DNA from: Dehalococcoidia bacterium
GTDB taxonomy: Bacteria; Chloroflexota; Dehalococcoidia; GIF9; AB-539-J10
Direction of reading: 5' to 3'
Assembly: GCA_030611085.1 (NCBI GenBank)
Contig: JAUWQI010000004.1
Location: forward strand, 1,731 to 65,730
DNA length: 64,000 nucleotides
Shown here: positions 1-64,000 of the stretch, piece by piece
Layout: the number at the start of each line of letters is the position of its first letter
How positions within the stretch are numbered: position 1 is the first letter of the stretch
Position numbers and translations under genes: made by a program
Notes under the pieces: generated by a model
Told to the model about the DNA's origin: nothing
What the model saw: the letters and a program-made list of their open reading frames with translations, nothing else
Database searches by the model: none

Positions 1-331
1 TATCCCTACTGGTTCTGCCAAAAGCAAAGGCATTGGGCATCGCTACCTGTGAGATGCCCACCCTGGGCTTGGGGAGCTGAGCTTTTCCGGCAAGCTCAGC
101 CACCATCCTATGTAGCTCCGGCGCCTCTTTTTCCGAAACCCACTTTATTCTCATTGTCCTGCCTACTATGGCAGGACCGATAAGATACTGGATGCCGAGG
201 AAGATAAAGGCTATGATGAGGTAAATCCACCAAGCGCCTGCTCCCATCCAAATTCCAACTCCAACAACCACGCCGTAAAGGATGCCGAAGAGCAATGCTA
301 CCAAAAGGAACATTCTTGTCTTAAGCCACAT
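1..331 (-). CDS. htpX: HtpX-family zinc metalloprotease, N-terminal part (3' end lies beyond window start)
   Basis: Own translation from the ATG at 331: MWLKTRMFLLVALLFG...RIKWVSEKEAPELHRMVAELAGKAQLPKPRVGISQVAMPNAFAFGRTSRD. It has two TM helices and the PNAFA.GR block typical of HtpX. It is open-ended, so it is absent from the ORF track. Confidence 0.7.
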   Translation of the reverse strand, partial: MWLKTRMFLLVALLFGILYGVVVGVGIWMGAGAWWIYLIIAFIFLGIQYLIGPAIVGRTMRIKWVSEKEAPELHRMVAELAGKAQLPKPRVGISQVAMPNAFAFGRTSRD

Positions 332-424
332 AGAATTCCTTCCTACATATTATGCGTTTATCTCGCTAATAATATACAAGGAAATAGGAATAAGCAATAA
401 AGGAGTATAGCTCTAGGCAGGCAC

Positions 425-1099
425 CTATTCCCTGGTGATGGAGACTAGTCCTTTCTTTATAGCTACCACCACTGCCTGAGTGCGAGCGTTGGCGTTGAGC
501 TTGCGAAGAATGGAGGTTACATGATTTTTGATGGTCTGCTCGCTGACATCTAACGCATCGGCTATCTGTTTATTGAGGTAGCCTCGAGCCATATAATCAA
601 GTATCTCTGTTTCTCGGGGGGTGAGTGGTGAAATAAAAGTGGCTGCCTCTTTTTCTCTGGAGAGCTCGTGAAACTGCTGTAATATTTGCTCGGCTACCTT
701 CGGTCGGTCTAGCAGATTTTCATTCACGGGGTGCTCACCGCGAGCGCATCGCCGGATAATTTGTGCCAACTCATTTGCACTCACATCCCTGCTAAGGTAA
801 GCCGAGGCGTGAGCTTTAATTGTTTGAAAAAGCTGGAAGTCTTCCGTCTGCGGAGTGAGGATAATAATAGCCACAGTGGGCAGTCGCTGCTTTATGACTT
901 GACATAGTTTTAAGCCATCGGAAGAAGTAACACCAGCACCTAAAAGCACCACATCGGGAGGGGAAATCTCGATAATGGAGAGCACACTTTCATCAATATT
1001 GGCTTCTCCCGAAATCTCTATATCTGTCATCTGGGAGAGGGAGGCACGTATGCCTTCACGGAACAAGGGTTGCTCATCAATTATAAATACTTCAATCAA
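425..1099 (-). CDS. NarL/LuxR-family response regulator (REC + LuxR HTH) with atypical receiver
   Basis: 224-aa ORF. N-terminal receiver (IIDEQP...). C-terminal LTPRETEILDYMARGYLNKQIADALDVSEQTIKNHVTSILRKL is a LuxR-type HTH. Confidence 0.85.
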   Translation of the reverse strand: MIEVFIIDEQPLFREGIRASLSQMTDIEISGEANIDESVLSIIEISPPDVVLLGAGVTSSDGLKLCQVIKQRLPTVAIIILTPQTEDFQLFQTIKAHASAYLSRDVSANELAQIIRRCARGEHPVNENLLDRPKVAEQILQQFHELSREKEAATFISPLTPRETEILDYMARGYLNKQIADALDVSEQTIKNHVTSILRKLNANARTQAVVVAIKKGLVSITRE

Positions 1100-1202
1100 T
1101 TTACCCTCTAATGCCTTATCATCTACATTAGGCTTTAAGTCACCTTACTTTAGTTTAGCATAAATCATATATAGTGCAAAATGCAAGCTTTGAAGCCTAA
1201 AA

Positions 1203-2006
1203 TCACATAAGCCCCAAATACCAGTTGAGTATTTGGCTCCCCCACAATAGCGTAACCATAGCGGCTAGGGAGAGAAAAGGGCCGAAGGGAATCATTTCTT
1301 TACGACTTTTCTTTTTAATTATTATCAAAGCTATAGCCACTATAGCACCTAGAATAGCTCCCATGATTAAGGCAATAAGAATTAAAGGAAAGCCAGTGGC
1401 TAAACCAATTAAAGCAGCTAGCTTCACATCTCCCCAACCCATTCCACCTCGGGAGATAATAGCTATCAGCAAGAATAGCACAAAGCCAATGCCTCCTCCT
1501 ATGGCAGCATTAGCAACTCCGTGAACTAGCCATTGGGTAAGCCATGGTTGGGGCAAAAATAAAGCCAGAAGCAAAGCTGCTGCCATACCAGGATAGACTA
1601 CCTTGTTTAAGATAAGCCCATGCCCTAAGTCAATCACGAAAATTATTATGAACAGGCAGGCATAGAAAGCCATAACCCCGAAAGCTGTAATACCCAAGTC
1701 TGGCTTTAAGATAACACACCACCAGTAGAGGAAAGGGAATATGATGCCCAGTGCAAGTTCCACCCAGAGCAACTTCTTGGGGATAGAAGCGTGGCAATAC
1801 CTACAGCGACCCTTAAGCCAAAGATAGCTGAATATGGGAATAAGGTCTTTTGCCGCTAAATGATGGTGGCAGACTTCGCAGTGAGATGGCGGATTTAAGA
1901 TAGATTCATTCCGAGGCAGGCGGTCAATGCATACATTAAGGAAGCTGCCCACTGTCACACCCAGGATAGCAAAGCCAATTATAGCAAGCACTTCCACAAT
2001 CCTCAT
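1203..2006 (-). CDS. pilD: prepilin (type IV leader) peptidase, A24 family
   Basis: 267-aa polytopic membrane ORF. GSFLNVCIDRLP...CEVCHHHL...GRCRYC zinc-binding N-domain and the GWGDVKL aspartyl-peptidase motif. Confidence 0.85.
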   Translation of the reverse strand: MRIVEVLAIIGFAILGVTVGSFLNVCIDRLPRNESILNPPSHCEVCHHHLAAKDLIPIFSYLWLKGRCRYCHASIPKKLLWVELALGIIFPFLYWWCVILKPDLGITAFGVMAFYACLFIIIFVIDLGHGLILNKVVYPGMAAALLLALFLPQPWLTQWLVHGVANAAIGGGIGFVLFLLIAIISRGGMGWGDVKLAALIGLATGFPLILIALIMGAILGAIVAIALIIIKKKSRKEMIPFGPFLSLAAMVTLLWGSQILNWYLGLM

Positions 2007-2085
2007 TGTGACTGTTTGGCAAGTAAATTGTCAACATTTAGTTAGTTGACACCTATTAGGAAATTGACTAAACTTAGATTGAATA

Positions 2086-3444
2086 ATGACAACAGAAGTT
2101 CACAAGCCATGGCAAAATGAGAAGGTAGCAAAGCTCTTGGAGGCAATGCTTCAGGGAACCATCTTGGAGATAAAGCCGCAGCTTAATGTGCAATCCGAGC
2201 TAGGTTTTTCCTTTCCCAGTGTAAACCAGCTTCTCAATATTACAGATAAAGAAGCAGTGGCAATCCTGGAGTCTTTGGCTGAGGAGGGCATATTGGTGAA
2301 GAAGTTCTTCGACAAGTTCCTCCATTGTCCTCAGTGTGGGTCAATGAATCTCAGGCCTGTTTACTGCTGCCCCAAATGCGGCTCGGGCAATATCATCCGA
2401 GGTAGAGTGCTAGAACATTTGGTATGTAAATATGCTAGCACAGAGGATGAGTTCCTTTTTAAGGGTAGGCTAGTATGCCCCAAATGCAAGCAGGAATTGC
2501 ATACCGTGGATGCTGATTACCGCAGCCTGGGAGTGTTATACAAATGTCATGGCTGTGAGGAGATATTCAATCAGCCAACGATAAAATGGAGCTGCCTCAA
2601 GTGTTCTTCCATTACTGTCGGGGGTAAAATCGCTGAGGTAGACGCTTATTCCTATTCCCTGAATAAGGAGAAAAGAAACTGGCTACAATTTGAGATTAAG
2701 CCTAAAGCACGGCTTTTACAGTTTCTCCAAAGCCGGGGATATGAGGTAAAGGAAAATGTCAGGGTGAAAGGCGGGTCAGGTGCAGAACACGCCTTCGACA
2801 TTTTAGCCACCAGAGATGATGGCATCGTGCTGCATAATATCGCCATTGGCGTTGAGGTAACTGACAAGCCTCTGAGTCTAGAGAAGGTATTTGGCTTTGA
2901 TGACAAAACCTACGACACTGGTATTCGGGATAAGGTGTTAATTGCCATCCCTGGAGTTGCTCCAGAGGCAAGTCGCTTCGCTGCCAGACAGAGAATAAAA
3001 ATACTGGAATCTAAAAATTTAGAGCCATTTCTGGCTAGTAGCATTTTCCCCCCGATAGCTAGAGAACCTGAAACTGAACTGGAGAGGGTACCCTTCCACT
3101 TCAAATCAAGGTCAGAGCTCATTAGCGATCTCCAAAACCGTGGCTATGAAATAAAAGAGAATACCAAGATAATAGGCAGGTCGGGTGCAGAGCATAGCAT
3201 AGACATTCTAGCTACCAGGGATGATGGCATAGTGATCTATAATATTATCATTGCCATCGAGATAACAGATAAGCCCATAGGCATAGACAAAGTGTTTGAT
3301 TTCGATGACAAAGCCTATGATTGTGGTATTTTCGACAAGGTATTAATCGCAGTCCCAAGCTTAACTCCAGAAGCCAGCCGCTTTGCCCAAAGGCAGCGAA
3401 TTAAGGTATTCGAAGCCGAGACGCTTGAGTTGGAGTCACGCTAG
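2086..3444 (+). CDS. zinc-ribbon protein with tandemly duplicated C-terminal domain, function unknown
   Basis: 452-aa ORF. Paired Cys motifs (CPQCGS..CCPKCGSG, CPKCKQ..CHGCEE, CLKCSS). Two ~100-aa repeats: RGYEVKENVRVKGGSGAEHAFDILATRDDGIV... and RGYEIKENTKIIGRSGAEHSIDILATRDDGIV... Confidence 0.7.
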   Translation: MTTEVHKPWQNEKVAKLLEAMLQGTILEIKPQLNVQSELGFSFPSVNQLLNITDKEAVAILESLAEEGILVKKFFDKFLHCPQCGSMNLRPVYCCPKCGSGNIIRGRVLEHLVCKYASTEDEFLFKGRLVCPKCKQELHTVDADYRSLGVLYKCHGCEEIFNQPTIKWSCLKCSSITVGGKIAEVDAYSYSLNKEKRNWLQFEIKPKARLLQFLQSRGYEVKENVRVKGGSGAEHAFDILATRDDGIVLHNIAIGVEVTDKPLSLEKVFGFDDKTYDTGIRDKVLIAIPGVAPEASRFAARQRIKILESKNLEPFLASSIFPPIAREPETELERVPFHFKSRSELISDLQNRGYEIKENTKIIGRSGAEHSIDILATRDDGIVIYNIIIAIEITDKPIGIDKVFDFDDKAYDCGIFDKVLIAVPSLTPEASRFAQRQRIKVFEAETLELESR

Positions 3445-3630
3445 GTCTAAATATCGCTGCTCAGCGGAATCTTCAGCAGATTAAAGAAGAGCATCACTTT
3501 TCACGGCGCAGGTACTATTAGCCAGAATATAGCCTTGAGCAGAACCAATTAAGGCTCGTGGCGCCAATAAAATACAAGCTTCTCCATCAATACGGAGTTA
3601 AATAATACTTAAGCCCAGTTGACGCCCATA

Positions 3631-4266
3631 CTATTTTGGGGATAGGAAGAGATGCTTGAATTGAGTCAAATCGCTAAGAGATTCCCGATGGTTTCCTCCC
3701 AATCTATCAAGATGAAAGGCGTTTATGCCAACTTGCTTGGAATTGAGAAAATCAAATTGCCTGTTATCACCCACATGGGCAACTCGATTTGGCTGCACAT
3801 TCATTTCCTGGCATATAGCAAGATAAAACTCAGGATTCTTTATTTGCCGGTAATGGGATATAGCGGAGAAGATGTGGGTGAAATAAGATTCTACATCTCG
3901 CAACAAGTAATGCAACAACTCGATTGGAGTGCCTGAGGCAATAACTAACTTATATTTGCTAGCAAGAGAAGAAAGAACTTCATTTACCTCGGGATAGTAG
4001 CATGCCTTATTCAAACAGCTTTCAATCACTGGTTCGGGAGCACCCAAGCCCAGAGAGTTAAACCAGTATCTTACATCATACCATTCCAGTTGCTGGTCGC
4101 CTATCCTGTCATACTCTTCGGTGAGAACCTTCTTAGCCTGGGAAAGGTCAAGGCCATGTTTTTGGGCATAAAGAGAGGGGATGGCTTCATGCCATAAAGC
4201 CTGGCTGAAGTCAGGCGTCACTAATGTTCCTTCAGCATCAAAGGAAATTACTTCGATTTGGTCCAT
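3631..4266 (-). CDS. HAD-superfamily hydrolase
   Basis: 211-aa ORF. Motif I ISFDAEGTLV and motif IV HVGDNRQFD. Confidence 0.75.
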   Translation of the reverse strand: MDQIEVISFDAEGTLVTPDFSQALWHEAIPSLYAQKHGLDLSQAKKVLTEEYDRIGDQQLEWYDVRYWFNSLGLGAPEPVIESCLNKACYYPEVNEVLSSLASKYKLVIASGTPIELLHYLLRDVESYFTHIFSAISHYRQIKNPEFYLAICQEMNVQPNRVAHVGDNRQFDFLNSKQVGINAFHLDRLGGNHRESLSDLTQFKHLFLSPK

Positions 4267-4344
4267 TTAAGTTGTTAATACTACCATAGTCACAAACTAG
4301 AAGTCTATTTGTTAACCTTTCCCAGTTAAGATAAAATAGCAGCG

Positions 4345-5514
4345 ATGGGGCTGAACTATTACCTAGGCGCGGAGAAACTAACCCACACATTTGAGATGGG
4401 CCCTATAAGGCCTCCCAGTGAGGCTTACTCTTTGCTGATAAGGGCCACTAGAAATTGCCCCTGGAATAAGTGCCAATTCTGCCATGCTTACAAAGGCAGC
4501 AAGTTCGAGCTGAGACCAGTTGAGGAAATCTTAAAAGATATTGAGGCAGCTAAAACTATCAGCGAGGGCATAAAGGAGTTAAGCTGGAGAATAGGCTATG
4601 GCGATGGGATTAAGGAAGTGGCAGAAACGCTTCTTAATCAGCCTCAATATGGGCAATGTGTGCATAATGTTGCCCTATGGTTTTGGGCTGGAGCTGAGTC
4701 AGCTTTTCTTCAAGACTCCAACACGCTTATCATGCGCACTCCGGAGCTAATTCAGGTGATTACTTTTTTGAAGCAGACCTTCCCTAGCTTAAACAGAGTA
4801 ACTTCTTATGCTCGCTCTCATACTACGGCGAGAAAGTCACTAGAGGAGTTAAAAGAGCTTAAAGATGCCGGATTGGATAGGATTCATACCGGACTGGAAA
4901 GTGGATATAACCCTGTGCTCACCTACATGCAAAAGGGGTGCACCGCGGAGCAGCAAATTAAAGGCGGAGTAAAAGTGGTGCAAGCAGGTATCTCCTTATG
5001 TGAATATGTCATGCCTGGATTGGGAGGCAAGAAAATGTCCCAGGAACATGCAAAGGAGACAGCCAAAGTGCTAAATGAAATCAATCCTGATTATATCAGG
5101 TTACGCAGCCTTCATATCCGACCAGATACAACTTTATGGTCCAAGTTCCAAGATGGAGATTTCGAATTGCAAACAGAGGATGAGGTAGTAGAGGAAATAG
5201 GCAATTTTATAAATAATCTGGAGGTTACTAGCTACCTTAAAAGTGACCATATACTTAATCTATTGATGGAAGTGGAAGGCAAAATGCCAGAGGATAAAGA
5301 GAAATGCCTCAATACCATAAATCAATATCTATCATTGCCCGAGGAGGAAAGGCTCAACTTCAGATTGGGGAAGAGGGCGGGCTATTATGAAAAGCTAGCT
5401 GACCTGGCTGATAGCTACAGGCACTACAAAATTGGTGAAGTCATAAAGCACATCCAGTCAAAAGGCGAAAATGTAGACCAAGTGATATTCAGAGTAAAGA
5501 ATAGCTTTATTTAG
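4345..5514 (+). CDS. radical SAM domain protein
   Basis: 389-aa ORF. Cys triad in TRNCPWNKCQFCHAYKG, glycine-rich SAM region and a TIM-barrel-like length. Confidence 0.7.
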   Translation: MGLNYYLGAEKLTHTFEMGPIRPPSEAYSLLIRATRNCPWNKCQFCHAYKGSKFELRPVEEILKDIEAAKTISEGIKELSWRIGYGDGIKEVAETLLNQPQYGQCVHNVALWFWAGAESAFLQDSNTLIMRTPELIQVITFLKQTFPSLNRVTSYARSHTTARKSLEELKELKDAGLDRIHTGLESGYNPVLTYMQKGCTAEQQIKGGVKVVQAGISLCEYVMPGLGGKKMSQEHAKETAKVLNEINPDYIRLRSLHIRPDTTLWSKFQDGDFELQTEDEVVEEIGNFINNLEVTSYLKSDHILNLLMEVEGKMPEDKEKCLNTINQYLSLPEEERLNFRLGKRAGYYEKLADLADSYRHYKIGEVIKHIQSKGENVDQVIFRVKNSFI

Positions 5515-5640
5515 AAAGAAATCAATGGCAAAGGGCTTCTTGAACTTAAACCGCTTTAAGCACGGCAAGGCGATAAAGCAAAACAGCAAGCAAAGGGCTG
5601 ATTTGCAAAGCAGGAAAAAGACTAAAGGCCGTTTAAAAGT

Positions 5641-5690
5641 GTAGTTGCCCAATTTATTGGGCGAGTGTGCCTGATTCATCAGGCAACTAC
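5641..5690. repeat. Family-A structured repeat (GTAGTT-hairpin-hairpin-AACTAC)
   Basis: gtagttGCCCAAtttaTTGGGCgagtgtGCCTGATtcATCAGGCaactac. The outer 6-bp stem encloses two hairpins. It lies just 3' of the radical SAM gene. Confidence 0.85.
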
Positions 5691-5766
5691 GAAAACTTGG
5701 AGATAAATGGCTTCCAGGATACCCGAAATTGAACGGAGGTCAAAATCAAAAAGGAGATAAAACATT

Positions 5767-6126
5767 ATGGCAAAAATTGATAAATTAAGCTTCGGCTCCA
5801 TAGTCATCGATGGCAAGAAACATCGTAAAGATGTCCTTATCTTTGCCGACGGCACGGTAAAGAAAAGGAAAGGCGGTCTTTTGATATTCGGCAGTCACAA
5901 TATCAAAAAAGAGGAAATCGAGGAATTAGCCCAAGGGAAACCCGAAATGATAATCATTGGCACCGGCACTGATGGTAAAGCTAGCTTAGCCGCCGGGGTA
6001 GAAAACTGGGCCAAGGAAAAGAACTTAAACCTGACAGTTCAGCTCTCTTACGAGGCTACAGCCACGCTAAACGAGCTTGTCGAGCAAAAGAAAAAGGTCG
6101 CTGCCCTGATTCATATAACTTGCTAG
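5767..6126 (+). CDS. Mth938-like (DUF498) domain protein
   Basis: 119-aa ORF. SFGSIVIDGKKHRKDVLIF...SHNIKKEEIEEL...IIIGTGTDG resembles the Mth938/NDUFAF3-like family. RBS aaaggag lies upstream. Confidence 0.55.
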   Translation: MAKIDKLSFGSIVIDGKKHRKDVLIFADGTVKKRKGGLLIFGSHNIKKEEIEELAQGKPEMIIIGTGTDGKASLAAGVENWAKEKNLNLTVQLSYEATATLNELVEQKKKVAALIHITC

Positions 6127-6228
6127 AACCCTGGGCTTTATTCGAACTCGTTCTTCCCCATGGCAACAAATATGATTGTTGGTATCCCGCTGTCTATCCA
6201 AATATAATTAATCATATACCAATGTGTC

Positions 6229-6393
6229 TCATAATCCCCCAAGGAGGCTCCCCCACGGTATAAGCGATGGAAGAAACGACATGCCTACCAGGAACACAAT
6301 CAGGCCAATTACTCCGTATATTCCCAAGCTGATAAGAAACATTCTCCAAAACAATCCCCAAGCTAATCTCCAGGTTGGTTTAATCTCATCCAT
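6229..6393 (-). CDS. small hydrophobic membrane protein (54 aa), hypothetical
   Basis: Own translation: MDEIKPTWRLAWGLFWRMFLISLGIYGVIGLIVFLVGMSFLPSLIPWGSLLGGL. It is preceded by a strong RBS (aaaggaggt). It is below the ORF-track size cutoff. Confidence 0.35.
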   Translation of the reverse strand: MDEIKPTWRLAWGLFWRMFLISLGIYGVIGLIVFLVGMSFLPSLIPWGSLLGGL

Positions 6394-6514
6394 TCTCTAA
6401 TACCTCCTTTTATTTTTTAGCGATAAAATACATTTATTGCCTTTCGTTGTCAATACCCTAGAAGCTCAAGTCAATAATATTATAGTAAATGGCAGGGCTT
6501 TTTAGCACCATAAG

Positions 6515-7915
6515 TTAAGGTTGAAGCCCCTTGGCCATATAATCGCCCGTTAATTTATAACCGAGTGAGCGATAATACTCCCTGGCACCGATGCCACTCA
6601 GGATATGCAGTCTTTCGATATGGAATTCCTTCATAGTAATTTGCTCCGCCTCCCAGAGCAACTTTTCCCCCAACCCCTGGTGCTGGGCAGCTTGCGTTCG
6701 CTTTTCACCTAAGGGAACCTCGGGACCAAAGATGTGCAACTCCCTGATGAGAGCCGAGTCAATATTAGAGCCTGTATGGAAACCTTTATTAATTCTCAAC
6801 CTCAATAAGCCAAATAAAGTCTCATTGGCATCCTCGAAGGAAAGAAAAATCTCCTTTCCTCCGTAAGTCTCATAGTCTATTCTGGTTAGCCTGGGCTCGC
6901 CGATTATCCAACCATCCCTTAAGCGATGTCCATATTCTCGACAGCGAATACAGTTACATTGAAGTCCCATTTGGCTCATCCGCTTCCTAATGGTTCCTCT
7001 GAGTGCCAGGTCCTTGCTGCCGGCGATGATAAATTTGCTGGGGATATCTCTCATCAGCCTGGGAACCCGGACATATTTAGGAATTAAGGTTTTTATTTCA
7101 ATAAGCAAATCTATCATTTCCTCTTCAGCATAGGGATGATAGCGGTTATCGCGGTACCAATTTTCCAGCTCGCTTCCCACAACCACCAGCGTGGGGTAAA
7201 GCTTGAGTCCATCGGGGCGGAAGCGCTCATCATTAAATACCTTCTGGGATAGCTCTAAATCATGCTCAGGCGTTGACCCGGGTAAACCGGGCATCCAATG
7301 GTAGTAAACTTTAAAGCCATAATCTCTTAACAGCCTGGTAGCGGAGATGATCTCCTTTATTCCATGACCTCTCTTCGTCAGACGATGAATATCATCATCC
7401 AAGGTTTGCACTCCGAGCTCCACTCTGGTGGCGCCAAAATCAAGCATGCTCCTTATCTCCTCCTCACCACAAAAGTCAGGCCTGGTCTCGATACACAATC
7501 CTACGCAGCGATGTTCAGCAGTTTCATTTAATCTTTTGGCTTCCTCTAAATTGATGGAGGGGATACCATTGAGGGCATCATAGCAATCCCTGATAAATTG
7601 ATACTGATAATCCCGGGGATAGGCTAGAAAGGTGCCCCCCATAACAATAAGCTCCACCTTGTCTAGTGCATGTCCCATATCAGCCAAAGTCTTAAGCCTG
7701 AGCTCCACTTGCTTTCTGGGTTCAAAATTGCACTTTCGGGCACGAAGGACTGCTGGGGATTCCACAGTATAGCTCTTCGGCGCATCGGGAGAACTGGGGC
7801 AATAAACACACTCGCCGGGGCAAGGAAATGGTTTGGCCATAACCGCCACTGGAGTCACCCCTGAAATAGTTCGAGTTGCTTTCTTCAATTTAGGTTTCTG
7901 CAAACTAACGACCAT
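6515..7915 (-). CDS. elp3: Elp3-type radical SAM/GNAT tRNA U34 modification enzyme
   Basis: PFPCPGECVYCP radical SAM cluster, a central Elp3 core and a C-terminal GNAT (QHQGLGEKLLWEAE). I place the start at MVVSLQKPK (ATG 7915). The longer track ORF overlaps the divergent gene. Confidence 0.8.
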   Translation of the reverse strand: MVVSLQKPKLKKATRTISGVTPVAVMAKPFPCPGECVYCPSSPDAPKSYTVESPAVLRARKCNFEPRKQVELRLKTLADMGHALDKVELIVMGGTFLAYPRDYQYQFIRDCYDALNGIPSINLEEAKRLNETAEHRCVGLCIETRPDFCGEEEIRSMLDFGATRVELGVQTLDDDIHRLTKRGHGIKEIISATRLLRDYGFKVYYHWMPGLPGSTPEHDLELSQKVFNDERFRPDGLKLYPTLVVVGSELENWYRDNRYHPYAEEEMIDLLIEIKTLIPKYVRVPRLMRDIPSKFIIAGSKDLALRGTIRKRMSQMGLQCNCIRCREYGHRLRDGWIIGEPRLTRIDYETYGGKEIFLSFEDANETLFGLLRLRINKGFHTGSNIDSALIRELHIFGPEVPLGEKRTQAAQHQGLGEKLLWEAEQITMKEFHIERLHILSGIGAREYYRSLGYKLTGDYMAKGLQP

Positions 7916-7952
7916 AACCTTATATATGCTACAGTTTAGCAAGCTTAGACCC

Positions 7953-8606
7953 ATGACTACAAATAGGGAAGTTTTCGACCAGATAGCTGAGAGCTGGTAT
8001 CGAGTGAGACATTGGCCCCGGCTAAGGGAAGAGCTTGAAGTGCTAGCACAAAAATGGCAGGGAGGAAAGCTGCTAAATGTGGGCTGTGCCCATGGCCCTG
8101 ACTTTCTACCTTTTAAGCAAGGCTTTGAACTCTGGGGCGTGGATTCTTCCCCAGCTATGCTCAAACAAGCTCTGAGATATTCAGCCAAATTCCAGTTCCA
8201 GGTTAAATTGGTGGTAGCTGATGCGCTCTCGTTACCCTTTCCAAATGATTCCTTTGACTGGGCAATATCAGTGGCCGCTTATCATCACATCAAGGGAAAG
8301 GATGAAAGGGAAAGGGTATTTATGGAGTTAAAACGGGTGTTAAAGCCTGGCGGCGAGGCTTTCTTAACTGTGTGGAATTATAGGCAGCCTAGGTTCTGGC
8401 TAAAATCGAAAGACCAGGAGGTGCCCTGGAGGCTGAGGGGAAAGACTGTTTATCGCTATTACCACCTTTTCTCTTATGGTGAGCTTAAAAAGCTTTTGAC
8501 CAAAGCTGGTTTGGAAATCATTACGATGTCAGCGGAGAAATCCTACCACTTCCCCATAAAGAACTTCTCCCACAATATATGCGCTCTGGTGAAGAAACGT
8601 CGCTAA
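7953..8606 (+). CDS. class I SAM-dependent methyltransferase, Trm9-like
   Basis: LNVGCAHGPD (motif I). ISVAAYHHIKGKDERERVFMELKRVLKPGGEAFLTVWNYRQ resembles the Trm9/ALKBH8 methyltransferase core. Start chosen at MTTNREVFDQ. Confidence 0.7.
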   Translation: MTTNREVFDQIAESWYRVRHWPRLREELEVLAQKWQGGKLLNVGCAHGPDFLPFKQGFELWGVDSSPAMLKQALRYSAKFQFQVKLVVADALSLPFPNDSFDWAISVAAYHHIKGKDERERVFMELKRVLKPGGEAFLTVWNYRQPRFWLKSKDQEVPWRLRGKTVYRYYHLFSYGELKKLLTKAGLEIITMSAEKSYHFPIKNFSHNICALVKKRR

Positions 8607-8643
8607 GTAGGCTAGCCTTTCATTATGTCGCTGTGTCTCCTCC

Positions 8644-8703
8644 CTGTCATTGCGGCGAGCCGAAGGCGTGGCAGTCAGCGAAGGGGAAGCGTGGCGATCT
8701 CTC
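8644..8703. repeat. Family-B repeat unit (forward), left flank of GIY-YIG gene
   Basis: ctgtcattgcggcgagccgaaggcgtggcagtcagcgaaggggaagcgtggcgatctc. It closely matches the sequence inserted in hisC (60880-60925). Confidence 0.8.
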
Positions 8704-8989
8704 ATAATTCCTCATACAGGTCACGCAATTCTTTATTCATACCATTAACTAATTCAATCTTCTTTTGCCTCGAGCCAGCCTTAATCTGCTTCTCCCGCCA
8801 GATGGCATTTTCTATGTCCTCAAAGACCTCATAATATATCAACTTTGTAACGTTGTATTTTCTAGTAAATCCGCTAGCTAGTTTTCCTTTATGCTCATAG
8901 GCCCTTCTTTTTAAGTCATTAGTGGCGCTAGTATAAAGCACAGTGTTCCTGCTGTTAGTCATTATATAGACATCGTATTGCTTATCCAT
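8702..8989 (-). CDS. GIY-YIG nuclease family protein (small, COG2827-like)
   Basis: MDKQYDVYIMTNSRNTVLYTSATNDLKRRAYEHK...REKQIKAGSRQKK carries the GIY/YIG, Arg and Glu motifs. The upstream ORF extension (MSLRGTKCRSNL) is a translated repeat. Confidence 0.8.
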   Translation of the reverse strand: MDKQYDVYIMTNSRNTVLYTSATNDLKRRAYEHKGKLASGFTRKYNVTKLIYYEVFEDIENAIWREKQIKAGSRQKKIELVNGMNKELRDLYEEL

Positions 8990-9004
8990 AGTTATATTTT
9001 GCGA

Positions 9005-9043
9005 GAGATTGCTTCGGCACTTTGTGCCTCGCAATGACAAAGG
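9005..9043. repeat. Family-B repeat unit (inverted), right flank of GIY-YIG gene
   Basis: The reverse complement reads cctttgtcattgcgaggcacaaagtgccgaagcaatctc. Confidence 0.8.
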
Positions 9044-9112
9044 GGAGAATACCTTCGCCAGGCAAAGAAGAGAGCCTTCCCCATGATAAGAAGCAATTTA
9101 GCAGGAAGCTAG

Positions 9113-12100
9113 TCATACCTGTGGGTTTGGTTGCTCGCTAGGTGGGTCTTGTCCTATCTTCACTTTCTTGGCAAAGCCATCCTCGACAAGACCAATAAAG
9201 ACCTCCACCAACTCAGGGTCGAATTGTGTGCCCGCACCCTGCCTGAGCTCTTTCATCACTTTCTCTTCACAGAGGGCATTGCGGTAAGGGCGTTTAGAAG
9301 TCATGGCAGAAAAAGCGTCAGCTATAGCTAGAATGCGAGCTTCTATGGGGATATTTTTACCCTTGAGCCCTTCAGGATAGCCAGTGCCATCCCATCTCTC
9401 ATGGTGGTGTAAAATGCCACCGAGGCAAGTAACCAGGTCAGGCATATTACCAACGATATTCGCACCCAGTCTAGGATGAGCTTTAATTGCCTCCCAATCT
9501 TCAGGGCTAAGCTCCCCCTTTTTACTCAGTACCTTATCAGAGACGCCAATCTTGCCAATATCGTGAAGCAAGGCGGCAGTGCTCACTCTGGATACATCAT
9601 CGGGCGATAAGCCAATGGTCTCAGCCAGAGCCACAGCATAGGTATTCACTTTTCTAGAATGGCCGTAGGTGTAGGGGTCTTTGGCATCCACTGTTGCGGC
9701 TAAAGCGTAAACGGCGGATAAACCAGCACCCCTGGCAAAAGTTCCAGTCTCTGTTGCTGGCTCAGACAAAATTTTAGAGGAAAGATAAACCCGATTGCCA
9801 CCAGTGTGTTTGGCATAATAAAGTGCGGTATCGGCCGTGGTAACAAGCTCATCGGATATCACCCCATCTGAGGGATAGCTAGCCAAACCAATGCTACAAG
9901 TCACGGCAATATTCTTTGCCTCCATTTCGACAGCAATCTGCGCTCGAACTCGCTCAGCCACGACGTAGGCATCATCTATAGTCGTGTGAGGCAAAATGGC
10001 AATGAACTCATCACCGCCATATCTGAAAGCCTGGTCGGCACCTCGGATAGAGTTCTTGATAATTCTCCCTACTTGGTTCAAGAGCTTGTCGCCGGAAGGA
10101 TGTCCATATATATCGTTGTAGGTCTTAAAGCTATCGAGGTCAAACAAGAATAAGGAAAATACATTACCATGTCTGGAGTGCCGGGCAAGCTCATCTTTGA
10201 GCCTTTCCTCAAAATGGCGACGATTAAATAAGCCGGTAAGCTCATCAATGCGACTTCTCTGCTCTGCCCTGGAATAAAGCAGGGAATTCTCAATGGGCGT
10301 AGCAATCTGCCAAGCTAGTTGTTCCAGAAGGCGTATTTGTTTTTGGCTATAGGCATTGGGTTGGTGACTGGCTATGATTAAACTGCCGATGGCAGTATCC
10401 TTCACAACCAATGGCAGATGAGTGATAGAGCAAATTCCTTCCTCAACATAATGCCCTGCAGTCCAAAATCTGCTAAGTTGTTTTAGATCAGCTTCATATA
10501 AACTTTTCTTATGCTCAACTACCCATTCAGTAGTCGTCCCTTTAAGTGGCACTCTTTCTCCCATGTGACGCACTGAACTTACTTGGCTAGATAGAGCCAA
10601 GATATGAAGCTGGTCCTCTTCAACTAAAGCAATTGTGGCATAATCGAGGGGAATAACTTCCTTTAGCGCATCAGTAAAGCCCTCAAATATCTCTTGGATG
10701 CTAACGCTGGAAGTTATAATTGAGGTCAACTTGTTTATAAGGATTAATTCTTTATCATGGGCTCGCAATTGTTCATGGAAATATTCCTTCTCCATGCTTG
10801 CTGCCACACGGCTGGCAACAGACTCCAGTAAATCAATATCCTCAACGGTGTAAAGTTTCCCATTTCGCTTATCACCTACTGCCAAAATAGCCACAAGTTC
10901 ACCCCTATTTATTAGAGGAATAAACATCTCTACTTTAGCTGATTGAATGTTTTCCTTTTCTTGTTGCCATATAGATTGGAATTCAGGAAAGATGCTGATA
11001 TTCCTTTCCGGCAATATGGTATTTTCTCGCTTCAGCCACTCCACAACAGGGCTATCGTGCCTCGATTTCAGATTTAACATGGGATTACCTTCTGCAGGAG
11101 GGTAGGTAAAGCGGACGGCGAAATCTCCGCTTCCGCCTTCTGGCAAAAGCAAACAAGCTCCACGGCAATCAATAGATTGAGAAAGTAAAGAAATGAGTCC
11201 GCTGCCAAACTGCTTCAGATTAGGAATGCTGCGTATTTGGGTGATAAAGCTAGCTAATTGTTTGCGATAACTATATTTCTCCCCAATAAAAGCTTGTTCT
11301 ATCTTCCTCTGCCAAGCTTTATCCACTATATGAATAGAAAATGCAATAACCGGGATTCCTACGCACAAAGCTACCGCTAGTGTAGTTCGGTCAATTTCAA
11401 AGTTAAACACCAGGTGGATGAGGAAAAGAAGGAGAACGAAAAGAGCAGTGCCAGCGCCATAACTGCCTAGCAGCTTCAGCCCACGGCGCAAAACGACGTG
11501 GGCATCCACCAGGTGATGTGCTACAACAGCATAGGTTAGGATACAGGCCACGATGAGATTGCCGATATGGGCTATGGGGTATCCCCCTCCGTAGGGAACA
11601 ATGGAGCTGGGGATAAAGATTGCTAGGATGGCAATAGCACCAAGTAAATAAGAAATCTGATTATGCTCTACCGGGTCAGGTGAAATCTTACGCCTTCGCA
11701 GCAAAAAATATATATCCTGGACACCTACGATGAATAGGAAAAGAAAACCTATAACAATAATCCAGATACCATAGTCAACATTGATGCCACTGGCGGTAAT
11801 TTCAACACCCCGCGGGATATAGCCCAACAGTGCCAGTGCAATGGCGCTTACTAAGAAAATATATGCCAGTGGTATCTTGATGCGTGCGGACCGATAAAAA
11901 GGATAGATAAAGTAATGGAGTTGGATTAGCATCCAGATGAGAAGGCAGAGAACAATTGCAACTTCAAATAGTTTATCCACCATTAACAAATTGCTGCGAC
12001 TTATGAAGTCGCAGAGGCTCCAGAAGGTTGCTGAAATCAGGAATAAGAAGAAAAACTTTTGCTTCCTACCCCATGGGCGGTTAGCCAGCAAAATAACAAA

Positions 12101-12154
12101 TAGGGGGATATAAGCGATGGCGGCAATTAAAGGAATTAAAGCATGAATATTCAT
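9113..12154 (-). CDS. membrane sensor with GAF domains, GGDEF diguanylate cyclase and HD-GYP phosphodiesterase domains
   Basis: 1013 aa. About 8 N-terminal TM helices. RYGGDEFIAIL (GGDEF). HDIGKIGV...HHERWDGTGYPEGL (HD-GYP). Confidence 0.85.
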   Translation of the reverse strand: MNIHALIPLIAAIAYIPLFVILLANRPWGRKQKFFFLFLISATFWSLCDFISRSNLLMVDKLFEVAIVLCLLIWMLIQLHYFIYPFYRSARIKIPLAYIFLVSAIALALLGYIPRGVEITASGINVDYGIWIIVIGFLFLFIVGVQDIYFLLRRRKISPDPVEHNQISYLLGAIAILAIFIPSSIVPYGGGYPIAHIGNLIVACILTYAVVAHHLVDAHVVLRRGLKLLGSYGAGTALFVLLLFLIHLVFNFEIDRTTLAVALCVGIPVIAFSIHIVDKAWQRKIEQAFIGEKYSYRKQLASFITQIRSIPNLKQFGSGLISLLSQSIDCRGACLLLPEGGSGDFAVRFTYPPAEGNPMLNLKSRHDSPVVEWLKRENTILPERNISIFPEFQSIWQQEKENIQSAKVEMFIPLINRGELVAILAVGDKRNGKLYTVEDIDLLESVASRVAASMEKEYFHEQLRAHDKELILINKLTSIITSSVSIQEIFEGFTDALKEVIPLDYATIALVEEDQLHILALSSQVSSVRHMGERVPLKGTTTEWVVEHKKSLYEADLKQLSRFWTAGHYVEEGICSITHLPLVVKDTAIGSLIIASHQPNAYSQKQIRLLEQLAWQIATPIENSLLYSRAEQRSRIDELTGLFNRRHFEERLKDELARHSRHGNVFSLFLFDLDSFKTYNDIYGHPSGDKLLNQVGRIIKNSIRGADQAFRYGGDEFIAILPHTTIDDAYVVAERVRAQIAVEMEAKNIAVTCSIGLASYPSDGVISDELVTTADTALYYAKHTGGNRVYLSSKILSEPATETGTFARGAGLSAVYALAATVDAKDPYTYGHSRKVNTYAVALAETIGLSPDDVSRVSTAALLHDIGKIGVSDKVLSKKGELSPEDWEAIKAHPRLGANIVGNMPDLVTCLGGILHHHERWDGTGYPEGLKGKNIPIEARILAIADAFSAMTSKRPYRNALCEEKVMKELRQGAGTQFDPELVEVFIGLVEDGFAKKVKIGQDPPSEQPNPQV

Positions 12155-12187
12155 AATGTAAGGCTAGGGCGTTTGGCAATTCAATTT

Positions 12188-12244
12188 GTCATTCTGAGCC
12201 GCAGGCGAAGAATCTCTGAGACCCTTCGCTTCGTTCAGGGTGAC
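12188..12244. repeat. Family-B palindromic element (unit + inverted unit)
   Basis: gtcattctgagccgcaggcgaagaatctc tgag acccttcgcttcgttcagggtgac. Confidence 0.85.
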
Positions 12245-12390
12245 AATAAACATTCTTACAAGGTAATTATTGACATAAATTTGGGAACTGTCAAGAAGGA
12301 CTAAAGTAACGAAAAAAGTCCCTGGCGATGCCGTGAATTGCGACCTAGGTATTAATCAACCATAGCATTGAAACTTTAAGCCTTCAATTT

Positions 12391-12448
12391 GTCATTCTGA
12401 GCCACAGGCGAAGAATCTCTGAGCCCCCTTCGCTATACTCAGGATGAC
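12391..12448. repeat. Family-B palindromic element
   Basis: gtcattctgagccacaggcgaagaatctctgagcccccttcgctatactcaggatgac. It shares the caatttgtcattctgag left flank with the copy at 12188. Confidence 0.85.
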
Positions 12449-12523
12449 AAATGGGAAAGGCGAGGCTATAGCCTCGCCCTACGATTGTTATATTGTCACC
12501 CAACTCAACAAGCCGCTACACGC

Positions 12524-14170
12524 TCAGCTTCGGCTGGCACAGCTTCCACAACAACTCTGGAAGCTCCAAGCAGGGAAAGCATCTTGTCCGAAGGGTTGAT
12601 GCGTGGGTGTCTTCAGATGCCCCAAATCAGCGTTTTCAGCCTCCCGCTGAGCTATATAATTGGAAAAGGCGCCTTGAGGGAGCAAAGTAACCTCTACTGG
12701 TTTTAAGCCAAGCATAGTTTCCATATCGCCGATGAGGCTGTAGAAGTTGCAGCGATATTTTCCATCTAATTTTTTAAATTGCTCACGTATCTCTGCTGCC
12801 ATGCTTCCTTCGCTGGCAATATAATCATCTCTAAGCTCAAGATAGAGATGCAACACAGGCTTATTATCAATTACTTCCTTGCGTGCCACATAATCCACAT
12901 AGGGAATGCCAGTGTTCTCAATTGCCTCCCAGATTACTCTCTCTGTCAGCCGACCAAGACTAGCAATATCAATGAGGTCATCAGCACGTCTTTCAAATGT
13001 CATTTGCGGTATATCAATGCCTAGCTTCTCATTTCGCAGTGAAGTTATCTTGACTATATCGCCGATTCTGTGTCTGACTAGGACACCACCATGAAAATTG
13101 GTAATGACTATCTCGTAACTCTCACCAGCTTTCACCTCATCCAGCAAAACGGTTTTGGGTTGGTAAGAATGGTCTAACTGCCATTTGAACTGTTCTCTTT
13201 CAGGGATAAATTCAAAGAAGTTGAGATTGGAGATAAAAGTCATACCTTCGTAGTCCCAGGCCTGCGTGGCGTAAACACCACCCTCAGTACCACCATAGAG
13301 CTCCAGAGGGCGCTTCCCCCACAGTTCCTCCACCCTTTTCTGGAAAATGGCGCTATCCGCTCCACCACCCACGACTACCTTAATCGACCACAGGTCTTTG
13401 GGCAACATAGGACGACGAGCTAGCTTGCTCTTGATTAATCCTTTAATTAAGCGAGCAGATGCCGTGGGATGGGATAATAAAAAACGCGTGTCTATATTTA
13501 TTGCTCCTTGCTTAAACATCTCACCGATATAAACCAAGATAGAGGGCAAACCGCCAAAAGCATCGAGACCCCGACACAAAGCTTCTCTAAAACCAGTTTC
13601 TATCTTCTCTTGAAATGCCATTCCCTCAGCATTAGAAGGCAAGAAGTCGTAGCCAAGTGCCTGTTGCATCGAGTGTGCTACGACGCCTGATCCATAATAT
13701 CGAGAGCCCATAGTGGACAGGATTTTCAAATGCTCTTTCACTAGAGAATTGCCCTGAGGGTTGCAAGAGGCCAAAAGCCCAACACCACCAGTCACCTTCT
13801 CCAACTCGTATAAGAATCTCTGGGGTAAGGGTATCCACTTGAAGTTGTATTCACCAGCCCTGCCTATAGTATGCACCCACATTGCAGGCTTTGCCGGCAG
13901 CACATCCTCCCTTTTCTCCACAAGCTCAGGAAGATAATCGGCATAAGTGGTCAAGGGCACCTGTTCTCGGAATTCCTCCACGGTTTCCGGCATAGCGCCA
14001 CACATTATCCTCCTGCCCATCTCGCAATTCTTCAACAGCTCAAGTTGCTCCAATAGCAGCCTTTCCTGGATAACCATAAACTGTTCCAAACTGAGGTCAA
14101 TAAAGCCACAACACATTTGCCATAGCTCTTCCTTTTTCCCCTGCCTCAATAAATCAATCGGCCTTAGCAT
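12524..14170 (-). CDS. GH3-family (acyl-adenylate-forming, auxin-responsive-promoter-like) protein
   Basis: 548 aa. FREQVPLTTYADYLPELVEK...KWIPLP and the overall layout resemble bacterial GH3 family proteins. The family assignment is by eye. Confidence 0.5.
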   Translation of the reverse strand: MLRPIDLLRQGKKEELWQMCCGFIDLSLEQFMVIQERLLLEQLELLKNCEMGRRIMCGAMPETVEEFREQVPLTTYADYLPELVEKREDVLPAKPAMWVHTIGRAGEYNFKWIPLPQRFLYELEKVTGGVGLLASCNPQGNSLVKEHLKILSTMGSRYYGSGVVAHSMQQALGYDFLPSNAEGMAFQEKIETGFREALCRGLDAFGGLPSILVYIGEMFKQGAINIDTRFLLSHPTASARLIKGLIKSKLARRPMLPKDLWSIKVVVGGGADSAIFQKRVEELWGKRPLELYGGTEGGVYATQAWDYEGMTFISNLNFFEFIPEREQFKWQLDHSYQPKTVLLDEVKAGESYEIVITNFHGGVLVRHRIGDIVKITSLRNEKLGIDIPQMTFERRADDLIDIASLGRLTERVIWEAIENTGIPYVDYVARKEVIDNKPVLHLYLELRDDYIASEGSMAAEIREQFKKLDGKYRCNFYSLIGDMETMLGLKPVEVTLLPQGAFSNYIAQREAENADLGHLKTPTHQPFGQDAFPAWSFQSCCGSCASRS

Positions 14171-14228
14171 AGTACACCTCCTAATTTTCTCCGAAGCTTT
14201 TTAATTTTGATTTCTCGTTCAAATCTTT

Positions 14229-14278
14229 GTAGTTGCCTGATTTATCAGGCTCGGTCGCCCAATAAATTGGGCAACTAC
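14229..14278. repeat. Family-A structured repeat (inverted orientation)
   Basis: gtagttgcctgatttatcaggctcggtcgcccaataaattgggcaactac. Confidence 0.85.
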
Positions 14279-14301
14279 ATTTTTAAACAGCCTTTTTCCC
14301 T

Positions 14302-14368
14302 GTCATTCTGAGCCGCAGGCGAAGAATCTCTGAGATTCTTCATTCCGCTTCGCTCCATTCAGAATGAC
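14302..14368. repeat. Family-B palindromic element
   Basis: gtcattctgagccgcaggcgaagaatctctgagattcttcattccgcttcgctccattcagaatgac. Confidence 0.85.
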
Positions 14369-14494
14369 AGGGAATATTGAAGATACTATGACAGACCTTA
14401 AAATAGCTTGGGAAGAGATTGTGTTCTAGAAGATAGTTCTATTTGAAGCTGTAGAAAATATGATTGAGAGGAAAATGCGAGGAGAAAGAGAGAA

Positions 14495-14809
14495 TTAGGA
14501 ATCTTTGCCTTTGCTGCCCAGAGCCTGTAGTCTCTGAGTTAACTGCTCAAATTCTTCATTCTTGGGCTGCTTGCCCAACTCTAAACCATAGCTAATGAAG
14601 AATTCCAAGAAATTGCGCAGTAGTTCTTTCGTTCCTTCCTGAAACTGGTGAAATTCTTCCTGAGTTACGCCGTTATGCCTTTTACCTTCTCCCTTTAATT
14701 GGTTCTCGATAAGAAAGTTGAGGAACTCGGAACGGTCCATATCACCACGATTGTCGTCTATCCTTTTCACCAGTTCAGCACCTACTATAAGCATTCTTTT
14801 CTCAGACAT
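14495..14809 (-). CDS. hypothetical protein (possible ribbon-helix-helix N-terminus)
   Basis: 104-aa ORF with upstream RBS ggagcg. No recognisable catalytic motif. Confidence 0.45.
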   Translation of the reverse strand: MSEKRMLIVGAELVKRIDDNRGDMDRSEFLNFLIENQLKGEGKRHNGVTQEEFHQFQEGTKELLRNFLEFFISYGLELGKQPKNEEFEQLTQRLQALGSKGKDS

Positions 14810-14910
14810 TATAACGCTCCTACCATTTTACAATACTCCCTCTTTTTAAACAGGGGATAACCTTTACCATGCTTCCAGGCACCCCCTCTATAACCCACAA
14901 AGCTCGAGCC

Positions 14911-15195
14911 CTAAGCCCCATTGCCATTATTGAAATTAAGCAACTCTGTTACAGTATTTATACTTTTAAGCACCCCCCGCCCTTTATCAGTTACATAATA
15001 GGTAACTATAGGATTGCCCACCTCCACTCTGTTAATAAGCTCGTGGCTTAAGAGAAAACCAAGGTATTTCTGGAGTTGGCTGTAGCTCATGTTGGCGCTG
15101 TACATAATCTCCGTCTTGCCAGCACCATTTTCCCCCACCCGCAGCATATCAGCTATTATCTCTATGTTAGACCGACGACGATTCATTGCCACCAT
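14911..15195 (-). CDS. winged-helix DNA-binding protein
   Basis: 94 aa. RRRSNIEIIADMLRV...KTEIMYSANMSYSQLQKYLGFLLSHELI... is a typical small wHTH pattern. Confidence 0.5.
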   Translation of the reverse strand: MVAMNRRRSNIEIIADMLRVGENGAGKTEIMYSANMSYSQLQKYLGFLLSHELINRVEVGNPIVTYYVTDKGRGVLKSINTVTELLNFNNGNGA

Positions 15196-15409
15196 CCCAC
15201 CCTATTACTATTTACCTAGTACTATTCTACCATAAGGACAACAGAATTTGTCAATAGAACATAGTTCTTGTGCCAGGGGATTGTTGCCAGGGTAGCAATC
15301 TATTGGAGGGGTGGGTGGAAAGAGCCAAGATCCCTCCTATAAAAGATATATCCCACTCGATTACTTGAATATGGACTAATACCTTATTTTCATGTAACTT
15401 AATATTGGT

Positions 15410-15862
15410 ATGAAAGCGCTAGTGCAGCGAGTCACTAAGGCTTCAGTAAGTGTAGAGGACAATATAGTAGGCGAGATTGGTCAAGGGTTGGTGATTCTCC
15501 TTGGCATCGCCCGGGATGATTTAAGGGAAGATGCGCGTTATCTGGCAAATAAAGTAGTTAACCTCCGTATTTTTGCTAACGAAGCAAGCAAATTTGCCCT
15601 TTCAGCGCTGGAGATAAAAGCAGAAATTCTCATAATAAGCCAGTTCACTCTTTTAGCTGATTCACGGAAGGGGAGACGGCCAAGCTTCATTGAAGCAGCG
15701 CCACCAGATAAAGCGAAGGAACTTTATGAATTCTTCATCAATCAGGTTCGTTCCACCGGGCTCAAAGTAGCGACTGGGCTTTTTCAGGAGCGTATGCTAG
15801 TGGAGATTCATAATGATGGGCCGGTAACTTTACTATTGGAGAGCAAGGGGCAAAACCGATAG
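15410..15862 (+). CDS. dtd: D-aminoacyl-tRNA deacylase
   Basis: MKALVQRVTKASVSV...GQGLVILLGI...SQFTLLADSRKGRRPSF...NDGPVT are canonical Dtd motifs. Confidence 0.9.
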   Translation: MKALVQRVTKASVSVEDNIVGEIGQGLVILLGIARDDLREDARYLANKVVNLRIFANEASKFALSALEIKAEILIISQFTLLADSRKGRRPSFIEAAPPDKAKELYEFFINQVRSTGLKVATGLFQERMLVEIHNDGPVTLLLESKGQNR

Positions 15863-15925
15863 TGAATTTGATGCATTGAGGGTGGTGAATAATATGGAAT
15901 ATGCTAATAAGAAAGGAGGAAGATA

Positions 15926-17527
15926 ATGAGCACTAAGATACCAACTACTCTGGGAGTTACAGGTATGAGATATTTGACTCATCATATGACATTGAGGACA
16001 AGAGTGCTCAATTTCCCCAAAAAAGTTGCATTGGTAGATATGCCGCATGGCTACAAAAAGGAAACCTATGAAGAATTATGGTTAAGGTCAAACAGGTTAG
16101 CTAACGCTCTTACTGTGCTGGGAATAAAGAAAGGGGATAAAGTTGCTTACTGGTCAGAAGAGTGTGCAGAGATTGTAGAAATTTGGTATGCCACATCAAA
16201 GATCGGAGCTGTATGGACAGGGGTGAATGCACGATATAAGGGCAGGGAGGCAGAGTATGTGATTAATCATTCGGATGCGGTGGTAATGATTATAAGTCCT
16301 GAGTATGTTGACCAAATAAAATCCATTCAAGCAAACTTGGAGAATATTAAACATTATATAGTGTTGGGTGAAAGGGCTGTAGCGGGTATGCGTAGCTATG
16401 AAGCACTGTTAGCAAAGACCTCAGATAAAGACCCTGAGGTAGAGGTAAAGGATAATGATTGGGATAGTTTAACATATACTTCAGGAACAACTGGTGTGCC
16501 TTCTGGGTCAATGCGTAGTCACACATCTGGGCTTGGTTGGGAATTTACCCTATGCCTCAGTTGTGGCTTTGCACCTGATACTAGAATGCTATCCTGGTAT
16601 CCTAATTATCACTGGGGAGGGCCTGCTGTATGCACAAGGCCCATCCTAATGATGGGTGGAACTAGATGGATACCCGGAGCCCCTAATGCGAAAGAGGCTT
16701 TGGAAGTTATACAAAGCGAAAAAATAAATTTTTTAGCAACTGTACCTTCTATAGCTGTGATGTTATGTACTTATCCTGATATAGATAAATATGATACATC
16801 TAGTGTGAAAGGATGGTTTATGAGTGGTTCTGCTTTCCTTACACCTCATAGAGAACTTGTAGCAAAACACTTCCCCCATGCTCAAATCAGAGAGGTTTAT
16901 AGCTGCACTGAGGCTTTCTTTACTTGTGCTACCCATGAAGAAACGCTGAAGATTGAAAGAGCTTCTGGCAAAGCGGCTCCAGGGAATGAGGTGAAAATTT
17001 TTGACAGGGAGGGGAATGAACTTTCCCCAGGGGAGTGGGGATTAATATGCGTGAGAGGTATGAGCGTCCATGATGGGTATTACAAAAACATGGAGAAGAC
17101 AAAAGATAGCCTGCTCAATGGAGAGTGGTTTACCGCTGAGGATATAGGCTTTAAAGACGAGGATAATAATGTGTATGTCTCTGATCGAGCCAAGGATATT
17201 ATAAATACTGGAGGTGAATTGGTTTACCCAGTGGAAGTTGAGAATGTGCTCTTGACCTACCCAAAAGTAGCTGAATGTGCTGTGATAGGTATTCCTGATC
17301 CAATATACAATGAAAAAGTTACTGCATGTGTGGTATTGAAACTGGGGGAGAAGGGAACACAAGTCTTAGCTAATGAGCTAAAAGAATTCTGCCGAGCTAG
17401 GATGGCATCGTTTAAAATACCGCGGAGAGTGGATTTCATTGGCGAGATACCCAAAGTTGGCAGTGGTAAGATCGACAAAAAGAGATTAAGGGAACCCTAC
17501 TGGGAGAAAGAAAAATTCAAGGTATGA
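15926..17527 (+). CDS. AMP-dependent acyl-CoA synthetase/ligase
   Basis: 533 aa. LTYTSGTTGVPSG (A3), the TGD-like region, and the C-terminal GKIDKKRL. Confidence 0.8.
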   Translation: MSTKIPTTLGVTGMRYLTHHMTLRTRVLNFPKKVALVDMPHGYKKETYEELWLRSNRLANALTVLGIKKGDKVAYWSEECAEIVEIWYATSKIGAVWTGVNARYKGREAEYVINHSDAVVMIISPEYVDQIKSIQANLENIKHYIVLGERAVAGMRSYEALLAKTSDKDPEVEVKDNDWDSLTYTSGTTGVPSGSMRSHTSGLGWEFTLCLSCGFAPDTRMLSWYPNYHWGGPAVCTRPILMMGGTRWIPGAPNAKEALEVIQSEKINFLATVPSIAVMLCTYPDIDKYDTSSVKGWFMSGSAFLTPHRELVAKHFPHAQIREVYSCTEAFFTCATHEETLKIERASGKAAPGNEVKIFDREGNELSPGEWGLICVRGMSVHDGYYKNMEKTKDSLLNGEWFTAEDIGFKDEDNNVYVSDRAKDIINTGGELVYPVEVENVLLTYPKVAECAVIGIPDPIYNEKVTACVVLKLGEKGTQVLANELKEFCRARMASFKIPRRVDFIGEIPKVGSGKIDKKRLREPYWEKEKFKV

Positions 17528-17599
17528 GGGATATCATGTTATCTTCCTATACTATTTGTAGTAAGCCAAAAAGCGAAGCAATCTATTTGTGCATAAAAT

Positions 17600-17628
17600 C
17601 AACTAATTGCATCAGCAACTTATTGCAA
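17600..17628 (+). promoter_or_regulatory. two direct copies of CAACT(A/T)ATTGCA, putative Fur-family operator
   Basis: caactaattgca (17600-17611) and caacttattgca (17616-17627), about 35 nt upstream of the Fur-family gene. The same 12-mer recurs at 18099 and a variant at 21282. Confidence 0.5.
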
Positions 17629-17662
17629 TAATTTTCCTGCCCTGTTACAATCTTACGTTGAG

Positions 17663-18079
17663 GTGAGCTGCCACAAAGTTCTTCAGGAAAAGGGTTATCG
17701 TTTAACTCCACAGCGCATGCTAGTCATCGAGGCTCTTCATGGCGCTGACGGGCACATCAGCGCTGAAGAAATTTACGAGCAATTACATAGTCGTTACCCT
17801 TATAGCAACATCTCTACTGTGTACCGCACCTTGGAATTATTAAAGAAGCTTAACTTAGTCACTGAAACTGGTTTTGGTGATGGGTGTGTCCGTTATCATG
17901 TTGCTGAGAAGGGGCATCACCACCATCTTGTCTGCCGCACCTGCGGCAAAATAATGGATTTAGATGAATCTGTGCTATATCCGCTAAAAGACGCTTTGCT
18001 TCATGATTATGGATTTGATGCTGATTTGAGGCATTTAGCTATTTTGGGAGAGTGCGGCGAGTGTCATAGGCGAGAATAA
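17663..18079 (+). CDS. Fur-family metalloregulator (Fur/Zur/PerR type)
   Basis: 138 aa with a GTG start. LTPQRMLVIEAL...HISAEEIY... wHTH, the HHHHLVCRTCG and CGEC metal sites. Confidence 0.85.
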   Translation: MSCHKVLQEKGYRLTPQRMLVIEALHGADGHISAEEIYEQLHSRYPYSNISTVYRTLELLKKLNLVTETGFGDGCVRYHVAEKGHHHHLVCRTCGKIMDLDESVLYPLKDALLHDYGFDADLRHLAILGECGECHRRE

Positions 18080-18098
18080 TTTTTTTGCTTGATTAGTG

Positions 18099-18110
18099 CA
18101 ACTAATTGCA
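18099..18110 (+). promoter_or_regulatory. CAACTAATTGCA motif copy upstream of FmdE-like gene
   Basis: Exact 12-mer identical to 17600-17611, located 75 nt upstream of the 18185 start. Confidence 0.45.
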
Positions 18111-18184
18111 AATGCAAGGAGTGTCGGAAAATAAAACTTACTCTGATAAACTAAACAGATTCAAAAATAAATAGGAGGCGTTAC

Positions 18185-19435
18185 GTGATTAAAAGAATCT
18201 CGAAATCAGGTATTCTGGTAGGGCTGGCTATCCTTTTAGTTCTAGGCACGGCACTACTCAGTGGATGCGCCAAGGAAGCATCTGCCCCCTCAGGAAAGAT
18301 ATCGGTAGTTAGTGATTATCCTAGTTTAACGCCACTAGTTGACTTTGTCGGCGAAGAAGATTTATCCGTGCTGAACCTGGTGGGATTCAAAGCCGCAGAT
18401 AGAGCTATGAAAGAATTGGGCTTTGAAAGAGGCGACCCTGATATTCTGGCACTGACAGATGCTGGATATATAGCACAGATTGGAGAATATACCTCAGAGG
18501 GAGCCCTTGATGGGGTGATAATGACTGCTGCCACTTCACAAGGCAAGGCAAGCCTGATAAATGTGCACAAGCCCTACAATTCCCCACTATGGTTTGCCTT
18601 CTTCGATAAGAAGAGCAAAAACTGTGTTTACCTTGAAGCCAAGAGCGATGTTCTCAAAACTTACCTGGATAGGGAGAAAACAGGAAGGGATGCCGCCTTA
18701 ACGGCTTTCATGAAGCTCAAGGATGGGGAGATATTCTCCCCGATTGCCAAGGAGAACATTGATGCTGCTAAGCTGCTGAACAATCCCGAACCGTGGCAGG
18801 AGAAGATGGTAGCCAGGGTGTTCGGCGGGAACGAGTTCAGTCTCATCACCCTTTGTAACCTCTGGGCTATGGGATTGCCCAACGACTTCATGAAGGTGGC
18901 CGAGCTTCACGACCATATCTGCCCAGGGCTAACCAGCGGCTACATGATAACCAAATACATAAAAGAGAATTTTCCCTCCGCAAATCCCAGAAATGAGTAC
19001 ACTGTCATAGCCATCCCGCCCTGGTGTAAGGATGACGCTATGATACAGATCTTTGAGACCAATGTCGGTCACAAAGCAATGTATGTAAAGCACCTGACCA
19101 AGGAACAGCAGAAGGCACTTTCCGGGGAAGCCAAGAAAGTAGCCAACATCTTCATCAATAAGGCGACCAACAAGGGAATCGTGGTGGGCTTTGATTGGCC
19201 TAAAGTATATGAAGTTGCCGAAATGCCTGATGAAGCGATAGCCAAGTTCAGAGATTTTACGACCTACTGGTGGTGGTGGGGGAGGCTAAAGGAGGACATT
19301 GCCCTCATGGGCTATCTAGACAAGCCAGAGGACTTTGTCTGCACCATAAAAGAGTTTGACACCACCCCTGAGCAGATTGAGAAGCTGACAACAGCCGGGG
19401 TAAATCCCTTGGTCGAGCTTGGTATTATGCCTTGA
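18185..19435 (+). CDS. lipoprotein with C-terminal FmdE-like domain
   Basis: Lipobox LLSGC after the signal peptide. HDHICPGLTSGY matches the FmdE-family HxHxCPG motif. GTG start with RBS aggagg. Confidence 0.65.
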   Translation: MIKRISKSGILVGLAILLVLGTALLSGCAKEASAPSGKISVVSDYPSLTPLVDFVGEEDLSVLNLVGFKAADRAMKELGFERGDPDILALTDAGYIAQIGEYTSEGALDGVIMTAATSQGKASLINVHKPYNSPLWFAFFDKKSKNCVYLEAKSDVLKTYLDREKTGRDAALTAFMKLKDGEIFSPIAKENIDAAKLLNNPEPWQEKMVARVFGGNEFSLITLCNLWAMGLPNDFMKVAELHDHICPGLTSGYMITKYIKENFPSANPRNEYTVIAIPPWCKDDAMIQIFETNVGHKAMYVKHLTKEQQKALSGEAKKVANIFINKATNKGIVVGFDWPKVYEVAEMPDEAIAKFRDFTTYWWWWGRLKEDIALMGYLDKPEDFVCTIKEFDTTPEQIEKLTTAGVNPLVELGIMP

Positions 19436-19470
19436 TCTTAGCCAAACCTAAAGAGAGGCTATTTAAAAAT

Positions 19471-19521
19471 GTAGTTGCCCAATTTATTGGGCGATAAGAG
19501 TTTGATAAATCAGGCAATTAC
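19471..19521. repeat. Family-A structured repeat (slightly degenerate)
   Basis: gtagttgcccaatttattgggcgataagagtttgataaatcaggcaattac, just 3' of the FmdE-like gene. Confidence 0.8.
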
Positions 19522-19614
19522 AAAAGTTTGCGAGTGTGAAATATCCTTAATTGCCTAAGATTGAACGGAAAATCAAAATTAAACTGCCTTAAAGAAGAAC
19601 GGAGGTGATACGAG

Positions 19615-19767
19615 ATGTGTGTTCCAATAAGTGTAGTTACGGGTGGGGCGGTTAATAGTTGCACTGGAATTTGCCGCGTGTGGCCCCAGGTTACTGGTTT
19701 GCTAGCTCTGGTTGGCGTCCTGGTCTGGAACTTCAGAAAGTCAATATTTAAAAAACCGAGTACCTAA
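19615..19767 (+). CDS. small Cys-rich peptide with C-terminal TM helix (50 aa), paralog 1
   Basis: Own translation: MCVPISVVTGGAVNSCTGICRVWPQVTGLLALVGVLVWNFRKSIFKKPST. RBS ggaggtga lies 7 nt upstream. It is a paralog of 21321-21488. Confidence 0.5.
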   Translation: MCVPISVVTGGAVNSCTGICRVWPQVTGLLALVGVLVWNFRKSIFKKPST

Positions 19768-19892
19768 TCAGTTACTTGTTATTCGCGTAGGAAAGCAGTC
19801 ATTATTGGCGCATTCCTGCAGGCTTTAGGAAATGCAGGAGGGGATTATTGTATCTATGCAGTAGCAATAAATGATATTTAAGGGGGAATAAA

Positions 19893-21198
19893 ATGGCGAA
19901 AAACAAAGTCAGGCTCATTATTACTGTAATATGCCTCATTGGGATAGGCTTGCTTGCATGGTCTATACATTCTACGCTAGCCAAACAAGATTACAATGCT
20001 TTAGGCAATGCTAAGGTATGAAGAAGGGAATTATGACAAGGCGATTGAGTATTATACCAAGGCGATAGAGCAAGACCCTGAGAATGTAGATGCCTATTAC
20101 AATAGAGGTATTGTTTGCTGTGAGTTCTTTCATCACTATGACAAACTTCCCGAACAGACCTATATTGAGGCCGGGCTCGGAGATGAGGAGCAAGCTTTCC
20201 GAAATGCAATGGCAGATTTTAAAAAAGCATTGGAGTTAGACCCAAATTATGCCCTGGCATATTTCGGCAAAGGAAATGCATATTACCTGTATGTAGACTC
20301 TTATGCTGCCAGAGCAACAAAGGTGATTCCAGAGTACGAGAAGGCGATGGCGGGCAAAGATTGGATACTTGATAAAGTTGGGGTGGAAGGAGTTGCATCG
20401 ATATATACCAATCTGGGTAGAACTTACTTCGCCATGTGCGAAATGGACAAAGCATATGAGAATTACAAAAAAGCGTTGGATTTAGCCGCAATAGATACTG
20501 CACTTGAGCATCAGGCGCCGGTTTGCATAGAGATGGGGAAATATGAGGAGGCATACGAATTAGCTACAAAGTATATCGACATGGCTAAAGGTTCGGAGGA
20601 ATTTGATTTGGCACTTATGCCCGGAATGATAGCGGCGTATCACCTCGAAAAGTATGATGAAGCAATTGAATACGGCAATGAAATAATAGAAACTTTCCCA
20701 GATTCAGGTTATGTAGCCGGGGCGTACAGATTTTTAGCCAAAATATACAAAGAAAAGGGAAATGATGCCCAAGCAAGAGACCATGTTGATGCGGCAATAA
20801 TTATGTGTACCGAAATAATTAGTTCAGAGGAAACAGGAGTGGCAGACATCCCCGGAGCCTACTATGAGAGGGGATTAGCATATTTTGACATTGGAAAGTA
20901 TGAGAAAGCGATAAGCGATTTTAAGTATCTGGTAGAGCATCCAGAAATAGCAAACCGTGAAATCGCCCATGAAAACTATTACTTTGAAGGTTATATCGGG
21001 TTAACTTGTGCCTATTCTCAAGTTGGGAAGAATGATGAAGCAAGGCAGGTTTTAGAGAATGGTCTGAAGTTATTGGATGAGCCTGATTTTCAGGGCTATA
21101 AGAAATACAGAAAGGACGGTGTGGAAGCATTGTTAAATGAAATAAATATGGGCAAATCTATACCGATACCAATGATGTACCAAATAATCGGAAAGTAA
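19893..21198 (+). CDS. membrane-anchored TPR-repeat protein (apparent 1-nt frameshift near 20011)
   Basis: ATG 19893 (RBS aaggggg) gives MAKNKVRLIITVICLIGIGLLAW...DYNALGNAKV*. The track ORF 20008-21198 continues the TPR motif (..YEEGNYDKAIEYYTKAIEQDP) in the next frame. Confidence 0.6.
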
Positions 21199-21281
21199 AG
21201 GTAGCAAGGAGAGAGACTGTCGGATATTAAAGTAGAATTAAGCGAAGGTTTGACAAGACTATTGAATAATGATATCATCTG

Positions 21282-21293
21282 CAATCAATTGCA
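21282..21293 (+). promoter_or_regulatory. CAATCAATTGCA motif (variant of putative Fur-family operator)
   Basis: tgcaatcaattgcaat lies 28 nt upstream of the peptide-2 start. It is near-palindromic. Confidence 0.4.
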
Positions 21294-21320
21294 ATAAGCA
21301 AACTAAAGGAGGCAAAAGAG

Positions 21321-21488
21321 ATGTGTGCACCAATTACCGTAACTACCGGAGGAGCAGTCAGTGGCTGCACCGGAGCCTGCCAAGTTATGCCTCAAATACT
21401 TGCTTCACTGGGTATCCTTGGCGTCCTGATTTGGAACTTCAGGGGCTTAATAGGAAAGCGTCTGAATTTTAGAAAAGTAAATAGCTAA
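21321..21488 (+). CDS. small Cys-rich peptide with C-terminal TM helix (55 aa), paralog 2
   Basis: Own translation: MCAPITVTTGGAVSGCTGACQVMPQILASLGILGVLIWNFRGLIGKRLNFRKVNS. RBS aaggagg lies 8 nt upstream. Confidence 0.55.
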   Translation: MCAPITVTTGGAVSGCTGACQVMPQILASLGILGVLIWNFRGLIGKRLNFRKVNS

Positions 21489-21532
21489 CTTCACTATTTG
21501 CTTTTTCTGTATTTGCCGGTTTTGAGTCACAG

Positions 21533-21570
21533 AGCCCTACTTCAGCAGTAGGGCTTTGCGTTTATTTGAA
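21533..21570 (+). terminator. intrinsic terminator/attenuator after peptide 2
   Basis: agccctac-ttcagca-gtagggct hairpin followed by ttgcgtttattt. Confidence 0.55.
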
Positions 21571-21590
21571 GCAAGGATTTTTCTATTTGA

Positions 21591-22454
21591 ATGGCAGTTT
21601 GGATGAAGCGCTTCATATTAGCTCGGAATTTAACCTTGCAGGTTGAGATTACTAATGTCTGTAATTTAAATTGCAAAATATGCATGAGACACGGCTTCGA
21701 AAGGCCGAATGGATTCCTTTCGCTAGATAACTTTAAGAGAATCCTCGATTCAGGCAATTTTCGCTATGTTGGCCTACATGGTTGGGGGGAACCTCTGTTA
21801 AACAAGCAGTTATTCGACATGGTTAGATATGCTGAATCGAAGGGCGTTTCCACCAATCTCACTACCAATGGGACATTGATCCAGGAAAACATAGACAATA
21901 TCTTAAGCAGTGGTTTATGGGAAATCGCCTTTGGTATATATGAGAAGGAACTTTTTAGTAGAGTAACATCTCAGATTGAAAGGTTAATAGAGCAGAAGAG
22001 GAAACGAAATTCTAAGAGGCCAAAAACCTACCTCGACATCACTATATATGAGGGTAATCTGGAGCAAATTCCTGAGTTAGTCAGGCTTGTCCCAGAACTC
22101 GGAATAGATGCAGTGATCCTCCACAGGCTGTTCAATGTCTATAAAGTAGATTCTTCTGTAAAATATATCTCCGAGGAGGAAGAAGAGGAACTATTTGCCA
22201 GGTTAAGGCAATTGGCAAGTCTACTTAAGCTAGAGTTGTATTTGCCGCCGAAACATTCCTATCCTTGCCGAATCGTTAAACGCAGCATCTTTGTTACATT
22301 GGAAGGGAAGGTCACGCCTTGCACCTATCTTCCTGAGTTTTATCTTGGCGATGCCTTAGAGCAAGGAGTAAGCAAGGTTATGCACTCGAAGGCATATTCA
22401 GATTTTGTTAAGAACATGAAGAATCATCCAATATGTAGTAAGTGTCAATGGTGA
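21591..22454 (+). CDS. radical SAM enzyme with short SPASM/twitch-like C-terminus
   Basis: EITNVCNLNCKICM (CX3CX2C), GWGEPLL, and C-terminal Cys residues (TPCTY...HPICSKCQW). Confidence 0.8.
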   Translation: MAVWMKRFILARNLTLQVEITNVCNLNCKICMRHGFERPNGFLSLDNFKRILDSGNFRYVGLHGWGEPLLNKQLFDMVRYAESKGVSTNLTTNGTLIQENIDNILSSGLWEIAFGIYEKELFSRVTSQIERLIEQKRKRNSKRPKTYLDITIYEGNLEQIPELVRLVPELGIDAVILHRLFNVYKVDSSVKYISEEEEEELFARLRQLASLLKLELYLPPKHSYPCRIVKRSIFVTLEGKVTPCTYLPEFYLGDALEQGVSKVMHSKAYSDFVKNMKNHPICSKCQW

Positions 22455-23014
22455 GGAAGGATAAGTCTTATTTTACTCTGCGAGAATGGGCGATAATCGT
22501 TCCTCTGGCTTTAGCCAGCGTCCTAATAAACACTTATTTGCCCATAAAAAGCATCACTGCGCATTTTGACATTCCGGGACCTGCAGCAGGGATGGCTTTA
22601 TTCGGCGGCTTTATCTTTGTGCTATGGATATCGCTAGCTCATCTTACTATTAAGAAGAAATATAGTGGAATTATAACTTCCATCCTTATAGGTGCCATTT
22701 CTCTATTTATCCACCCATGGTATGGCATCATATCCCCTTCCTGGTTCAGCCTTTATGGCATTCTTGGACTTGGCTTTATGGGCATAATTATTGAGCTAAT
22801 GTCCAAATCTTATTGGCGGAGTGTAGTCGGGGGAGGATTAGGGAATTTATGTTGCCTTGTGATAACCTGGTTAGCCATTGGATTTCATACCGGGACATGG
22901 ATGCCAAAGGAATGGGCGCCGTTTCTTATCCTTGGTGCCATTATTTCAGGTGCCATCGGGGTATTGATAGCGCAGGGAATTACCATGGTAATCAAAACAA
23001 ACCAACCTAGATAG
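22442..23014 (+). CDS. polytopic membrane protein (about 5-6 TM), unknown function
   Basis: 190-aa hydrophobic ORF. Its start overlaps the stop of the radical SAM gene by 13 nt, which suggests translational coupling. Confidence 0.6.
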   Translation: MSMVRKDKSYFTLREWAIIVPLALASVLINTYLPIKSITAHFDIPGPAAGMALFGGFIFVLWISLAHLTIKKKYSGIITSILIGAISLFIHPWYGIISPSWFSLYGILGLGFMGIIIELMSKSYWRSVVGGGLGNLCCLVITWLAIGFHTGTWMPKEWAPFLILGAIISGAIGVLIAQGITMVIKTNQPR

Positions 23015-23073
23015 AATTTCAAATGTGAGCTCCAAACTGGCGTCTAAAAGCTTTGACTGAATGAATTTATTTT

Positions 23074-23126
23074 GTCGCCCTGAGCGATAGTGAAGGGTCT
23101 AGATTCTTCGCTTTGCTCAGAATGAC
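23074..23126. repeat. Family-B palindromic element
   Basis: gtcgccctgagcgatagtgaagggtctagattcttcgctttgctcagaatgac. Confidence 0.8.
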
Positions 23127-23188
23127 AGGAGAGGTTGGTAAACGATAGCTTTGATTGAATGGGGCTAAAGATTTGAAAGATGGCTAAA

Positions 23189-24313
23189 TTAGCTGATCAA
23201 AGAAGTAGCGACTATTACTCGCTGTATTTCAGACACTACTTCATATATCTGGGTAACCTTGGCATCACGATATAAACGCTCAATTTCGAGGTCTTTGGTA
23301 TACCCATACGAGCCATGAATTTGCATTGCCATGTTGGTGACATCAACTGCTGCTTGAGAGGCAACAAGCTTTGCCATAGCTACATCCTTGCGGATGCTTT
23401 TCCCTTCATCCTTAAGAGCTGCTGTTCTGTATGTTAGCCATCTAGCAGCCTCAATCCTGGAAGCCATCTCTCCAATGTATGACTGGATGGTAGGAAGCTG
23501 GAGTATTGATTTACCTTGTACAGGGCGTTTCCTGGCGTAGTCCAGAGACATCTCCAAAGCTGCCTGTGCTGTGCCTACTGCCTCAGCACAAATACCTAAC
23601 TGACCAACATTTATTGATGATAGGAGGATGTCATATCCCTCTCCCTTCTTTCCCAACAAGTTTTCTTTGGGCACGGAAACATCATTCAAAGAGAGCTGGC
23701 ATGTCCCTGAACCTCTTAGCCCCATTGTTTCCAATGGTTTACCGATAATGAAACCCTTAGAGGAAGGGTTGACAATAAAGGCGGTTATTCTCCCTGTCTC
23801 GTCTTTAGCATAAATCACTGCTACCCCCGCTCCAGGTGCTAGTGAGGAAAAGGTCTTATCTCCATTGAGGATATAATAATTGCCACCAGGGCAAGCCGTA
23901 GTGACAATCATTTTTGGGTCTACACCAGTTGCCGCCTCTGTAAAAGCAAACATAGCAGTATACTCTCCTTTAGCTAGAGACTTGAGGAACTTCTGTTTTT
24001 GCTCCTCGCTTCCATAGCGATAGATTGCCTCCTCACTAAGAGCATTAATAGCAATGATTGCTGCCACTGCCATAGAAACTTGGGAAACCTGCTCCACTGC
24101 CAGAACATAACACTTATAACCTGCTCCAGCACCCTCATACTCTATTGGCAGTTGCAACCCAAAGAACCCCAAGTTGGCTATCTCTGGAATCAGGTCGATT
24201 GGCCATTCGCCACTACGGTCAATTTCCACAGTGCGGGGTTTAACCAATTTATTGGCAAAATCTCTCGCCCGCGTTTGTATCATTAGTTCTTGTTCGGTAA
24301 GATTGAAATCCAT
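23189..24313 (-). CDS. acyl-CoA dehydrogenase
   Basis: MDFNLTEQELMIQ...FTEAATGVDP...IHGSYGYTKDLEIERLYRDAKVTQIYEV are ACAD hallmarks. ATG at 24313 with RBS gggagg. Confidence 0.85.
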   Translation of the reverse strand: MDFNLTEQELMIQTRARDFANKLVKPRTVEIDRSGEWPIDLIPEIANLGFFGLQLPIEYEGAGAGYKCYVLAVEQVSQVSMAVAAIIAINALSEEAIYRYGSEEQKQKFLKSLAKGEYTAMFAFTEAATGVDPKMIVTTACPGGNYYILNGDKTFSSLAPGAGVAVIYAKDETGRITAFIVNPSSKGFIIGKPLETMGLRGSGTCQLSLNDVSVPKENLLGKKGEGYDILLSSINVGQLGICAEAVGTAQAALEMSLDYARKRPVQGKSILQLPTIQSYIGEMASRIEAARWLTYRTAALKDEGKSIRKDVAMAKLVASQAAVDVTNMAMQIHGSYGYTKDLEIERLYRDAKVTQIYEVVSEIQRVIVATSLIS

Positions 24314-24344
24314 TTCTATTTTGCCTCCCAAGGGAGTTTAAGAT

Positions 24345-24884
24345 ATGCTATACGAAATGGTCTCTCAACCGCAACTCAAAGTTCTCATCGCCTGTGAGGA
24401 AATAGCTAAGGTTGTTGCCAGGCTGGCTGGCGAAATTAAAAAGGATTATCAGGGAAAACAGCCTTTATTCATTGGTGTTCTCAAAGGCTCCTTTGTATTT
24501 ATGGCTGACCTCGTTCGCCAGCTTGATTTGCCCCTGGAGATTGATTTTATCAAGCTTTCCAGTTATGGCGCTGGCAAAGAGACTTCAGGCAAAGTTAGGG
24601 TAGTTCAGGGGCTCAAGACACCCATAGAAGGCAGAGATGTTCTGGTAGTGGAGGATATTGTGGATACTGGCATCACCATTTCATTTTTGCTTAACTACTT
24701 AAAAAGGAAAAAACCTGCTTCTTTAAGACTTTGTGCTCTAACAGACAAGCCGTCCCGGCGTCGAGTTCCTGTATCCATTGATTATCTTGGCTTCAGCGTG
24801 CCTGACAAGTTTATTGTTGGCTACGGTCTTGATTTTGATGAGAAGTTTCGTTACTTGCCCGATATTTGTGAGCTTAGCTCGTAA
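24345..24884 (+). CDS. hpt: hypoxanthine phosphoribosyltransferase
   Basis: VLVVEDIVDTGITISFL PRPP loop and FIVGYGLDFDEKFRYLPDI. Confidence 0.9.
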   Translation: MLYEMVSQPQLKVLIACEEIAKVVARLAGEIKKDYQGKQPLFIGVLKGSFVFMADLVRQLDLPLEIDFIKLSSYGAGKETSGKVRVVQGLKTPIEGRDVLVVEDIVDTGITISFLLNYLKRKKPASLRLCALTDKPSRRRVPVSIDYLGFSVPDKFIVGYGLDFDEKFRYLPDICELSS

Positions 24885-24903
24885 AATAAGGCTGTTTGGG
24901 AAT

Positions 24904-24953
24904 GTAGTTGCCCAATTTATTGGGCGGGTATGCCTGATAAATCAGGCAACTAC
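24904..24953. repeat. Family-A structured repeat
   Basis: gtagttgcccaatttattgggcgggtatgcctgataaatcaggcaactac, just 3' of hpt. Confidence 0.85.
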
Positions 24954-24979
24954 AGAAATTTTCCCGGGAGGGTTAAGAA

Positions 24980-26710
24980 ATGAATTTAGCTGAACTTATT
25001 TCTGTAGCTAGAGGGAAAAAACCAGCGGATTTGCTTCTAAAGAATGCTCGCATAATAAATACCTTTGTTGGAGAAATAGAGCAGGGCAATGTAGCTATTT
25101 ATGGCGATAGGATTGCCGGCGTAGGGGATTACGACAAGGCTAAAGAAATTATCGATTTACAAGCCAGTTACTTAGCCCCAGGGCTGATTAACGGTCATAC
25201 CCACATAGAAAGCTCTATGCTTCATCCTGCCCACTATGCGCAAGCAGTAGTTCCCCACGGCACCTTAGCGGTGGTCACTGATTTACACGAAATCGCCAAT
25301 GTCTGTGGAATTGCGGGCATAAAATTTGTTATGGATTGGGCACAAAAGCTGCCGCTAGATATGCTATTTATGGTTCCTTCATGCGTGCCGGCAACTACTT
25401 TGGAGACATCAGGTGCCCAAATCAGCGCTGAGGAAATTAAAAAACTTTTAGCCTATCCCAATGTAATCGGCATGGGCGAGATGATGAACTTCCCCGGCGT
25501 GGTTAATGGCATCGAGGAGGTTTTGGATAAGATTGTTGCTTCAAAGGATAGGGTCATTGACGGGCATGCTCCCGGACTTGGTGGCAAGGATTTAAATGCC
25601 TATATGGCTACTGGCATCTTTTCTGACCATGAATCCACTACTCTGGAAGAAGGTAAGGAGAAATTGCAGAAAGGGATGTGGCTGATGATTCGAGAGGGCT
25701 CTTCGGAGAAAAACCTGGATGCCCTTCTCCCTCTGGTGACTGATAACACTTATAAAAGGTGCCTTTTTGTTGTAGATGACCGCAGTTGCTTTGATTTACT
25801 CCACGATGGTGATATCGATGCCGTGGTCAGAAAGGCTATCAGCAGGGGATTAGAGCCAGTCCGAGCAATTCAAATGGCGACAATCAATACTGCTGAGTAT
25901 TTCAGGCTCCATGATAGAGGAGGTATCGCTCCGGGTTATAAAGCCGACCTTATAACCATTACCGACCTTTCCCAATTAGAAATAGACATGGTGTTCTATA
26001 AAGGCAAGCTAGTGGCGAGGCAAGGCAAGTCTTTATTTGCCATGCCACAACTGAAAGCTGATAGCTATCAACTGACAGCTAACTCGGTGTGTCTTAAGCC
26101 TCTTACCATGGAATCACTGTCATTGCGAGCACAGCGAAGCAATCTCAGCAAAGAAAATTACCCCGTCATTGAAATCGTCCCGGGGCAAATTGTTACCAAA
26201 AAAAGAGTGGAAAAGGTAAAAGTTGAAAATGGGACAATTGTGCCTGACTTAGAAAAAGACATCTTGAAGCTCGTGGTAGTGGAAAGACACAAAGCCAGTG
26301 GCAATGTTGGTTTAGGTTTAGTTAAGGGATTCGGCTTAAAGAAGGGAGCATTAGCCTCCTCCGTGGCTCACGACTCTCACAATATAGTAGTTGTCGGCAC
26401 AAATGACCTTGATATCCTCAGAGCAATTGAGGAAATAGACAAATTACAAGGTGGGCTTGTTGTTTGCGCTAACGGCGAGGTTCTCGCCTCTTTGCCCTTG
26501 CCCATTGCTGGACTCTTGTCCTCAGAGCCTTTAGAGATGGTTGTGGCTCAGTTGGAGAAGGTAGAAAAGGCTGCAGCTAGCCTGGGCAATTTGCCTCCAG
26601 CACCTTTCTCTATCCTCTCCTTCCTCGCCTTACCCGTGGTTCCCGAATTGAGGTTAACTGATTTGGGGTTGGTGGATGTGGTGCAATTTAAGCTGATTAC
26701 GCCGCCTTAG
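24980..26710 (+). CDS. ade: adenine deaminase
   Basis: 576 aa. PGLINGHTHIESSM metal site, VIDGHAPGL and VAHDSHNIVVVG. Confidence 0.9.
   Translation: MNLAELISVARGKKPADLLLKNARIINTFVGEIEQGNVAIYGDRIAGVGDYDKAKEIIDLQASYLAPGLINGHTHIESSMLHPAHYAQAVVPHGTLAVVTDLHEIANVCGIAGIKFVMDWAQKLPLDMLFMVPSCVPATTLETSGAQISAEEIKKLLAYPNVIGMGEMMNFPGVVNGIEEVLDKIVASKDRVIDGHAPGLGGKDLNAYMATGIFSDHESTTLEEGKEKLQKGMWLMIREGSSEKNLDALLPLVTDNTYKRCLFVVDDRSCFDLLHDGDIDAVVRKAISRGLEPVRAIQMATINTAEYFRLHDRGGIAPGYKADLITITDLSQLEIDMVFYKGKLVARQGKSLFAMPQLKADSYQLTANSVCLKPLTMESLSLRAQRSNLSKENYPVIEIVPGQIVTKKRVEKVKVENGTIVPDLEKDILKLVVVERHKASGNVGLGLVKGFGLKKGALASSVAHDSHNIVVVGTNDLDILRAIEEIDKLQGGLVVCANGEVLASLPLPIAGLLSSEPLEMVVAQLEKVEKAAASLGNLPPAPFSILSFLALPVVPELRLTDLGLVDVVQFKLITPP
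26119..26146. repeat. Family-B unit embedded in frame in ade
   Basis: gtcattgcgagcacagcgaagcaatctc, translated as ..SLSLRAQRSNLS.. inside the ade ORF. Confidence 0.7.
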
Positions 26711-26711
26711 T

Positions 26712-26795
26712 GTCATTTTAAGAGAGCCCTTCGCTCTCCCTGTCATTCTGAGCGTGTGAGCCGAAGCCCTGAACGAAGTGAAGGGAAAGAATCTC
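26712..26795. repeat. Family-B composite element
   Basis: gtcattttaagagagcccttcgctctccctgtcattctgagcgtgtgagccgaagccctgaacgaagtgaagggaaagaatctc. Confidence 0.8.
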
Positions 26796-26804
26796 AAGCC
26801 TCTC

Positions 26805-28544
26805 TTATTTCTGCCTTGTTGCCCACAATGGCGTTTTTTCGAAGGGCTCGCCGTTTAGCTTGGCTCGTAGGGTTCTCTCTAGCTCCTCTACGGGTACCCG
26901 AATTTGTGCCAGGCTATCCCTGTCCCGGATGGTAGCCTGATTGTCCTCCAGAGATTCAAAGTCTATGGTAACGCAGAAAGGAGTGCCAATTTCATCCTGC
27001 CTCCTATACCTTCGCCCTATGCTTTGAGAATCATCGTAGCAGGTCATAAAGTTGGGGCATAGTTGCTTATAAACCTCTTTGGATAGGGGAGCTAATTTTT
27101 CATTTCTAGAGAGGGGCAAAACCGCTACCTTCATGGGAGCCAGGGAAGGCTGAAGATGCAAAACTGCCCTCTTTTCTCCCTCAACCTCTTCTTCCGAGTA
27201 GGCATCGATGAGCAAAGCCAAAACAGTGCGGTCAACGCCAGCCGAGGGCTCGATAACATAAGGAATATACCTTTCGCCGCTCTCTCCATCAAAATAACTG
27301 AGGTCCTTGCCGCTATGTTTAGCATGTTGTGTTAAGTCGTAATCGCTCCGATTAGCTATACCTTCCAGCTCTGACCAACCCATTGGGAATAGATACTCGA
27401 TGTCATAACAATCTTTAGCATAATGGGCTAGTTCATCTTTGCCATGCTGACACAGGCGGAGGTTTTCCTTCTTCATGCCAAGTTTAATATACCACTCAAA
27501 CCTCTCCTTAACCCAGTAATCAAACCAGGCTTCATCAGTCCCTGGCTTAACAAAATACTCCAATTCCATGTGCTCAAATTCCCTGGTTCTAAAGATGAAG
27601 TTGCCCGGAGTGATTTCGTTGCGGAACGATTTGCCTATTTGGGCAATGCCCAGAGGCAATTTTTTTCGAGTGGTGGTAACCACATTTTCAAAATTAACAA
27701 ACATGCCCTGAGCTGTTTCGGGGCGAAGGTAAACAGTGCTTGCTTCCTCCTCCACAGGGCCCATGAAGGTTTTAAACATCAGATTAAACATGCGTGGCTC
27801 AGTTAACTCACCACCACAGGAAGGACAGTAATGCTTGGGGACTGTTTGAGTAACCTGCATGTTGGCGAAGTCGACAACTATTTCCACTGGCTCGAAGATA
27901 CCGTGTATATCATCGAAAACCAATTTTATGCTGGCACCGAGTCTACCCTCTACTACCTTAAACCCGACCACATACCCTTTTCCGCCTGGGTACAGCTGAC
28001 TGCCAACAAACAATGGGTATTTCTTTGATGCAGGCTTGACTGCCTCAAGAAGAATCTCTTTCGATAACGATTGGTTGAGTCTACCGCTACTTGTAAGTTC
28101 GGCTTGTTTTAGTGTTATGGCGCTACTTGGGGCGTCGATTGTTAAACCCTGCACAAACAGTTGGTCTCCGCTGGATGAGAACCAGCTTATCGGCTTGTCT
28201 AAGCTATGCAGGAGCTTGCGAGTGGAGCCTGCAATCTCGTCTAGTCTGAAGCGTGAGTGACAACGCTTACACTCCACCAAAGGGTCAGTAAAACTATCAA
28301 TATGGCCGCTAGCCTTCCAGACATCGGGATGCATCATAATACTGCTATCTATGCCCACCACATCATCCCGCTCCTGAACAATCGCCTTCCACCACGCATC
28401 CCTAACGTTGCGCTTAAGCTCCACCCCCATGGGGCCATAATCCCAGCAGCTACCCAATCCTCCATATATCTCGCTACTGGGGAAAACAAAGCCCCTCCGC
28501 TTACACAGAGAGACGATTTTCTCCATATTTATATTAGCTGCCAT
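26805..28544 (-). CDS. glyQS: glycine--tRNA ligase (alpha2 type) with large insertion
   Basis: [32 protein letters not shown] and FRNEITP are class II GlyRS motifs. It is 579 aa long. Confidence 0.9.
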
Positions 28545-28691
28545 TCTTAGTTTTCCTAGCTTATCAGCTTTATATACTCAGCGTCAAAGAAGGTGGTTGA
28601 ATATCAGGACCGCACTGTAGGGGATTAAAGGAGCGAATGGTGTAATGGGCCGCTAGAGCGTTGCCAGTTTGTAGGTAAGCAATTGGAATTT

Positions 28692-28720
28692 TTGACGTTT
28701 TGGTAGTGGGTGTTTATAAT
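28692..28720 (+). promoter_or_regulatory. sigma70-like promoter TTGACG-17-TATAAT
   Basis: ttgacg (28692-28697), a 17-nt spacer, tataat (28715-28720). It lies upstream of the 28866 operon. Confidence 0.5.
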
Positions 28721-28744
28721 GCATCAACATTCTTCACTGATGCA
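28720..28744 (+). promoter_or_regulatory. inverted repeat TGCATCA-N11-TGATGCA overlapping -10/TSS (putative operator)
   Basis: The two perfect 7-bp arms begin at the last base of the -10 hexamer. Confidence 0.4.
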
Positions 28745-28865
28745 AGCATCAATATATTCCTAAAAGGAGGTAAGAGAAAACGAGAAGAGCATTAATATGC
28801 AGGTTAAAAGAAAAAATTATATCGATGTGTAAAGATAGTTTGTTGTTAAAAGGAGGAATTTAGTA

Positions 28866-30308
28866 ATGGTAGGAATTACTTCTTATGGGGCATATATTCC
28901 CAGGCTGCGAATAAATCGCAAGGTCATTTCCTCAGCTATGGGATGGTTTAACCCTGGAGCGTTACCTGGTGAGAAAGCAACGGTAAATCATGATGAGGAT
29001 AGCCTTACCATGGCGGCAGCTGCAAGCATAGATTGTTTAAATGGGCTCGAACGGGGGAAAGTCGATGGCTTACACTTCGCTACCACTACTTCTTCCTATA
29101 AGGAGAGGCAGGGTGCAGGAATAATTGCTACTGCTCTCGACCTTCATTCTGATATCAGGACTGCTGACTTTACTGACTCCCTTAAGGCAGGAACTACAGC
29201 TCTTCTCTCTGCTTGTGATGCGATTAAGGCCGGGTCAACAAAAAATATGATAGTTTGTACCTCTGATTGCCGAGTGGCGAGGGCTGGCAGCTCTGAAGAA
29301 CAAATCTATGGAGATGGTGCTGCTGCTTTGCTCATCGGAGATACTAATGTAATTGCCACTGTAGAAGGGGCCTATTCTATTTCTTATGATTTTATGGGCC
29401 AATGGAGGACGGACAGTGATAAATTTACTCGAGGCTGGGAGGATAGATGGATTCGAGACGAGGGCTATATCAAAATGCTTCCCGAAGCTATCTCCGGACT
29501 GTTAAAGAAATATAAGCTGAATATTAAGGATTTTGCCAAGATAGTTTACCCTTGCCCCTATCCTAGAGAGCATGCCGCTATAGGGAAAATGCTAGGAGCT
29601 GAACCAGACCAACTTCAAGACACCATGCTTAGTTCAGTTGGCGATACTGGTACAGCTTGTCCATTAATGATGCTTGTAGCAGCACTTGAGGAGGCTAAGC
29701 CAGGTGACAAGATTCTCGTTGCTAGCTTTGGGAATGGGAGTGATGCTTTATTCCTTCAGGTAACTGAGGAAATAGAGAAGCTAGGTGAGAGAAGGGGAAT
29801 TAAAAAGCACCTTGCTCGTAGAAAAGAGCTAGATAGTTATGAAAAATATGTTTCTTTTTCCAATACGCTCGCGATAGAGAAAGGGCGGCGGGGTGAAGAT
29901 GTAGGTCCTACTCAAGTGACAACCCTGTGGAGAGAGCGCAAGTCGATTTTAGCTCTCAAAGGTTGTAAATGTAAACGTTGTGGCACTCCTCAGTATCCCT
30001 ATCAGAGGGTATGCGTGAAGCCTGGTTGTGGAGCTATTGATGAGATGGAAGAGTATAGTTTCTCTGATAAAAGAGGTGTCCTTTTCACTTATACTGGAGA
30101 CAATTTAGCTTTCTCCATGAATCCGCCAGAGATATATGGCATAGTGAATTTTGAGGGGGGTGGCAGGTATTGGTTTAACCTCACGGATTGCGAACTCGAT
30201 TCGCTCAAAGTAGGCACGCATGTGGAGATGAGCTTCCGCAGGAGATATATTCCTGAGGGACGGGGTATTTATGGATACTGCTGGAAAGCTGTCCCAGAAC
30301 TAACATAG
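28866..30308 (+). CDS. HMG-CoA synthase-like domain fused to DUF35 (Zn-ribbon/OB-fold) domain
   Basis: The N-terminus MVGITSYGAYIPRLRI resembles archaeal HMGCS. The C-terminus CKCKRCGTPQYP...VCVKPGCGA plus an OB segment is a DUF35 pattern. Confidence 0.7.
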   Translation: MVGITSYGAYIPRLRINRKVISSAMGWFNPGALPGEKATVNHDEDSLTMAAAASIDCLNGLERGKVDGLHFATTTSSYKERQGAGIIATALDLHSDIRTADFTDSLKAGTTALLSACDAIKAGSTKNMIVCTSDCRVARAGSSEEQIYGDGAAALLIGDTNVIATVEGAYSISYDFMGQWRTDSDKFTRGWEDRWIRDEGYIKMLPEAISGLLKKYKLNIKDFAKIVYPCPYPREHAAIGKMLGAEPDQLQDTMLSSVGDTGTACPLMMLVAALEEAKPGDKILVASFGNGSDALFLQVTEEIEKLGERRGIKKHLARRKELDSYEKYVSFSNTLAIEKGRRGEDVGPTQVTTLWRERKSILALKGCKCKRCGTPQYPYQRVCVKPGCGAIDEMEEYSFSDKRGVLFTYTGDNLAFSMNPPEIYGIVNFEGGGRYWFNLTDCELDSLKVGTHVEMSFRRRYIPEGRGIYGYCWKAVPELT

Positions 30309-30334
30309 TAGTTGGAATTGTAAAGGAGGGAAAG

Positions 30335-31537
30335 ATGCCAGAGGGTATAAAAGACAAGGTAGCAATTATTGGAATGGGATGCACGAAATTTGGAGAACGA
30401 TGGGATACGGGACCTGACGATTTAATTATTGAAGCGTTTACCGAATGTGTTGAGGATGCCGGAATAGAAAAGAAGGACATCGAGGCTGCTTGGTTTGGTA
30501 CCTGCTATGATGAACTTAATGTGGGGAAAAGCGGCATGCCTTTATCATATATACTGAAATTGCCTTTCTTACCCGTAACCAGGGTGGAGAATCTTTGCGC
30601 CACTGCTACGGAGGCTTTGAGGGGTGCTTGCTATGCGGTGGCAAGTGGAGCCTTTGATATAGTATTAGCCTTGGGCATGGATAAACTTAAAGATGCTGGT
30701 TATGGTGGTCTTCCTCATGTTGATATGGCTCTCGGGGGCACCACAAGGGGTATACTTACATGGCCAATCTTTACTGCACCTGGCGCCTTTGCCATGATGG
30801 CCACTAAATACTTTGCTCAATATGGCCTTAGCCCTGAGGAAGGCAAAAGGACATTAGCCAAGATATCATCAAAGAGCCACCATAATGGCACCCTGAGTCC
30901 TAAAGCTCACCTTCGCAGAGAAATATCTGTAGAAGCAATAATGAAGGCTCCCATGATTGCCTGGCCATTGGGCTTATTTGATTGTTGTGGAGTAAGCGAC
31001 GGAGCCTCGGCTGCTATTGTGACTCGAGCGGACATGGCAAAAAATTTCAGGTCTGACCCCGTTTATGTTAAAGCTCTTCAGATTGCTGAAAGCTCGGGAG
31101 AGGAAATGATGTATACTGACTGGGACAGCGCTCATGTGGAGACAACTTATCGTGCTGGTGTCAAAGCCTATCAAGAGGCAGGGGTGAAAAACCCACGGAA
31201 AGAGATAAGCATGATGGAGACCCATGATTGTTTCTCTATTACTGAGCTCACTGAATATGAAGATTTACAAATATCGCCTCGCGGAAGGGCTAAAGAGGAT
31301 GTCGATGCTGGATTTTTCAACCTGGATGGGCAAATTCCCAATGAGTCAGATGGCGGTTTAAAGTGCTTTGGCCATCCCGTTGGTGCCTCTGGGTTGCGGA
31401 TGGTATATGAGATGTATAAGCAACTTCAGGGTAAAGCTGGCCCAAGACAGATAAAGAATCCCAAACTGGGGCTCACCCACAATATGGGAGGTATCCCGCT
31501 TTTGAACATAGTTAGTGTTGCCATTGTGGGTCTTTAA
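30335..31537 (+). CDS. thiolase-fold protein (SCP-x/archaeal acetyl-CoA acetyltransferase type)
   Basis: RVENLCATATEAL (nucleophile Cys), GGLKCFGHPVGASGLRMV and NMGG. Confidence 0.8.
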   Translation: MPEGIKDKVAIIGMGCTKFGERWDTGPDDLIIEAFTECVEDAGIEKKDIEAAWFGTCYDELNVGKSGMPLSYILKLPFLPVTRVENLCATATEALRGACYAVASGAFDIVLALGMDKLKDAGYGGLPHVDMALGGTTRGILTWPIFTAPGAFAMMATKYFAQYGLSPEEGKRTLAKISSKSHHNGTLSPKAHLRREISVEAIMKAPMIAWPLGLFDCCGVSDGASAAIVTRADMAKNFRSDPVYVKALQIAESSGEEMMYTDWDSAHVETTYRAGVKAYQEAGVKNPRKEISMMETHDCFSITELTEYEDLQISPRGRAKEDVDAGFFNLDGQIPNESDGGLKCFGHPVGASGLRMVYEMYKQLQGKAGPRQIKNPKLGLTHNMGGIPLLNIVSVAIVGL

Positions 31538-31582
31538 TTTGCTTTCTCTTCTTATTACTAGAGTTGCTAGATGGCATTCGGC

Positions 31583-31612
31583 TTGCACATTTTTCTCGGA
31601 ATAGGCTATACT
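31583..31612 (+). promoter_or_regulatory. putative promoter of 5S rRNA (TTGCAC-18-TATACT)
   Basis: The hexamers are at 31583-31588 and 31607-31612, about 10 nt before the mature 5S 5' end. Confidence 0.45.
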
Positions 31613-31622
31613 AGCAACAGAG

Positions 31623-31744
31623 CTTCTTGGTGACTTTAGCGGAGTGGACCCACCCGTTCCCATCCCGAACACGGAAGTGAAACTCTCCAGCGCAGACGAT
31701 ACTTAAGGGGCGACTCTCTGGGAAAATATGTCGTTGCCAGGAAG
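31623..31744 (+). rRNA. rrf: 5S ribosomal RNA (stand-alone, no 23S upstream)
   Basis: cccacccgttcccatcccgaacacggaagtgaaac core. The terminal helix cttcttggtgac pairs with gttgccaggaag. Confidence 0.85.
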
Positions 31745-31746
31745 CT

Positions 31747-32943
31747 CTATTTCTCTTCATTCTTTAATTTCGATATGTGAATGGAGTTGGTTACTTCGAG
31801 GCTGCCATACTCCATGACTTTATCAACCAAGTCTTTGCTCCAGAGACTATTTTCGACAATGCGTGTGAGCGATGTTGTATCAAGCTGAGAAACCTCTGCC
31901 CATTTATTTGCCTCTTTAATTGTACTTTCCAGTTCCTGGCGCTCGGCATCATTCTTGCCCGGAAATTTTAGTTTTTCATCAAATCTGACCCTTGCTTTGC
32001 AATCGTTGCCTTTTATGACCTCAACCTCTTCTCGCCTGGCATAATCAAGCATTGCCTCTCTCACCTTTCCCATCTCGTCTTTTATCCTTGCCTCCTCATC
32101 TCTGAGAGCTACATACTTATTAACGAGTGCGACCCCTGGCTCATTGAGATACTCGTTTACCGGTAGAGTTTCTACCTTGACGAAATGCCTTCTCAGCGGG
32201 CAGAGGTCGGGATATTCGCACCAAGCACACAGTCCAGATTCTCTTGGAGGGAAATCCTGAGCCGACTCTATCTCATTAATCAAGCTCTTAGTATCTTGAA
32301 CTAAGTTTGAGATAGCTTCAGGGGTGCGGTAGGAAACCAGTTCCGTGTCGAAGGCAAGATAGTGCCAGATGAGCCTGATACTCTTAATATCTGGCCACTT
32401 CTTCTGGACTCCAATCTGGTATAAAGCAAGCTGCCTATCATTATCCGCTTGTTCTTGGCTGAGCAGATACGCTGAGGTTTTGTAATCATGAATTTCATAA
32501 ACATCATCTTCGGTTCGCGACAGTCGGTCTATATAGCCCGTCATCCTGTACTTATTCTCGTCATCCAAGGAGAAATTAAGCCCCATCTCGGTGCCTATGG
32601 TTATATCTGAGCCAAAGGGCGAATATCGCTTGTAGTAAGTTTCAATCAGCTTTTCGCCCAAAGCCCTGTAGTGCTCCTGCGTTAGCTCTTTCCTTGTGAT
32701 AACAATTGAGTCGTGCCAGTTCTCCCGCCAGATTTTGTTGTAGTAGGTGAGTAAATCGGGCAAGCTATTTACTTTGGTAAGCCTGACGTCGTCATAGCAC
32801 TTCTTCAAGGTCTCATGAACCATCGTGCCCAAGAAGCCCTCAACGCCTTCGATATCCCGCTTAATCCTGTCCCGATAGCGAAGCTTGTACTTCAAGGGAC
32901 ACTCCTTATACATACTTAGCTGCGAATGAGAATAGATCGGCAT
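31747..32943 (-). CDS. Cas4/RecB-like PD-(D/E)XK nuclease with Fe-S Cys pattern and ~130-aa C-terminal extension
   Basis: MPIYSHSQLSMYKECPLKYKLRY, IDRL...EIHDYKT (D..D/ExK) and CAWCEYPDLC. Confidence 0.7.
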   Translation of the reverse strand: MPIYSHSQLSMYKECPLKYKLRYRDRIKRDIEGVEGFLGTMVHETLKKCYDDVRLTKVNSLPDLLTYYNKIWRENWHDSIVITRKELTQEHYRALGEKLIETYYKRYSPFGSDITIGTEMGLNFSLDDENKYRMTGYIDRLSRTEDDVYEIHDYKTSAYLLSQEQADNDRQLALYQIGVQKKWPDIKSIRLIWHYLAFDTELVSYRTPEAISNLVQDTKSLINEIESAQDFPPRESGLCAWCEYPDLCPLRRHFVKVETLPVNEYLNEPGVALVNKYVALRDEEARIKDEMGKVREAMLDYARREEVEVIKGNDCKARVRFDEKLKFPGKNDAERQELESTIKEANKWAEVSQLDTTSLTRIVENSLWSKDLVDKVMEYGSLEVTNSIHISKLKNEEK

Positions 32944-32948
32944 AGTTA

Positions 32949-34127
32949 TTACTCACTATCGGTTTCTGACTCGTACACTTTCCTGAGTATTCCTTCAACG
33001 TCATCACGTGCCAAACCGGCTTTTTGCATATCTCTATAAGCCTGCTCACGACTAGAGCCACTTTGCTTCATGGCCTGCGCAGATTCGTAAGGATTTGTCC
33101 CGATGAATGCTTCAATATCCCGCCACCTAACGGGTTTTGGTCCGTATACTTGATCCAGAACCCTCTCAACGTTCTCCTGGTTTAGGCCAGCCCTCTGCAT
33201 TTTCTCATGAGTTTCTTTTCTAGTCAGATTACACTCCTGAAATCTCTTGGTAGCTCCCCAAGGATTGTTGACTATCTGACTTCTATTCGGAAATCCTTTG
33301 CAATACTCCGGCTTGTCTGTTTTCAGCTTGCACAAGTAACATTTCGGATCATCTCCTGTGCAAATCTCACCTTCATCCTCAGCGCAAAAATGCCAAATGT
33401 AGCTATCAACATACTTGCGTGGTTTCCCCAGAGCTTCTGCTATTGTTATCCCTGTTTTCCTGATATCTTCTGGCTTTCTGCTGGCCCTCACCTGAGCTCT
33501 ATTAAGGTTGATTCTATTGAGAAACGCAATTGTGTGGGTATCGGGTTTGAACTCATCGATACCTATATTGTTGAAAAACTCGCAACAGGTCGCTAGTCCC
33601 ACGCTGCGAAGCTTAAACGGGCTATTAGGGTCGGTGAAACATTTTATCAAAGGGGCGTCCGCAGGCCGGACATAGCACTTGCACAACGGGTCATAAGCTG
33701 CTGCAGGCAGATAGCTCTTGATGAGGGTACAGACAGACCCATGCGTAGACATAATCTGCTGGAACACTCTTGCATTATTGCGAATAGCAAGCAGTTCATC
33801 TTCAAGGAATCTTGCCTTCACCTTACTCTTGTACTGAGCGAATAGCTTTCCAATGTCGCTGTCGGTTAAAGCGGCGACGCTATTCACGTTGTAATTAAAT
33901 AAGCTGACTTTCAGAGCAGGCAAGATCTTTTTCACAGATGCCCAATTTGCCTGCCTTGTCAGAATAGCCCTGCATAATCCCTTAAATATATAGTTATCGT
34001 CTCCACGAAAGTCACTAGGGGATGTTCGAATATTTTTCAATACTTTAGGCTTTTCAACTTGCAATGTATCCCTGATCCTGTCTATTAACATCTCACAATC
34101 TGGTTTGGACAGAATATTAATATTCAT
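32949..34127 (-). CDS. Tag-like (3-methyladenine DNA glycosylase I fold) domain protein with Cys-rich and repeat C-terminus
   Basis: By-eye alignment to E. coli Tag: RQANWA vs QAGLSW, AIRNNARV vs IIGNARA, VGLATCCEF vs VGTTICYSF. Two C-terminal repeats MQ(R/K)AGL..(N/D)VE.(V/I)L. RBS aggagg. Confidence 0.45.
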   Translation of the reverse strand: MNINILSKPDCEMLIDRIRDTLQVEKPKVLKNIRTSPSDFRGDDNYIFKGLCRAILTRQANWASVKKILPALKVSLFNYNVNSVAALTDSDIGKLFAQYKSKVKARFLEDELLAIRNNARVFQQIMSTHGSVCTLIKSYLPAAAYDPLCKCYVRPADAPLIKCFTDPNSPFKLRSVGLATCCEFFNNIGIDEFKPDTHTIAFLNRINLNRAQVRASRKPEDIRKTGITIAEALGKPRKYVDSYIWHFCAEDEGEICTGDDPKCYLCKLKTDKPEYCKGFPNRSQIVNNPWGATKRFQECNLTRKETHEKMQRAGLNQENVERVLDQVYGPKPVRWRDIEAFIGTNPYESAQAMKQSGSSREQAYRDMQKAGLARDDVEGILRKVYESETDSE

Positions 34128-34136
34128 TTCTACCTC

Positions 34137-34457
34137 CTATTTTCTGCTGAATCTTCCAGTTCCATCTACCCTCTCCCTCAAAGCCTTCAGATTCACCACG
34201 TCTTCCTTGTTATATTCTAACAGCAAACTCAAGGCATCTTGGTCCCCATAATTCTGATATTTCCACCACAGCCATATTGCCGCCAGTCCGTCAACGCCCT
34301 GTAGCTGCCTGGAAATTCCCAATTGTTGCTCTACTGCCTTGAAGCCACCATAAAGATTATTCCTCCAGCAGTCATACATCAGGTCATGATGGCAAAACTC
34401 AGACTCAAGGTCTATTCCCAGAGAAGAATCAATGAAGGGAAGGTCGAATCGTTCAGT
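34137..34457 (-). pseudogene. 3' fragment of a second RNase H-like exonuclease gene copy
   Basis: Encodes ..FDLPFIDSSLGIDLESEFCHHDLMYDCWRNNLYGGFKAVEQQLG.., a paralog of the C-terminal ~105 aa of 35590-36081. It has no 5' half. Confidence 0.7.
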
Positions 34458-34636
34458 GTGTTTACCCCAGTAAACCTGAGGTCGTCATAGCACTTCTTCA
34501 AGGTCTCGTGAACCCTCGTGCCCAAGAAGCCCTCAACGCCTTCGATATCCCGCTTAATTCTGTCCCGATAGCGAAGCTTGTACTTCAAGGGACACTCCTT
34601 ATACATACTTAGCTGCGAATGAGAATAGATGGGCAT
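34458..34636 (-). pseudogene. 5' fragment of a second Cas4-like PD-(D/E)XK gene copy
   Basis: MPIYSHSQLSMYKECPLKYKLRYRDRIKRDIEGVEGFLGTRVHETLKKCYDD is nearly identical to the start of 31747-32943. It then runs into the exonuclease fragment out of frame. Confidence 0.75.
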
Positions 34637-34733
34637 CTTAACCTTTGTTAGTCTCCCTTCGGATTGTTTGTTGGCACCCTTGTTCTTTACCCTACTCCCT
34701 TTGCGTGTTTATTCACAGGCAGTTCTCACCGAG

Positions 34734-35555
34734 TTAATCCAAATTGTTTCTTGGTACTAGTCGGATATGCCACTTATCCAGCTCTTCTAAGAACCACTCG
34801 TAAAATGCTGTTGGATTTCCTATATAAGGAAGCCTTACACTCCGTTGTATCCAAGCATCATTTACTTCAGTCCGGTTCCCACCTTTATCTTTTACCCGTA
34901 GTCCTCCCCACCTATCCCGAAGCTTCTCTGTGAGCCTGTATTGCTTCCCCTTCCCACGTCGTTTACCAATGGGTATGCATTTTGTCAATCTTCCAGATTT
35001 CTCATCCTCACGCTTTCCAAAGACTATAATATCTGCGTCGTTATATTGCCCTCTTGTATGTGCATTCCTACCACGTTCCCCTTTGTTTACAAGGTCTTTC
35101 GCGGAAATTGGCTTACCATCTACAATGTAAAGACCGATGATAGCATAGACAAGTCGATCTTCCTCTGGTTCACGCTTAATAGGCTTAAGACCTGCATAAA
35201 AAGCCAATATGTCACCATCATTTAATTCACGAATGGGCTTGCCCCTGTGGTGAGTCTTCTTAGAAGAGAAATCACACCCATCAACATCACCATATGATAA
35301 TTCATAGAAGTCGGGGTCAAGGTGCACGTTCTTGCCCTTTAATTTGTCCGGCGGAAGGCGTTTCTCAAATTCCTCACAATCGCAATACTTATTGAACTCA
35401 TCGTAAGTCGTTCTATGCTCTGGACAAACTTGCCTGCCTTCTGGTATGGGAACGTAAACGAAATCATAAACGGGGTCAGTGGTATTGTTATTTACTGGAG
35501 CATTCCAGCCACCAGATGTTAAATCTATACCTACTCTAACCAGTAATGCGTGCAT
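34734..35555 (-). CDS. hypothetical 273-aa protein (possibly Nmad3-like nucleotide-modification-associated domain)
   Basis: MHALLVRVGIDLTSGGWNAP...VHLDPDF...GDILAFYAGL. It reminds me of the Nmad3 family, but this is from memory only. Strong RBS aaggagg. Confidence 0.4.
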   Translation of the reverse strand: MHALLVRVGIDLTSGGWNAPVNNNTTDPVYDFVYVPIPEGRQVCPEHRTTYDEFNKYCDCEEFEKRLPPDKLKGKNVHLDPDFYELSYGDVDGCDFSSKKTHHRGKPIRELNDGDILAFYAGLKPIKREPEEDRLVYAIIGLYIVDGKPISAKDLVNKGERGRNAHTRGQYNDADIIVFGKREDEKSGRLTKCIPIGKRRGKGKQYRLTEKLRDRWGGLRVKDKGGNRTEVNDAWIQRSVRLPYIGNPTAFYEWFLEELDKWHIRLVPRNNLD

Positions 35556-35589
35556 GTTTTCCTCCTTTCTTTAATATTGGGGTGCTGTT

Positions 35590-36081
35590 TCACTCCAGCC
35601 TCTCCCGCAAAACCTTCAGATTTACCACATCCTCTTCATTATACTTCAGCAGTGTAGTCAACGCATTTTGGTCACCTCCATTCTGGTATTTCCACCACAG
35701 CCATACCGCCCCCAATCCACCGACGCCCTGTAGCTGCCTGGGGATTCCTAGCTGTTGTTCTACTGCCTTGAAGCCGCCAAAAAGGTTATGCCCCCAACAG
35801 TCATACATCAGGTCGTGATGGCGAAATTCAGCCTCAAGGTCTATTCCCAGAGAAGAATCAATGAAAGGAAGGTCAAACCGCTTGCCGTTATAGGTATAGA
35901 TTGCATTTACGCCGTTGAGGGATTCGAGAAGATTCTCTCTGGTCACGGCTTCGCCCACTAATTGAATGAGCTTATCATCTTTGCTATTGCACAGATAAAT
36001 GCCGACTACGGTTATATAATCATAAAACCGAGATAAGCCAGTGGTCTCTATATCAAGGTATGCATCAGTCAATTGCTTCAT
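35590..36081 (-). CDS. RNase H-like (DEDD/YprB-type) 3'-5' exonuclease domain protein
   Basis: MKQLTDAYLDIETTGLS...YTYNGKRFDLPFI...HHDLMYD is the exonuclease motif I-III pattern. Confidence 0.7.
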   Translation of the reverse strand: MKQLTDAYLDIETTGLSRFYDYITVVGIYLCNSKDDKLIQLVGEAVTRENLLESLNGVNAIYTYNGKRFDLPFIDSSLGIDLEAEFRHHDLMYDCWGHNLFGGFKAVEQQLGIPRQLQGVGGLGAVWLWWKYQNGGDQNALTTLLKYNEEDVVNLKVLRERLE

Positions 36082-36117
36082 AGCTCGTGCCTTTAGATTG
36101 AAGTGTAGCACATACCA

Positions 36118-36149
36118 GTGACAGCTAGATTGTCACAAACTGCTATTTT
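36118..36149. promoter_or_regulatory. inverted-repeat operator-like motif GTGACA-N7-TGTCAC plus conserved tail
   Basis: gtgacagctagattgtcacaaactgctatttt lies upstream of the exonuclease operon. It is near-identical to 39047-39078. Confidence 0.55.
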
Positions 36150-36207
36150 GTTGGTATATGCCTATCGTTGTTGGAACAGCCTCGCTATATAGATATTGTC
36201 CTCTTTC

Positions 36208-36432
36208 TTACTCCAGTAGCTTGCGGAACTTCTCACGAGTAAGGGAGGCTTCTCTCAATATTTCTCGCAGTGTTCCCACCTTTATCTCTCGATGTCTGGG
36301 AATGGCCACAGTGTGGTTGGTCTTTGGGTGATAGTAAACCATATGGCTTCCTCTTTGCCTATCGAACACGAATCCTGCACGCTTCAGAGCTGCGGTCACC
36401 TGCTGCCAGGTAAGGCTGGGCAGTCGGCTCAC
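36208..36432 (-). CDS. hicA: HicA-family mRNA interferase toxin
   Basis: 74 aa. LKRAGFVFDRQRGSHMVYYHP...IPRHREIKVGTLREILR. Confidence 0.8.
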   Translation of the reverse strand: MSRLPSLTWQQVTAALKRAGFVFDRQRGSHMVYYHPKTNHTVAIPRHREIKVGTLREILREASLTREKFRKLLE

Positions 36433-36632
36433 ACGACTACCTCACGCTCCTTAATCTGTGGTAATGATAACCCTCGCTCCTTGAGACTCTCTAGATAAAC
36501 CTCTATGGCCTCTCTGATATTAGCCATAGACTCCTCAATGGTTTCCCCTTGGGAGATACAGCCAGGTAAGGAAGGCACATACACAGTATAGCCACCTTCT
36601 TGCTGAGGCTCCACGATTACCCTACATTTCAT
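36429..36632 (-). CDS. hicB: HicB-family antitoxin (short form)
   Basis: MKCRVIVEPQQEGGYTVYVPSLPGCISQGETIEESMANIREAIEVYLE. RBS aaaggagg. 4-nt overlap with hicA. Confidence 0.8.
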   Translation of the reverse strand: MKCRVIVEPQQEGGYTVYVPSLPGCISQGETIEESMANIREAIEVYLESLKERGLSLPQIKEREVVV

Positions 36633-36766
36633 TTTGCCTCCTTTGTTATCAAAAGTATCTCTTATGCCCCATGCTTGGGTTAATTCTAGTATGACCCAGG
36701 CTCGAAAGCAATGCTTCACAGTGTTCATATTATCATTTACATGAGCGGCAGCATCTAGCACAAATG

Positions 36767-37198
36767 CTATTTCCTTTTAGAGACTTCCAGCGACTCTGAT
36801 TGGGCGGTAGCTTCTAATTTATGGTCGGAAGAAGAAAAAGTTATCGTTGAGCCAAGCCTTGTCTTGAGAGTCAATGCTGAGGCAAGGTGGATGGCGTCGA
36901 ACCCCCTGAGGCTGTGTCGTTCAGCAAGCGCGCCAGCAAGCTTCGATACTGGCCATTAGACATCTATGGCAAAGTAGGCACCCCAGTGCTGCTGCAGATT
37001 AGTTATCACGGTGTGATACTGCTCATCGGTAAAATCGCCTTGTCGGTGTTTCCTGGCAAAAGCGGCACAAGCTTCGGCGTATGCCACCTGCGAGGTAGCG
37101 ACAACTCTAGCTCCGTCGAACAAAGCCTTCACTTCGTCGGAGCCATCTTCTCTAACATACAGCTTCACTAAAGAGCTCGTATCTAAATAAAGAATCAT
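36767..37198 (-). pseudogene. vapC: VapC (PIN) toxin interrupted by an in-frame TAA
   Basis: MILYLDTSSLVKLYV...YFAIDV-TAA(36956-36958)-WPVSKLAGALAERHSLRGFDAIHLASAL... all reads in one frame. Confidence 0.7.
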
Positions 37199-37461
37199 CG
37201 CCTGTCTTCAATAACAATCTCGGAAACAGGTTTACCACTAGCTGCTATGGGTTCTGGTGCGATTGGTTTGCCACCTTCCCAAATTGCCAGTCCTTCTTTG
37301 ACCATCTCCGTCAATCGGCTGTAATTGTCAGACTCTTCCACAGGAACAATAAGCGCCACATCGCGGCCGCGATTGGTAACTACAACCTGTTCTCCACTTC
37401 TGACAAGAGAGATATAGTATTTGAGATTATTCTTTAGTTTTCTAATGCCTGCTTTGGCCAT
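37195..37461 (-). CDS. Phd/YefM-family antitoxin
   Basis: 88 aa. KLKNNLKYYISLVRSGEQVVVTNRGRDVALIVP. 4-nt overlap with vapC. Confidence 0.75.
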   Translation of the reverse strand: MAKAGIRKLKNNLKYYISLVRSGEQVVVTNRGRDVALIVPVEESDNYSRLTEMVKEGLAIWEGGKPIAPEPIAASGKPVSEIVIEDRR

Positions 37462-37632
37462 ACCATCACCCCTTTTGTGGCAACATTATAAAGATTTTGT
37501 ATCCACAATGTCAATCTTTAATCGCCCAGTGCAGCCACTCCTATCTGGGAAAGGTGGCATTTTACTTGGTAGTAGGCAAGATAACGAGGCTGTGACAGGT
37601 CATGCTGCTTTGAAAGAGTATGTCGCCATATT

Positions 37633-39009
37633 CTACACTCGTTTGCCACGGCTGTTCACGAATTTGACGAAATCATCTAGTTTTTTCATAGTACAGACGA
37701 TTTTATCCACCAACCCTTCTCCATTAGTATTCCGGACTTCATCAGGTTCGAAACGTCTTGTTATGCCGAAGGTAATATCATCATAGTCAGCGCCATCTCC
37801 CTCAATCGCTTCCCCTATTTCACCGATGTACTTGACCAGGTCTTGCCTTTTCTTGAACTCGCTTAATTTTACTTCCCACTTATCTTCTGGGAGAAAAGAT
37901 TTGTGATTCTCCTCACTTTGATAGTAGTACAAATCAATGAAGAACCCCTTGGGCATTTTAAACAATATACGGGATATCTCGTCTTTATCTGTCTTTATCT
38001 TTCTAAGCAGCTTCTTCCTCAGGGCATCATTTGTGACACGAACCCAAACGGAAAGGCCTTCGCTACCTAATTGAATACACCGGTGCGCCTTGACTTCTTT
38101 AACTTTCTTATCAGAAGTTCCTTTATTGTAAACAGGGAGGAAATAAAAAGTCGCCCAATCATACTTGTTTTTACCTTTTCGAATTCCTTCCGGGGGGCCG
38201 CACTTAAGATAACATTTCTTAGTCCTCTCAGATATATCCTCGGATAGAGCCAGCATCTTCCGTTTCAGTTCTTTCCTTATTTCTTCTTTTTCCTTCGCAT
38301 CTAGCTCTTTTTGCTTCTGCTCGTTAAAAAAATCAAAGTACTTGTTATCATTAAAGCCAGTGAATCCAGCCAGCCCTTCCAAATATAGAAAGTCGCAGAA
38401 TTGCGTTATTAAGAATTCGTTTTTTACATTGAGCAATCGCTTGTTTTCAGGTTCATCCTTTAATTCGCTAAAGAAGGTATATAACTGCTTCCATGAAATG
38501 ACAGCAGGCTTGTGCAGATCTCCCAGTATCCCTTTGTGATTCTTAATCTGATTTTTGTCTAGTCCATCATAGCGCTTACTTTCAATAAGAATTGTCCACT
38601 TTTTCCCAAGCAACCACGCATCAGGGATGCTTGCCTCAGTTTCAGGCCTTGTGTTTTCCGCGTAGATTTGTTCAGTAAAACCGTGGGGGACTATACCCAA
38701 TATTCGCTTAGCTGTCTCTCGGCCAAGATACTTGTCACCGGGATTCCCTTGCTGAAGTAGGAACTTATCCACTTTTGGGGGCACAAGCTTGACTCCTATT
38801 TTCCCGCTCAGCCAGCTAATAAACCGTTTACATATCTCACCATTACCATCGGTAAGTTCTAAGACATTAATAAGAGCCTTGGTTACATTGTTCTCAAGTG
38901 CTTTTGTTTCTTCAGTATCACCGTTCTCCGTATCACCGCCTTTTGTCGGTCCTCTATAATATTCAAATATGTTGTGACCCTTTATGTTGTGACCCTTTTC
39001 ATAATCCAT
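37633..39009 (-). CDS. 458-aa protein with N-terminal PD-(D/E)xK nuclease-like motif, otherwise unknown
   Basis: ..EASIPDAWLLGKKWTILIESKRYD.. (D..ExK). RBS aaaggaggg. It lies downstream of the WYL regulator on the same strand. Confidence 0.55.
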   Translation of the reverse strand: MDYEKGHNIKGHNIFEYYRGPTKGGDTENGDTEETKALENNVTKALINVLELTDGNGEICKRFISWLSGKIGVKLVPPKVDKFLLQQGNPGDKYLGRETAKRILGIVPHGFTEQIYAENTRPETEASIPDAWLLGKKWTILIESKRYDGLDKNQIKNHKGILGDLHKPAVISWKQLYTFFSELKDEPENKRLLNVKNEFLITQFCDFLYLEGLAGFTGFNDNKYFDFFNEQKQKELDAKEKEEIRKELKRKMLALSEDISERTKKCYLKCGPPEGIRKGKNKYDWATFYFLPVYNKGTSDKKVKEVKAHRCIQLGSEGLSVWVRVTNDALRKKLLRKIKTDKDEISRILFKMPKGFFIDLYYYQSEENHKSFLPEDKWEVKLSEFKKRQDLVKYIGEIGEAIEGDGADYDDITFGITRRFEPDEVRNTNGEGLVDKIVCTMKKLDDFVKFVNSRGKRV

Positions 39010-39046
39010 TCTATTCCCTCCTTTGTTTTTAGAATTACATACCTTT

Positions 39047-39078
39047 GTGACATCTAGATTGTCACAAATTGCTATTTT
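39047..39078. promoter_or_regulatory. inverted-repeat operator-like motif GTGACA-N7-TGTCAC plus conserved tail
   Basis: gtgacatctagattgtcacaaattgctatttt lies between the WYL gene stop and the 458-aa gene start. Confidence 0.55.
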
Positions 39079-40059
39079 TTCTTATAGACATCCAGCATAG
39101 CTTTAGCCGTCTCGATAATATCCTGGCGCAGTTCCTCTGGCTCCAGCACCTCCACCTTCTCTCCCCAGCTCAATATCCAGAAACAGAGTTCGTCTGTAAC
39201 GGTCACCCGCAGTGTCATTATTACCGAGCCATCCTTTTGCCTCTCCACCACCTGTGAGGAATGCCATACTGTCTCCTCCATTATCCTGGCTATTTCAGGG
39301 TCAAACTTCAGCTTAACCGTCTTGGCCTCACCATAAACAGTGATGCCCCAGGAAGAACCCAAAAATTCATTAGCATCAAAACCATGTGGCATAACATAAT
39401 GCTCAAGGGTTGGTTCTATGCTTTCTATGCGCTCTATCTTGAAGGTGCGTATTTCATGGGCACGATGGCAATAGGCAATAACATAGCTTGAGTGCCCTGC
39501 CGCCGCTGGCTCAATAAAATATGGCTCTATTGTGCGTTCAGTTGTCTTCTCTGCCTCCAGTGCCCTATAGATTATTTTAACTCGTTGCTGGGATATCCAC
39601 GCCTCAGCTAGAGTCGCCAGGGTGCGCAAATACCTGTCGTCCTTTGGTTGTTTCTGCATCCACTCCATGGTCTTTTGAATTTGCTCTCTCAACGGAGGTG
39701 AGACTATGGAATTCAACTTCATGAAGGTAGAGGCTACATTGGGGTCATAGCGATGGGTGTAGCTGAGCATCAGCCGGGCAGCGAGAAAAACATTCAAGGC
39801 TTCAGGCAGGGTAAAGTGGATGGGGGGGGAGAAGATAACCTTCTGTGATACCGCGCTTAGTGCTCTCTTCCCAGATGGGCACGCCCAGCTCAGTTTCCAG
39901 GGCAGCCAGGTCACGATATGTAGTTCTTTTGCTGACTTCACACCGGCTAGAGATATCTTCTATCTTCAAACCCCTGGGATTCTGGTAGAGCAGGTGCTCT
40001 ACTTTCAGCAAGCGCGCCGTTCGGTCTGTTTTCCGTCTTTCAGCTTCACTCAATTTCAC
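39072..40059 (-). pseudogene. HTH-WYL-WCX transcriptional regulator split by a frameshift at a C8 tract
   Basis: The HTH ORF (39802-40059) and the WYL ORF (39072-39941) overlap. Removing one C from the C8 run (39822-39829) gives a continuous ..EGYLLPPIHFTLPEALNVFLAARL.. (~328 aa). Confidence 0.75.
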
Positions 40060-40147
40060 TGTCTCTCATTAGCCCAAAGTTGCCTGATTTTCATTATAAC
40101 ACCTGCCATAAGAATATTCGTAAAAAGCTAAAACTCCAGCCAAATTT

Positions 40148-40166
40148 GTGACAGACCGTCGTCACA
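40148..40166. promoter_or_regulatory. related imperfect inverted repeat GTGACA-N7-GTCACA in WYL/AAA+ divergent promoter
   Basis: tttgtgacagaccgtcgtcacatg. It shares the tttGTGACA half-site with 39047, but the spacing differs by 1 nt. Confidence 0.3.
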
Positions 40167-40225
40167 TGCCCATGCTATTCTGATTCTTAGCTGCAAATTA
40201 AAGAGATGGGGAGGGTGAATAAAAG

Positions 40226-41602
40226 ATGACCGCGGAAGAACGTTTTCTGGAGGCTATCGACGAGGAAGATAACGAGGAGCTTGAAGCGCCTGCTCCGTAT
40301 GACCGGTTTGCCAGGAGGCATGAAAAGCTCCAATACAAGAACAAGTCTGCTAGCGAGAATTTCTTGGGCAAAGGCAGCCGAGCAAATGCAGTAGCCATAC
40401 TGCCCAGATACTACGGTGAACTGCTGACCTGGGCACTCGATCGCTACATTGAGAAAGAGGGGTGGAAGGTTATTCGAATCCTCGGCTACCGTGGCCGTGA
40501 ACCCATATATATAGATGTGAGCACGGACTGCGATAAGTGTGAGGACCTTTTGATGAATGGCCAATTATTATTAGAGAAGGGTGATAGCCATTTCATAGTT
40601 ACCGTGGACATAAACCTGCAGTGGAGAAATTCAGTCCAGGTAGAAGGTTCTGCCAAAAGGAGAAAGGAAATAGAGAAATTCGCCGACGGCGTCAAGGCTA
40701 TCGCCAAAGAGCAGAACTTCTACCGGGGTAAGAAAATTGAGTTCGGAGGGCGTATTCACTTTCTGAATATCAAAGACAGGTCGTGGGACAGCATTATACT
40801 GGCTCCTGCCATAAAGCGAGAAATCGAGGCTAATACCATTGATTTCTTGAACAGGAGGAAACACTGGGCAGAATATGGGATACCCCAGAAAAGAGGCGTT
40901 CTGCTCGCAGGTGAGCCGGGGACAGGGAAAACAGTAATCTGCAAGGCGCTGATGGCAAATGCCAATGGAGTAACCTGCATCACGACCAATGCCTATGGGT
41001 TGAGCGCTGATGAGTACATCACCGAGCTTTATGAGATGGCTCAAGACCTCAGTCCATGTATCGTTTTCATCGAGGATATAGACCTAATAGGGCTAAACCG
41101 GGAGGAGTATCTCTACCAGCATGGCCCTGCGTTGCTCTCGTTGCTCAACGTACTCGATGGGGTTGAAGAGAAGCAGGAAATCGTAACCGTGGCTACCACC
41201 AATAACCTGCAGACGCTGGATAGGGCCATAAGCCAGCGCCCATCGCGCTTTGACCGCGTCGTAAAGCTCTCTCTCCCACTACTGGAAGAACGGAAAGAAC
41301 TAATCAGCTCATTGTGTCAGAAAATACCCGTAGATGAACCCACCCAGGATTATATTGCCCGTAGGTCAGAACACTGCACCCCAGCTCAGCTACAGGAGGT
41401 TATCTACAGCCTGGTCATAGAGCACTCTGATGAACTATCCGCTGCTCAGTCGCCAAATCTTGAATTTGGCAAAGATGATATTGACCGAGTCATCTCAAGG
41501 ATAAATGGCAGGAATGGGCAGCACATAGGTTTCAATATCTCTGGTAATCACAATGGTGACAAGATGGCCTGTGTGGAAGCTTTGGAGCAAAGCAAGTGTT
41601 GA
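40226..41602 (+). CDS. AAA+ ATPase (classic AAA clade) with ~220-aa uncharacterised N-terminal domain
   Basis: GVLLAGEPGTGKTV (Walker A), CIVFIEDIDLI (Walker B) and ATTNNLQTLDRAISQRPSRFDR (SRH). Confidence 0.8.
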   Translation: MTAEERFLEAIDEEDNEELEAPAPYDRFARRHEKLQYKNKSASENFLGKGSRANAVAILPRYYGELLTWALDRYIEKEGWKVIRILGYRGREPIYIDVSTDCDKCEDLLMNGQLLLEKGDSHFIVTVDINLQWRNSVQVEGSAKRRKEIEKFADGVKAIAKEQNFYRGKKIEFGGRIHFLNIKDRSWDSIILAPAIKREIEANTIDFLNRRKHWAEYGIPQKRGVLLAGEPGTGKTVICKALMANANGVTCITTNAYGLSADEYITELYEMAQDLSPCIVFIEDIDLIGLNREEYLYQHGPALLSLLNVLDGVEEKQEIVTVATTNNLQTLDRAISQRPSRFDRVVKLSLPLLEERKELISSLCQKIPVDEPTQDYIARRSEHCTPAQLQEVIYSLVIEHSDELSAAQSPNLEFGKDDIDRVISRINGRNGQHIGFNISGNHNGDKMACVEALEQSKC

Positions 41603-41781
41603 GCAGACTGCTAAGAGTGTTTTTGATTCCACCATTGTTAATTGCTGTGACTGCCTTGGTCATCGTTGGGCTCAAAGATTTTAACTTACTGAGCGTAATA
41701 ATTCCCAAACTCATAGTGGCAATTGTTATTATTGGGATTCCGATACTTATCGTGAAGAGAGTGTTTTTCCCTAAATACTAA
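41596..41781 (+). CDS. small 2-TM membrane protein (61 aa)
   Basis: The GTG start overlaps the AAA+ stop (gtgttga). The sequence is strongly hydrophobic. Confidence 0.4.
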   Translation: MLSRLLRVFLIPPLLIAVTALVIVGLKDFNLLSVIIPKLIVAIVIIGIPILIVKRVFFPKY

Positions 41782-41802
41782 GAAGAAAGGAGAGTGAGAA
41801 GG

Positions 41803-41949
41803 ATGAAACATCCGGTAAGGTGTCCAAAATGCGGAGGGACCGGCCAGGTACCTAGAAAAGGCTTGCCGCCTATGCTGAAAGGGGCAATCGGGATTCGTCA
41901 GCACGACGAATGTCCTGTTTGCAACGGCGTAGGTTACGTCGAAGACTAG
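41803..41949 (+). CDS. 48-aa mini-protein with two DnaJ-type CxxCxGxG zinc-finger motifs
   Basis: Own translation: MKHPVRCPKCGGTGQVPRKGLPPMLKGAIGIRQHDECPVCNGVGYVED. RBS aaaggagag lies upstream. Confidence 0.5.
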   Translation: MKHPVRCPKCGGTGQVPRKGLPPMLKGAIGIRQHDECPVCNGVGYVED

Positions 41950-42102
41950 AGAATGTGAACCGAAACCCTGACATTGGATACTCTAGGTTAGAGCAGCCGA
42001 CGTGGCTCGGCAGACACACTGGGAAGTGGCACCATGTGAAAAATATTGCGTGGTGCCACCCCTATGAACTTGCGGGTTCTATATATGAAGGGAAGAGGGA
42101 TA

Positions 42103-42210
42103 GAATTTTATATCCCCAAGGTGGGAAAAGATTTCTATATGCCTAGGGTGGGTAAAGACTTCTATGTGCCTAAGGTAAGCAAGGATTTCTATGCTCCTAA
42201 AATTAGAAAG
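42103..42210 (+). repeat. four tandem 27-bp repeats (encode [D/E]FYxP[K/R][V/I]xK in one frame)
   Basis: gaattttatatccccaaggtgggaaaa / gatttctatatgcctagggtgggtaaa / gacttctatgtgcctaaggtaagcaag / gatttctatgctcctaaaattagaaag. Confidence 0.8.
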
Positions 42211-42264
42211 GGGGGACTCTTCTAATTTTAGGATGAAAATATTTTGGCTTCATCATCTTCCCCT

Positions 42265-42297
42265 GTCATTGCGAGGAGCATAGCGACGAAGCAAACC
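42265..42297. repeat. Family-B single unit
   Basis: gtcattgcgaggagcatagcgacgaagcaaaccc. Confidence 0.7.
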
Positions 42298-42328
42298 CTA
42301 ACATAGGGTTGCCATATCTTCATATCTC

Positions 42329-42349
42329 GGTCGGGGACAAGCCCCGACC
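42329..42349. repeat. GC-rich hairpin ggtcggggacaagccccgacc
   Basis: Perfect 8-bp stem with a 5-nt loop. Confidence 0.6.
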
Positions 42350-42364
42350 CTACGACATATAACC

Positions 42365-42388
42365 GTAGTGGCGGGGTTCATCCCCGCC
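42365..42388. repeat. hairpin repeat gtagtGGCGGGGttcatCCCCGCC, copy 1
   Basis: It matches 42796-42819 at 23 of 24 positions. Confidence 0.75.
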
Positions 42389-42731
42389 TTATACTCGCCA
42401 AGAAGAATTGCCTGATATGTTACCCATCTATCTGAACTAAATCACTGGCAGCACAATGATAAGCATTTTCATTCCGCAGGAGCTCCGGGGTTTAATCTAA
42501 CCACATTGATAATCAGTAAGTCGCCCTTGTAATAGTGGGGTAAATCATCAAAATATTTGGTATCGGTAATTCAGGAGAAGGCATATAGCGGGGTTCGGAA
42601 GATAAAGCCATAGGTTTCTACGGGATGATTATGCCTGATTGGTGTCTCAGTTGATATCACCGCTGTGGTCTAAATGCTTATAGTAAATTATAACAACAAA
42701 ATCTGTTAGAATATTCGCAGATTGCTTGATT

Positions 42732-42790
42732 GTCACCCTGAACGGAAGTGAAGAGGAGATTCTTCGGTCGATTCGCTCCCTCAGAATGAC
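42732..42790. repeat. Family-B palindromic element
   Basis: gtcaccctgaacggaagtgaagaggagattcttcggtcgattcgctccctcagaatgac. Confidence 0.8.
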
Positions 42791-42795
42791 AAATG

Positions 42796-42819
42796 GTAGT
42801 GGCGGGGTTTATCCCCGCC
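42796..42819. repeat. hairpin repeat gtagtGGCGGGGtttatCCCCGCC, copy 2
   Basis: See 42365-42388. Confidence 0.75.
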
Positions 42820-42847
42820 TGATCCCTACAAGCAATATTGAAGGCAC

Positions 42848-43351
42848 ATGGCGGAACTGGAAATAGAAATTGCTAAATTGATAGGGGAATGCCATGTCAA
42901 AACAGGCAAGCTATTGACCATCGGTACTATTGAGTCGGCTACTGGCGGCAGGATAGCTGATAAAATAACCAATGTTTCTGGCAGTTCCGATTATTTTAAG
43001 GGCTCTGTGGTAGCATATAGTAACGAGGCAAAAACTAATGTCGTTGGGGTAAAAAAGGGGACTATAGAAAATTATGGAGCTGTTAGCTCACAAACAGCTA
43101 TGGAAATGGCTCAAGGTGGCAGAGAACTCCTGGATGTGGATATATGCATTTCCGATACTGGCATTGCGGGTCCTTCAGGTGGCAGTCCTGAAAAGCCTGT
43201 AGGACTGTTTTATATTGGCTTAGCTAGTGAGAACGAGTGTCTGAGTCAAAAACATGTCTTTTCTGGTAATCGGGAGGAAAACAAGCGGGATGCTGCTGGG
43301 ACAGCGCTAGTTATGTTGAAGCAACATTTGCTACACTGCATTAGCAAGTGA
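42848..43351 (+). CDS. pncC: CinA C-terminal domain / nicotinamide-nucleotide amidohydrolase PncC
   Basis: TIESATGGRIADKITNVSGSSDYFKGSVVAYSNEAKTNVVGV and TGIAGPSGG. Confidence 0.8.
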   Translation: MAELEIEIAKLIGECHVKTGKLLTIGTIESATGGRIADKITNVSGSSDYFKGSVVAYSNEAKTNVVGVKKGTIENYGAVSSQTAMEMAQGGRELLDVDICISDTGIAGPSGGSPEKPVGLFYIGLASENECLSQKHVFSGNREENKRDAAGTALVMLKQHLLHCISK

Positions 43352-43365
43352 GGGTGTTTAAAAAT

Positions 43366-43416
43366 GTAGTTGCCCAATTTATTGGGCAATAAGAGCCTGA
43401 TAAATCAGGCAACTAC
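43366..43416. repeat. Family-A structured repeat
   Basis: gtagttgcccaatttattgggcaataagagcctgataaatcaggcaactac, just 3' of pncC. Confidence 0.85.
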
Positions 43417-43452
43417 AAATTAATCCTCTCTCATCAAGGGAGAGGAACTTTA

Positions 43453-45000
43453 GTGGAAACTTATGAGGGGGATACTATAAAAATGGCAACTTTTGATTTA
43501 AACGAAATAAAGTCGCAAGCAAAGAGCAATTTTACCGAGGCTTGGAGAGCAACGGCAAAGCTTATCCCAACAGGCACTAAAATCAGTCTGGAGGGAAAAG
43601 GCAAACCCCATCTTGTGCGGGAATTGGTGCAAAAATCTCGTGAAATATTGCTAAATCTAGGTTTCGATGAGGTGGAAAATCCTACAATCTTACCCGACAG
43701 CGATGTTGTTAAGCAGTATGGTCCTGAAGCGCGAGTTATTCTTGACAGGGTTTTTTATCTAGCGGAGTTACCCCGTCCTGAAATAGGGCTGAGCGCGAAA
43801 AGAATAGCTCAGGTAAAGAAGATAGCGGGGGAAATCGACATTGAAAAACTACAGTCTGTTTTAAGAAGCTACAAAAAAGGGGAAATTGAGGCAGATAACC
43901 TTATTGAGGAGCTCATGGCTAGGCTGAGCATCACTGATTACCAGGCTACAGAGCTTTTGAACCAGGCTTTCCCCGAACTTTACAAGCTTCGCCCCTTGCC
44001 TTCTGATAAGACTCTAAGAAGCCACATGACAGCTACCTGGTTCCACACTTTAGCAGCATTGCAGGATAAATCTGGCTTTCCCCTCGCCTTATTCTCCGTG
44101 GGACCTCGGTATCGCAATGAGCAGAGAGAGGATGCCCAACATCTACGAGTCCATCACTCAGCCTCAATCGTTATAATGGATCCTGAGGTGTCATTGGACG
44201 CAGGAAGGGAAATAACAGAAGGAATCCTAAAGCAGTATGGCTTTTCCGATATTAAATTTGAGACGAAGACAGCGACATCTAAATATTATGCTCCAGGGCA
44301 AGAGCAAGAGATATTCATTAAGCATAAAGGGAATTGGCTCGAAGTTGCCGATATTGGAATGTATTCTCCGATAGCCTTAGCAAACTTTGATATTAAGTAT
44401 CCGGTATTTAACGCTGGTTTTGGGGTTGAACGACTAGCTATGCTTCTCTATGAGCTAGATGATGTTAGAAAAGTAGCATATCCCCAGTTTTCCATAGCTG
44501 ACTATTCTGATGAAGAAATAGCCAAATCTATTACCTGCATAGTAAGTCCTAAAACCACGAAAGGAAAGAAAGTAGCCAGGGCAATCGAGGAAACTGCTCG
44601 AAAGTATAAAGACGAGATTGCGCCCTGTGAATTTCTAGCCTGGGAAGATAACTTTATTCAAGTGAAAGTTACAGAGAAGGAAGCAGGCAAGAGGCTAATC
44701 GGGCCCGCAGGGTTTAACGAGATTTGTGTCGCTAATGGCGCTATTTATAGTGATATTGCGCCTTCAGGGGCATATACCGGGATAAACTACATGCGTGCCA
44801 TTGCCGTAGGAGCAGCAGCTTCAATCGAAAGCAGCAAAGATAACCTAAGCTATCAGGTGAAAATGATAAAGCATCTCTCGGACCTCAATTTACAAATTCC
44901 GGAGGCTATTCGGGAGCATATAGAAGGGCAGCAAAAAAAGATTGGGGTTAGTGGTGCTGTATTTGTGACTATAGAGGCAGAACCAGTAAAAGGGTGCTAA
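43453..45000 (+). CDS. sepS: O-phosphoserine--tRNA(Cys) ligase (SepRS)
   Basis: Long colinear similarity to methanogen SepRS: QYGPEARVILDRVFYLAELPRPEIGLS, TLRSHMTATWF, HHSASIVIMD, SKYYAPGQEQE, GMYSPIALANF, GFGVERLAM, VAYPQF. The start is GTG 43453 or ATG 43483. Confidence 0.85.
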   Translation: METYEGDTIKMATFDLNEIKSQAKSNFTEAWRATAKLIPTGTKISLEGKGKPHLVRELVQKSREILLNLGFDEVENPTILPDSDVVKQYGPEARVILDRVFYLAELPRPEIGLSAKRIAQVKKIAGEIDIEKLQSVLRSYKKGEIEADNLIEELMARLSITDYQATELLNQAFPELYKLRPLPSDKTLRSHMTATWFHTLAALQDKSGFPLALFSVGPRYRNEQREDAQHLRVHHSASIVIMDPEVSLDAGREITEGILKQYGFSDIKFETKTATSKYYAPGQEQEIFIKHKGNWLEVADIGMYSPIALANFDIKYPVFNAGFGVERLAMLLYELDDVRKVAYPQFSIADYSDEEIAKSITCIVSPKTTKGKKVARAIEETARKYKDEIAPCEFLAWEDNFIQVKVTEKEAGKRLIGPAGFNEICVANGAIYSDIAPSGAYTGINYMRAIAVGAAASIESSKDNLSYQVKMIKHLSDLNLQIPEAIREHIEGQQKKIGVSGAVFVTIEAEPVKGC

Positions 45001-45009
45001 CTCTCCTTT

Positions 45010-45037
45010 GTCACCCTAAGCGAAGCGAAGGGTCTAG
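45010..45037. repeat. Family-B single unit
   Basis: gtcaccctaagcgaagcgaagggtctag, immediately after the sepS stop. Confidence 0.75.
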
Positions 45038-45162
45038 AAACAGAGGAGCAATATTAAATAATTCAACTTTAGTTGTGCCAAAGGCACAATCAAAATTGAA
45101 GCTGAAACCAAAATTGAAGAGCCGCGTTTTAAGCAGGGGGCGAACCATCGCAAGGGGGAAAC

Positions 45163-46305
45163 ATGGCGAAACAAGCAGAAAGTAAATCATTACAAAAGCT
45201 CGCTAACTTGCGCAGGCAACATAAGAGCTTTATAAATATTATGCCCCTACAGACAGGAGGCATGCTTACCGAGGCTGCCCAAAAAGCTTTAGTGGAATTT
45301 GGAGATGGTTATTCCGTATGCGATTTCTGCCTTGGCAGCTTGTGCAATATAACAAATCCTCCTGTTAGGGAGTTTGCGCATGAGCTTTTACCGGAGTTCT
45401 TGGGCTGCGAAGTTGCTACTTTAACCTATGGGGCAAGGGATGGCATATTTATGATAATGCACTCTCTGGCAAAGCCAGGAGGTTCAATTATTGTTGATGG
45501 TAACAGACATTACACCACGGTTGTTGCTGCTGAAAGAGTGGGATTGAATGTAATCGGAGTGCCTTCTTCGGGATATCCAGAGTTCAAGGTTGATGTTAAC
45601 GACTATGTATCACTTATAAAAAAACACAATCCTAAATTGATTCTATTAACCTATCCCGATGGCAATTATGGCAATATTTCCGATGCCAGAAGACTAGGGG
45701 AAATTGCCCAGGAATATGACATTCCCTATATTGTTAATGGAGCATATGCCGTGGGCCGGATGCCGGTAAATATGGAGGGGTTGGGAGCGGATTTCATTGT
45801 TGGTAGTGGGCACAAAAGCATGGCCTCTGCTGGACCTTGCGGGGTGTTGGGAATGAAAAGGAAATGGGAAGAAATCGTGCTGAGGAAATCCGAGGCATAC
45901 GGCAATAAAGAGCTTGAATCGCTGGGTTGCACCTTGCGGGGAACTCCCCTGGTAACACTTATGGCTTCCTTTCCTTATGTGAAAGAAAGAGTTAATCACT
46001 GGGATGAGCAAGTATCAAAGGCACAATGGTTTTCCCGCGAGCTGGAAAAATTGAGCTTTAAGCAATTAGGAGAAACACCACACCAACATGACCTGCTACA
46101 CTTTGAGACTCCGGCGCTCTATGATATTTCCAAGCATGTTCGGGAGCGGGGATACTTTCTCTACAAGGAGCTGAAAGAAAGAGGCATTTGGGGACCGCAG
46201 CCAGGCCTGACGAAAGCTTTTAAACTTTCCACCTTTGCCGCTACCAAAGAACAGCTACAATTTGTCATAGATTCCTTTAAAGCCATCCTGAATAAATATG
46301 GATAG
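45163..46305 (+). CDS. pscS: Sep-tRNA:Cys-tRNA synthase (SepCysS), PLP-dependent
   Basis: 380 aa. IVGSGHKSMASAGPCGVLG (PLP-Lys plus the Cys-containing loop), fold-type I aminotransferase layout. Adjacent to sepS. Confidence 0.8.
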   Translation: MAKQAESKSLQKLANLRRQHKSFINIMPLQTGGMLTEAAQKALVEFGDGYSVCDFCLGSLCNITNPPVREFAHELLPEFLGCEVATLTYGARDGIFMIMHSLAKPGGSIIVDGNRHYTTVVAAERVGLNVIGVPSSGYPEFKVDVNDYVSLIKKHNPKLILLTYPDGNYGNISDARRLGEIAQEYDIPYIVNGAYAVGRMPVNMEGLGADFIVGSGHKSMASAGPCGVLGMKRKWEEIVLRKSEAYGNKELESLGCTLRGTPLVTLMASFPYVKERVNHWDEQVSKAQWFSRELEKLSFKQLGETPHQHDLLHFETPALYDISKHVRERGYFLYKELKERGIWGPQPGLTKAFKLSTFAATKEQLQFVIDSFKAILNKYG

Positions 46306-46346
46306 CTTGTCTTGTGGGTTAGCTTCAAGGCACCTTGTTTTCGATT

Positions 46347-46372
46347 GTAGTTGCCTGATTTATCAGGCAATA
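46347..46372. repeat. Family-A half element (second hairpin only)
   Basis: gtagttgcctgatttatcaggcaata, between the convergent pscS and rimI-like genes. Confidence 0.7.
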
Positions 46373-46373
46373 G

Positions 46374-47000
46374 CTAGAATAGTCGCGTAGAAACCTCATT
46401 GTGTCTTTGTGCATGGGCCATCTTTAACTGCTGGAAATGTGACTGAAATGAAGCGGAGGCGATATCATCCGTGCACATAAGTATAGCATCTTCACCATCA
46501 TTGGAGTAATACCTGAGGCGTCTCCCCACCGTTTGAAACCCGTACTTTTCATAAAGCGCCTGAGCCATTTTATTGGAAGCACGTACTTCTAAAGTGACTG
46601 CGGTAGCATCTAACTGTGTAGCTAGTCCAATGATTGAGATGAGCAATCCCTCGCCTATACCAATTCGGCGGTAATTATTTCTTACAGCAATAGTGGTGAT
46701 ATGCGCATCTTTTAACATTAACCAGAAACCAGCAAAACCAATGATATATTCTGTTTTAGGTTTCCCCTTATTGGGGGAGTGATTGGGACTAAAAAGCCGT
46801 TTGAACAAGGGTAGTTGTTGCACACCTTGTCGGTTTAGTTCTGTAGAAGCTACTATGTAGCGAGCTATTGGATTGTTGAAGTCTTGTTTATACGAGGGAT
46901 GAGACCGGAATACCCACTCACCAGGGAAAGCCTCATGGTCTATTTCAGCTACCTGAGGGATATCCTTATTTTTTATAGGGCGAATGATATAATCCGCCAT
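46374..47000 (-). CDS. GNAT N-acetyltransferase, RimI-like
   Basis: IRPIKNKDIPQVAEIDHEAF...AVRNNYRRIGIGEGLL...LEVRASNKMAQALYEKYGF. Confidence 0.6.
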   Translation of the reverse strand: MADYIIRPIKNKDIPQVAEIDHEAFPGEWVFRSHPSYKQDFNNPIARYIVASTELNRQGVQQLPLFKRLFSPNHSPNKGKPKTEYIIGFAGFWLMLKDAHITTIAVRNNYRRIGIGEGLLISIIGLATQLDATAVTLEVRASNKMAQALYEKYGFQTVGRRLRYYSNDGEDAILMCTDDIASASFQSHFQQLKMAHAQRHNEVSTRLF

Positions 47001-47136
47001 TGTTTATTTTACCACCTTCACCTTAGTTCCTTTGCTTCACTAGAGAGAGATAGATTCATTACTTGGAATTTTAGCATAGCAGTTGATGGTAAATCATGCT
47101 ATCTTAAAGTTACCTTGTTATAATGAAGTTTTAAGC

Positions 47137-48078
47137 ATGAAAAATATACTAGACCTCCATGTTCAACTAGCTCCCCGCCACTATAAAGGATTAATTCTGG
47201 CTAATCCAGTGATGGCGGCTGCTGGCACGGTTGGTTACGGCGTGGAGTATAGTAAAATTGTTGACATACAGAAATTAGGCGCTATTGTTTGTAAAGGGAT
47301 TACCCTTATGCCACGGAGTGGTAATCCTCAACCGCGGCTGATGGAAACTGCCAGTGGCTTGCTTAATTCTGTTGGTCTGGAAAATATCGGTATTGCTGCC
47401 CTGCTCGAGGATAAAGCGCCTATATGGGCAAATTGGCAGGTTCCAGTCATAGTTAATGTTGCTGGAGAAACAATAGATGAATATATTGCTGTGGCGAGTA
47501 AATTAGAAGGCATACCAGGGATAAGTGGTATTGAGCTAAATATTAGTTGTCCCAATATCTCAACTAATAGTATGGAGTTTGGCGCAAATCCGAGACTCGC
47601 GGCTAAATTGACTTCAGCGGTTAAAGCGGTAACCAGCTTGCCAATCATAGTTAAGCTGAGTCCTAATGTAACTGATATTAAAGAAATCGCCCTGGCAGTG
47701 GAGGAGGCTGGAGCCGATGCTTTAACTTTGATTAATACGGTGAAAGGAATGGCAATCGATATAGCTAAAGGGAAGCCTTGCTTGGGGAATACTACTGGTG
47801 GGCTTTCTGGTCCTGCTATCAAACCTATAGCACTCTACATGGTGTATGAGGTAGCGAAGGTTGCCCATATTCCATTGATAGGTTGTGGTGGTATTGCTTG
47901 TGCCACAGATGCGCTGGAGTTTATTATGGCTGGAGCTAGTGCAATACAAGTTGGCACAGCTAATCTAACTAACCCTCATAGTAGCCTTGTTATATTGGAA
48001 GGGATAGCAGATTTCATGAAGAATAAAGGAATTACGAATTTAACTGAGTTAGTTGGCGTGGCTCAGGATAACTCCTGA
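47137..48078 (+). CDS. pyrD: dihydroorotate dehydrogenase catalytic subunit (class 1)
   Basis: NPVMAAAGT, LNISCPN (catalytic Cys), GGLSGPAIKP and GCGGI. Start at MKNILDLHV. Confidence 0.85.
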   Translation: MKNILDLHVQLAPRHYKGLILANPVMAAAGTVGYGVEYSKIVDIQKLGAIVCKGITLMPRSGNPQPRLMETASGLLNSVGLENIGIAALLEDKAPIWANWQVPVIVNVAGETIDEYIAVASKLEGIPGISGIELNISCPNISTNSMEFGANPRLAAKLTSAVKAVTSLPIIVKLSPNVTDIKEIALAVEEAGADALTLINTVKGMAIDIAKGKPCLGNTTGGLSGPAIKPIALYMVYEVAKVAHIPLIGCGGIACATDALEFIMAGASAIQVGTANLTNPHSSLVILEGIADFMKNKGITNLTELVGVAQDNS

Positions 48079-48125
48079 CAGATTTTTATTTAGCAGTTAA
48101 TTCCTTTCAGATAAAGCTTGCAATG

Positions 48126-49670
48126 TCATTTTGAGCTATATTTTTCTTGTAATAGCCTTCTCAATACCTTGCCTGTAGGCGACCTCGGTAAGCTACCCAC
48201 CACTATCACGGAGCTCGGCACAGCGTAACTTGGCAAATTTTGCTGGCAAAGTTGTGTCACTTCCTCTGATGTTAGACTCTTTCCCTCCTTGACGACTATA
48301 GCAGCTATTGGCACTTCACCCTGTTCATTATCAGGTACGCCGAATACCGATGCTTCTAATATAGAAGGATGATGGTAAATCACTTCTTCCACTTCCACAG
48401 GGTAGATAGTTTTGCCTCCACTGGTGATAACATCTTTTTTCCTTCCGATATGGTAAATATAGCCTTCCTCATCCATAGTGGCTAAATCCCCGGTATACAC
48501 ATAGCCATCACGAAAAACCTCCTTGGTAATCTGTGGCAACTTCCAATATCCCGTCATTGTGTTGTCCCCTCTAACTATAACCTCCCCCGTTTCTCCAGGA
48601 GCTATATCTCTGCCATAATCATCAACAATCCTCACTTCAGTATCGATTGCCTCACGACCACAAGAAGTTAACCTCTTCACCTTTTGAGGAGGTCCCTCTA
48701 ATACCATCTCCACAGCAGGCAAAATAGATACAGGCGTTGCCTCCACAAGCCCGTAAACTTGGTTAAATACTTTACCGAAGGCAGCAACAGCTCGTTTCAG
48801 AACTTCCAATGGCAAGGGGGCACCACCAAACCAAACACAGTTTAGGCCACGAGTGTTGTATTTATTCAGATGAGGGTAATCAAGGAGAGAAATAATCTGC
48901 GCCGGCGTCACAAAAGTGGCTGTTACTCTCTCCTTCTCCATAACTTCCAGAGCAGTTTGAGCATCGAATTCCTTTAAGATAACAAGGCTAGAGCCAACAT
49001 AAAAATAGGGGAAAATATTAAGGATAAGAGGAGCCATCCAGAACAAAGGGACCGCTATAAGAGTAACATCAGTATGTTTTATGCCCCCCGTAATAACATA
49101 GTTCAGGGTGATTGCTATGATGCTTCTATGTGTATGCATAACCCCCTTGGGCAAACCTGTAGTGCCACTGGTGTATAGTAAATAAGCTAAGTCCTCTTCT
49201 TTAATTTCCAAATTTGGCTCATTGGAAGGATGTTGGGAGACAAATTCTTCATAATTTATCAGGCCTTCGCTACTAGCACCGACGATAATAAAATTCTTTA
49301 TCCGGCTTAAACCAGGTCTTATAGAATCAACCAAAGATAGGTAATTATCTCCAAAAACTAATGTATTAGCTTCGGCATCATTCATAAGATAACTTAGATC
49401 CTGACCGCTTAGCATGTGATTGAGGGGAACCAGAACTAATCCGCCTTTCGCTGCAGCACAGTACAACTCCACAAATTGAGGGCAATTATCCAGCAATACG
49501 GCTACCCTATCGCCTTTGTTCAACCCCAAAGCTATTAAGCCATTTACTAGACTGTTTACTCTATTATTAAACTCCTCAAAGGTATATCTACTATCCCCGA
49601 AAATTAAAGCTGCTTTCTTAGGATATCTCTTAGCATTCCTCTTTATTATGTCTCCTATAACCATTAGCAT
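48126..49670 (-). CDS. AMP-dependent acyl-CoA synthetase/ligase
   Basis: LLYTSGTTGLPKGVMHTH, YTGDLA and SPTGKVLRR. Confidence 0.8.
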   Translation of the reverse strand: MLMVIGDIIKRNAKRYPKKAALIFGDSRYTFEEFNNRVNSLVNGLIALGLNKGDRVAVLLDNCPQFVELYCAAAKGGLVLVPLNHMLSGQDLSYLMNDAEANTLVFGDNYLSLVDSIRPGLSRIKNFIIVGASSEGLINYEEFVSQHPSNEPNLEIKEEDLAYLLYTSGTTGLPKGVMHTHRSIIAITLNYVITGGIKHTDVTLIAVPLFWMAPLILNIFPYFYVGSSLVILKEFDAQTALEVMEKERVTATFVTPAQIISLLDYPHLNKYNTRGLNCVWFGGAPLPLEVLKRAVAAFGKVFNQVYGLVEATPVSILPAVEMVLEGPPQKVKRLTSCGREAIDTEVRIVDDYGRDIAPGETGEVIVRGDNTMTGYWKLPQITKEVFRDGYVYTGDLATMDEEGYIYHIGRKKDVITSGGKTIYPVEVEEVIYHHPSILEASVFGVPDNEQGEVPIAAIVVKEGKSLTSEEVTQLCQQNLPSYAVPSSVIVVGSLPRSPTGKVLRRLLQEKYSSK

Positions 49671-49732
49671 TCCTCCTTCATCATGTCTCCTATAACCAGG
49701 GCCAAACTTTGACTTTAGATTTTACCATAGGC

Positions 49733-50164
49733 TTATATTCCACTTTTACCTTCAGCCTCTTTTGTTCCGGTTAACTCCTTCTGGATAAAGCTCACAATGT
49801 CGCTTGTTGAACTGCCTGGACCAAAGACAGCTTTTACGCCCATTTGTTGTAAAGCTGGAATATCATCCTCAGGAATTATACCACCGGCGATAACCAGAGT
49901 ATCACCCTTTCCTTTTTTTCTTAAGTTATCCATAATCAGAGGGAAGAGCTCTAAGTGAGCCCCGGACAGGATGCTCAGCCCGACAACATCCACATCTTCC
50001 TGGATGGCTACCTCAGTAAGCATTTCTGGAGTTTGTCGGATGCCAGTATAAATCACCTCCATGCCAGCGTCTCGTAGAGCCCTGGCTACAACTTTGGCAC
50101 CCCGGTCATGCCCATCCAATCCCGGTTTAGCTACAAGAATGCGAATTCTGCCTTCCTTCGACAT
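49733..50164 (-). CDS. methylmalonyl-CoA mutase, B12-binding subunit
   Basis: [23 protein letters not shown] (DxHxxG) and GGIIPEDD. Confidence 0.85.
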
Positions 50165-50183
50165 ATTTCAGCTTCCCACCTGC

Positions 50184-50582
50184 TTAATCCATCTGGCAAA
50201 GCTCGAGAAGTACGCCCCTGGTTGATTTAGGATGGACAAAAGCAATCATACCTTCTAAGCCGCGGCGTGCCTTTTTATCAATCAACTCCACGCCTTTGCT
50301 GGCTAGTAAATCAAGTGCTTGGTCAACATCGTCTACCTCAAGGGATATATGGTGTAAACCTTCACCTCTCTTCTCCAAAGCTTTGGCCATAGCACTTCCA
50401 GGAAGTGGCTCCAATATTTCGAGTTTGGTAGTACCACCCATGTCAACAAGCACTGATTTCACTCCTTGTTCGGTCACAGTTTCAACTTTACCAGGCTTGG
50501 CATTAAATAAATTCTGGTAAAGCTGTAAAGTCTCATCTAAATTCCTGACCAGAATTGCTACATGACTAACTCCTTTGACCAT
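50184..50582 (-). CDS. mce: methylmalonyl-CoA epimerase (VOC family)
   Basis: 132 aa. VSHVAILVRNLDE...GEGLHHISLEVDD...IAFVHPKST. Confidence 0.8.
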   Translation of the reverse strand: MVKGVSHVAILVRNLDETLQLYQNLFNAKPGKVETVTEQGVKSVLVDMGGTTKLEILEPLPGSAMAKALEKRGEGLHHISLEVDDVDQALDLLASKGVELIDKKARRGLEGMIAFVHPKSTRGVLLELCQMD

Positions 50583-50597
50583 GATTTAACCTCCCTT

Positions 50598-52256
50598 TTA
50601 AAAAGCTAAAAATTCCTTTTGAGTGCCGAAAACTTTGCGGAGCACATCACACATCTCGCCTAAAGTGGCATAAGCCTCTACACATTCAAGGAAGGCAGGC
50701 ATAGTATTATCTTTGCCCCGAGCTACATCCTCCAGGCGCTTAAGGGTCTGCTTCACCTTATCGTTATCCCTTCCATTCTTAATCTGAACCAGCTTTTTCT
50801 TTTGGTTTATTTCTACCTCTGGGCCCACTCTTGACAAGGTTATTTTAGGGGAAGGCGAGATAAATTTATTAACCCCGACTACAACACGCTTACCGCTTTC
50901 AATTTCTTGCTGGTAATGGTAAGAGGCTTCCTGAATTTCCCTTTGCTGATAGCCCTGCTCGATAGCAGCGGCAGCGCCACCAAGATTGTCAATTTTAGCA
51001 ATATATTTGCTGGCCTCTTCCTCTAGTTTATTGGTGAGGAATTCGGTGTAGTAGGAACCGCCAAGGGGATCGGCGACATCAGCAACATTGCTTTCGTAGG
51101 CCAGGATTTGCTGGAGGCGTAGCGATTGTCGGACTGCATCTTCGGTAGGAATACAATGTCCTTCGTCGTAGCAAGAGATTGCCAGAGACTGCACACCCCC
51201 CAACACTGCGGCTAGTGCTTGAACTGTAGCTCTAACGATGTTATTCATAGGTTGTTGACTAGTAAGCGTCACGCCTCCAGTTTGGACATGAGTGCGGAAC
51301 ATCCAGGAGCGAGGATTCTTAGCATCAAATCTTTCCTTCATTATCTTTGCCCAGAGACGCCGCAATGCTCTTAGCTTGGCTACTTCTTCAAAGAAATTGT
51401 TATGAGTTTGAAAAATCCAGGATATTCTTGGGGCAAAGGAATCTACATCTAGTCCCGTATCAATAATTGCCTGGACGTACTCAATGGCATCAGCTAAAGT
51501 GAAGCCAATTTCCTGAGCTGCAGTAGAACCTGCCTCTCTTATGTGATAGCCCGCAATGTTAATGTAATTCCAGCGAGGAAGATATTTGCTGCAGTATGCT
51601 GCCGTATCAGCGATTAAGCGTATGGAGGGCTTGGGCGGGAAAATATAGGTACCCCGAGCAATATATTCTTTTAGAACATCATTTTGAGTAGTGCCATCCA
51701 GTTTAGCTGACTCTATTCCTTGTTTTTTAGCTACTGCGATATACATAGCGAGGATAGGGGCACATGGAGCGTTTATGGTCATTGAAGTGCTAATCTTGTC
51801 TAAAGGAATACCCTCGAATATAGTCTCCATATCTTGGAGGCTGTCTACAGCGACACCAACTTTGCCCACTTCGCCTCTGGCTAAAAGGTGGTCCGAATCA
51901 TAACCAATTTGTGTAGGTAAGTCGAAGGCTACACTTAAGCCAGTTTGCCCTTGCTCTAAGAGGTAGTGGTAGCGTTGGTTAGTTTCCTCAGCAGAGCCAA
52001 AACCAGCATATTGGCGCATCGTCCATACCCTGCCCCGATACATATCAGGTTGGACGCCTCGAGTAAAGGGATACTCACCGGGATAGCCCAAATCTCTGAG
52101 GTAATCAAAGTCTGCGGAATCTTCAGGAGTATAAACGGTGTCAACTTCTATATTTGAAGTTGTTTCAAATTTATCCTGTCGCTCGGGAAAACGCTTTAAT
52201 GCCGAAGCCAATGTGGTTTCACGCCATTCTTGCTTACTTTTGCTCGCCATGGTCAC
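50598..52256 (-). CDS. methylmalonyl-CoA mutase, large catalytic subunit
   Basis: GEYPFTRG, RQYAGFG, GLSVAFDLPTQIGYDSD and FRTHVQTGG. Confidence 0.9.
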   Translation of the reverse strand: MTMASKSKQEWRETTLASALKRFPERQDKFETTSNIEVDTVYTPEDSADFDYLRDLGYPGEYPFTRGVQPDMYRGRVWTMRQYAGFGSAEETNQRYHYLLEQGQTGLSVAFDLPTQIGYDSDHLLARGEVGKVGVAVDSLQDMETIFEGIPLDKISTSMTINAPCAPILAMYIAVAKKQGIESAKLDGTTQNDVLKEYIARGTYIFPPKPSIRLIADTAAYCSKYLPRWNYINIAGYHIREAGSTAAQEIGFTLADAIEYVQAIIDTGLDVDSFAPRISWIFQTHNNFFEEVAKLRALRRLWAKIMKERFDAKNPRSWMFRTHVQTGGVTLTSQQPMNNIVRATVQALAAVLGGVQSLAISCYDEGHCIPTEDAVRQSLRLQQILAYESNVADVADPLGGSYYTEFLTNKLEEEASKYIAKIDNLGGAAAAIEQGYQQREIQEASYHYQQEIESGKRVVVGVNKFISPSPKITLSRVGPEVEINQKKKLVQIKNGRDNDKVKQTLKRLEDVARGKDNTMPAFLECVEAYATLGEMCDVLRKVFGTQKEFLAF

Positions 52257-52396
52257 CCCCGTAGTAAATTACTAGCATTAGTAAATCATTCTAGCATAAG
52301 CTTAATAGAAGTTAAATCACTTATTGCTCAGGCTGTTTAGTTTATTATCCTGAGCACTCCGAGATTGCTTCTTAAAGTCAAAGTGATAAGGCTTGC

Positions 52397-52987
52397 TTAA
52401 CCCTGAATTAACTTCTGGCCTGCAAGGAAGGCTTCCCTTAATGCTGTGGGGTGCTTGTTGATAGCTCCCTTCGCCTCTATTCCCGAAAAGAGCAACTCCC
52501 CAGCATAGCTTATATCTAATGTAGCAAACCAGCTTTTTACTGTGGCTATGGCAGGCCCAAATAAATCAGAGAGCTTTGCGCCGCCTGCAGAAATAAACAG
52601 CCCTTTACGCTCTCCGTGAGAATTGGCGGTGCTGGGAAGATTAAGGACATATTTTGTTACCCACAGTGCTTGACAGCGGTCTATCATAGCTTTTGTTTGC
52701 GCTGTTACACCCATAAAGAAAATAGGGGAGGCGAGAATCAGGTAATCTGCCTCCCTTAGCTCTTGATATAGCCATTGCATGTCATCTTCTATGGCACACT
52801 TGCCTGAGGGCAAGCATTTATCGCAATGGCGACAAGGAGCTATGTCGTGTTCATCAAGAACGACTATCCTTGTTTCAGCCCCTTGTCCGCCAGCACCAAG
52901 CATCGCCGGCTGTAGAAGCAGGTCGGTATTACCGCCGCGTCGAGGACTGCCAGCGATGCCCAAAACCCTGAGCCTCGAAGCTGCCAT
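52397..52987 (-). CDS. iron-sulfur flavoprotein (Isf-like NADPH-dependent FMN reductase fold)
   Basis: GSPRRGGNT flavodoxin-like P-loop. Compact cluster motif CRHCDKCLPSGKC (CX2CX2CX5C). Confidence 0.7.
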   Translation of the reverse strand: MAASRLRVLGIAGSPRRGGNTDLLLQPAMLGAGGQGAETRIVVLDEHDIAPCRHCDKCLPSGKCAIEDDMQWLYQELREADYLILASPIFFMGVTAQTKAMIDRCQALWVTKYVLNLPSTANSHGERKGLFISAGGAKLSDLFGPAIATVKSWFATLDISYAGELLFSGIEAKGAINKHPTALREAFLAGQKLIQG

Positions 52988-53008
52988 ACTGTCTAATGGC
53001 GCTTAAGC

Positions 53009-53770
53009 TTATTTCTTATCAGGATTAGCTCGGCTCAAAAAGGGTGTCACCATATCTATGGGCAAGGGAAATATTATGGTATTGGTTTTTTCTGTGGCAA
53101 TACCAGTCAATGCCTGTAGATAACGAAGTTGCAGGGCTGCAGGTTGAGCAGAAATGATTCGAGCAGCTTCAGTCAATTTTTCTGCTGCCTGATATTCACC
53201 CTCAGCATGAACAACCTTAGCACGCCTTTCTCGCTCAGCTTCAGCTTGGGCTGCCATAGCTCGCTTCATTGTATCTGGCAATTCTACATCCTTAACCTCC
53301 ACCATGCTTACCTTTATCCCCCAGGGATTTGTGCCTTCATCAACAACTATTTGTATCTTCTCATTAAGTCTATCCCGATGTGCCAATAACTCATCCAGTT
53401 CAGATTGCCCCACGATATTTCGCAGAGTAGTCTGGGCAAGCAGCGAAGTTGCCTTTATATAATCGAGCACTTTAAGAATAGAATCTTCGGCAGCAACTAC
53501 ACGAAAATAAATTACAGCATCAACTGTAACGGTAACATTGTCCATGGTCATGCATTCTTGCTGTGGCACATCCATGGTGATTACACGAAGGTCGATCTTC
53601 CTCATACGCTCAACAAATGGTATAAGAAAGACAAGTCCTGGTCCTCTAAGACCAACCCATCTACCGAGGCGGAAAACACCTCCTCTTTCATACTCTTGAA
53701 CGATTTTGATAGCATTTGCCAAGAGTATTATTACTGCTACGGCGATAATGATGTAGATTAATGAGCTCAT
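53009..53770 (-). CDS. SPFH/band-7 (stomatin-like) protein
   Basis: VQEYERGGVFRLGR...RVITMDVPQQE...ERERRAKV. Confidence 0.85.
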   Translation of the reverse strand: MSSLIYIIIAVAVIILLANAIKIVQEYERGGVFRLGRWVGLRGPGLVFLIPFVERMRKIDLRVITMDVPQQECMTMDNVTVTVDAVIYFRVVAAEDSILKVLDYIKATSLLAQTTLRNIVGQSELDELLAHRDRLNEKIQIVVDEGTNPWGIKVSMVEVKDVELPDTMKRAMAAQAEAERERRAKVVHAEGEYQAAEKLTEAARIISAQPAALQLRYLQALTGIATEKTNTIIFPLPIDMVTPFLSRANPDKK

Positions 53771-54072
53771 TTTCCCTCCTTTTCTTCAGTTTTCTTAGCC
53801 ACCCATAACTTCAATCCTTCTACTTTAGTTATAACCACCTCCTCTCCAGGTGCTACTGTATCATTTCCTGCAATGGCTGTCCATAACTCGCCTTCAGCTA
53901 AAACTGTGCCTTTGGGATTGAGTGTCGTTTGTGCTACAGCTTCCTTCCCTATCATGTCCTCGGTGCCAGTAGTGAGTTTTCGCCCTTGAGCTTTAACAAT
54001 CGCATAAATGACAAAGATAACAAAAGCAACGGCAAAAACTATAGCTATGATAATCGGGCCTGTTATTTCCAT
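53767..54072 (-). CDS. NfeD-like short protein (TM + OB-fold)
   Basis: 101 aa. GKEAVAQTTLNPKGTVLAEGELWTA...VVITKVEGLKLWV. Paralog of the C-terminus of 54092-55411. Confidence 0.7.
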   Translation of the reverse strand: MEITGPIIIAIVFAVAFVIFVIYAIVKAQGRKLTTGTEDMIGKEAVAQTTLNPKGTVLAEGELWTAIAGNDTVAPGEEVVITKVEGLKLWVAKKTEEKEGK

Positions 54073-54091
54073 GTGTAGTAAGCCCCCTTTC

Positions 54092-55411
54092 CTATTTTTT
54101 CGATTTTCTTGTCACCCATAATTTCAACTCCTCTACTTTGCTTATTATCACCTCCTCACCTCTTTCTATTCTATCCTTTTCCGTTGTGGCTGTCCATAGT
54201 TCACCTTGGGCAAGAACTGTGCCTGTAGGGTCCAGGGGTGTTTTGGCTATGGCTACTTCCCCTATCATACCTTCAGCCCCTGTGGCCTTGCGCCGTTTTT
54301 GTCCTCTAACGATAGCGCCGATGACAAAGACAGCAAAGGCAGTGATAGCCACTGTTACCCCGGCAATCAACCCACGATTGACCTCTATTCCCGGGCTGTG
54401 GCTGAACAAGATTAGCGAGCCTATGACCAGCGAGACTACACCTCCGGCAGTCAATAATCCGAAGCTTGTAGTAAAATACTCGGCGATAAAAAGTCCCATA
54501 GCAAGCAAAATGAGCGCTATGCCTCCCCAGTAAGCATTAAGCACACCTAAAGAGTAAAACGCCATGAATAAACTGATGCCACCTACCACTCCAGGGAAAA
54601 CCATTCCCGGGTTGGAAACTTCGGTGATTATCCCTATTGTAGCCAGGGTAAACAGGATGTAGGCAATATTGGGGTCACTGAGGACTTGCAAGAACTTCTC
54701 AATGGCGTTCATTTCATTTCTAGTTGGCTCATTGTAACCCGTGGTATTAATAGTAACTTCCGCGCCATTGGCTAAAGTAACTTCCCAACCATTGATTTGG
54801 GAGATAAGGCTTTCCAAATTATCAGCCCGCAGGTCAATAAGGTTATACTCCAGCGCCTCAGTATCCCTAAATGATTTGCTTTCCGTCACTGCCAAGCTTG
54901 CTTCTTCTATATTGCGACCACGCTCCTCAGCAATAGTTTCCATCCACTTAGCTGAGAACTCGGTAATCTTTTTCATCTGGTCTTCTGGTATTTCCTGCCC
55001 TCCACCACTTACGGGATGGGCAGCGCCAATAGTAGTGCCCGGCGTCATAGCAGCTATATGGGCGGATAAAGTGATGAAGGTTCCTGCTGAGGCAGCCCAA
55101 GCGCCTTTAGGGGAGACGTAAACTACAATAGGCACTTTGGCATTCATAATTCTTTGGACTATCTTCTCAGTTGAGGTGAGCAGCCCTCCCGGTGTGTTTA
55201 GCTCGATAACGCAGGCAGTAGCATTCTCTCTTTCGGCATGGCTGATGCCCCGATCGATATAATCAGCCACAACAGGCACGATAGTGCCTTCTACATGGAG
55301 GACTTCAACAATGGGGGGATTGGAGGCGCTGAGTATGCTGCCTCCCAAAATCCCGACTATTGGGAGCGCAAACAAAGCAAGGGAGAAAATCCTAAACAAA
55401 GTCCTACGCAT
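54092..55411 (-). CDS. NfeD-family membrane-bound ClpP-class serine protease
   Basis: 439 aa. TPGGLLTSTEKIV and AASAGTFI (ClpP-like), 4-5 TM helices and a C-terminal OB-fold. Confidence 0.8.
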   Translation of the reverse strand: MRRTLFRIFSLALFALPIVGILGGSILSASNPPIVEVLHVEGTIVPVVADYIDRGISHAERENATACVIELNTPGGLLTSTEKIVQRIMNAKVPIVVYVSPKGAWAASAGTFITLSAHIAAMTPGTTIGAAHPVSGGGQEIPEDQMKKITEFSAKWMETIAEERGRNIEEASLAVTESKSFRDTEALEYNLIDLRADNLESLISQINGWEVTLANGAEVTINTTGYNEPTRNEMNAIEKFLQVLSDPNIAYILFTLATIGIITEVSNPGMVFPGVVGGISLFMAFYSLGVLNAYWGGIALILLAMGLFIAEYFTTSFGLLTAGGVVSLVIGSLILFSHSPGIEVNRGLIAGVTVAITAFAVFVIGAIVRGQKRRKATGAEGMIGEVAIAKTPLDPTGTVLAQGELWTATTEKDRIERGEEVIISKVEELKLWVTRKSKK

Positions 55412-55512
55412 CTATCCTTAACCTCAAGGTAATTATAAACTAGGCAAGCAAAAGCAACAAATTTGGCTGCTATCTTTCGTTATTGAAGCTGTTTGGCAAC
55501 CCGACTGTAGAC

Positions 55513-55614
55513 GCTGAGCCCTTCGCCTTCTGTCATTTTGAGGAAGCCCTCCACTCCCCGTGTCATTCTGAGCGAAGCGAAGAATCTAGACCCTTCGCTA
55601 TCGCTCAGGGTGAC
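55513..55614. repeat. Family-B composite element (three units)
   Basis: gctgagcccttcgccttctgtcattttgaggaagccctccactccccgtgtcattctgagcgaagcgaagaatctagacccttcgctatcgctcagggtgac. Confidence 0.85.
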
Positions 55615-55671
55615 AAAGTAAACAATTTCGTTATTGAAGCTAGATGCGGCTTAGTGTAGAATAGGCTAAGG

Positions 55672-56916
55672 ATGAAAAGCCAAAAGTGTAAAGGAATGCA
55701 AGACCTACTTCCCAGGGATATGTTGAGATTCCGCCGTGTTGAAGATGCCTTTCGAGACTGTTGTTATGAATGGGGATATCAAGAGGTAAGAACGCCAACT
55801 TTAGAGTATCTCCATTTATTTACAGCTACAGGAACACTTACCCCGAGCAAGTTAGGCAGAGTATATTCCTTCCTTGATTGGGATGGCTGGAGTGGTGAGA
55901 GAGTAGTCTTACGCCCTGATGGCACTATTCCTGTAGCCAGGCTATATATTGATAATCTAGGTGAGCGTGAAGTAGCCAGGCTTTTCTATATAACTAACAT
56001 CTTTGCCTTTGAAGGAACGGGCAAGGAGAATAGGGAGCGATGGCAATGTGGTGCCGAATTTCTCGGTGGAGCTAAATTTACCGCTGATGTGGAGATAATT
56101 CTGTTGGCCAGGGAGATTATACGAAGACTTGAGCTTAATAGCGTTAAATTGCAATTGTCTCACGCTGGCTTGGTGAAGGCAATGATTAAAGAACTTAAGC
56201 TCAGCTCCAGTGAAGAAGCTAAGGTAACAAGTCGCGTTGTGGAAGGAGACTGGCAGGCATTAACAACCTCAAAATCAATTAACCCTGAGTTAGCTAGTCT
56301 TCTATCTCAGCTTCTGAGCCTCAAGGGAAAATCGAGTAGCTTTTTACAAAATATAAAAACTTTATCCCCAGAAGTTTCATCGGACTTCAGGTCTAATCTG
56401 GAGAATTTCATAGATACCACTGCATTGTTAGATAACCTGAGTTGTAATTATGAAATCGATATCACGGCGATACAGGGTTTTGAGTATTATACTGGAGTTT
56501 GTTTTCAGTTACTGACTGGTGGGAAAAAAGTGGGTGGTGGAGGAAGATACGATAACCTCGTGCCTCTTATGAGTGGAAGAGATACCCCAGCCTGTGGATT
56601 TGCTCTATATGCTGACTCCATAGCTAAAATTCTTCCATTAGAAGAGGAAAACAAGAGTGAACCTGAGATTTTAATCAGAGGTGAGGAGCTAACTCTGGAA
56701 ATAGCAAAAAGATGCTTCACCTTGGCTCAGTCGCTTCGTGGTGCTGGGCACACCACAGAGATTGGTCTTACTGGGCAAGGGAAATCCGATTATCGATGGA
56801 TTATTTCAGTTTCAGGAGGGGAGCCATCTCGGCTAGTACTCATTAATTGCAAGGAGGAGCGACAACGAGATGTAACTTCCATAGCAGAGGTTCTTGCTGT
56901 ATTAGGTGAAGGATGA
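55672..56916 (+). CDS. hisZ: ATP phosphoribosyltransferase regulatory subunit (HisRS paralog)
   Basis: GMQDLLPRD...VRTPTLEY...LRPDGTIPVAR (HisZ-type rather than the LRPEGT of HisS). It lies directly upstream of hisG. Confidence 0.75.
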   Translation: MKSQKCKGMQDLLPRDMLRFRRVEDAFRDCCYEWGYQEVRTPTLEYLHLFTATGTLTPSKLGRVYSFLDWDGWSGERVVLRPDGTIPVARLYIDNLGEREVARLFYITNIFAFEGTGKENRERWQCGAEFLGGAKFTADVEIILLAREIIRRLELNSVKLQLSHAGLVKAMIKELKLSSSEEAKVTSRVVEGDWQALTTSKSINPELASLLSQLLSLKGKSSSFLQNIKTLSPEVSSDFRSNLENFIDTTALLDNLSCNYEIDITAIQGFEYYTGVCFQLLTGGKKVGGGGRYDNLVPLMSGRDTPACGFALYADSIAKILPLEEENKSEPEILIRGEELTLEIAKRCFTLAQSLRGAGHTTEIGLTGQGKSDYRWIISVSGGEPSRLVLINCKEERQRDVTSIAEVLAVLGEG

Positions 56917-56968
56917 GAGATTGTTTTAACCCTTACCTCAATCCTCTCTCGTCAAGAAAGAGGAGAAA

Positions 56969-58510
56969 ATGAATAACAATATGGAAAATCAACCTGTCAA
57001 GCTTGCTTTGCCCAAAGGTAGGTTCCTATCTCCTACAGCCAATCTGCTTGGTGAGATAAACCTGGGCTTCGCTGGCTATAGCAGCAAAACAAGGCGCTAT
57101 CGCCTTCAGTCAGCAAGATTTCCCTATCTCTCAGCTAAGATATTTCAGGAAAAAGATGTTCCTATTCAGGTAGCTGTAGGGAATTATGACTTGGGTATTT
57201 GCGGTTCGGATTGGATTGAAGAAGTTGTGGTGAAGTATCCTGCAGGTGCTCTGGTAAAAATGGCAGGTCTAAACTATGGTGAGGGCAGTATATATGTGGT
57301 AGCTAGCACTCAGGCGGGATTCTCTAATCTTGATGAATTATTAGCCAGGCAAAATGATTGGCGCATAGTAAGCGAGTATCCTAATTTGGCTGAAGCTTTC
57401 GCCTTAAAAAATAGAGTGAGAAGGTTCAGGATTTTCCCAGTATGGGGAGCTGCTGAAGTTTATCCCCCAGAGAGTGCCGACCTAGCTATATTGCAGGGAA
57501 AGAATGAAAGTGACCTGAAGGCTCAAGGCGTGCTCCCTTTAATGAGATTGTTTAAGGTGACTGCTTTTCTCATCGCCAATCGAGAAAGCTTAGGGAGTAA
57601 AAATCTGAGTCAAATATTGACTTGCTTAAGCAATGTCAGCTCAAGCCAAAGTAACATCACTGTGAGACAGGATAATTTCATTGCCGTGAGCCAAAGCCCT
57701 GAGCCCTTCGCCTCCTGTTATTTTGAGCGAAACGAAGAATCTCGTGGCGCTCAGGATAAACTCCGTGAAGGGGAAGCAAAGCAATCTCCCAGCAAAAGGG
57801 AAGTGACAGCGCAGCTAGCCTGGCAGTCGAAGGAAATTAAACTGGCTCTGCCTGATGGACACCAGTCTCCCCCCACTTCGCAATTTTTGAAACGAACTGG
57901 GCTTAGTCCCCTGGGATATTCTGGCAAGGCACTGAATCGCCGCCCCTCTATCAATTTAGATTGGGTTGGCATTAAGGTAATCAGACCTCAGGATATGCCT
58001 CTTCAAGTGGCCAATGGCAATTTTGATTTAGCTGTGACTGGTGAGGATTGGTTGCTGGAACATCTCTATCGTTTTCCCTCAAGTCCGGTGGCAAAGCTGC
58101 TAGACCTTGGCTTTGGCAGGGTAAAAATCGTAGCTGCAGTGAGCCGAGATATGCCCGTGGCTAATATCGCGGAACTCAGGTCGCTCGTTCAAAGTGGCGA
58201 GTTTGCTCCTTTCAGGGTCGCTTCGGAGTACATAAATATCGCCGACAAATATCTTCGAGACAACTACATTAGCCCATACAAGCTAATACCAACCTGGGGA
58301 GCAAGTGAGGCTTTCCTGCCTGAAGACGCTGATTTACTTATAGATAATACTCAAACCGGAAGGACATTGGCACAACACGGACTGAAGGTTATCGATGTGC
58401 TTTTCCAGTCCACAGCCTGCCTAATTGGCAACAAAGATAGCCTTGACTCCCGTGGTAAAAAGGAGAAGATTGAGTCCCTTATTCGGATATTTCAATCGGG
58501 GTTATTATGA
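56969..58510 (+). CDS. hisG: ATP phosphoribosyltransferase, single ORF with two tandem short-HisG-like halves
   Basis: Half 1: VKLALPKGRF...VAVGNYDLGICGSDW. Half 2: IKLALPDGHQ...VANGNFDLAVTGEDW...DLLIDNTQTGRTLAQHGL. The linker is repeat-derived. Confidence 0.75.
   Translation: MNNNMENQPVKLALPKGRFLSPTANLLGEINLGFAGYSSKTRRYRLQSARFPYLSAKIFQEKDVPIQVAVGNYDLGICGSDWIEEVVVKYPAGALVKMAGLNYGEGSIYVVASTQAGFSNLDELLARQNDWRIVSEYPNLAEAFALKNRVRRFRIFPVWGAAEVYPPESADLAILQGKNESDLKAQGVLPLMRLFKVTAFLIANRESLGSKNLSQILTCLSNVSSSQSNITVRQDNFIAVSQSPEPFASCYFERNEESRGAQDKLREGEAKQSPSKREVTAQLAWQSKEIKLALPDGHQSPPTSQFLKRTGLSPLGYSGKALNRRPSINLDWVGIKVIRPQDMPLQVANGNFDLAVTGEDWLLEHLYRFPSSPVAKLLDLGFGRVKIVAAVSRDMPVANIAELRSLVQSGEFAPFRVASEYINIADKYLRDNYISPYKLIPTWGASEAFLPEDADLLIDNTQTGRTLAQHGLKVIDVLFQSTACLIGNKDSLDSRGKKEKIESLIRIFQSGLL
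57679..57788. repeat. Family-B composite sequence embedded in frame as linker of the HisG didomain ORF
   Basis: cattgccgtgagccaaagccctgagcccttcgcctcctgttattttgagcgaaacgaagaatctcgtggcgctcaggataaactccgtgaaggggaagcaaagcaatctc. Confidence 0.75.
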
Positions 58511-59856
58511 TAAAAGTCAAAGGATTTGCTAAGGCAAAACAACTGTTGACCAGGAAAGATCTCCTGGAATCTTTCGCTGCCTCGCCACAAATAGCAACAC
58601 AAATAAAGCAAACTTTCGGGAAGGAGCTTTCTCTTCAGCAAGTAGTTGACCTTATCATAAACGAAGTTCGTAACAAAGGCGATAAGGCTCTTTTTGATTA
58701 CACTAAGAAACTGGATGGCGCCGAACTTGATTCCCTCGAAGTAAGCAGGCAGGAGGTTACCGCAGCCTACGACGAAGTGGACAAGAAGCTCATTCCGGCA
58801 CTTGAACTAGCAGCTGAAAGAATACGAAGTTTCCATCTTGCTTGTGGACATAAGGCTGGCGTAATTCCCATTGACAGGTATTTAGGACAACAGATTTGCC
58901 CCTTAAATAGGGTAGGTCTATATGTCCCCGGTGGCACTGCTGCTTATCCCTCTACAGTGTTGATGATGGCTATACCGGCTAAGGTAGCGGGTGTGAAAGA
59001 AATCATTATGGTTTCACCACCAGGAAAAGATGGTAATATCCCTGCACCTACATTAGTAGCTGCTGGCATCGCTGAGGTCAACCATATTTTCAAAGTTGGT
59101 GGTGCTCAGGCGATTGCTGCTTTAGCTTTTGGCACTGAGTCAATACCCAAAGTGGATAAAATTTGTGGCCCAGGCAACATTTTTGTGACATTGGCTAAGA
59201 AGATGGTTTATGGCACAGTAGCTATTGACGGTCTTGAAGGGCCAAGCGAGTTAGTGCTCGTAGCCGATGAGGCCGCTGACACTGTCCTTTGCGCCGCTGA
59301 CCTTTTAGCTCAAGCTGAGCATGACCCCCTGGCTTCGGTGATTTTAATTACTACCTCATCTGAATTAGCTAATCGTGTGGATAGGGAAATTGAGATACAA
59401 CTAAGAAAATTGAAGCGCCGTTCCATTGCTAGACAAGCTATTGATAGGGGAATAGCTGTAAGTGTCCATGGCATTGATGAAGCAATCGAATTGGTTAACC
59501 TTTTTGCCCCAGAGCATCTTTCCCTTATGGTATCTGATGCCTCTTCCCTGGTTTCCCGAATTCATAATGCTGGCTGTATTTTCGTTGGTGAAAATTCGCC
59601 TGTGGTTTTGGGGGATTATGTTGCTGGTCCCAGTCATGTATTGCCCACAGGCGGCAGTGCCCGTTTTAGCTCTCCCCTGGGTGTAGCGGATTTCTTAAAA
59701 GTCAGTAACATTGTTGCTTTGGATAAGGCTACTATGCAAGAGCTAAGCCAGTCAGCTATAGTGATAGCCGAGGCTGAAGGGTTGGACGCCCACGCTCAGG
59801 CAGTGGCTCTCCGTGTCATTGCAAGCAAAGCGAAGCAATCTCAACCATTTTCATAA
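58507..59856 (+). CDS. hisD: histidinol dehydrogenase
   Basis: VPGGTAAYPSTVLM, GPGNIFV, QAEHDP and the GDY..G.SHVLPT motifs. Confidence 0.9.
   Translation: MIKVKGFAKAKQLLTRKDLLESFAASPQIATQIKQTFGKELSLQQVVDLIINEVRNKGDKALFDYTKKLDGAELDSLEVSRQEVTAAYDEVDKKLIPALELAAERIRSFHLACGHKAGVIPIDRYLGQQICPLNRVGLYVPGGTAAYPSTVLMMAIPAKVAGVKEIIMVSPPGKDGNIPAPTLVAAGIAEVNHIFKVGGAQAIAALAFGTESIPKVDKICGPGNIFVTLAKKMVYGTVAIDGLEGPSELVLVADEAADTVLCAADLLAQAEHDPLASVILITTSSELANRVDREIEIQLRKLKRRSIARQAIDRGIAVSVHGIDEAIELVNLFAPEHLSLMVSDASSLVSRIHNAGCIFVGENSPVVLGDYVAGPSHVLPTGGSARFSSPLGVADFLKVSNIVALDKATMQELSQSAIVIAEAEGLDAHAQAVALRVIASKAKQSQPFS
59815..59842. repeat. Family-B unit forming the C-terminal tail of hisD
   Basis: gtcattgcaagcaaagcgaagcaatctc, translated as ..VIASKAKQSQ.. 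just before the stop. Confidence 0.7.
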
Positions 59857-59985
59857 AAAGGACGAGAGCTAAATAAAGGATTAGAAGGCAAAAATACAGA
59901 GCAAAAACTATGATAAATCCTGAGCACGAAATACGAAATCCTATTTGTTTAGGATTTAGAGTTTAGATATTAGGATTTCATAAAA

Positions 59986-61221
59986 ATGGACATAGAAAAG
60001 CTAATAAGGCCTGAACTAGCAGCTATGGGGGGTTATACTCCTATTGAGCCAATAGAGATTTTGGAACAGCGGGCTGAGAGAAAAATAATAAAGCTTGACG
60101 GCAATGAAAATCCTTATGGTTGCTCCCCCAATGTCTATCAGTCTCTAGCTAGTTACCCTTACTATCATATTTACCCTGACCCGGAACAAAGGGAGTTGAG
60201 GCAAGCTCTGGAGAAATACACCGGCTTAGACTCTCGGCACATCGTTTGTGGCAGCGGCAGTGACGAATTGATTGACCTTATTCTGAGGCTCTTTCTTAGG
60301 CCTGGGGATGAGGTTATCAATTGTTCACCGACATTCGGCATGTATCCCTTTAATACTGAGCTTTGTGGAGGCAGAGTGGTTGATGTACCCAGAGATGAGA
60401 ATTTTGCCATTGATATAGCTGGTATTAAAAAAACGCTGAATGAAAAAACAAAGGTCATTTTTGTCGCCTCACCTAACAATCCTACAGGCAATACCATTAC
60501 TGAGCAGGAAGTTATGAAGCTTGTTGATACTGGAAGAATCGTGGTGGTAGATGAGGCTTACTTTGAGTTTAGCGGTGTAACTATGGCTAACTTGGTGCCT
60601 AACTACCCCAACCTGATAGTGCTGCGCACCTTTAGTAAATGGGCGGGGCTGGCTGGCTTAAGAATAGGCTATGGCTTTTTCCCTGTTGAAATTGCTGGCT
60701 ATCTAATGAAAATTAAGCCACCATATAATATCAATGTAGCAGCGCAAGCAGCCGTGCTAGCTTCTCTGGCGGATATAGATTATCTTCGTGACAATGTGGC
60801 AAAGATAGTTGATGAACGAGAAAGGTTATTTGCTAAGCTAAATGTCGTTGCGGTGAGCCGAAGCCCTGAGCCAAAGTTGCGAGCCGAAGGTGTGGCAATC
60901 AGTGAAGGGGAAGCGAAGCAATCTCATTGGCTAAAGCCCTACTCCTCCAGTGCCAATTTTATTCTTTGCTCCTTGCGCTGTCACTCTGAGCCCTTCACTC
61001 CTTGTCATTCTGAGGGAGCGAAACGACCGAAGAATCTCGCTCAGGATAAACTCCACGAAGAATCTTATGCCAGAGAAATCTGGCGACAGTTACAAAAAAA
61101 AGGTATTTTTGTTCGTTACTTTGATACTCCAAGATTAAAAGATTGTCTGCGAATGAGCGTGGGCAAGCCTGAAGATACCGATGCCTTAATTGAGGCTTTG
61201 AAGGAGGTTAAACATGTTTGA
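59986..61221 (+). CDS. hisC: histidinol-phosphate aminotransferase (with two repeat-derived insertions)
   Basis: LDGNENPYG, ASPNNPTG, RTFSKWAGLAGLRIGY (PLP Lys), SSANFIL and LRMSVG. Confidence 0.85.
   Translation: MDIEKLIRPELAAMGGYTPIEPIEILEQRAERKIIKLDGNENPYGCSPNVYQSLASYPYYHIYPDPEQRELRQALEKYTGLDSRHIVCGSGSDELIDLILRLFLRPGDEVINCSPTFGMYPFNTELCGGRVVDVPRDENFAIDIAGIKKTLNEKTKVIFVASPNNPTGNTITEQEVMKLVDTGRIVVVDEAYFEFSGVTMANLVPNYPNLIVLRTFSKWAGLAGLRIGYGFFPVEIAGYLMKIKPPYNINVAAQAAVLASLADIDYLRDNVAKIVDERERLFAKLNVVAVSRSPEPKLRAEGVAISEGEAKQSHWLKPYSSSANFILCSLRCHSEPFTPCHSEGAKRPKNLAQDKLHEESYAREIWRQLQKKGIFVRYFDTPRLKDCLRMSVGKPEDTDALIEALKEVKHV
60844..60925. repeat. Family-B composite insertion 1 inside hisC (in frame)
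   Basis: gtcgttgcggtgagccgaagccctgagccaaagttgcgagccgaaggtgtggcaatcagtgaaggggaagcgaagcaatctc. Confidence 0.75.
60980..61064. repeat. Family-B composite insertion 2 inside hisC (in frame)
   Basis: gtcactctgagcccttcactccttgtcattctgagggagcgaaacgaccgaagaatctcgctcaggataaactccacgaagaatc. Confidence 0.75.
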
Positions 61222-61804
61222 AAGAAAAGCGAAAGTAACTCGTGAAACTGCGGAAACAAGTATTAAAGTGGAACTAAACATCGATGGCAGTGGGCAATTT
61301 GAAATTGCTACTGGAATAAGAATGTTCGACCACTTTCTCACTCATCTAGCGCAGCATGGAGCATTTGACATAACGCTCTCAGCTACAGGCGCTGACCAGC
61401 ATCATGTAGTTGAGGATGTAGCTATTTCCTTAGGTAGGGCTTTCAGCCAGGCGTTAGGAAAAAAACTAGGCATTACTCGAATGGCACATGCTGTCGTGCC
61501 TATGGATGAAGCGTTAGCAGCAGTAGTGATAGATATAGGGGGAAGGGGTTATAGTGTAATAGAGGCATCCTTTACCAGGGCTAACATAGGTGACTTATGT
61601 GCTGATTTAGTTCGCCACTTCTTAGCTTCCTTCGCCTCTGAAGCCAAAATCAACCTTCACGCCAAAGTAATCACTGGCGAAAATGACCACCACAAGGCTG
61701 AAGCTTTATTCAAAGCCTTAGGTCGAGCGTTGGATTCCGCCACCCGCATTGACGAGCGAATTGTGGGGCGAATTCCCAGCACCAAAGAGGTTATCGAGGG
61801 ATAG
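61214..61804 (+). CDS. hisB: imidazoleglycerol-phosphate dehydratase
   Basis: RETAETSI, FDHFL, DQHHVVED, HAKVITGENDHHKAEALFKALGRAL. Confidence 0.9.
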   Translation: MFERKAKVTRETAETSIKVELNIDGSGQFEIATGIRMFDHFLTHLAQHGAFDITLSATGADQHHVVEDVAISLGRAFSQALGKKLGITRMAHAVVPMDEALAAVVIDIGGRGYSVIEASFTRANIGDLCADLVRHFLASFASEAKINLHAKVITGENDHHKAEALFKALGRALDSATRIDERIVGRIPSTKEVIEG

Positions 61805-61871
61805 AAGGATACATGAGTAATTGGGAAAGCTTTTCCGAGAAACTCTTGAAGGTTCTGCGTATTAACAAGCT

Positions 61872-61946
61872 TGGCTCCCCGGGCAGGATTCGAACCTGCA
61901 ACCAAGCGGTTAACAGCCGCCTACTCTACCATTGAGCTACCGGGGA
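61872..61946 (-). tRNA. tRNA-Asn (GTT)
   Basis: Hand-folded cloverleaf: TCCCCGG/CCGGGGA acceptor, anticodon loop CTGTTAA, TTCGAAT T-loop, CCA encoded. Confidence 0.85.
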
Positions 61947-61957
61947 ATATCCTTATT

Positions 61958-62031
61958 TGGCTGCCGAGCCTGGATTCGAACCAGGGCTTAAGGATCCAAA
62001 GTCCTCCGTGCTACCACTACACAACTCGGCA
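61958..62031 (-). tRNA. tRNA-Gln (TTG)
   Basis: Hand-folded: TGCCGAG/CTCGGCA acceptor (U1-A72), anticodon loop CTTTGGA, TTCGAAT T-loop, CCA encoded. Confidence 0.85.
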
Positions 62032-62044
62032 CAATCCAATTTCG

Positions 62045-62129
62045 TGCCGAAGGTCGGACTCGAACCGACACGAGAGTCGCCCCCCAACAGTTTTTGAGAC
62101 TGCCGCGTCTACCATTCCGCCACTCCGGC
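62045..62129 (-). tRNA. tRNA-Leu (CAA)
   Basis: Hand-folded: GCCGGAG acceptor, anticodon loop CTCAAAA, long variable arm, TTCGAGT T-loop, no encoded CCA. Confidence 0.8.
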
Positions 62130-62139
62130 ATTTAAAAAG

Positions 62140-62211
<72 letters not shown>

Positions 62212-62253
62212 CCGCAGGTATTCTAGGTTTTATTTCCTTCAGTGTCAAGCAGG

Positions 62254-62805
62254 CTAGCTTTGCCCACCAAGCCTGACTAAAGGGATATGAGCAATACAGA
62301 GAGGACATTCTTCAGATGGATAAGTTATAGTTGGAGCATGAAGGCAGCTAAAGAAAGGCACACCAAAATCTATTTCTTGCTGGCTACGGTCGACGAGCAC
62401 TCCAATGCCTACAATAATTCCGCCAAACCTGTCTACAGCACTCATCGTCTCTCTAATCGAGCTACCTGTGGTCAGGATGTCATCAACAATAAGGACATGT
62501 TCTCCAGCTATAATATCAAAGTCCCGTCGGAAGACTCTTTTTTCCCCTTCTTTCTCAGCGAAGATACTCCTCACCCCCAATTGACGAGCAGTTTCGAAGG
62601 CGAGGATGATGCCTCCAGTAGTTGGTCCAGCAACTACCTCTATTTTTTGATTTTTGAAGTGTTGGGCAATAAGGCGACACAGTTTCTCAGTATAATGGGG
62701 GTATTGCAAGACACGAAACTTCTCCCAGTAAACAGGTGAATGTAATCCCGAAGCGAGGCGGAAATGGCCCTCCTTTATCGCTCCAGCCGCTTTGAATATC
62801 TCCAT
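62254..62805 (-). CDS. pyrE: orotate phosphoribosyltransferase
   Basis: GHFRLASGLHSPVY and VLIVDDILTTGSS PRPP loop. Start at MEIFKAAGAIKEG. Confidence 0.85.
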   Translation of the reverse strand: MEIFKAAGAIKEGHFRLASGLHSPVYWEKFRVLQYPHYTEKLCRLIAQHFKNQKIEVVAGPTTGGIILAFETARQLGVRSIFAEKEGEKRVFRRDFDIIAGEHVLIVDDILTTGSSIRETMSAVDRFGGIIVGIGVLVDRSQQEIDFGVPFFSCLHAPTITYPSEECPLCIAHIPLVRLGGQS

Positions 62806-62816
62806 TATCTCATCGT

Positions 62817-63392
62817 TCAAATTATGCCTCCAACTGAACAGCAAACCATTGCCTCATGCTCCTCCCCTTCAGTCAACTCTGGGTAGCTGTAATGCTTTAT
62901 TACCCCCCATTTACCCGGTGGCCAGTAAATAAACCAGGCCTTGCCGATGATATTCTCGCGAGGCACTGTGCCCCAGGAGCGTGAATCACTCGCATTGTTA
63001 CGGTTGTCTCCCAGCACGAAGTATTCATCTGGGGGAATTTCTTTAGAGGGCATCGTGTAACGCGGTGGCTCTCTAATATAGTCCTCTTCTATAGGGATAC
63101 CATCGATAAAAACCCTACCTTTTTTGACTTCCACAGTCTCGCCGGGCAATCCAATAACTCGCTTGATAAAGGGAACCTCTGATTTGAAAGGTGGCCAAAG
63201 AACTACTACATCTCCTCGCTCAGGGTCTGAGAAGAAATAGCTTGCTTTGCTTACCATAATCCCTTCACCTTCTTCAACATTTGGCAGCATGCAGGAACCG
63301 TGTACTTTATAATTCGCCACGACAGCTTGGAGAAGAGCGAAGATAGCAATAGCAATGAGGATGGTTATGCCCACTTCGCGAAGGATTTTCAT
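62817..63392 (-). CDS. lepB: signal peptidase I (with Cys at the usual nucleophile Ser position)
   Basis: N-terminal TM helix, HGSCMLPN (box B), FIKRVIGLPGETV (box D Lys) and YFVLGDNRNNASDSR (box E). Confidence 0.85.
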   Translation of the reverse strand: MKILREVGITILIAIAIFALLQAVVANYKVHGSCMLPNVEEGEGIMVSKASYFFSDPERGDVVVLWPPFKSEVPFIKRVIGLPGETVEVKKGRVFIDGIPIEEDYIREPPRYTMPSKEIPPDEYFVLGDNRNNASDSRSWGTVPRENIIGKAWFIYWPPGKWGVIKHYSYPELTEGEEHEAMVCCSVGGII

Positions 63393-63464
63393 TTGTGAAA
63401 GTTATTCTATCATTCCTTCCCAAACTTGTCTCTCGCCCTTGCTCGATGATAATATATTACCAGT

Positions 63465-63537
<73 letters not shown>

Positions 63538-63606
63538 CTTTCCATTTTGTCTGTTATCAGACTACAATTGTCAGCAAATATCCTGAAAATTCTGGGGGTA
63601 GCATAA

Positions 63607-64000
63607 ATGAAACAAAGTAAGAGGGTACTTGTTACTGGAGGGGCTGGTTTTATTGGTTCACATCTTGCTGAAGAGCTAGCAAGGCGAGGCTATCAAGTTA
63701 TTATCCTCGATGACCTCTCCACCGGGAAGATGGAAAACATTGCTGGCCTAATCAACTCAACAAACTCCATAAACTCTATAACTCCACAAACTCGAGGAGT
63801 GGAGTTCATCCGCGGCAGCATCACCAATCCTCCTCTGCTTCAGAAGCTCTTCCAGGACATTGACTATGTCTTCCATCAGGCAGCCATCCCCAGCGTTCCC
63901 CGAAGCATAGAAAACCCTTCAGCATCTCATGAGGCAAATATAACGGGAACGCTCAATGTGCTTCTAGCCGCCAGGGATAAGAGCGTTAAAAAAGTAATCT
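63607..64000 (+). CDS. NAD-dependent epimerase/dehydratase (SDR, GalE-like), 5' part; continues beyond window end
   Basis: Own translation: MKQSKRVLVTGGAGFIGSHLAEELARRGYQVIILDDLSTGK... (Rossmann GxxGxxG). Confidence 0.8.
   Translation, partial: MKQSKRVLVTGGAGFIGSHLAEELARRGYQVIILDDLSTGKMENIAGLINSTNSINSITPQTRGVEFIRGSITNPPLLQKLFQDIDYVFHQAAIPSVPRSIENPSASHEANITGTLNVLLAARDKSVKKVI

Follow-up and report, generated by a model that had tools for sequence, protein, structure and literature searches.

Analysis of the window, a 64,000-nucleotide stretch of DNA from a Dehalococcoidia bacterium, reveals a 19-bp palindrome, GTGACA-N7-TGTCAC, which is very probably the DNA site of the neighbouring WYL-type regulator. 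Judged from sequence, the position of this site in three promoters matches that used by DNA-damage-triggered WYL activators and represents a fresh instance of an established type of switch. The genes behind these promoters, namely the RNase_H_2 operon, the 458-aa gene and the AAA+ operon (Table 1), are supported as one small WYL regulon. As a whole explanation we favour, largely by analogy with described family members, an ssDNA-triggered DNA-damage activator that would act on the palindrome of three promoters devoid of a -35 box.

Table 1. Features of the putative WYL regulon in the window
Feature	Position	Strand	Description
Promoter A operon	31747..36081	-	RNase_H_2 exonuclease, Nmad3, two duplicated gene fragments, HhH-glycosylase-like protein (392 aa), Cas4-like PD-(D/E)xK protein (398 aa)
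Extended -10, promoter A	36102..36110	-	TGcTACACT; hexamer exactly 10 nt after TGTCAC
Site A	36118..36136	-	Palindrome GTGACAATCTAGCTGTCAC (minus-strand reading), upstream of the RNase_H_2 operon
Flank of site A	36137..36149	-	AAAATAGCAGTTT; AAATAG is a WYL stop-codon relic
Site C relic	36759..36791	-	End of a second WYL allele (~8 codons and the stop), then the first 3 nt of the palindrome and a breakpoint
458-aa protein	37633..39009	-	Promoter B; candidate PD-(D/E)xK by eye (IPDAW...ILIESK)
-10 hexamer, promoter B	39031..39036	-	AATTCT, 10 nt after TGTCAC
Site B	39047..39065	-	Palindrome GTGACAATCTAGATGTCAC, upstream of the 458-aa gene
HTH-WYL-WCX regulator gene	39072..40059	-	Reading frame broken by one surplus C within a C8 run (39822-39829, + strand)
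WYL/AAA+ divergent-promoter site	40148..40165	+	GTGACA-GACCGT-CGTCAC (N6), pointing to the AAA+ gene
Extended -10, AAA+ promoter	40174..40181	+	TGcTATTCT region; hexamer 40176-40181, 10 nt after CGTCAC
AAA+ operon	40226..41949	+	AAA+ ATPase (40226-41602), then two small proteins
61-aa protein	41596-41781	+	AAA+ operon; hydrophobic, probably a membrane protein
51-aa protein	41794-41949	+	AAA+ operon; DnaJ-type CxxCxGxG zinc finger

Sites in the window and in the genome

The first-pass annotation had described two 32-mers sharing this palindrome; both lie where it had placed them, differ at 2 of 32 positions and contain GTGACA-N7-TGTCAC as exact matches. These two copies, sites A and B, are the only exact ones in the 1.16-Mb assembly; 0.04 matches were expected from shuffled sequence, and two or more were reached in none of 100 shuffles. 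Allowing one or two mismatches gave no credible further site in the assembly: with at most one mismatch only the three known sites are recovered, which leaves no further regulon member in this genome, and the matches with two mismatches fall in coding or unrelated contexts. Sites A and B are read on the minus strand, the strand of all genes at these sites. Site A precedes the RNase_H_2 ATG (36081) by 36 nt, and site B precedes that of the 458-aa gene (39009) by 37 nt. The 32-mer of site B includes the WYL gene's TAG stop (39072-39074), and four other genera, with five genomes between them, have a 19-mer identical to that of site A.

The third site had been noted at 40145-40166 as a weaker relative. 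It is real, with slightly narrower limits, but it is neither weak nor decayed, because the closest WYL orthologues (84–86% identity) have the identical N6 form at the same place.

The 458-aa protein has no match in Pfam, NCBIfam, PADLOC or PDB sequences, and its BLASTP comparison with the PDDEXK_4 cargo protein of another locus (L036) was not significant (E 0.16). For the AAA+ gene an assignment to IetAS, the pair of IetA ATPase and IetS protease, was rejected: the IetA/IteA models give 56 bits against a cut-off of 510, and there is no protease among the next genes. Toxin-antitoxin genes lie near the regulon, and a 5S rRNA at 31626-31742 is the only match to a known RNA family (Rfam).

Comparison of orthologous loci

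We compared 48 Dehalococcoidia loci encoding an orthologous HTH-WYL-WCX regulator. The palindrome is found in two fixed places, the promoter shared with the divergent AAA+ gene and the position directly past the WYL stop codon; the WYL/divergent-gene promoter accounts for 33 unique sites, and a further 22 lie within a few nucleotides of the stop codon. A divergent AAA+ gene is present in about 30 of the 48 loci, and the gene next after the WYL-stop site, often an RNase_H_2 exonuclease, varies among genomes. DNA-processing enzymes located downstream of the sites include RNase_H_2, Cas4-like and PDDEXK_4 nucleases, UDG and HhH glycosylase-like proteins. The spacer that separates the half-sites (N5, N6 or N7) tracks the WYL clade and is equal at both sites of a locus in 13 of 18 cases, including the N5/N5 pairs of L059 and L070; N7 sites go with "RQ" recognition helices. 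Since the sites keep fixed positions by the WYL orthologues and their spacing follows the clade, the first-pass proposal that the otherwise separate gene sets form one WYL regulon gains comparative support. Counting against this linkage are four genomes with a site upstream of RNase_H_2 in which a WYL gene was not detected, two of them incomplete (G001, 72%; G030, 75%) and two near-complete (G006, 94%; G081, 96%).

The spacing to the -10 box is strict. Among the 33 divergent-promoter sites, TAnnnT stands exactly 10 nt past the proximal half-site in 31 and nAnnnT in all, and an extended -10 TG is present in 25; at the WYL-stop sites nAnnnT is found at exactly N10 in 19 of 22. Most other offsets gave 0–2 TAnnnT and at most 8 nAnnnT. 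GTC is kept in every half-site variant. In the window, a sigma-70 scan detected no -35/-10 pair at site A, site B or the AAA+ site; the same scan recovered a perfect TTGACA-18-TATAAT at vapB.

The regulator

Removal of one C from the split regulator gene restores an intact protein of 329 aa, within the range of intact orthologues (320–341 aa). The gene being frameshifted, the switch may be off in this genome, or the frameshift may be a sequencing error. Pfam assigns HTH_11 (3.1e-7), WYL (4.8e-18) and WCX (3.8e-23), i.e. the HTH-WYL-WCX architecture of PafBC class A. In a profile search against the PDB the best scores are those of DriD (3.5e-18) and PafC (2.7e-15), followed by BrxR (9.4e-5) and CapW (0.0079); by these scores BrxR and CapW are more distant from the regulator than DriD and PafC are. 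The recognition-helix motif RxxxR (R58, R62) is invariant in the orthologue alignment and corresponds, by alignment and not by structure, to R37/R41 of DriD, which contact both G of GTC (PMC10853764). The positions through which DriD contacts ssDNA (Y192, R204, W206, R207) are occupied in the alignment by Y, R, F and K, each invariant or nearly so. The RWHVR motif of CapW/BrxR is absent, the corresponding strand reading SYVIAYCH, and no BrxR or CapW model is among the PADLOC matches. Each locus contains one WYL gene and the site is two-fold symmetric, and the heterodimer and non-palindromic site of PafBC are not seen here.

Relation to known WYL systems

DriD is a homodimeric wHTH-WYL-WCX activator from Caulobacter crescentus (PMC10853764, PMC13004042), whose sites extend over the -35 position and keep a constant spacing to the -10 box (PMC13004042). 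Like DriD, which is its closest PDB match by sequence, the present regulator is a single chain of about 327–329 aa with conserved ssDNA-contact residues and an RxxxR motif assigned to the two G of the GTC/GAC core. Both systems have a palindrome with a gap of N7, located where the -35 box is missing and at a constant spacing to the -10 box, and in both a site lies within or close to the promoter of the regulator itself. The two differ in the half-site ((G/T)TGACA here, ATACGAC for DriD), in the outer core (TGAC-N9-GTCA vs. CGAC-N7-GTCG), and in reach, with two to three promoters beside the gene here and the genome-wide targets recA, recJ and didA for DriD. The present lineage is Chloroflexota, and its system is known from sequence.

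Mycobacterial PafBC (PMC8635444, PMC11804915), with the motif tGTCgg(N10)tA(N3)T (PMC8635444), likewise combines a "-26 element" (tGTC..-N10-TAnnnT), a canonical -10 box and no -35 box with an RxxxR that reads GTC (PafB R46/R50) and the domain order HTH-WYL-WCX. However, PafBC is a heterodimer with a non-palindromic site and a large regulon, PafB alone contacting DNA and PafC sigma region 4, whereas the present loci have a single gene and a full palindrome. SiwR from Mycobacterium smegmatis is a WYL homodimer that reacts to ssDNA and genotoxic stress and activates no operon but the adjacent one; its site is a 19-bp imperfect palindrome between -35 and -10 with an essential -26 region (PMC10693628). 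It differs in its DinB/YfiT-like target genes, its conserved triplet (GGA, not GTC) and its actinobacterial origin.

Proposed mechanism

With the site, its WYL linkage, its -10 phasing and the conserved residues in hand, we infer binding itself, the ssDNA signal and activation over repression as follows. A regulator dimer would recognize the palindrome as the upstream half of three extended -10 promoters without a -35 box. With exactly 10 nt between it and the -10 hexamer, the proximal half-site (T/C)GTCAC would lie at about -28 to -23 and the distal one at about -41 to -36, so that the palindrome would straddle the would-be -35 box. By analogy with DriD, SiwR and PafBC, ssDNA arising from DNA damage or foreign DNA would bind the WYL domain, and the ssDNA-loaded dimer would then bind the site and recruit or adapt the housekeeping RNA polymerase, so that the DNA-processing genes next to it are turned on. 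The idea that this lineage is devoid of an SOS system was rejected, since 49 of 61 relatives have a LexA scoring above the cut-off, although the present assembly, 83% complete, yielded none.

The first-pass annotation had instead likened the regulator to repressors of the BrxR/CapW type, in which case the WYL dimer would sit on the promoters in unstressed cells and ssDNA would release it, de-repressing the island genes. CapW and BrxR are wHTH-WYL-WCX repressors that bind palindromes of about 20 bp and control adjacent accessory or defence operons and of which CapW senses ssDNA (PMC11662680, PMC9122601). The regulon described here is similarly local and island-borne, with toxin-antitoxin genes close by, and its two to three sites per genome recall CapW/BrxR and SiwR, unlike the global PafBC and DriD, which counts against an activator. 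A site spanning about -41 to -23 could also block the polymerase. Extended -10 promoters can fire without a -35 box, as suggested by the WYL gene's own promoter, where an apparent extended -10 (TGtTATAAT) lacks a good -35 partner; it might follow that the target promoters fire by themselves and need repression, again at the expense of an activator.

On the other hand, the strand that reads RWHVR in these repressors (PMC11662680) is SYVIAYCH here, and overall similarity is much weaker, with BrxR/CapW profile E-values 10^13 to 10^15 times weaker than that of DriD. The strict N10 to the -10 box, kept despite a drifting palindrome gap and combined with the missing -35 box, is of the activator type and not expected of a simple occlusion operator, and no phasing of CapW/BrxR sites to a -10 box is known. 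Furthermore, the preferred CapW oligonucleotide, as read here, contains TATAAT and so overlaps a -10-like box, whereas the present site does not. The repressor analogy thus fares poorly on motif, score and geometry; we regard repression as possible but doubtful, and the ssDNA-triggered activator as the more likely of the two.

Relics of the WYL gene end

The shared 32-mer could have been just the duplicated 3' end of a WYL gene, a scenario that the first-pass annotation had itself raised and that applies to one part of the element. The AAAATAGCA part is a relic of the WYL stop-codon context that was carried along, and the conserved, apparently functional part consists of the palindrome and the -10 box. 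Beside site A, the TTT is part of the A/T flank that is conserved next to the distal half-site. The site A region is 95% identical over 43 nt to the junction of WYL stop and promoter in locus L048 of another genome, and the site C relic, located upstream of hicBA, is 94% identical to the L048 WYL 3' end. The junction of WYL 3' end and site is thus present three times in the window, intact at B, as a stop-codon relic at A and truncated inside the palindrome at C, the copies at A and C being closer to the L048 allele than to the window's own. Only these short nucleotide relics of a second WYL gene were seen in the window, with no longer one at the protein level.

These copies, together with WYL 3' fragments followed by the site in other genomes (G005, contig C61 of G049, and L112) and the varying gene after the site, would also suit a recombination or cassette-exchange junction, or an inert relic of a duplicated WYL 3' end, in place of a regulator site. 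However, the palindrome is also present in divergent promoters without a nearby WYL 3' end, always phased to the -10 box, and is conserved while the flanks and the WYL protein diverge to about 50% identity; no recombinase gene is among the genes annotated here, and ordinary homologous recombination would also give breakpoints at a conserved promoter. We consider this reading highly improbable. Still less credible is a transcription terminator or RNA element at the WYL gene end, suggested by a scan that flags a 9-bp stem followed by TTGCTATTTT on the plus strand of site B: this reading was rejected, as the genes run on the other strand from the T-run, the transcribed minus strand having GGTATGTAATTC and no U-tract after the stem, and it is further opposed by the same motif in AAA+ promoters, where no gene ends, and by the absence of an Rfam match.

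A bolder extension of the preferred activator, which we offer as speculative and rather unlikely, is that the junction of WYL stop codon, palindrome and -10 box might serve as a damage-inducible dock for swapped DNA-processing cassettes, with breakpoints inside or just upstream of the palindrome as at sites A and C. The unchanging partner might then be the operon of AAA+, membrane and zinc-finger proteins, in a repair or anti-phage module that is triggered by ssDNA and has not been described before. Cassettes named at this position are RNase_H_2/Cas4-like nucleases, UDG and HhH glycosylase-like genes, PDDEXK_4 and the 458-aa gene.

Implications

Our literature search found no relevant paper on WYL regulation in Dehalococcoidia. 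The present analysis gives a testable formula for a WYL family from uncultured members of this class, (G/T)TGACA-N5-7-TGTCAC-N10-TAnnnT, and delineates a conserved module (AAA+ <- WYL -> nuclease/glycosylase cargo) that may act in repair or defence. It further suggests that the actinobacterial PafBC/SiwR design (-26 element, N10, -10 box, no -35 box) and the alphaproteobacterial palindromic design of DriD may be two faces of one older mechanism, Chloroflexota included.

A palindrome at three promoters

The two 32-nt sequences at 36118-36149 and 39047-39078, described as near-identical in the first-pass annotation, were confirmed, with mismatches at 2 of 32 positions. Exact matches to the palindrome that they contain, GTGACA-N7-TGTCAC (sites A and B), number two in the window, against 0.04 in shuffled sequences, none of which reached two, and the whole assembly (1.16 Mb, 30 contigs) holds these two copies only. 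A genome-wide scan allowing up to two mismatches and other spacings added a single third site, GTGACAGACCGTCGTCAC, with an N6 gap, located between the WYL gene and the divergent AAA+ operon. This site had been taken for a weaker relative of the other two; since the closest WYL orthologues carry GTGACgACnGTCTGTCAc at the same place, it represents a conserved and not a decayed form.

Site A lies upstream of an operon starting with an RNase_H_2 exonuclease gene (the exo operon), and site B upstream of a gene for a 458-aa protein without family match; every gene at these two sites is on the minus strand. The TAG stop codon of the HTH-WYL-WCX regulator gene (the WYL gene) falls within the shared 32-mer region at site B. 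The products of the operon beyond the third site are an AAA+ ATPase, a hydrophobic protein of 61 aa and a DnaJ-type zinc-finger protein of 51 aa, the last with two CxxCxGxG motifs; a similar zinc-finger mini-protein is encoded divergently from the WYL gene at locus L042. Between sites A and B are found hicBA and a vapB/truncated-PIN pair, whose PIN toxin gene is truncated to 80 aa.

Features of the island and its borders (window coordinates)
Feature	Position	Strand	Remark
5S rRNA gene	31626-31742		left edge
Cas4-like PD-(D/E)xK nuclease	31747-32943	-	operon behind site A
HhH-glycosylase-like protein, 392 aa		-	operon behind site A
Two duplicated gene fragments	34137-34636	-	operon behind site A
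Nmad3	34734-35555	-	operon behind site A
RNase_H_2 exonuclease	35590-36081	-	first gene behind site A
Site A	36118-36136	-	promoter TGTCAC-N10-TACACT
Site C	36759-36791	-	truncated relic
PIN toxin gene	36956-37198		behind vapB
vapB promoter	37485-37514	-	TTGACA-18-TATAAT
Site B	39047-39065	-	promoter TGTCAC-N10-AATTCT
WYL gene	39072-40059	-	split by frameshift
C8 run	39822-39829	-	within WYL gene
WYL gene promoter	40093-40101		TGtTATAAT
Third site	40148-40165	+	AAA+ promoter CGTCAC-N10-TATTCT
AAA+ operon, part with 61-aa and 51-aa protein genes	41596-41949
Hairpin repeat, two copies	42365-42392, 42796-42823		right edge

Linkage of the palindrome to WYL genes

The exact palindrome was found in 23 of 100 relatives versus 9 for a reversed control pattern, and the identical 19-mer, spacer included, occurs in five genomes from four other genera. 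Intergenic exact matches in relatives fall into three recurrent contexts, immediately 3' of a WYL orthologue's stop codon, upstream of RNase_H_2 genes starting with ...AYLDIETTG, and in the intergenic region that separates a WYL gene from a divergent AAA+ gene; the other exact matches, in unrelated or coding contexts, look like chance occurrences. WYL orthologues are patchily distributed (33 of 101 genomes) and therefore belong to accessory DNA. In these homologous islands the motif recurs around the WYL gene: the neighbourhoods gathered, 20 and then 48 in number, contain (for the 48) 33 unique sites in the promoter shared with the divergent gene and 22 unique sites at most a few nt from the WYL stop codon. 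The divergent gene encodes an AAA+ protein at about 30 of the 48 loci, and the gene after the WYL stop an RNase_H_2 protein at about 15, others being a UDG-superfamily protein, a PDDEXK_4 nuclease, a HEAT-repeat protein or HicB. Four relatives have the RNase_H_2-upstream site and no detectable WYL gene; two of these assemblies are incomplete and two are 94-96% complete.

The gap that separates the half-sites (the arms of the palindrome) is N5, N6 or N7 according to the WYL clade, and a locus mostly has one gap length at its two sites (13 of 18 cases, among them the rare N5/N5 pairs of L059 and L070). Of eight proteins whose recognition helix contains 'RQ', seven go with an N7 site; those with 'VN[IV]RTIYRD' go with TTGACA sites of N5 or N6, and the sub-clade of the window combines N7 after the stop codon with N6 in the AAA+ promoter. 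Such co-variation counts as support, not proof, for a cognate site, because the sites share ancestry with the proteins. Judged from these comparisons, the palindrome is very probably the cognate site of the WYL protein and would couple the three gene sets.

Relics and mosaic structure

The AAAATAGCA stretch 5' of the palindrome corresponds to the context of the WYL stop codon, and at site A it is a relic, because no WYL gene precedes this site. Over 43 nt, site A is 95% identical to the WYL-stop/promoter junction of a relative's locus (L048), closer than to site B. That the 32-mer is just a duplicated WYL 3' end, the case against an operator, thus holds for this flank at site A, whereas the palindrome and -10 region are conserved and would form its functional part. 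In site C, upstream of hicBA, the ~8 final codons and the stop of a WYL allele like that of L048 (94% identity) are followed by GTG, the palindrome's first 3 nt; beyond these the palindrome is cut short, at what looks like a recombination breakpoint. From the relics at sites A and C it follows that the island is mosaic, with no fewer than two WYL modules that meet at these junctions. The exo operon also holds a 292-nt copy of the RNase_H_2 3' part (82% identity; segments 34137-34636 and 35589-35880) and a 190-nt copy of the Cas4-like 5' part (92% identity; segments 34137-34636 and 32754-32943), therefore two 'RNase_H_2 - X - Cas4-like' modules are fused in tandem, X being Nmad3 or the HhH-like 392-aa protein; in relatives one or the other of these middle genes is present, or neither (L055, L056, L070, L086).

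As to the borders, the accessory region is delimited on the left by a stand-alone 5S rRNA gene (Rfam 94.6 bits), which directly adjoins the stop codon (31747) of the island's last gene; at the right edge, before a cinA-like gene, are two copies, 93% identical, of a GC-rich hairpin repeat of 28 nt, GTAGTGGCGGGGTTCATCCCCGCCTTAT. A short repeated element with GTCATTGCGAG(G/C)..., which may be a REP-like repeat, adjoins these islands in several Dehalococcoidia genomes (L003, L016, L036 and, near 3299, genome contig C23).

Promoter geometry and mode of regulation

When each site is read toward the gene that it drives, with offsets 4-16 compared, TAnnnT lies exactly 10 nt past the proximal half-site, the one nearer the -10 box, at 31 of the 33 divergent-promoter sites (nAnnnT at 33 of 33; extended -10 TG in 25 of 33), and nAnnnT lies at 10 nt in 19 of the 22 post-WYL-stop sites. 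Most other offsets give 0-2 TAnnnT matches, offset 15 gives 4, and the N10 distance is constant although the palindrome gap varies. The expected -35 position coincides with the palindrome centre, where nothing TTGACA-like is present, and a consensus promoter scan detected none of the three window promoters; the same scan finds a perfect match before vapB, hence canonical -35 boxes occur in this genome.

Among known WYL regulators, PafBC recognizes promoters of the form tGTCgg(N10)tA(N3)T, with a '-26 element' and without a -35 box, the GTC being read by PafB R46/R50 (PMC8635444). SiwR binds as a homodimer to an imperfect palindrome of 19 bp situated between the -35 and -10 regions, the -26 region being required, and activates the adjacent operon alone (PMC10693628). 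The DriD homodimer binds ATACGAC-N7-GTCGTAT, whose guanines are read by R37/R41 (PMC10853764), and its sites, which overlap the missing -35 box, have an identical distance from the -10 box in all DriD promoters (PMC13004042). CapW and BrxR are repressors carrying an RWHVR motif (PMC11662680), instead of which the Dehalococcoidia protein has SYVIAYCH...RTFKIERI. In this protein an invariant RxxxR is aligned with DriD R37/R41, and the DriD ssDNA contacts Y192, R204, W206 and R207 are aligned with Y, R, F and K. Its profile scores are 3.5e-18 for DriD, 2.7e-15 for PafC, 6.9e-14 for PafBC, 9.4e-5 for BrxR and 0.0079 for CapW.

Strict phasing, lack of a -35 box, sequence affinity and residue conservation make an activator of the DriD, SiwR or PafBC kind, triggered by ssDNA, the best fit, which we consider reasonably probable. 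The first-pass annotation had proposed one WYL regulon, with BrxR/CapW-type repressors as background; the regulon agrees with the linkage to WYL orthologues in the 48 loci, but a repressor of that type is disfavoured by the absence of RWHVR, the affinity to DriD and the phasing. A CapW/BrxR-like repressor is less probable but plausible: the regulon is local, and a good -35 box is also missing from the promoter of the WYL gene itself, so that promoters with an extended -10 may be active by themselves in this lineage.

Possible role and state of the switch

The host is an uncultured Dehalococcoidia/Dehalococcoidales bacterium. With its nucleases and glycosylase-like proteins, the cargo is compatible with a damage response or with action against phages. 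LexA is present in 49 of 61 relatives, and the WYL circuit would therefore be accessory, beside the SOS system. A single additional C, in a C8 run of the coding strand (G8 on the + strand), splits the WYL gene; orthologues have CCCCCCT at this run, and removal of one C yields an intact, otherwise undamaged 329-aa protein with 84-86% identity to its closest orthologues. The C8 run may reflect an error in sequencing, recent inactivation of the gene or a tract subject to phase variation. Should the frameshift be genuine, the switch would at present be broken or phase-variable in the genome of the window.

Follow-up and report, generated by a model that had tools for sequence, protein, structure and literature searches.

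The locus is best explained, with about even confidence, as the right-hand part of a self-contained regulon cassette of ~10 kb (31747-41949, Table 1) carried by a subset of Dehalococcoidia, with positions given in the window, i.e. the whole stretch of 64,000 nucleotides that was analysed. The best reading of the cassette is a putative ssDNA-triggered WYL activator regulon, and a role in the response to DNA damage is given a roughly even chance; we infer every step beyond the anatomy of the sequence. A sequence-only reading of the same DNA had described a WYL-associated conflict system comprising a PD-(D/E)xK protein, an AAA+ ATPase, a 2-TM (2TM) protein and a DnaJ-type zinc-finger mini-protein. 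All the ORFs it described are present where it placed them and a WYL-centred syntenic unit was recovered, but the extent of the unit, its partners and its status as a defence island were not supported. The functional unit is larger and differently organised, reaching ~6 kb further left to an operon running from RNase_H_2 to PDDEXK_1 that has the operator in common. The combination of AAA+, mini-proteins, nuclease and WYL has not been described before, and the earlier statement that it matched no named system agrees with a PADLOC search of the cassette proteins, in which no named or candidate system was matched as a set.

Table 1. Features of the cassette in the window, from left to right.
Feature	Position	Strand	Details
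PDDEXK_1 / Cas4-like nuclease, 398 aa	31747-32943	-	Pfam PF12705 E = 8.6e-24; PADLOC Cas4 E = 1e-7; last gene of left-hand operon
392-aa protein, N-terminal Tag-like (3-methyladenine glycosylase I) domain	32949-34127	-	Pfam Adenine_glyco 27.4 bits (cut-off 25)
Two gene fragments	34137-34636	-	RNase_H_2 3' part 34137-34379; PDDEXK_1 5' part 34412-34636
Nmad3-domain protein, 273 aa	34734-35555	-	Pfam PF18754 E = 1.5e-21
RNase_H_2 (DnaQ-like) exonuclease, 163 aa	35590-36081	-	Pfam PF13482 E = 2.7e-37; first gene of left-hand operon
Operator O3 TGACAATCTAGCTGTCA	36119-36135 (element 36102-36135)	-	11 nt, then -10 TACACT (36102-36107)
HicA/HicB toxin-antitoxin pair	36208-36761	-	HicA 36208-36432, HicB 36429-36761; Pfam on identical L001 genes
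VapC (PIN) and Phd antitoxin	36767-37461	-	Phd 37195-37461; VapC with nonsense codon in window
458-aa protein	37633-39009	-	N-half possible PD-(D/E)xK fold (D130, E143-x-K145, Q154); C-half DUF1054/YktB-like
Operator O2 TGACAATCTAGATGTCA	39048-39064 (element 39031-39064)	-	11 nt, then weaker -10 AATTCT (39031-39036)
HTH-WYL-WCX regulator	39072-40059	-	Pfam HTH_11, WYL, WCX; frameshifted
Operator O1 TGACAGACCGTCGTCA	40149-40164 (element 40149-40181)	+	11 nt, then extended -10 TGcTATTCT (-10 at 40176-40181)
Bcs1/YjoB-like classical AAA+ ATPase, 458 aa	40226-41602	+	Pfam AAA E = 3e-23; PF00004 at residues 225-349
61-aa 2TM protein	41596-41781	+	Two hydrophobic spans; GTG overlaps AAA+ stop (GTGTTGA)
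Zinc-finger mini-protein, 48 aa	41803-41949 (from ATG)	+	Two CxxCxGxG motifs: CPKCGGTG, CPVCNGVG

The cassette family is sporadic, occurring in 26 of 185,579 species genomes and 115 of 1.84e9 cluster representatives, and nearly confined to Dehalococcoidia; no relatives or copies were found in the viral contigs searched. WYL and AAA+ lie next to each other in divergent orientation in every locus with sufficient upstream sequence (166 bp between the two starts in the window), an adjacency that nearly all loci keep over an identity range of 44-87%, and the identities of the two proteins drop together across loci. Housekeeping neighbours are unchanged around the locus in diverged genomes; CinA-SepRS on the right is common to the window and L025, and a YkoP..MscS stretch to L004 and L006.

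Three transcription units of the window lie behind the operator, namely AAA+/2TM/zinc finger, the 458-aa protein with the toxin-antitoxin genes, and RNase_H_2/Nmad3/Tag-like glycosylase/PDDEXK_1. Between the palindrome TGACA-N5-7-TGTCA and the -10 downstream of it, which is mostly of the extended type, there are exactly 11 nt, and no -35 is present; the window contains two exact copies and one with a single mismatch (0.10 expected by chance), all inside the cassette locus and each facing a gene. Among 47 perfect palindromes from loci fetched by protein, TAnnnT was found at exactly +11 in 34 (other offsets giving six or fewer); with N6/N7 spacers alone it was at +11 in 26 palindromes, 20 of which had the extended -10 TG. 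The operator-promoter element precedes the AAA+ gene in 29 of 30 related loci, and a scan of metagenomes with the operator pattern gave 107 hits, ~68 being cassette loci. Across loci the genes behind it include AAA+, RNase_H_2 (the commonest non-AAA+ gene in the metagenome scan, ~30 of the 107 hits), PDDEXK_1, DUF2779, the Tag-like u392 and a NucS_C-like nuclease. None of the three window operator promoters passed a -35/-10 scan; phd, in contrast, has a consensus sigma-70 promoter of its own just upstream (37485-37514), with a perfect TTGACA-18-TATAAT. Since the -10 of O3 lies downstream of a GTG at 36111, the start of the RNase_H_2 gene was set at ATG 36081. If there were no functional unit, the genes would lie together by chance and the palindrome would be some generic element of promoters or akin to a terminator; the O2 copy region (39044-39068) is indeed also called as a terminator-like hairpin on the plus strand, and the genes in the slot after WYL vary between loci, but such an origin is very improbable, as the synteny and the operator statistics above in effect refute it.

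The regulator contains WYL/WCX domains at 39072-39941 and an HTH_11 domain at 39802-40059 (Pfam). In the window a +1 frameshift within a C8 run (39822-39829) breaks its gene in two, whereas contig L001, 99.98% identical, has C7 and an intact gene encoding 328 aa; because of this frameshift the cassette may be silent in the window. The closest solved relatives in the PDB are DriD (E = 9e-11) and PafC/PafBC (E = 9e-9). In the recognition helix, R45 and R49 fall opposite R37 and R41 of DriD, the residues that read G and C in the CGAC half-site. The DriD ssDNA contacts Y192, R204, W206 and R207 are matched in the alignment by Y192, R204, F206 and K207; one further contact, R288, lacks conservation, and taken by itself the HTH portion of the alignment is not significant. 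The promoter layout of the cassette is the geometry of DriD-activated promoters, which lack a -35 and in which the DriD site overlaps that position, always equally far from the -10 (PMC13004042); in our own reading of the promoters printed there, TGTCG/TGGCG is followed after 11 nt by CAATCT/CAAGGT. The N5 operators of L006, L021 and L146-148 are spaced like the DriD site, CGACA-N5-TGTCG. By analogy with DriD and PafBC, the WYL protein would be an activator induced by single-stranded DNA held in its WYL domain, and it is predicted to bind the GAC...GTC palindrome, which would take the place of the -35 element.

The AAA+ ATPase is the invariant target of the regulon and is strongly conserved (60-86% identity over 120 clusters). 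It consists of an acidic tail, an alpha/beta N-domain (about residues 50-180) and the AAA domain. The N-domain, previously described as novel, resembles nothing in Pfam or the PDB by sequence, but a predicted structure of the protein (AF2 pLDDT 80) gave YjoB (7w42) and Bcs1 (6sh3, 8t14) as top Foldseek matches over ~390-450 columns, so that the fold predicted for the domain is the one seen in the N-domain of Bcs1/YjoB and not a new one. Walker B E283-D284 is invariant in the family, and such an “ED” Walker B is a signature described for YjoB and Bcs1 (PMC9565160). The protein was grouped with these two on the basis of predicted fold and Walker B, and the invariant output of the regulon would be a chambered ATPase of this type; the canonical pore-loop motif is absent. 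The housekeeping family that the sequence-only reading had considered (FtsH/CbbX) was rejected, the NCBIfam FtsH model (cut-off 600 bits) scoring the protein at 102 bits, and neither a protease domain nor a TM segment being present.

The overlap of the AAA+ stop with the 2TM start, as first described, was confirmed and is also found in L006, L012, L019 and L021, the 2TM protein being conserved in the window, L012, L019, L021, L024, L026 and L085. The zinc-finger ORF (51 aa if read from GTG 41794) has 12 orthologues that are 70-80% identical; both motifs are present, and the DnaJ_CXXCXGXG match (E = 2e-5) is under Pfam's cut-off. In L004 the zinc finger is fused to a C-terminal TM helix. Because of the gene overlap and this fusion, the ATPase is probably membrane-docked via the translationally coupled 2TM protein, with the zinc finger as its putative adaptor or client. 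When the co-occurrence suggested earlier was checked, WYL and AAA+ were syntenic, but 2TM and zinc finger followed AAA+ in only about 10 of 24 loci (~40%) and the 458-aa protein was rarely present; fuller operons also hold an M50-like HExxH membrane protein and a CpXC protein. The best structural match, YjoB, is a substrate-specific chaperone with induction in stationary phase and under envelope stress (PMC9565160), and the operon might likewise encode a proteostasis or envelope-stress chaperone, as YjoB does in the sigma-W regulon, with a WYL ligand other than ssDNA and the neighbouring nucleases merely co-regulated. DnaJ-type zinc fingers are chaperone modules, and the M50-like and CpXC proteins and the missing pore-loop motif would also suit this role. 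It is nevertheless improbable, as nucleases and glycosylase are under the same operator in nearly all loci, the aligned ssDNA-contact residues are largely conserved and the locus has neither a sigma factor nor an envelope-stress regulator associated with it.

The 458-aa protein, taken earlier for a component of the system, is no conserved partner but the occupant of a variable slot after WYL; only eight homologues besides itself were found in 5.8e9 proteins. In other loci this slot holds NucS_C-like, HNH, UDG-like, HEAT, HicB-like or DnaJ-zinc-finger genes. The PD-(D/E)xK motif reported for it is there, the ORF containing ...SIPDAWLLGKKWTILIESK..., but no significant sequence or fold match to nucleases was obtained, viral PD-(D/E)XK matches reaching only E = 0.1-0.3, and a nuclease assignment is possible from the motif and the order of secondary-structure elements. 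In the predicted structure (AF2 pLDDT 80) the C-half gave Foldseek matches to 2a8e and 3mqz at probability 1.0, and Pfam DUF1054 is weak in the family (3 of 9 members).

The likeliest role of the cassette would be an SOS-independent response to DNA damage or other sources of ssDNA. The regulator, the geometry of the promoters and a large part of the cargo (a Tag-like glycosylase, a DnaQ-like exonuclease and a RecB/Cas4-like nuclease) fit a DNA-damage regulon of the DriD/PafBC type at least as well as the defence island proposed earlier; the non-AAA+ outputs would process DNA ends and damaged bases. Against a damage regulon, no gene of the recA, uvr or lexA type turned up behind the operator when metagenomes were scanned with the specific pattern, almost all true hits falling inside the cassette, and the sporadic spread, unlike that of the core regulators PafBC and DriD, the nuclease-rich slot (HNH, NucS_C-like/PDC-S02 and PD-(D/E)xK-type genes), the embedded toxin-antitoxin genes and the type I R-M system adjoining the L147 cassette look like a defence island. 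HicAB and Phd/VapC flank the locus as first described, with Phd/PIN at the same position in L037, L045, L046, L109, L112, L117 and L121; the neighbours are an integrase fragment with AAA_15/21 in L146 and Dam with DUF87 in L148. The variable slot, the toxin-antitoxin genes, these neighbours and the sporadic spread would also suit anti-phage or anti-plasmid defence, in which a WYL repressor would be freed on infection, the nucleases would attack invading DNA and AAA+/2TM/zinc finger would form a membrane-directed abortive-infection effector. BrxR and CapW are WYL repressors, and the extended -10 could make the cassette promoters factor-independent, with WYL a repressor of that kind. WYL regulators commonly control defence systems, the best PADLOC WYL models are CRISPR-associated ones (E = 1e-40 to 2e-66) and the AAA domain resembles IetA (E = 1e-21, PADLOC). 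Defence is nonetheless tentative and the less probable role: besides the failure of PADLOC to match a set and the absence of viral copies, the conservation of AAA+ and of the housekeeping neighbours is unlike that of fast-turnover defence genes, a spacing to the -10 held strictly at 11 nt where promoters have no -35 is required by activators but not by repressors, and WYL is broken in two lineages with its targets still intact, a loss that would come at a cost if WYL held down a toxic effector. The match to IetA is confined to the generic AAA domain, and the IetS protease is absent.

In the left-hand operon, the Tag-like gene lies between RNase_H_2 and PDDEXK_1 again in L027, L037, L087 and L129, and PDDEXK_1 orthologues of ~400 aa have an operator of their own in L022 and L028. 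The in-frame ATG of the window PDDEXK_1 gene at 32943 gives the N-terminus MPIYSHSQLSMYKECP. The two gene fragments are a recombination scar, 32777-32943 and 34470-34636 forming a 167-bp duplicate with 96% identity and the RNase_H_2 stretch matching at 83%, and the nonsense change in VapC is at 36957 relative to L001.

Alignment of the WYL/AAA+ intergenic regions revealed a conserved element that starts with T-rich DNA and continues with the palindrome TGACA-N5-7-TGTCA and, after 11 nt, TAnnnT, usually with TGn before it. By chance the exact palindrome is expected 0.10 times in the 64-kb window; two exact copies and one with a single mismatch were observed, all within this locus and each facing a gene. 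The element was present upstream of 29 of the 30 AAA+ genes with enough upstream sequence. Among the 47 perfect palindromes of the loci fetched by protein similarity, 34 had TAnnnT exactly at +11, with other offsets reaching at most 6 each; counting N6 and N7 spacers alone, TAnnnT was at +11 in 26 palindromes, with the TG of an extended -10 in 20 of these. The hexamer located 16–18 nt 5' of the -10 falls inside the palindrome and is unlike TTGACA, and the left half-site often reads TTGACA but lies 21–22 nt from the -10, too far for a -35. A standard -35/-10 scan missed all three operator promoters and found a perfect sigma-70 consensus, TTGACA-18-TATAAT, before phd, so canonical -35/-10 promoters are used by this organism. 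The regulatory architecture is well supported by sequence statistics, which establish a conserved operator, its strict phasing to the -10 and the lack of a -35 in its promoters.

Features of the cassette and its flanks in the window, with coordinates
Feature	Position	Strand	Remark
5S rRNA gene	31626-31742	+	Rfam, 94.6 bits
167-bp duplicate	32777-32943		96 % identical to 34470-34636; lies at start of intact PDDEXK_1 gene
Gene fragments	34137-34636		RNase_H_2 3' fragment and PDDEXK_1 5' fragment, between Nmad3 and the 392-aa gene
Operator copy	36119-36135		faces RNase_H_2
phd promoter	37485-37514	-	sigma-70 consensus
458-aa ORF	37633-39009	-	contains SIPDAW...ILIESK
Operator copy	39048-39064		faces 458-aa gene
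WYL gene	39072-40059	-	Pfam WYL+WCX and HTH_11
Operator copy	40149-40164		faces AAA+
AAA+ ORF, 458 aa	40226-41602	+	Pfam AAA
2-TM ORF, 61 aa	41596-41781	+	six-frame ORF list
Zinc-finger ORF	41803-41949	+	CPKCGGTG and CPVCNGVG
Small repeat ORF	42046-42225		four tandem GKDFY(V/M/I)P(K/R)V repeats
GC-rich hairpins	42330-42348 and 42370-42388		GGCGGGGTT(C/T)ATCCCCGCC, twice
GC-rich hairpin	42801-42819		GTCGGGGACAAGCCCCGAC
SepRS and SepCysS genes	43453-46305		TIGR00470, 456 bits; TIGR02539, 518 bits

Every ORF named in the sequence-only reading was present in the six-frame ORF list of the window, and the ORF coordinates bore out the divergent arrangement of AAA+ and WYL across a 166-bp gap, the overlap of the GTG start of the 61-aa ORF with the AAA+ stop (GTGTTGA) and the HicAB and Phd/VapC genes to the left of the locus. 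From the positions and statistics of the operators, three transcription units under one operator can be proposed in the window. The first would comprise the AAA+, 2-TM and zinc-finger genes; the second would hold the 458-aa gene and may extend by read-through to Phd/VapC and HicBA, although these also have their own promoter; and the third runs through RNase_H_2, Nmad3, two gene fragments, the Tag-like gene and PDDEXK_1 to end at 31747 beside the 5S rRNA gene. Comparison with L001 (of the public contigs and loci with related sequence, designated L001 onwards, the one 99.98 % identical to the window) revealed two defects that had escaped the earlier reading, a frameshifted WYL and a nonsense change in VapC. 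In the latter, a T/G difference at 36957 creates a stop codon that leaves an 80-aa ORF vs 143 aa, and the Phd/VapC toxin looks inactivated in the window strain.

In a scan of public metagenomes, a 19-base operator/-10 pattern matched 107 loci, about 68 of which carry WYL, AAA+, RNase_H_2, PDDEXK_1 or DUF2779; the genes behind these cassette sites are mostly RNase_H_2, AAA+, DUF2779, HicB-like and the 392-aa protein (the Tag-like gene product). The remaining matches, found before ARPP-1 (L106, L116, L124), a 1435-aa protein and Cas_GSU0053 (L047, 1370-2830, on a high-GC contig), among others, have neither WYL nearby nor cassette genes. They are treated as chance hits or targets of other regulators and were left uncounted, because no WYL is nearby and their number is within the range expected by chance. 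A genome-wide regulon was rejected, the counted hits lying mostly within cassettes, as was a fourth site in the window at 48244, which has one mismatch and its -10 at +13 and lies inside an AMP-binding gene on the other strand (L001 map).

The WYL protein is the sole constant DNA-binding protein of the cassette. It has a wHTH + WYL + WCX architecture (Pfam HTH_11, WYL, WCX), contiguous in the intact L001 allele; in the window, a C7 run (39822-39829) is longer by one C, and the gene is thereby divided into an 85-aa HTH ORF and a WYL/WCX ORF. The frameshifted C8 run encodes the conserved LPP linker, and the gene is also split in the near-identical contigs L002 and L003, while in a second lineage (L147, 8930-9824) it is broken by an internal deletion and a frameshift. 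This breakage may reflect recurrent loss, phase variation or an error of assembly.

ssDNA-sensing WYL regulators have been characterised in Actinobacteria (PafBC) and in Caulobacter (DriD). In phmmer searches against the PDB, the best relatives of the cassette WYL were DriD chains (E = 9e-11), which share its wHTH-3HB-WYL-WCX architecture, followed by PafC (E = 9e-9) and PafBC (E = 3e-8), although sequence identity to DriD is low and reaches significance over WYL-WCX alone. The DriD site is the pseudo-palindrome ATACGAC-N7-GTCGTAT, which overlaps the -35 position at an identical distance to the -10 in all DriD promoters; these lack a -35. DriD activates the divergent operon next to its gene but does not autoregulate (PMC13004042). 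The cassette has a site over the -35 position, a fixed distance to the -10 and a divergent target operon adjoining the regulator gene in the same way. The consensus site ATACGACAGTAACTGTCGTAT, that is CGACA-N5-TGTCG (PMC13004042), has the same GAC...GTC core as the cassette operator, and its spacing recurs in L006, L021 and L146-148; the outer base of the cassette half-site is T vs C, and cassette spacers are N5 to N7 in length. In the didA and CCNA_03891 promoters, 11 nt separate TGGCG/TGTCG from CAAGGT/CAATCT, equal to the cassette spacing, by our own count on the sequences printed in PMC13004042 and not by a statement of that paper.

The recognition helix is consistent with this likeness, in a HMMER alignment in which the stretch is not significant alone: R45 and R49 align with R37 and R41, the DriD residues that recognise G2 and the C4:G pair, and Tyr48 takes the place of DriD Glu40, which reads C1, the operator base there being T. 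The inducer of DriD is ssDNA bound between the WYL and WCX domains (PMC10853764), and ssDNA is also the inducer of PafBC (PMC11804915). Of the DriD ssDNA contacts, Y192, R204, W206 (Phe) and R207 (Lys) have equivalents in the cassette protein, R288 is replaced by Asp and the Y240 position is ambiguous. By analogy, the cassette WYL would bind the operator and, with ssDNA as its signal, act by activation. Alternatively, it could be a repressor like BrxR/CapW, since promoters with an extended -10 can dispense with a -35. A stereospecific contact with RNA polymerase is favoured instead by the phasing, which is invariant among many unrelated promoters, and the disruption of WYL in the window and L147 lineages, where the target genes are intact, is easier to tolerate for an activator.

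PafBC is a WYL-domain activator triggered by ssDNA, whose motif replaces the -35 in its promoters (PMC11804915). It is a heterodimer or fusion that recognises an asymmetric -26 motif via sigma adaptation and binds no DNA without RNA polymerase, whereas the cassette factor is a single gene with a palindromic site and a local regulon. PafBC, unlike it, controls a genome-wide repair regulon, which includes recA. BrxR and CapW are WYL repressors of BREX and CBASS with an HTH-WYL-WCX architecture; they adjoin the operon they control, have a palindromic operator, respond to DNA damage or infection and repress known defence systems. The cassette differs from them in that it holds no known defence system and its promoters look activator-dependent. 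In agreement with the earlier remark that the gene combination was not recognised as a named system, PADLOC on 16 cassette proteins gave domain-level matches only (generic WYL, AAA, Cas4 and PDC-S02 hits), and no recognised defence system such as BREX or CBASS was found adjoining WYL.

The cassette could well be a DNA-damage or ssDNA regulon, a reading we hold about evenly between acceptance and doubt; a defence system is possible but clearly less probable, and a role as a chaperone or in envelope stress, with a different ligand, is improbable. The regulator family and the promoter logic favour a DNA-damage/ssDNA response over defence. [quoted passage not shown] The cassette regulon likewise has nucleases and a small membrane protein, but its targets are a Bcs1-like AAA+, RNase_H_2 and PDDEXK_1, and it is apparently confined to one cassette of patchy distribution in the Chloroflexota. 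Its cargo is of repair type, with a Tag-like glycosylase, weak UDG- and Ogg-like proteins, a RecB/Cas4-type nuclease and a DnaQ-like exonuclease. The last of these, RNase_H_2, shares its Pfam family with MrfB/YprB, a repair exonuclease of B. subtilis. On the other hand, no canonical repair genes were found behind the operator outside the cassette in the metagenome scan, and the WYL is strongly similar to CRISPR-associated WYL models in PADLOC, both of which are more in keeping with defence. Neither recA nor lexA was present in any locus sequence collected.

The distribution of the cassette bears on both readings. The AAA+ has more than 120 full-length relatives at 60–86 % identity, the named ones belonging to Dehalococcoidia or Chloroflexota; a profile of its N-domain searched against 185,579 species genomes gave 26 loci, nearly all Dehalococcoidia MAGs, and the N-domain had 115 cluster representatives among 1.84 billion. 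WYL and AAA+ are divergent neighbours in all loci with enough upstream sequence except L023, which extends the synteny noted in the window to other genomes, and their identities drop in parallel from locus to locus. The strong sequence conservation of the AAA+ argues against a defence system, as do the lack of any matched PADLOC system, the lack of viral copies (no N-domain relatives on IMG/VR viral contigs, on which ground a phage origin was also rejected) and the retention of the same housekeeping neighbours in diverged genomes, such as CinA-SepRS in the window and L025 and a YkoP..MscS stretch in L004 and L006. A patchy distribution, embedded toxin-antitoxin modules and the presence beside the cassette of a type I R-M system, or of an integrase with AAA_15/21, in some loci speak for it. 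No mobile-element boundary was found, with no tRNA within 20 kb, no integrase in the window locus and an undeviating GC content. The cassette also occurs in MAGs assigned to other phyla (L030, CAIWTU010000110.1, 'Geobacter sp.', with at least four operator copies; L033, CAZOYZ010000917.1, 'Prolixibacteraceae'), by either horizontal transfer or mis-binning. The MAG CAYOKF01 contains two WYL/AAA+ pairs on separate contigs (L017 and L018), so the cassette can be duplicated within one genome; each of the two AAA+ copies is 58-60 % identical to the window protein.

A further point in favour of defence is the slot directly after WYL, which is hypervariable and nuclease-rich. It is occupied by a NucS_C-like PD-(D/E)xK protein in L028, an HNH endonuclease in L021, a weak UDG-like protein in L006, a weak Ogg-HhH-like protein in L004, a HEAT-repeat protein in L012, a HicB-like 192-aa protein in L024 and L031, and a second DnaJ-type zinc-finger protein of 85-124 aa with four CxxCxGxG motifs and a C-terminal GWAPPPP in L034 (85 aa, 3351-3608), L017 (124 aa, 1947-2321) and L147 (8573-8896), placed behind its own operator copy in L034 and L017. 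Beyond this slot on the WYL strand, two genes are found repeatedly, one for an RNase_H_2 (PF13482) exonuclease (~165 aa) and one for a PDDEXK_1/Cas4-like nuclease (~400 aa), often accompanied by DUF2779 or by the 392-aa protein, which passes the Pfam cut-off for a Tag-type methyladenine glycosylase domain. The 458-aa protein, proposed earlier as a partner of the AAA+, proved not to be constant in this slot, having only eight homologues besides itself among 5.8 billion proteins; these follow WYL in the matching position in L034-36, and in L037/38 they have Phd/PIN, RNase_H_2 and the 392-aa gene as neighbours.

As to the identity of the 458-aa protein, its SIPDAW...ILIESK motif was confirmed, and its N-half shows the alpha-beta-beta-beta-alpha-beta order of a PD-(D/E)xK core, with E143, K145 and Q154 invariant and D130 mostly conserved. 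No HMM or PDB fold match to a nuclease was obtained for the N-half, for which reason the nuclease of the earlier reading is treated here as a candidate; only two viral 'PD-(D/E)XK' models hit the protein, weakly (E = 0.1-0.3), and a PDB profile search gave nothing significant. In an AlphaFold2 model built from only nine sequences (pLDDT 80), the C-half fold matched DUF1054/YktB in Foldseek (2a8e, E = 2.5e-4; 3mqz, E = 5.5e-3; both with probability 1.0 and target-normalised TM-scores of 0.63-0.66), and Pfam DUF1054 was weakly detected in three of the nine members (best E = 0.021).

The AAA domain of the ATPase is of the classical clade (Pfam AAA E = 3e-23), with GEPGTGKT (Walker A), TTN (sensor 1) and RPSRFDR (arginine fingers) invariant and FIED as Walker B, in which E283-D284 is invariant in 120 sequences. 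Having ED for DE sets YjoB and Bcs1 apart from other classical AAA proteins; both are nonetheless active ATPases, and both enclose an internal chamber (PMC9565160). An AlphaFold2 model from 120 sequences (pLDDT 80, N-domain 85-96) was compared with the PDB using Foldseek, and the top 13 hits were YjoB and Bcs1 at 388-448 aligned columns, with YjoB first (E = 1e-16, about 410-450 columns); since ~390-450 columns are aligned, the fold match spans both the N-domain and the AAA domain. The N-domain had been described as novel, which holds for its sequence (nothing significant in a PDB profile search, Bcs1 only at E = 1.7) and not for its predicted fold, which is of Bcs1/YjoB type. The usual aromatic-hydrophobic-Gly pore loop is absent, and a chambered ATPase of Bcs1/YjoB type is, on the predicted fold, a more apt description of the protein than a threading unfoldase.

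In mitochondria, the AAA translocase Bcs1 transports the folded Rieske protein and is anchored through a TM helix at its N-terminus. The cassette protein resembles Bcs1 in clade, in Walker B and in predicted fold over the full length, but has a bacterial host, no TM segment in the chain and no Pfam BCS1_N match, and is instead accompanied by a separate, translationally coupled 2-TM gene. YjoB of Bacillus subtilis is, like it, a soluble protein of N-domain and AAA domain with an ED Walker B, and is stress-induced (PMC9565160). The identity is about 20 %, however, and YjoB is in the sigma-W regulon, confined to Bacillales, and stands alone, whereas the cassette AAA+ is under WYL in an operon with TM and zinc-finger mini-proteins. 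Membership of the FtsH, PAN or Cdc48 families was ruled out by NCBIfam cut-offs; for FtsH, which the earlier reading had named as a possible housekeeping match, TIGR01241 reached 101.7 bits vs a cut-off of 600, aligning the AAA core alone, and the cassette protein has neither the N-terminal TM helices nor the M41 protease domain of FtsH. IetA PADLOC models matched the AAA domain (E = 1e-21), as did the NCBIfam anti-phage ATPase model IteA (E = 3.5e-15), but IetAS was rejected, the IetA match being a partial one to the AAA core only (model positions 85-298 of 374; NCBIfam 56 vs 510) with no IetS protease gene. TRIP13/CBASS was likewise rejected on a partial match and absent partner genes.

About 10 of 24 loci have zinc-finger and 2-TM genes after the AAA+, and these are well conserved where present, a partial co-occurrence of the kind that had been proposed as a check. 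The zinc finger had been equated with the DnaJ repeat; its two CxxCxGxG motifs agree with this, while its Pfam match is sub-threshold (DnaJ_CXXCXGXG 25.1 vs a cut-off of 32.7). In size and two-motif layout it is near the ~53-aa protein anti-TRAP (RtpA), which has CxxCxGxG repeats as in DnaJ. It differs from both, having no J-domain, two motifs vs four in DnaJ, scores all below curated cut-offs (RtpA 21.4 vs 65) and a conserved linker, VPRKDLPPxLKGAxGxRQ, specific to this family. A word-indexed search outward from the zinc finger gave three proteins only, too few to be informative. As the second zinc-finger type directly follows WYL, zinc-finger mini-proteins are found on both arms of the cassette.

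In several lineages the 2-TM start overlaps the AAA+ stop, while L004 has no separate 2-TM gene and its zinc finger carries a fused C-terminal TM helix; this suggests a membrane-docked AAA+ complex with the zinc finger as putative adaptor or client. A five-gene operon of AAA+, 2-TM, zinc finger, HEAAH protein and CpXC is present in L021 (7782-9173), L147 (10001-12758) and L148 (10001-12752); the HEAAH membrane protein (~184 aa, weak Peptidase_M50 match) is also found in L015, L028 and L029 without the 48-aa zinc finger. A more specific and rather unlikely proposal refers to this AAA+/2-TM/zinc-finger operon, extended in fuller versions by the M50-like HExxH membrane protein and CpXC: a bacterial membrane-docked Bcs1-type machine, its anchor split off as a mini-protein, which on a WYL-relayed ssDNA alarm would move or insert a folded zinc protein across the membrane, or open the membrane. 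If true, a Bcs1-type machine would be the executive arm of a cell-cycle checkpoint or abortive-infection response, neither of which is, to our knowledge, known in this phylum.

The DriD-like regulator, Bcs1/YjoB-like AAA+, DnaJ-type zinc finger and RecB-type nucleases are of known kinds, while their combination in a single operator-controlled cassette whose invariant target is the AAA+ appears to be undescribed; a full-text literature search for WYL with Dehalococcoidia or Bcs1 gave nothing relevant. What the cassette does for the cell and how its AAA+ module works are inferred. The cassette would extend the DriD promoter logic, with a palindrome replacing the -35 and a fixed -10 phasing, to Chloroflexota, and as far as we know stress regulation in Dehalococcoidia is almost unstudied because few have been cultured. 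Its parts are compact and testable (one regulator, one operator, three promoters), and a Bcs1/YjoB-like AAA+ tied to 2-TM and DnaJ-type zinc-finger partners and to a defined inducing signal could help on bacterial Bcs1-like function. Were it a defence system, it would be a new one, in which the invariant component is the AAA+ and not a nuclease.

At the left end, the 5S rRNA gene stands alone, abutting the cassette next to the PDDEXK_1 stop; Rfam on 30-46 kb detected 5S only and neither 16S nor 23S. The gene fragments and the 167-bp duplicate look like a scar left when recombination introduced Nmad3. To the right, SepRS (O-phosphoseryl-tRNA ligase) beside SepCysS represents a tRNA-dependent cysteine pathway, and SepRS is found at the same position in L025. 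L025 has a 75-aa counterpart of the small repeat ORF (3683-3910), likewise placed between the AAA+ operon and cinA, whose N-terminal TM helix is missing from the window copy. The GC-rich hairpins lie within a ~900-bp non-coding stretch between the zinc-finger gene and cinA and may be REP-like elements.

Follow-up and report, generated by a model that had tools for sequence, protein, structure and literature searches.

Two adjacent open reading frames in a Dehalococcoidia genome resemble the enzymes with which methanogens make Cys-tRNA indirectly. The question raised by this locus is whether they really are SepRS (O-phosphoseryl-tRNA(Cys) synthetase) and SepCysS (Sep-tRNA:Cys-tRNA synthase), how they came to lie among bacterial genes and what they could do for the host. 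The first-pass annotation of the 64-kb stretch of DNA analysed here (the window) had read them as such a pathway. Its gene identities and the pathway drawn from them were upheld by profile HMMs, solved structures and conserved residues, and we are highly confident that the locus is a two-gene, bacterial (Chloroflexi-type) tRNA-dependent cysteine pathway.

Identity of the two enzymes

Both ORFs that had been reported were found at the same coordinates and on the + strand; the features of the locus are listed in Table 1. The searches with SepRS and SepCysS profile HMMs that had been proposed as a check were carried out, and both proteins exceeded their equivalog cutoffs, with 455.7 bits against 380.65 for SepRS (TIGR00470) and 517.5 bits against 365.25 for SepCysS (TIGR02539). 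The solved SepRS structures match the first ORF over its full length (E 1e-112). Residues 14-510 align end to end with residues 3-532 of the Archaeoglobus fulgidus enzyme (2du3; E 2.4e-112), to which the window SepRS is 42.5% identical. In the second ORF, residues 17-379 align with residues 3-370 of A. fulgidus SepCysS1 (2e7j; E 5.3e-140; 55.6% identity over aligned pairs). All of the SepRS motifs quoted earlier occur in the translation (KQYGPEARVILDRVFYLAELPRPEIGLS, LRSHMTATWF, HHSAS, SKYYAPGQEQE, YSPIAL, GFGVERLAM and YPQF), and the PLP-lysine loop of SepCysS, GSGHKSMASAGPCGVLG, was found in that of the second ORF.

Table 1. Features of the SepRS–SepCysS locus (positions in the window)
Feature	Position	Strand	Details
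cinA/pncC-like nicotinamide-nucleotide amidohydrolase domain protein	42848..43351	+	Pfam CinA, E 3.8e-49; upstream of SepRS in 63/75 related bacterial loci
Copy of ~60-nt dispersed intergenic repeat, long hairpin, between cinA and sepS	43366..43420	+	
sepS, O-phosphoseryl-tRNA(Cys) synthetase (SepRS)	43483..45000	+	505 aa from the likely start, ATG 43483; TIGR00470, PDB 2du3
Intergenic spacer with inserted repeat DNA	45001..45162	+	162 nt
sepCysS (pscS), PLP-dependent Sep-tRNA:Cys-tRNA synthase, clade I/bacterial type	45163..46305	+	380 aa; TIGR02539, PDB 2e7j
rimI-like GNAT acetyltransferase, convergent downstream	46374..47000	-	TIGR01575, 105.5 bits against a cutoff of 86.4; in 58/75 related loci
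pyrD, dihydroorotate dehydrogenase, downstream	47083..48078	+	NF005574, 419 bits; in 30/75 related loci, many related contigs ending short of the pyrD position

The longest sepS ORF starts at GTG 43453 and encodes 515 aa. SepRS probably starts at ATG 43483 (MATFD...) rather than at this GTG, because the ATG-started protein and the representative of its 50%-identity cluster align from residue 1 of each and because the MATFD N-terminus is common to many relatives. Residue numbers of SepRS are nevertheless given here for the GTG-started ORF.

The conserved residues of the window SepRS include H191-M192-T193, S236, S238, N320-A-G322 and E408/E410. The Asn and Gly of its Asn-X-Gly motif, together with the His, the Thr and S238, are invariant across 74 aligned sequences. 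In the A. fulgidus structures of 2007, T188, S231, S233 and N325 are residues of the phosphoserine pocket. E408 and E410 correspond to the anticodon-reading Glu418 and Glu420 of A. fulgidus, and it is at these two positions that the 2du5 entry differs in the structure-match alignment. Further along, the window protein has an 8-aa gap at A. fulgidus positions 444-451, followed by D434, and in an alignment with A. fulgidus SepRS and 30 full-length representatives of clusters its loop in this m1G37 region is the shortest. Judged by its sequence, the window SepRS is a Chloroflexi-type enzyme without the m1G37-recognition motif.

For SepCysS, the PLP lysine K218 corresponds to A. fulgidus K209, and C53, C56 and C256 correspond to C39, C42 and C247; all four residues are invariant in the aligned sequences (68/68). 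Four residues of the loop at A. fulgidus 140-147 are absent; across A. fulgidus 230-237 the alignment runs without gaps, with no 8-aa insertion at 234/235. A missing 144-147 loop and the lack of this insertion have been described as signatures of clade I/bacterial SepCysS (PMC5424206).

Spacer, repeats and neighbouring genes

The spacer between the two genes had been described as repeat-bearing, and it is: one arm of a palindromic repeat of the dispersed kind occupies 45010-45034, with a second copy at 12220-12244 on the - strand where none would be expected by chance, and 45088-45119 holds a 14-nt direct repeat. In relatives, the corresponding spacer has a median length of about 0 nt, and the longer ones contain either repeats of this kind or genes that have been inserted. 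The last ~45 nt, which include an AAGGGGG ribosome-binding site, are common to the closest relatives. The 162-bp spacer is a remnant of an inserted dispersed repeat and not a SepCysE- or SepCysSn-like gene. Its only ORF (44994-45185, 63 aa) is derived from repeat DNA that most relatives do not have and gave no Pfam match, no Rfam family matched the spacer at the gathering threshold, and its RNA folding was mildly better than that of shuffled sequence (z = -2.4). A hidden gene or RNA was rejected on these grounds and by the lack of conservation in relatives, the ribosome-binding site excepted. A weak promoter-like site lies at 45035-45062 (9/12 matches), and over the region as a whole such sites are no more frequent than in shuffled sequence. 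sepS and sepCysS are presumably co-transcribed across the spacer; a spacer of this length could, on the other hand, separate two transcripts.

Upstream of sepS, the ~60-nt repeat is one of five copies in the window (0 expected; 80% mean column identity) and is followed by a second, perfect 9-bp hairpin at 43424-43444. The RNA of 43352-43452 folds at -43.4 kcal/mol (z = -7.5). A role of this hairpin repeat as a cysteine-specific leader or regulator was rejected, as the four further copies adjoin unrelated genes in the window.

The surroundings had been called bacterial, and this was borne out by a prepilin peptidase of bacterial type, a GAF-GGDEF-HD-GYP protein, a LuxR-type response regulator, Dtd, Fur, a his-gene cluster and signal peptidase I, and by a tRNA-Gln with the reported U1-A72 pair and an encoded CCA end. 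An Elp3 homologue is also present. As had been stated, the 64-kb window holds no tRNA-Cys, no cysS and no SepCysE gene; SepCysSn and pylS were not found in the window either, and SepCysS has no N-terminal extension. Among 55 related loci searched, no tRNA-Cys lay within 10 kb of the bacterial ones, and only an archaeal locus (L076) has one, directly upstream of its SepRS. Sulfur-trafficking genes were rejected as a regular part of the operon, being an inserted cassette in a single related locus (L022).

Inheritance, rival readings and role

Relatives were defined by one SepRS-based scan of GTDB species-representative genomes, from which 80 loci were kept. Dehalococcoidia/Chloroflexota MAGs account for 75 of them, with an orthologue at 63-89% identity, and by this count of kept loci the operon is near-universal in the clade. 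The closest proteins come from Dehalococcoidia MAGs and are 80-90% identical. SepRS and SepCysS are adjacent and on the same strand in 68 of the 75 related loci, as they are on the + strand of the window, and the order usually shared is CinA–SepRS–SepCysS–RimI(reverse)–PyrD. The distance matrices of the two proteins are closely correlated (Mantel r = 0.94, a value reached in 0 of 999 permutations). A neighbour-joining tree of SepRS, read over most of its branches, places the window as sister to one related locus (L001), nested within one Dehalococcoidia clade that leaves out the archaeal sequences; for SepCysS the comparison consists of the distance-matrix statistics.

The composition of the two genes is that of their host. 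The window averages 0.451 ± 0.021 in GC content and the two genes have 0.439 and 0.448, their GC3 falls inside the normal range of the window, and their codon-usage distances are both below the window median. The co-divergence of SepRS and SepCysS, together with this host-like GC and codon use, points to old vertical inheritance and not to a recent transfer, a contaminant or a chimera. These comparisons indicate an operon of long standing in the clade, passed on vertically and kept at a fixed chromosomal place. The earlier description of the pathway as sporadic therefore stands only in part: its presence in uncultured Chloroflexi agrees with the literature (PMC5424206), whereas the 75 of 80 kept loci in Dehalococcoidia/Chloroflexota and their conserved synteny speak against sporadic occurrence.

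That the genes are misplaced archaeal DNA, from a chimeric or contaminated contig or a very recent transfer, is extremely improbable. In its favour, the pathway is typical of archaea, and outside Chloroflexota the closest SepRS sequences of the scan belong to archaea (an uncultured archaeon, Hadarchaeum and Promethearchaeota; 42-47% identity). Against this reading, CinA, RimI and PyrD flank the pair in dozens of independently assembled MAGs, and the flanking genes diverge in step with SepRS (Spearman 0.69-0.81). The Dehalococcoidia SepRS sequences also form one clade well apart from archaea and a single 50%-identity cluster, the next full-length cluster being 47% identical. An archaeal or chimeric contig had been named in the first-pass annotation as what would overturn it; bacterial neighbours, synteny and host-like composition were found instead, and together with the clade structure they refute a recent origin from archaea. 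An ancient transfer of the pair from archaea to the ancestor of the clade, as the literature proposes, is plausible. The other outcome named there was a grouping with PheRS-alpha-like paralogues or generic aminotransferases. The corresponding reading, in which the first ORF is a PheRS-alpha-like paralogue and the second a class V aminotransferase or cysteine desulfurase of generic type, has a practically negligible probability. It could appeal to Pfam, which gives broad families only (tRNA-synt_2d for the SepRS ORF, SepSecS and Aminotran_5 for the SepCysS ORF). However, while both equivalog models score above cutoff, the best PheS model gives the SepRS ORF 87.7 bits (cutoff 237.45), the PylS C-terminal model 31.9 bits (cutoff 178.15) and the best cysteine-desulfurase model, SufS, gives the SepCysS ORF 42.6 bits (cutoff 475.1). 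Solved PheRS structures match at residues ~185-345 only, with E 4e-12 or weaker. Profile scores, structure matches and catalytic residues thus refute this grouping.

It is very improbable, too, that the window SepRS has degenerated into a SepRS-like enzyme whose amino-acid or tRNA specificity is altered and that does not serve cysteine coding. SepRS-like proteins do exist in Thermoplasmata and, putatively, in some bacteria (PMC8762117), and the anticodon-binding domain of the window SepRS has lost a motif; this loss, however, is the published normal state of bacterial SepRS (PMC5424206). The Asn-X-Gly motif, which shows perfect conservation among SepRS and is changed in SepRS-like proteins (PMC8762117), is intact, the anticodon-reading glutamates are kept, and the partner SepCysS has all of its catalytic residues. 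Moreover, a Chloroflexi orthologue of the same clade charged tRNA-Cys with phosphoserine in vitro (PMC5424206). A further alternative concerns the role of the pair and not its identity: it could be the organism's only route to Cys-tRNA and cysteine, with no CysRS or cysteine synthase, instead of working beside CysRS mainly for cysteine synthesis. Retention of the operon at one fixed housekeeping position across 75 species-representative genomes, with invariant catalytic residues, argues for strong selection, and there is no cysS in the window. Nevertheless, 64 kb carry no information on the rest of the genome, many SepRS-bearing organisms have CysRS as well (PMC8762117), and no report of CysRS loss in this lineage was found in the literature searched, supplements included. 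A sole route in this organism is fairly unlikely, and for the clade as a whole it is doubtful that CysRS and cysteine synthase are missing and that SepRS–SepCysS is the only source of cysteine and Cys-tRNA. If it were true, there would be an obligately tRNA-dependent cysteine route in widespread sediment and groundwater bacteria.

For the reading that we prefer, a Chloroflexi-type tRNA-dependent cysteine pathway, the activity of the window pair is suggested by the tested Chloroflexi orthologues, and its physiological role would be as follows. SepRS, a class II enzyme related to PheRS-alpha, would load O-phosphoserine onto tRNA-Cys (GCA anticodon). The PLP enzyme SepCysS, in which three cysteines are conserved, would then turn the tRNA-bound phosphoserine into cysteine. 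The most likely route is a dehydroalanyl-tRNA intermediate and its attack by the sulfur of a persulfide, and neither a SepCysE nor a SepCysSn adaptor would be involved. A SepRS without the m1G37-reading motif fits a bacterial tRNA-Cys with A37. The clade is a good place to ask about full dependence on tRNA-dependent cysteine synthesis, and about the sulfur donor.

Comparison with known systems

The enzymes of the Methanocaldococcus jannaschii transsulfursome (SepRS, SepCysE and SepCysS; 5x6b/5x6c, 3wkr) are homologous to the window pair (E 5e-105 for SepRS and 4e-114 for SepCysS), and the two catalytic steps are shared. Unlike M. jannaschii, the 64-kb window has no gene for the SepCysE or SepCysSn adaptor, and its SepCysS aligns only from M. 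jannaschii residue 40 on, the N-terminal extension being missing.

The two-protein system of A. fulgidus also works without SepCysE. The window pair has the same domain order as A. fulgidus SepRS and SepCysS1, keeps the catalytic and anticodon-reading residues, the PLP lysine and the cysteines, and likewise has no SepCysE-binding N-terminal extension on SepCysS. It differs in sequence, with the identities given above, in the absence of residues 444-451 of SepRS, where m1G37 is read, and of four residues in the 140-147 loop of SepCysS, and in that the genes are adjacent to each other in a bacterial genome.

The closest known system is the Chloroflexi SepRS–SepCysS operon described by Mukai et al. 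2017 in mBio (PMC5424206), in which both enzymes were active in vitro; the published assay saw only ~30-60% of the Sep-tRNA converted by SepCysS, an enzyme that was active in E. coli as well. The gene order, SepRS then SepCysS, is the same. In bacterial SepRS, the m1G37-recognition motif is lost, with a hydrophilic residue, in most cases Asp, at the position of Ile444 and without the helix that follows (PMC5424206); the window SepRS likewise lacks this helix and has Asp in place of Ile444. Its SepCysS shares the loop deletion, the absent 8-aa insertion and the three kept cysteines with the published enzyme. Two genomes cited in that study, Chloroflexi bacterium RBG_13_51_36 and Dehalococcoidia bacterium CG2_30_46_19, were among the matches of our scan, with SepRS identities of 79% and 76%, and their flanking genes are those of the window. 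The window nevertheless belongs to a different species, with a best match of 89-90% identity in any collection and no sequence on record identical to its SepCysS. Its spacer, unlike that of the published operon, has grown to 162 nt by repeat DNA, and it has no pylS, whereas one published Chloroflexi contig carries pylSn. The locus is thus an ordinary new example of an already known system: it extends by one species a bacterial clade whose Cys-tRNA is made as in methanogens, which matters little beyond correct annotation. The survey around it sharpens the published picture, in that the operon is near-universal, is fixed between cinA and rimI/pyrD, and consists of two genes whose co-divergence points to long vertical inheritance and not to sporadic acquisition.

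Identity of the two proteins and their retained residues

Two neighbouring open reading frames (ORFs) had been read in the first-pass annotation as an O-phosphoseryl-tRNA synthetase (SepRS, sepS) and SepCysS (a Sep-tRNA:Cys-tRNA synthase) lying side by side, and this was confirmed by the NCBIfam equivalog models and by alignment with solved structures; all of the motifs quoted for the pair were found in the two ORFs. The first ORF scored 455.7 bits with the SepRS equivalog TIGR00470 (cutoff 380.65) and the second 517.5 bits with the SepCysS equivalog TIGR02539 (cutoff 365.25), while the nearest-relative models of NCBIfam were far under their cutoffs (PheS, 87.7 vs 237.45; SufS, 42.6 vs 475.1). 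Pfam resolved both ORFs to broad families only. Among solved structures, residues 14-510 of the first ORF aligned with Archaeoglobus fulgidus SepRS (2du3, E 2.4e-112), as did the ORF with the SepRS structures of Methanocaldococcus and Methanococcus; PheRS-alpha chains matched the catalytic core only, at E 4e-12 or weaker. Residues 17-379 of the second ORF aligned with A. fulgidus SepCysS1 (2e7j, E 5.3e-140). The SepRS start is likely to be ATG 43483, giving 505 aa, because the cluster representative aligns with this form from residue 1 to residue 1 and many relatives begin MATFD.

Residue positions were taken from the printed alignments and counted, for SepRS, from GTG 43453. The window SepRS retains H191-M192-T193, S236 and S238, together with the Asn-X-Gly motif (N320-A-G322), which is described as showing perfect conservation among SepRS enzymes and changes in SepRS-like proteins with other specificities (PMC8762117). 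It also retains E408 and E410; the equivalent A. fulgidus residues, Glu418 and Glu420, are the two at which the 2du5 entry differs in the structure alignment. In SepCysS, the PLP lysine (K218) and three cysteines (C53, C56 and C256; A. fulgidus C39, C42 and C247) are retained. These residues were invariant or nearly so in 74 SepRS and 68 SepCysS sequences from related loci. The identities of both proteins and their residues are shown by this analysis.

Features of the window
Feature	Position	Strand	Details
SepRS ORF	43453-45000	+	515 aa, ORF list
SepCysS ORF	45163-46305	+	380 aa, ORF list
TackOD1-Mrr protein	2086-3444		TackOD1 domain (Thaumarchaeal output domain 1, E 1.5e-36) and Mrr-type restriction endonuclease domain
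Elp3 homologue	6515-8188		radical SAM/GNAT tRNA U34-modification enzyme; TIGR01211, 585.5 bits
Dimeric-type GlyRS (glycyl-tRNA synthetase)	26805-28544		NF003211, 671.6 bits; 579 aa
5S rRNA gene	31626-31742		Rfam, 94.6 bits; between thiolase gene and nuclease gene
~10-kb block	31747-41950		PD-(D/E)XK (Cas4-like) nuclease; 392-aa protein weakly matching methyladenine glycosylase; fragmentary RNase_H_2 and PD-(D/E)XK genes; Nmad3; RNase_H_2; HicB and Phd/YefM antitoxins; unassigned 458-aa protein; WYL-WCX regulator; IetA-like AAA ATPase (padloc E 1.4e-21); 51-aa CxxCxGxG zinc-ribbon ORF
Repeat-dense region	42100-42850		~700 nt upstream of cinA
27-nt tandem repeat	42105-42192		3.3 copies
Spacer repeat arm	45010-45034		one arm of the GTCACCCTGAGCGAAGCGAAGGGTC…GCTCAGAATGAC kind
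Spacer repeat arm, second copy	12220-12244	-	
Spacer repeat kind, fuller copy	around 42730-42793		
~60-nt repeat	5641-5700, 14220-14278(-), 19471-19530, 24904-24965, 43366-43420		GTAGTTGCCCAATTTATTGGGCGA..GAGCCTGATAAATCAGGCAACTAC; five copies in 64 kb
hisG ORF	56969-58510		513 aa
Prepilin peptidase			bacterial A24 N-terminal domain
GAF-GGDEF-HD-GYP protein, LuxR-type response regulator, Dtd, Fur			bacterial
his-gene cluster, signal peptidase I			bacterial
tRNA-Gln			U1-A72, G73, encoded CCA end

An old resident of a bacterial genome

The remaining genes of the window are bacterial, and the bacterial surroundings described previously were upheld by this gene content and by the tRNA-Gln with its U1-A72 pair. 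Bacterial Elp3 is known from Dehalococcoides, and the Elp3 homologue in the window would fit the taxonomic placement. The GlyRS is longer than its 454-position model and therefore carries an insertion of ~100 aa. In a collection of 5.8 billion proteins, the closest SepRS proteins were 80-90% identical and, where an organism was named, came from Dehalococcoidia MAGs. A scan of GTDB with one genome per species kept 80 loci, 75 of them in Dehalococcoidia, Dehalococcoidales or Chloroflexota MAGs (63-89% identity) and five archaeal (42-46%; an uncultured archaeon, Hadarchaeum and Promethearchaeota).

The pair is an old resident rather than a recent transfer or a chimera, because synteny, flanking-gene identity, co-divergence, the tree and composition all agree. 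SepRS is followed by SepCysS in 68 of the 75 bacterial loci and has CinA ahead of it in 63; a convergent RimI lies downstream in 58 and PyrD follows in 30; the counts fall short of 75 mostly because contigs end early. The identity of the flanking genes to those of the window correlates with SepRS identity (Spearman 0.69-0.81), and, over 65 taxa, pairwise distances among SepRS sequences correlate with those among SepCysS sequences at r = 0.94 (matrix comparison), a value reached in 0 of 999 permutations. A phylogeny had been called for at the outset, and in the greater part of a neighbour-joining SepRS tree the window was sister to the related locus L001 and fell within a single Dehalococcoidia clade that excluded the archaeal sequences. 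The GC contents of the two genes (0.439 and 0.448) lie close to the window mean of 0.451 ± 0.021, and their GC3 and codon use are ordinary for the window. Clustering at 50% puts the whole Dehalococcoidia SepRS clade in one cluster, and identity to the next full-length cluster is only 47%. Of 1.84 billion cluster representatives, just 83 match SepRS at E ≤ 1e-30.

Spacer, repeats and neighbouring insertions

The 162-nt spacer between the two genes, noted from the start as bearing repeats, does contain a repeat arm (45010-45034) and a 14-nt direct repeat. It is not conserved; the relatives have a median near 0 nt between SepRS stop and SepCysS start, and where their spacers exceed 100 nt, some hold small palindromic repeats of the same kind as the arm and others hold inserted genes. 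Over its last ~45 nt, which include an AAGGGGG ribosome-binding site, the spacer is similar to that of the closest relatives. A 63-aa ORF overlapping the spacer matched no family and SepCysS lacks an N-terminal extension, so the locus encodes neither SepCysE nor SepCysSn (the adaptor protein or peptide of the three-protein transsulfursome).

A hairpin-forming intergenic repeat of ~60 nt lies between cinA and sepS, is very stable (fold z = -7.5) and is found at the same position in the related locus L002. It has no Rfam family, four of its five copies lie just past the stop codon of a same-strand gene, and one copy is set apart from the others by C-to-T changes, with which G-U pairing on this strand is preserved. 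A role as a cysteine-specific leader was rejected, since the other four window copies adjoin unrelated genes. The region upstream of cinA has no ORF ≥60 aa and is dense in GGCGGGGTT(C/T)ATCCCCGCC hairpins and in small palindromic repeats, the latter of two kinds (GTCACCCTGA...TCAGAATGAC and GTCATTGCGAGG...GCGACGAAGCAA). Pieces of these repeats recur between genes elsewhere in the window, and also in the SepRS-SepCysS spacers of relatives. Simple promoter and terminator scans of the spacer and upstream region gave nothing decisive.

At related loci other genes have been inserted. In L022, a lake-sediment Chloroflexi MAG, 5.3 kb is inserted in the operon (11674-16517, between SepRS and SepCysS). 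Two transporters are encoded there, one of the cation-efflux (CDF) family and one for sulfur of the YeeE/YedE type, along with a putative Se/S carrier and a class V aminotransferase that resembles cysteine desulfurase or selenocysteine lyase; this insertion may be relevant to the source of sulfur for SepCysS. The sulfur genes were inserted in the operon of L022 only, while L014 and L024 have an insertion of the CDF gene alone. In 30 of the 75 related loci (including L016, 7305-9560), cinA and SepRS are separated by the gene of a small DUF4342 protein, and in 7-8 of these a cNMP-binding protein and a channel of the formate/nitrite family are inserted too; the window has none of the three.

Elsewhere in the window, the 5S rRNA gene is lone, with no 23S or 16S gene within the 64 kb, and the ~10-kb block beside it has the look of a variable island, either of defence genes or mobile. 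The hisG ORF apparently holds two halves that resemble HisG (about 1-220 and 290-508). Both open with a (V/I)KLALP(K/D)G motif, and they are joined by a linker (…FERNEESRGAQDKLREGEAKQSP…) resembling a translated intergenic repeat; it may be an in-frame fused tandem duplication, or two genes with the stop codon lost. The TackOD1-Mrr gene adjoins the prepilin peptidase gene, and its protein had no padloc match.

Proposed role and comparison with known bacterial systems

We infer the activity, co-transcription and physiological role of the pair. SepRS would load O-phosphoserine onto tRNA-Cys, reading the GCA anticodon through its retained glutamates without needing m1G37. The PLP lysine of SepCysS would eliminate the phosphate to give dehydroalanyl-tRNA, and SepCysS would then add the sulfur of a cysteine persulfide to form Cys-tRNA-Cys, following the mechanism summarised in PMC5424206. 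An adaptor protein would not be required, as in Archaeoglobus. Gene and tRNA searches found no cysS, tRNA-Cys or pyl genes within the 64-kb window, bearing out the earlier statement that tRNA-Cys and cysS are missing from it, and no report of CysRS in this clade was found in the literature searched. It seems unlikely that the pair is the sole route to Cys-tRNA, rather than working beside CysRS.

No identical copy of the window locus was found in the protein collections searched. The system itself is already known and the locus is a further orthologue, because Mukai et al. 2017 (PMC5424206), using IMG and NCBI data, reported the Chloroflexi operon, its activity and the signatures seen here. They described SepRS and SepCysS in "Candidatus Parcubacteria" and Chloroflexi, and noted that the bacteria have a SepRS-SepCysS operon in common; the Chloroflexi SepRS charged bacterial tRNA-Cys, and the Chloroflexi SepCysS, which was active in E. 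coli, turned 30-60% of Sep-tRNA into Cys-tRNA in vitro. Two of their genomes are among our loci: Chloroflexi bacterium RBG_13_51_36 (L026) and Dehalococcoidia bacterium CG2_30_46_19 (L045, MNYD01000137.1), with SepRS 79% and 76% identical to that of the window, respectively. A 2022 follow-up survey (PMC8762117) added more bacterial SepRS clades.

In bacterial SepRS the m1G37-recognition motif is absent, Ile444 is mostly replaced by Asp and the next helix is lost (PMC5424206); likewise, 8 aa are missing from the window SepRS at A. fulgidus 444-451, and the residue after this gap is D434. Bacterial SepCysS lacks the 144-147 loop and an 8-aa insertion at 234/235, and Chloroflexi SepCysS keeps the three cysteines (PMC5424206); the window SepCysS has four residues missing within 140-147, aligns without a gap at 234/235 and has all three cysteines. 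With all of these signatures present, the comparison supports the original reading of an archaeal-type tRNA-dependent cysteine pathway in a bacterium.
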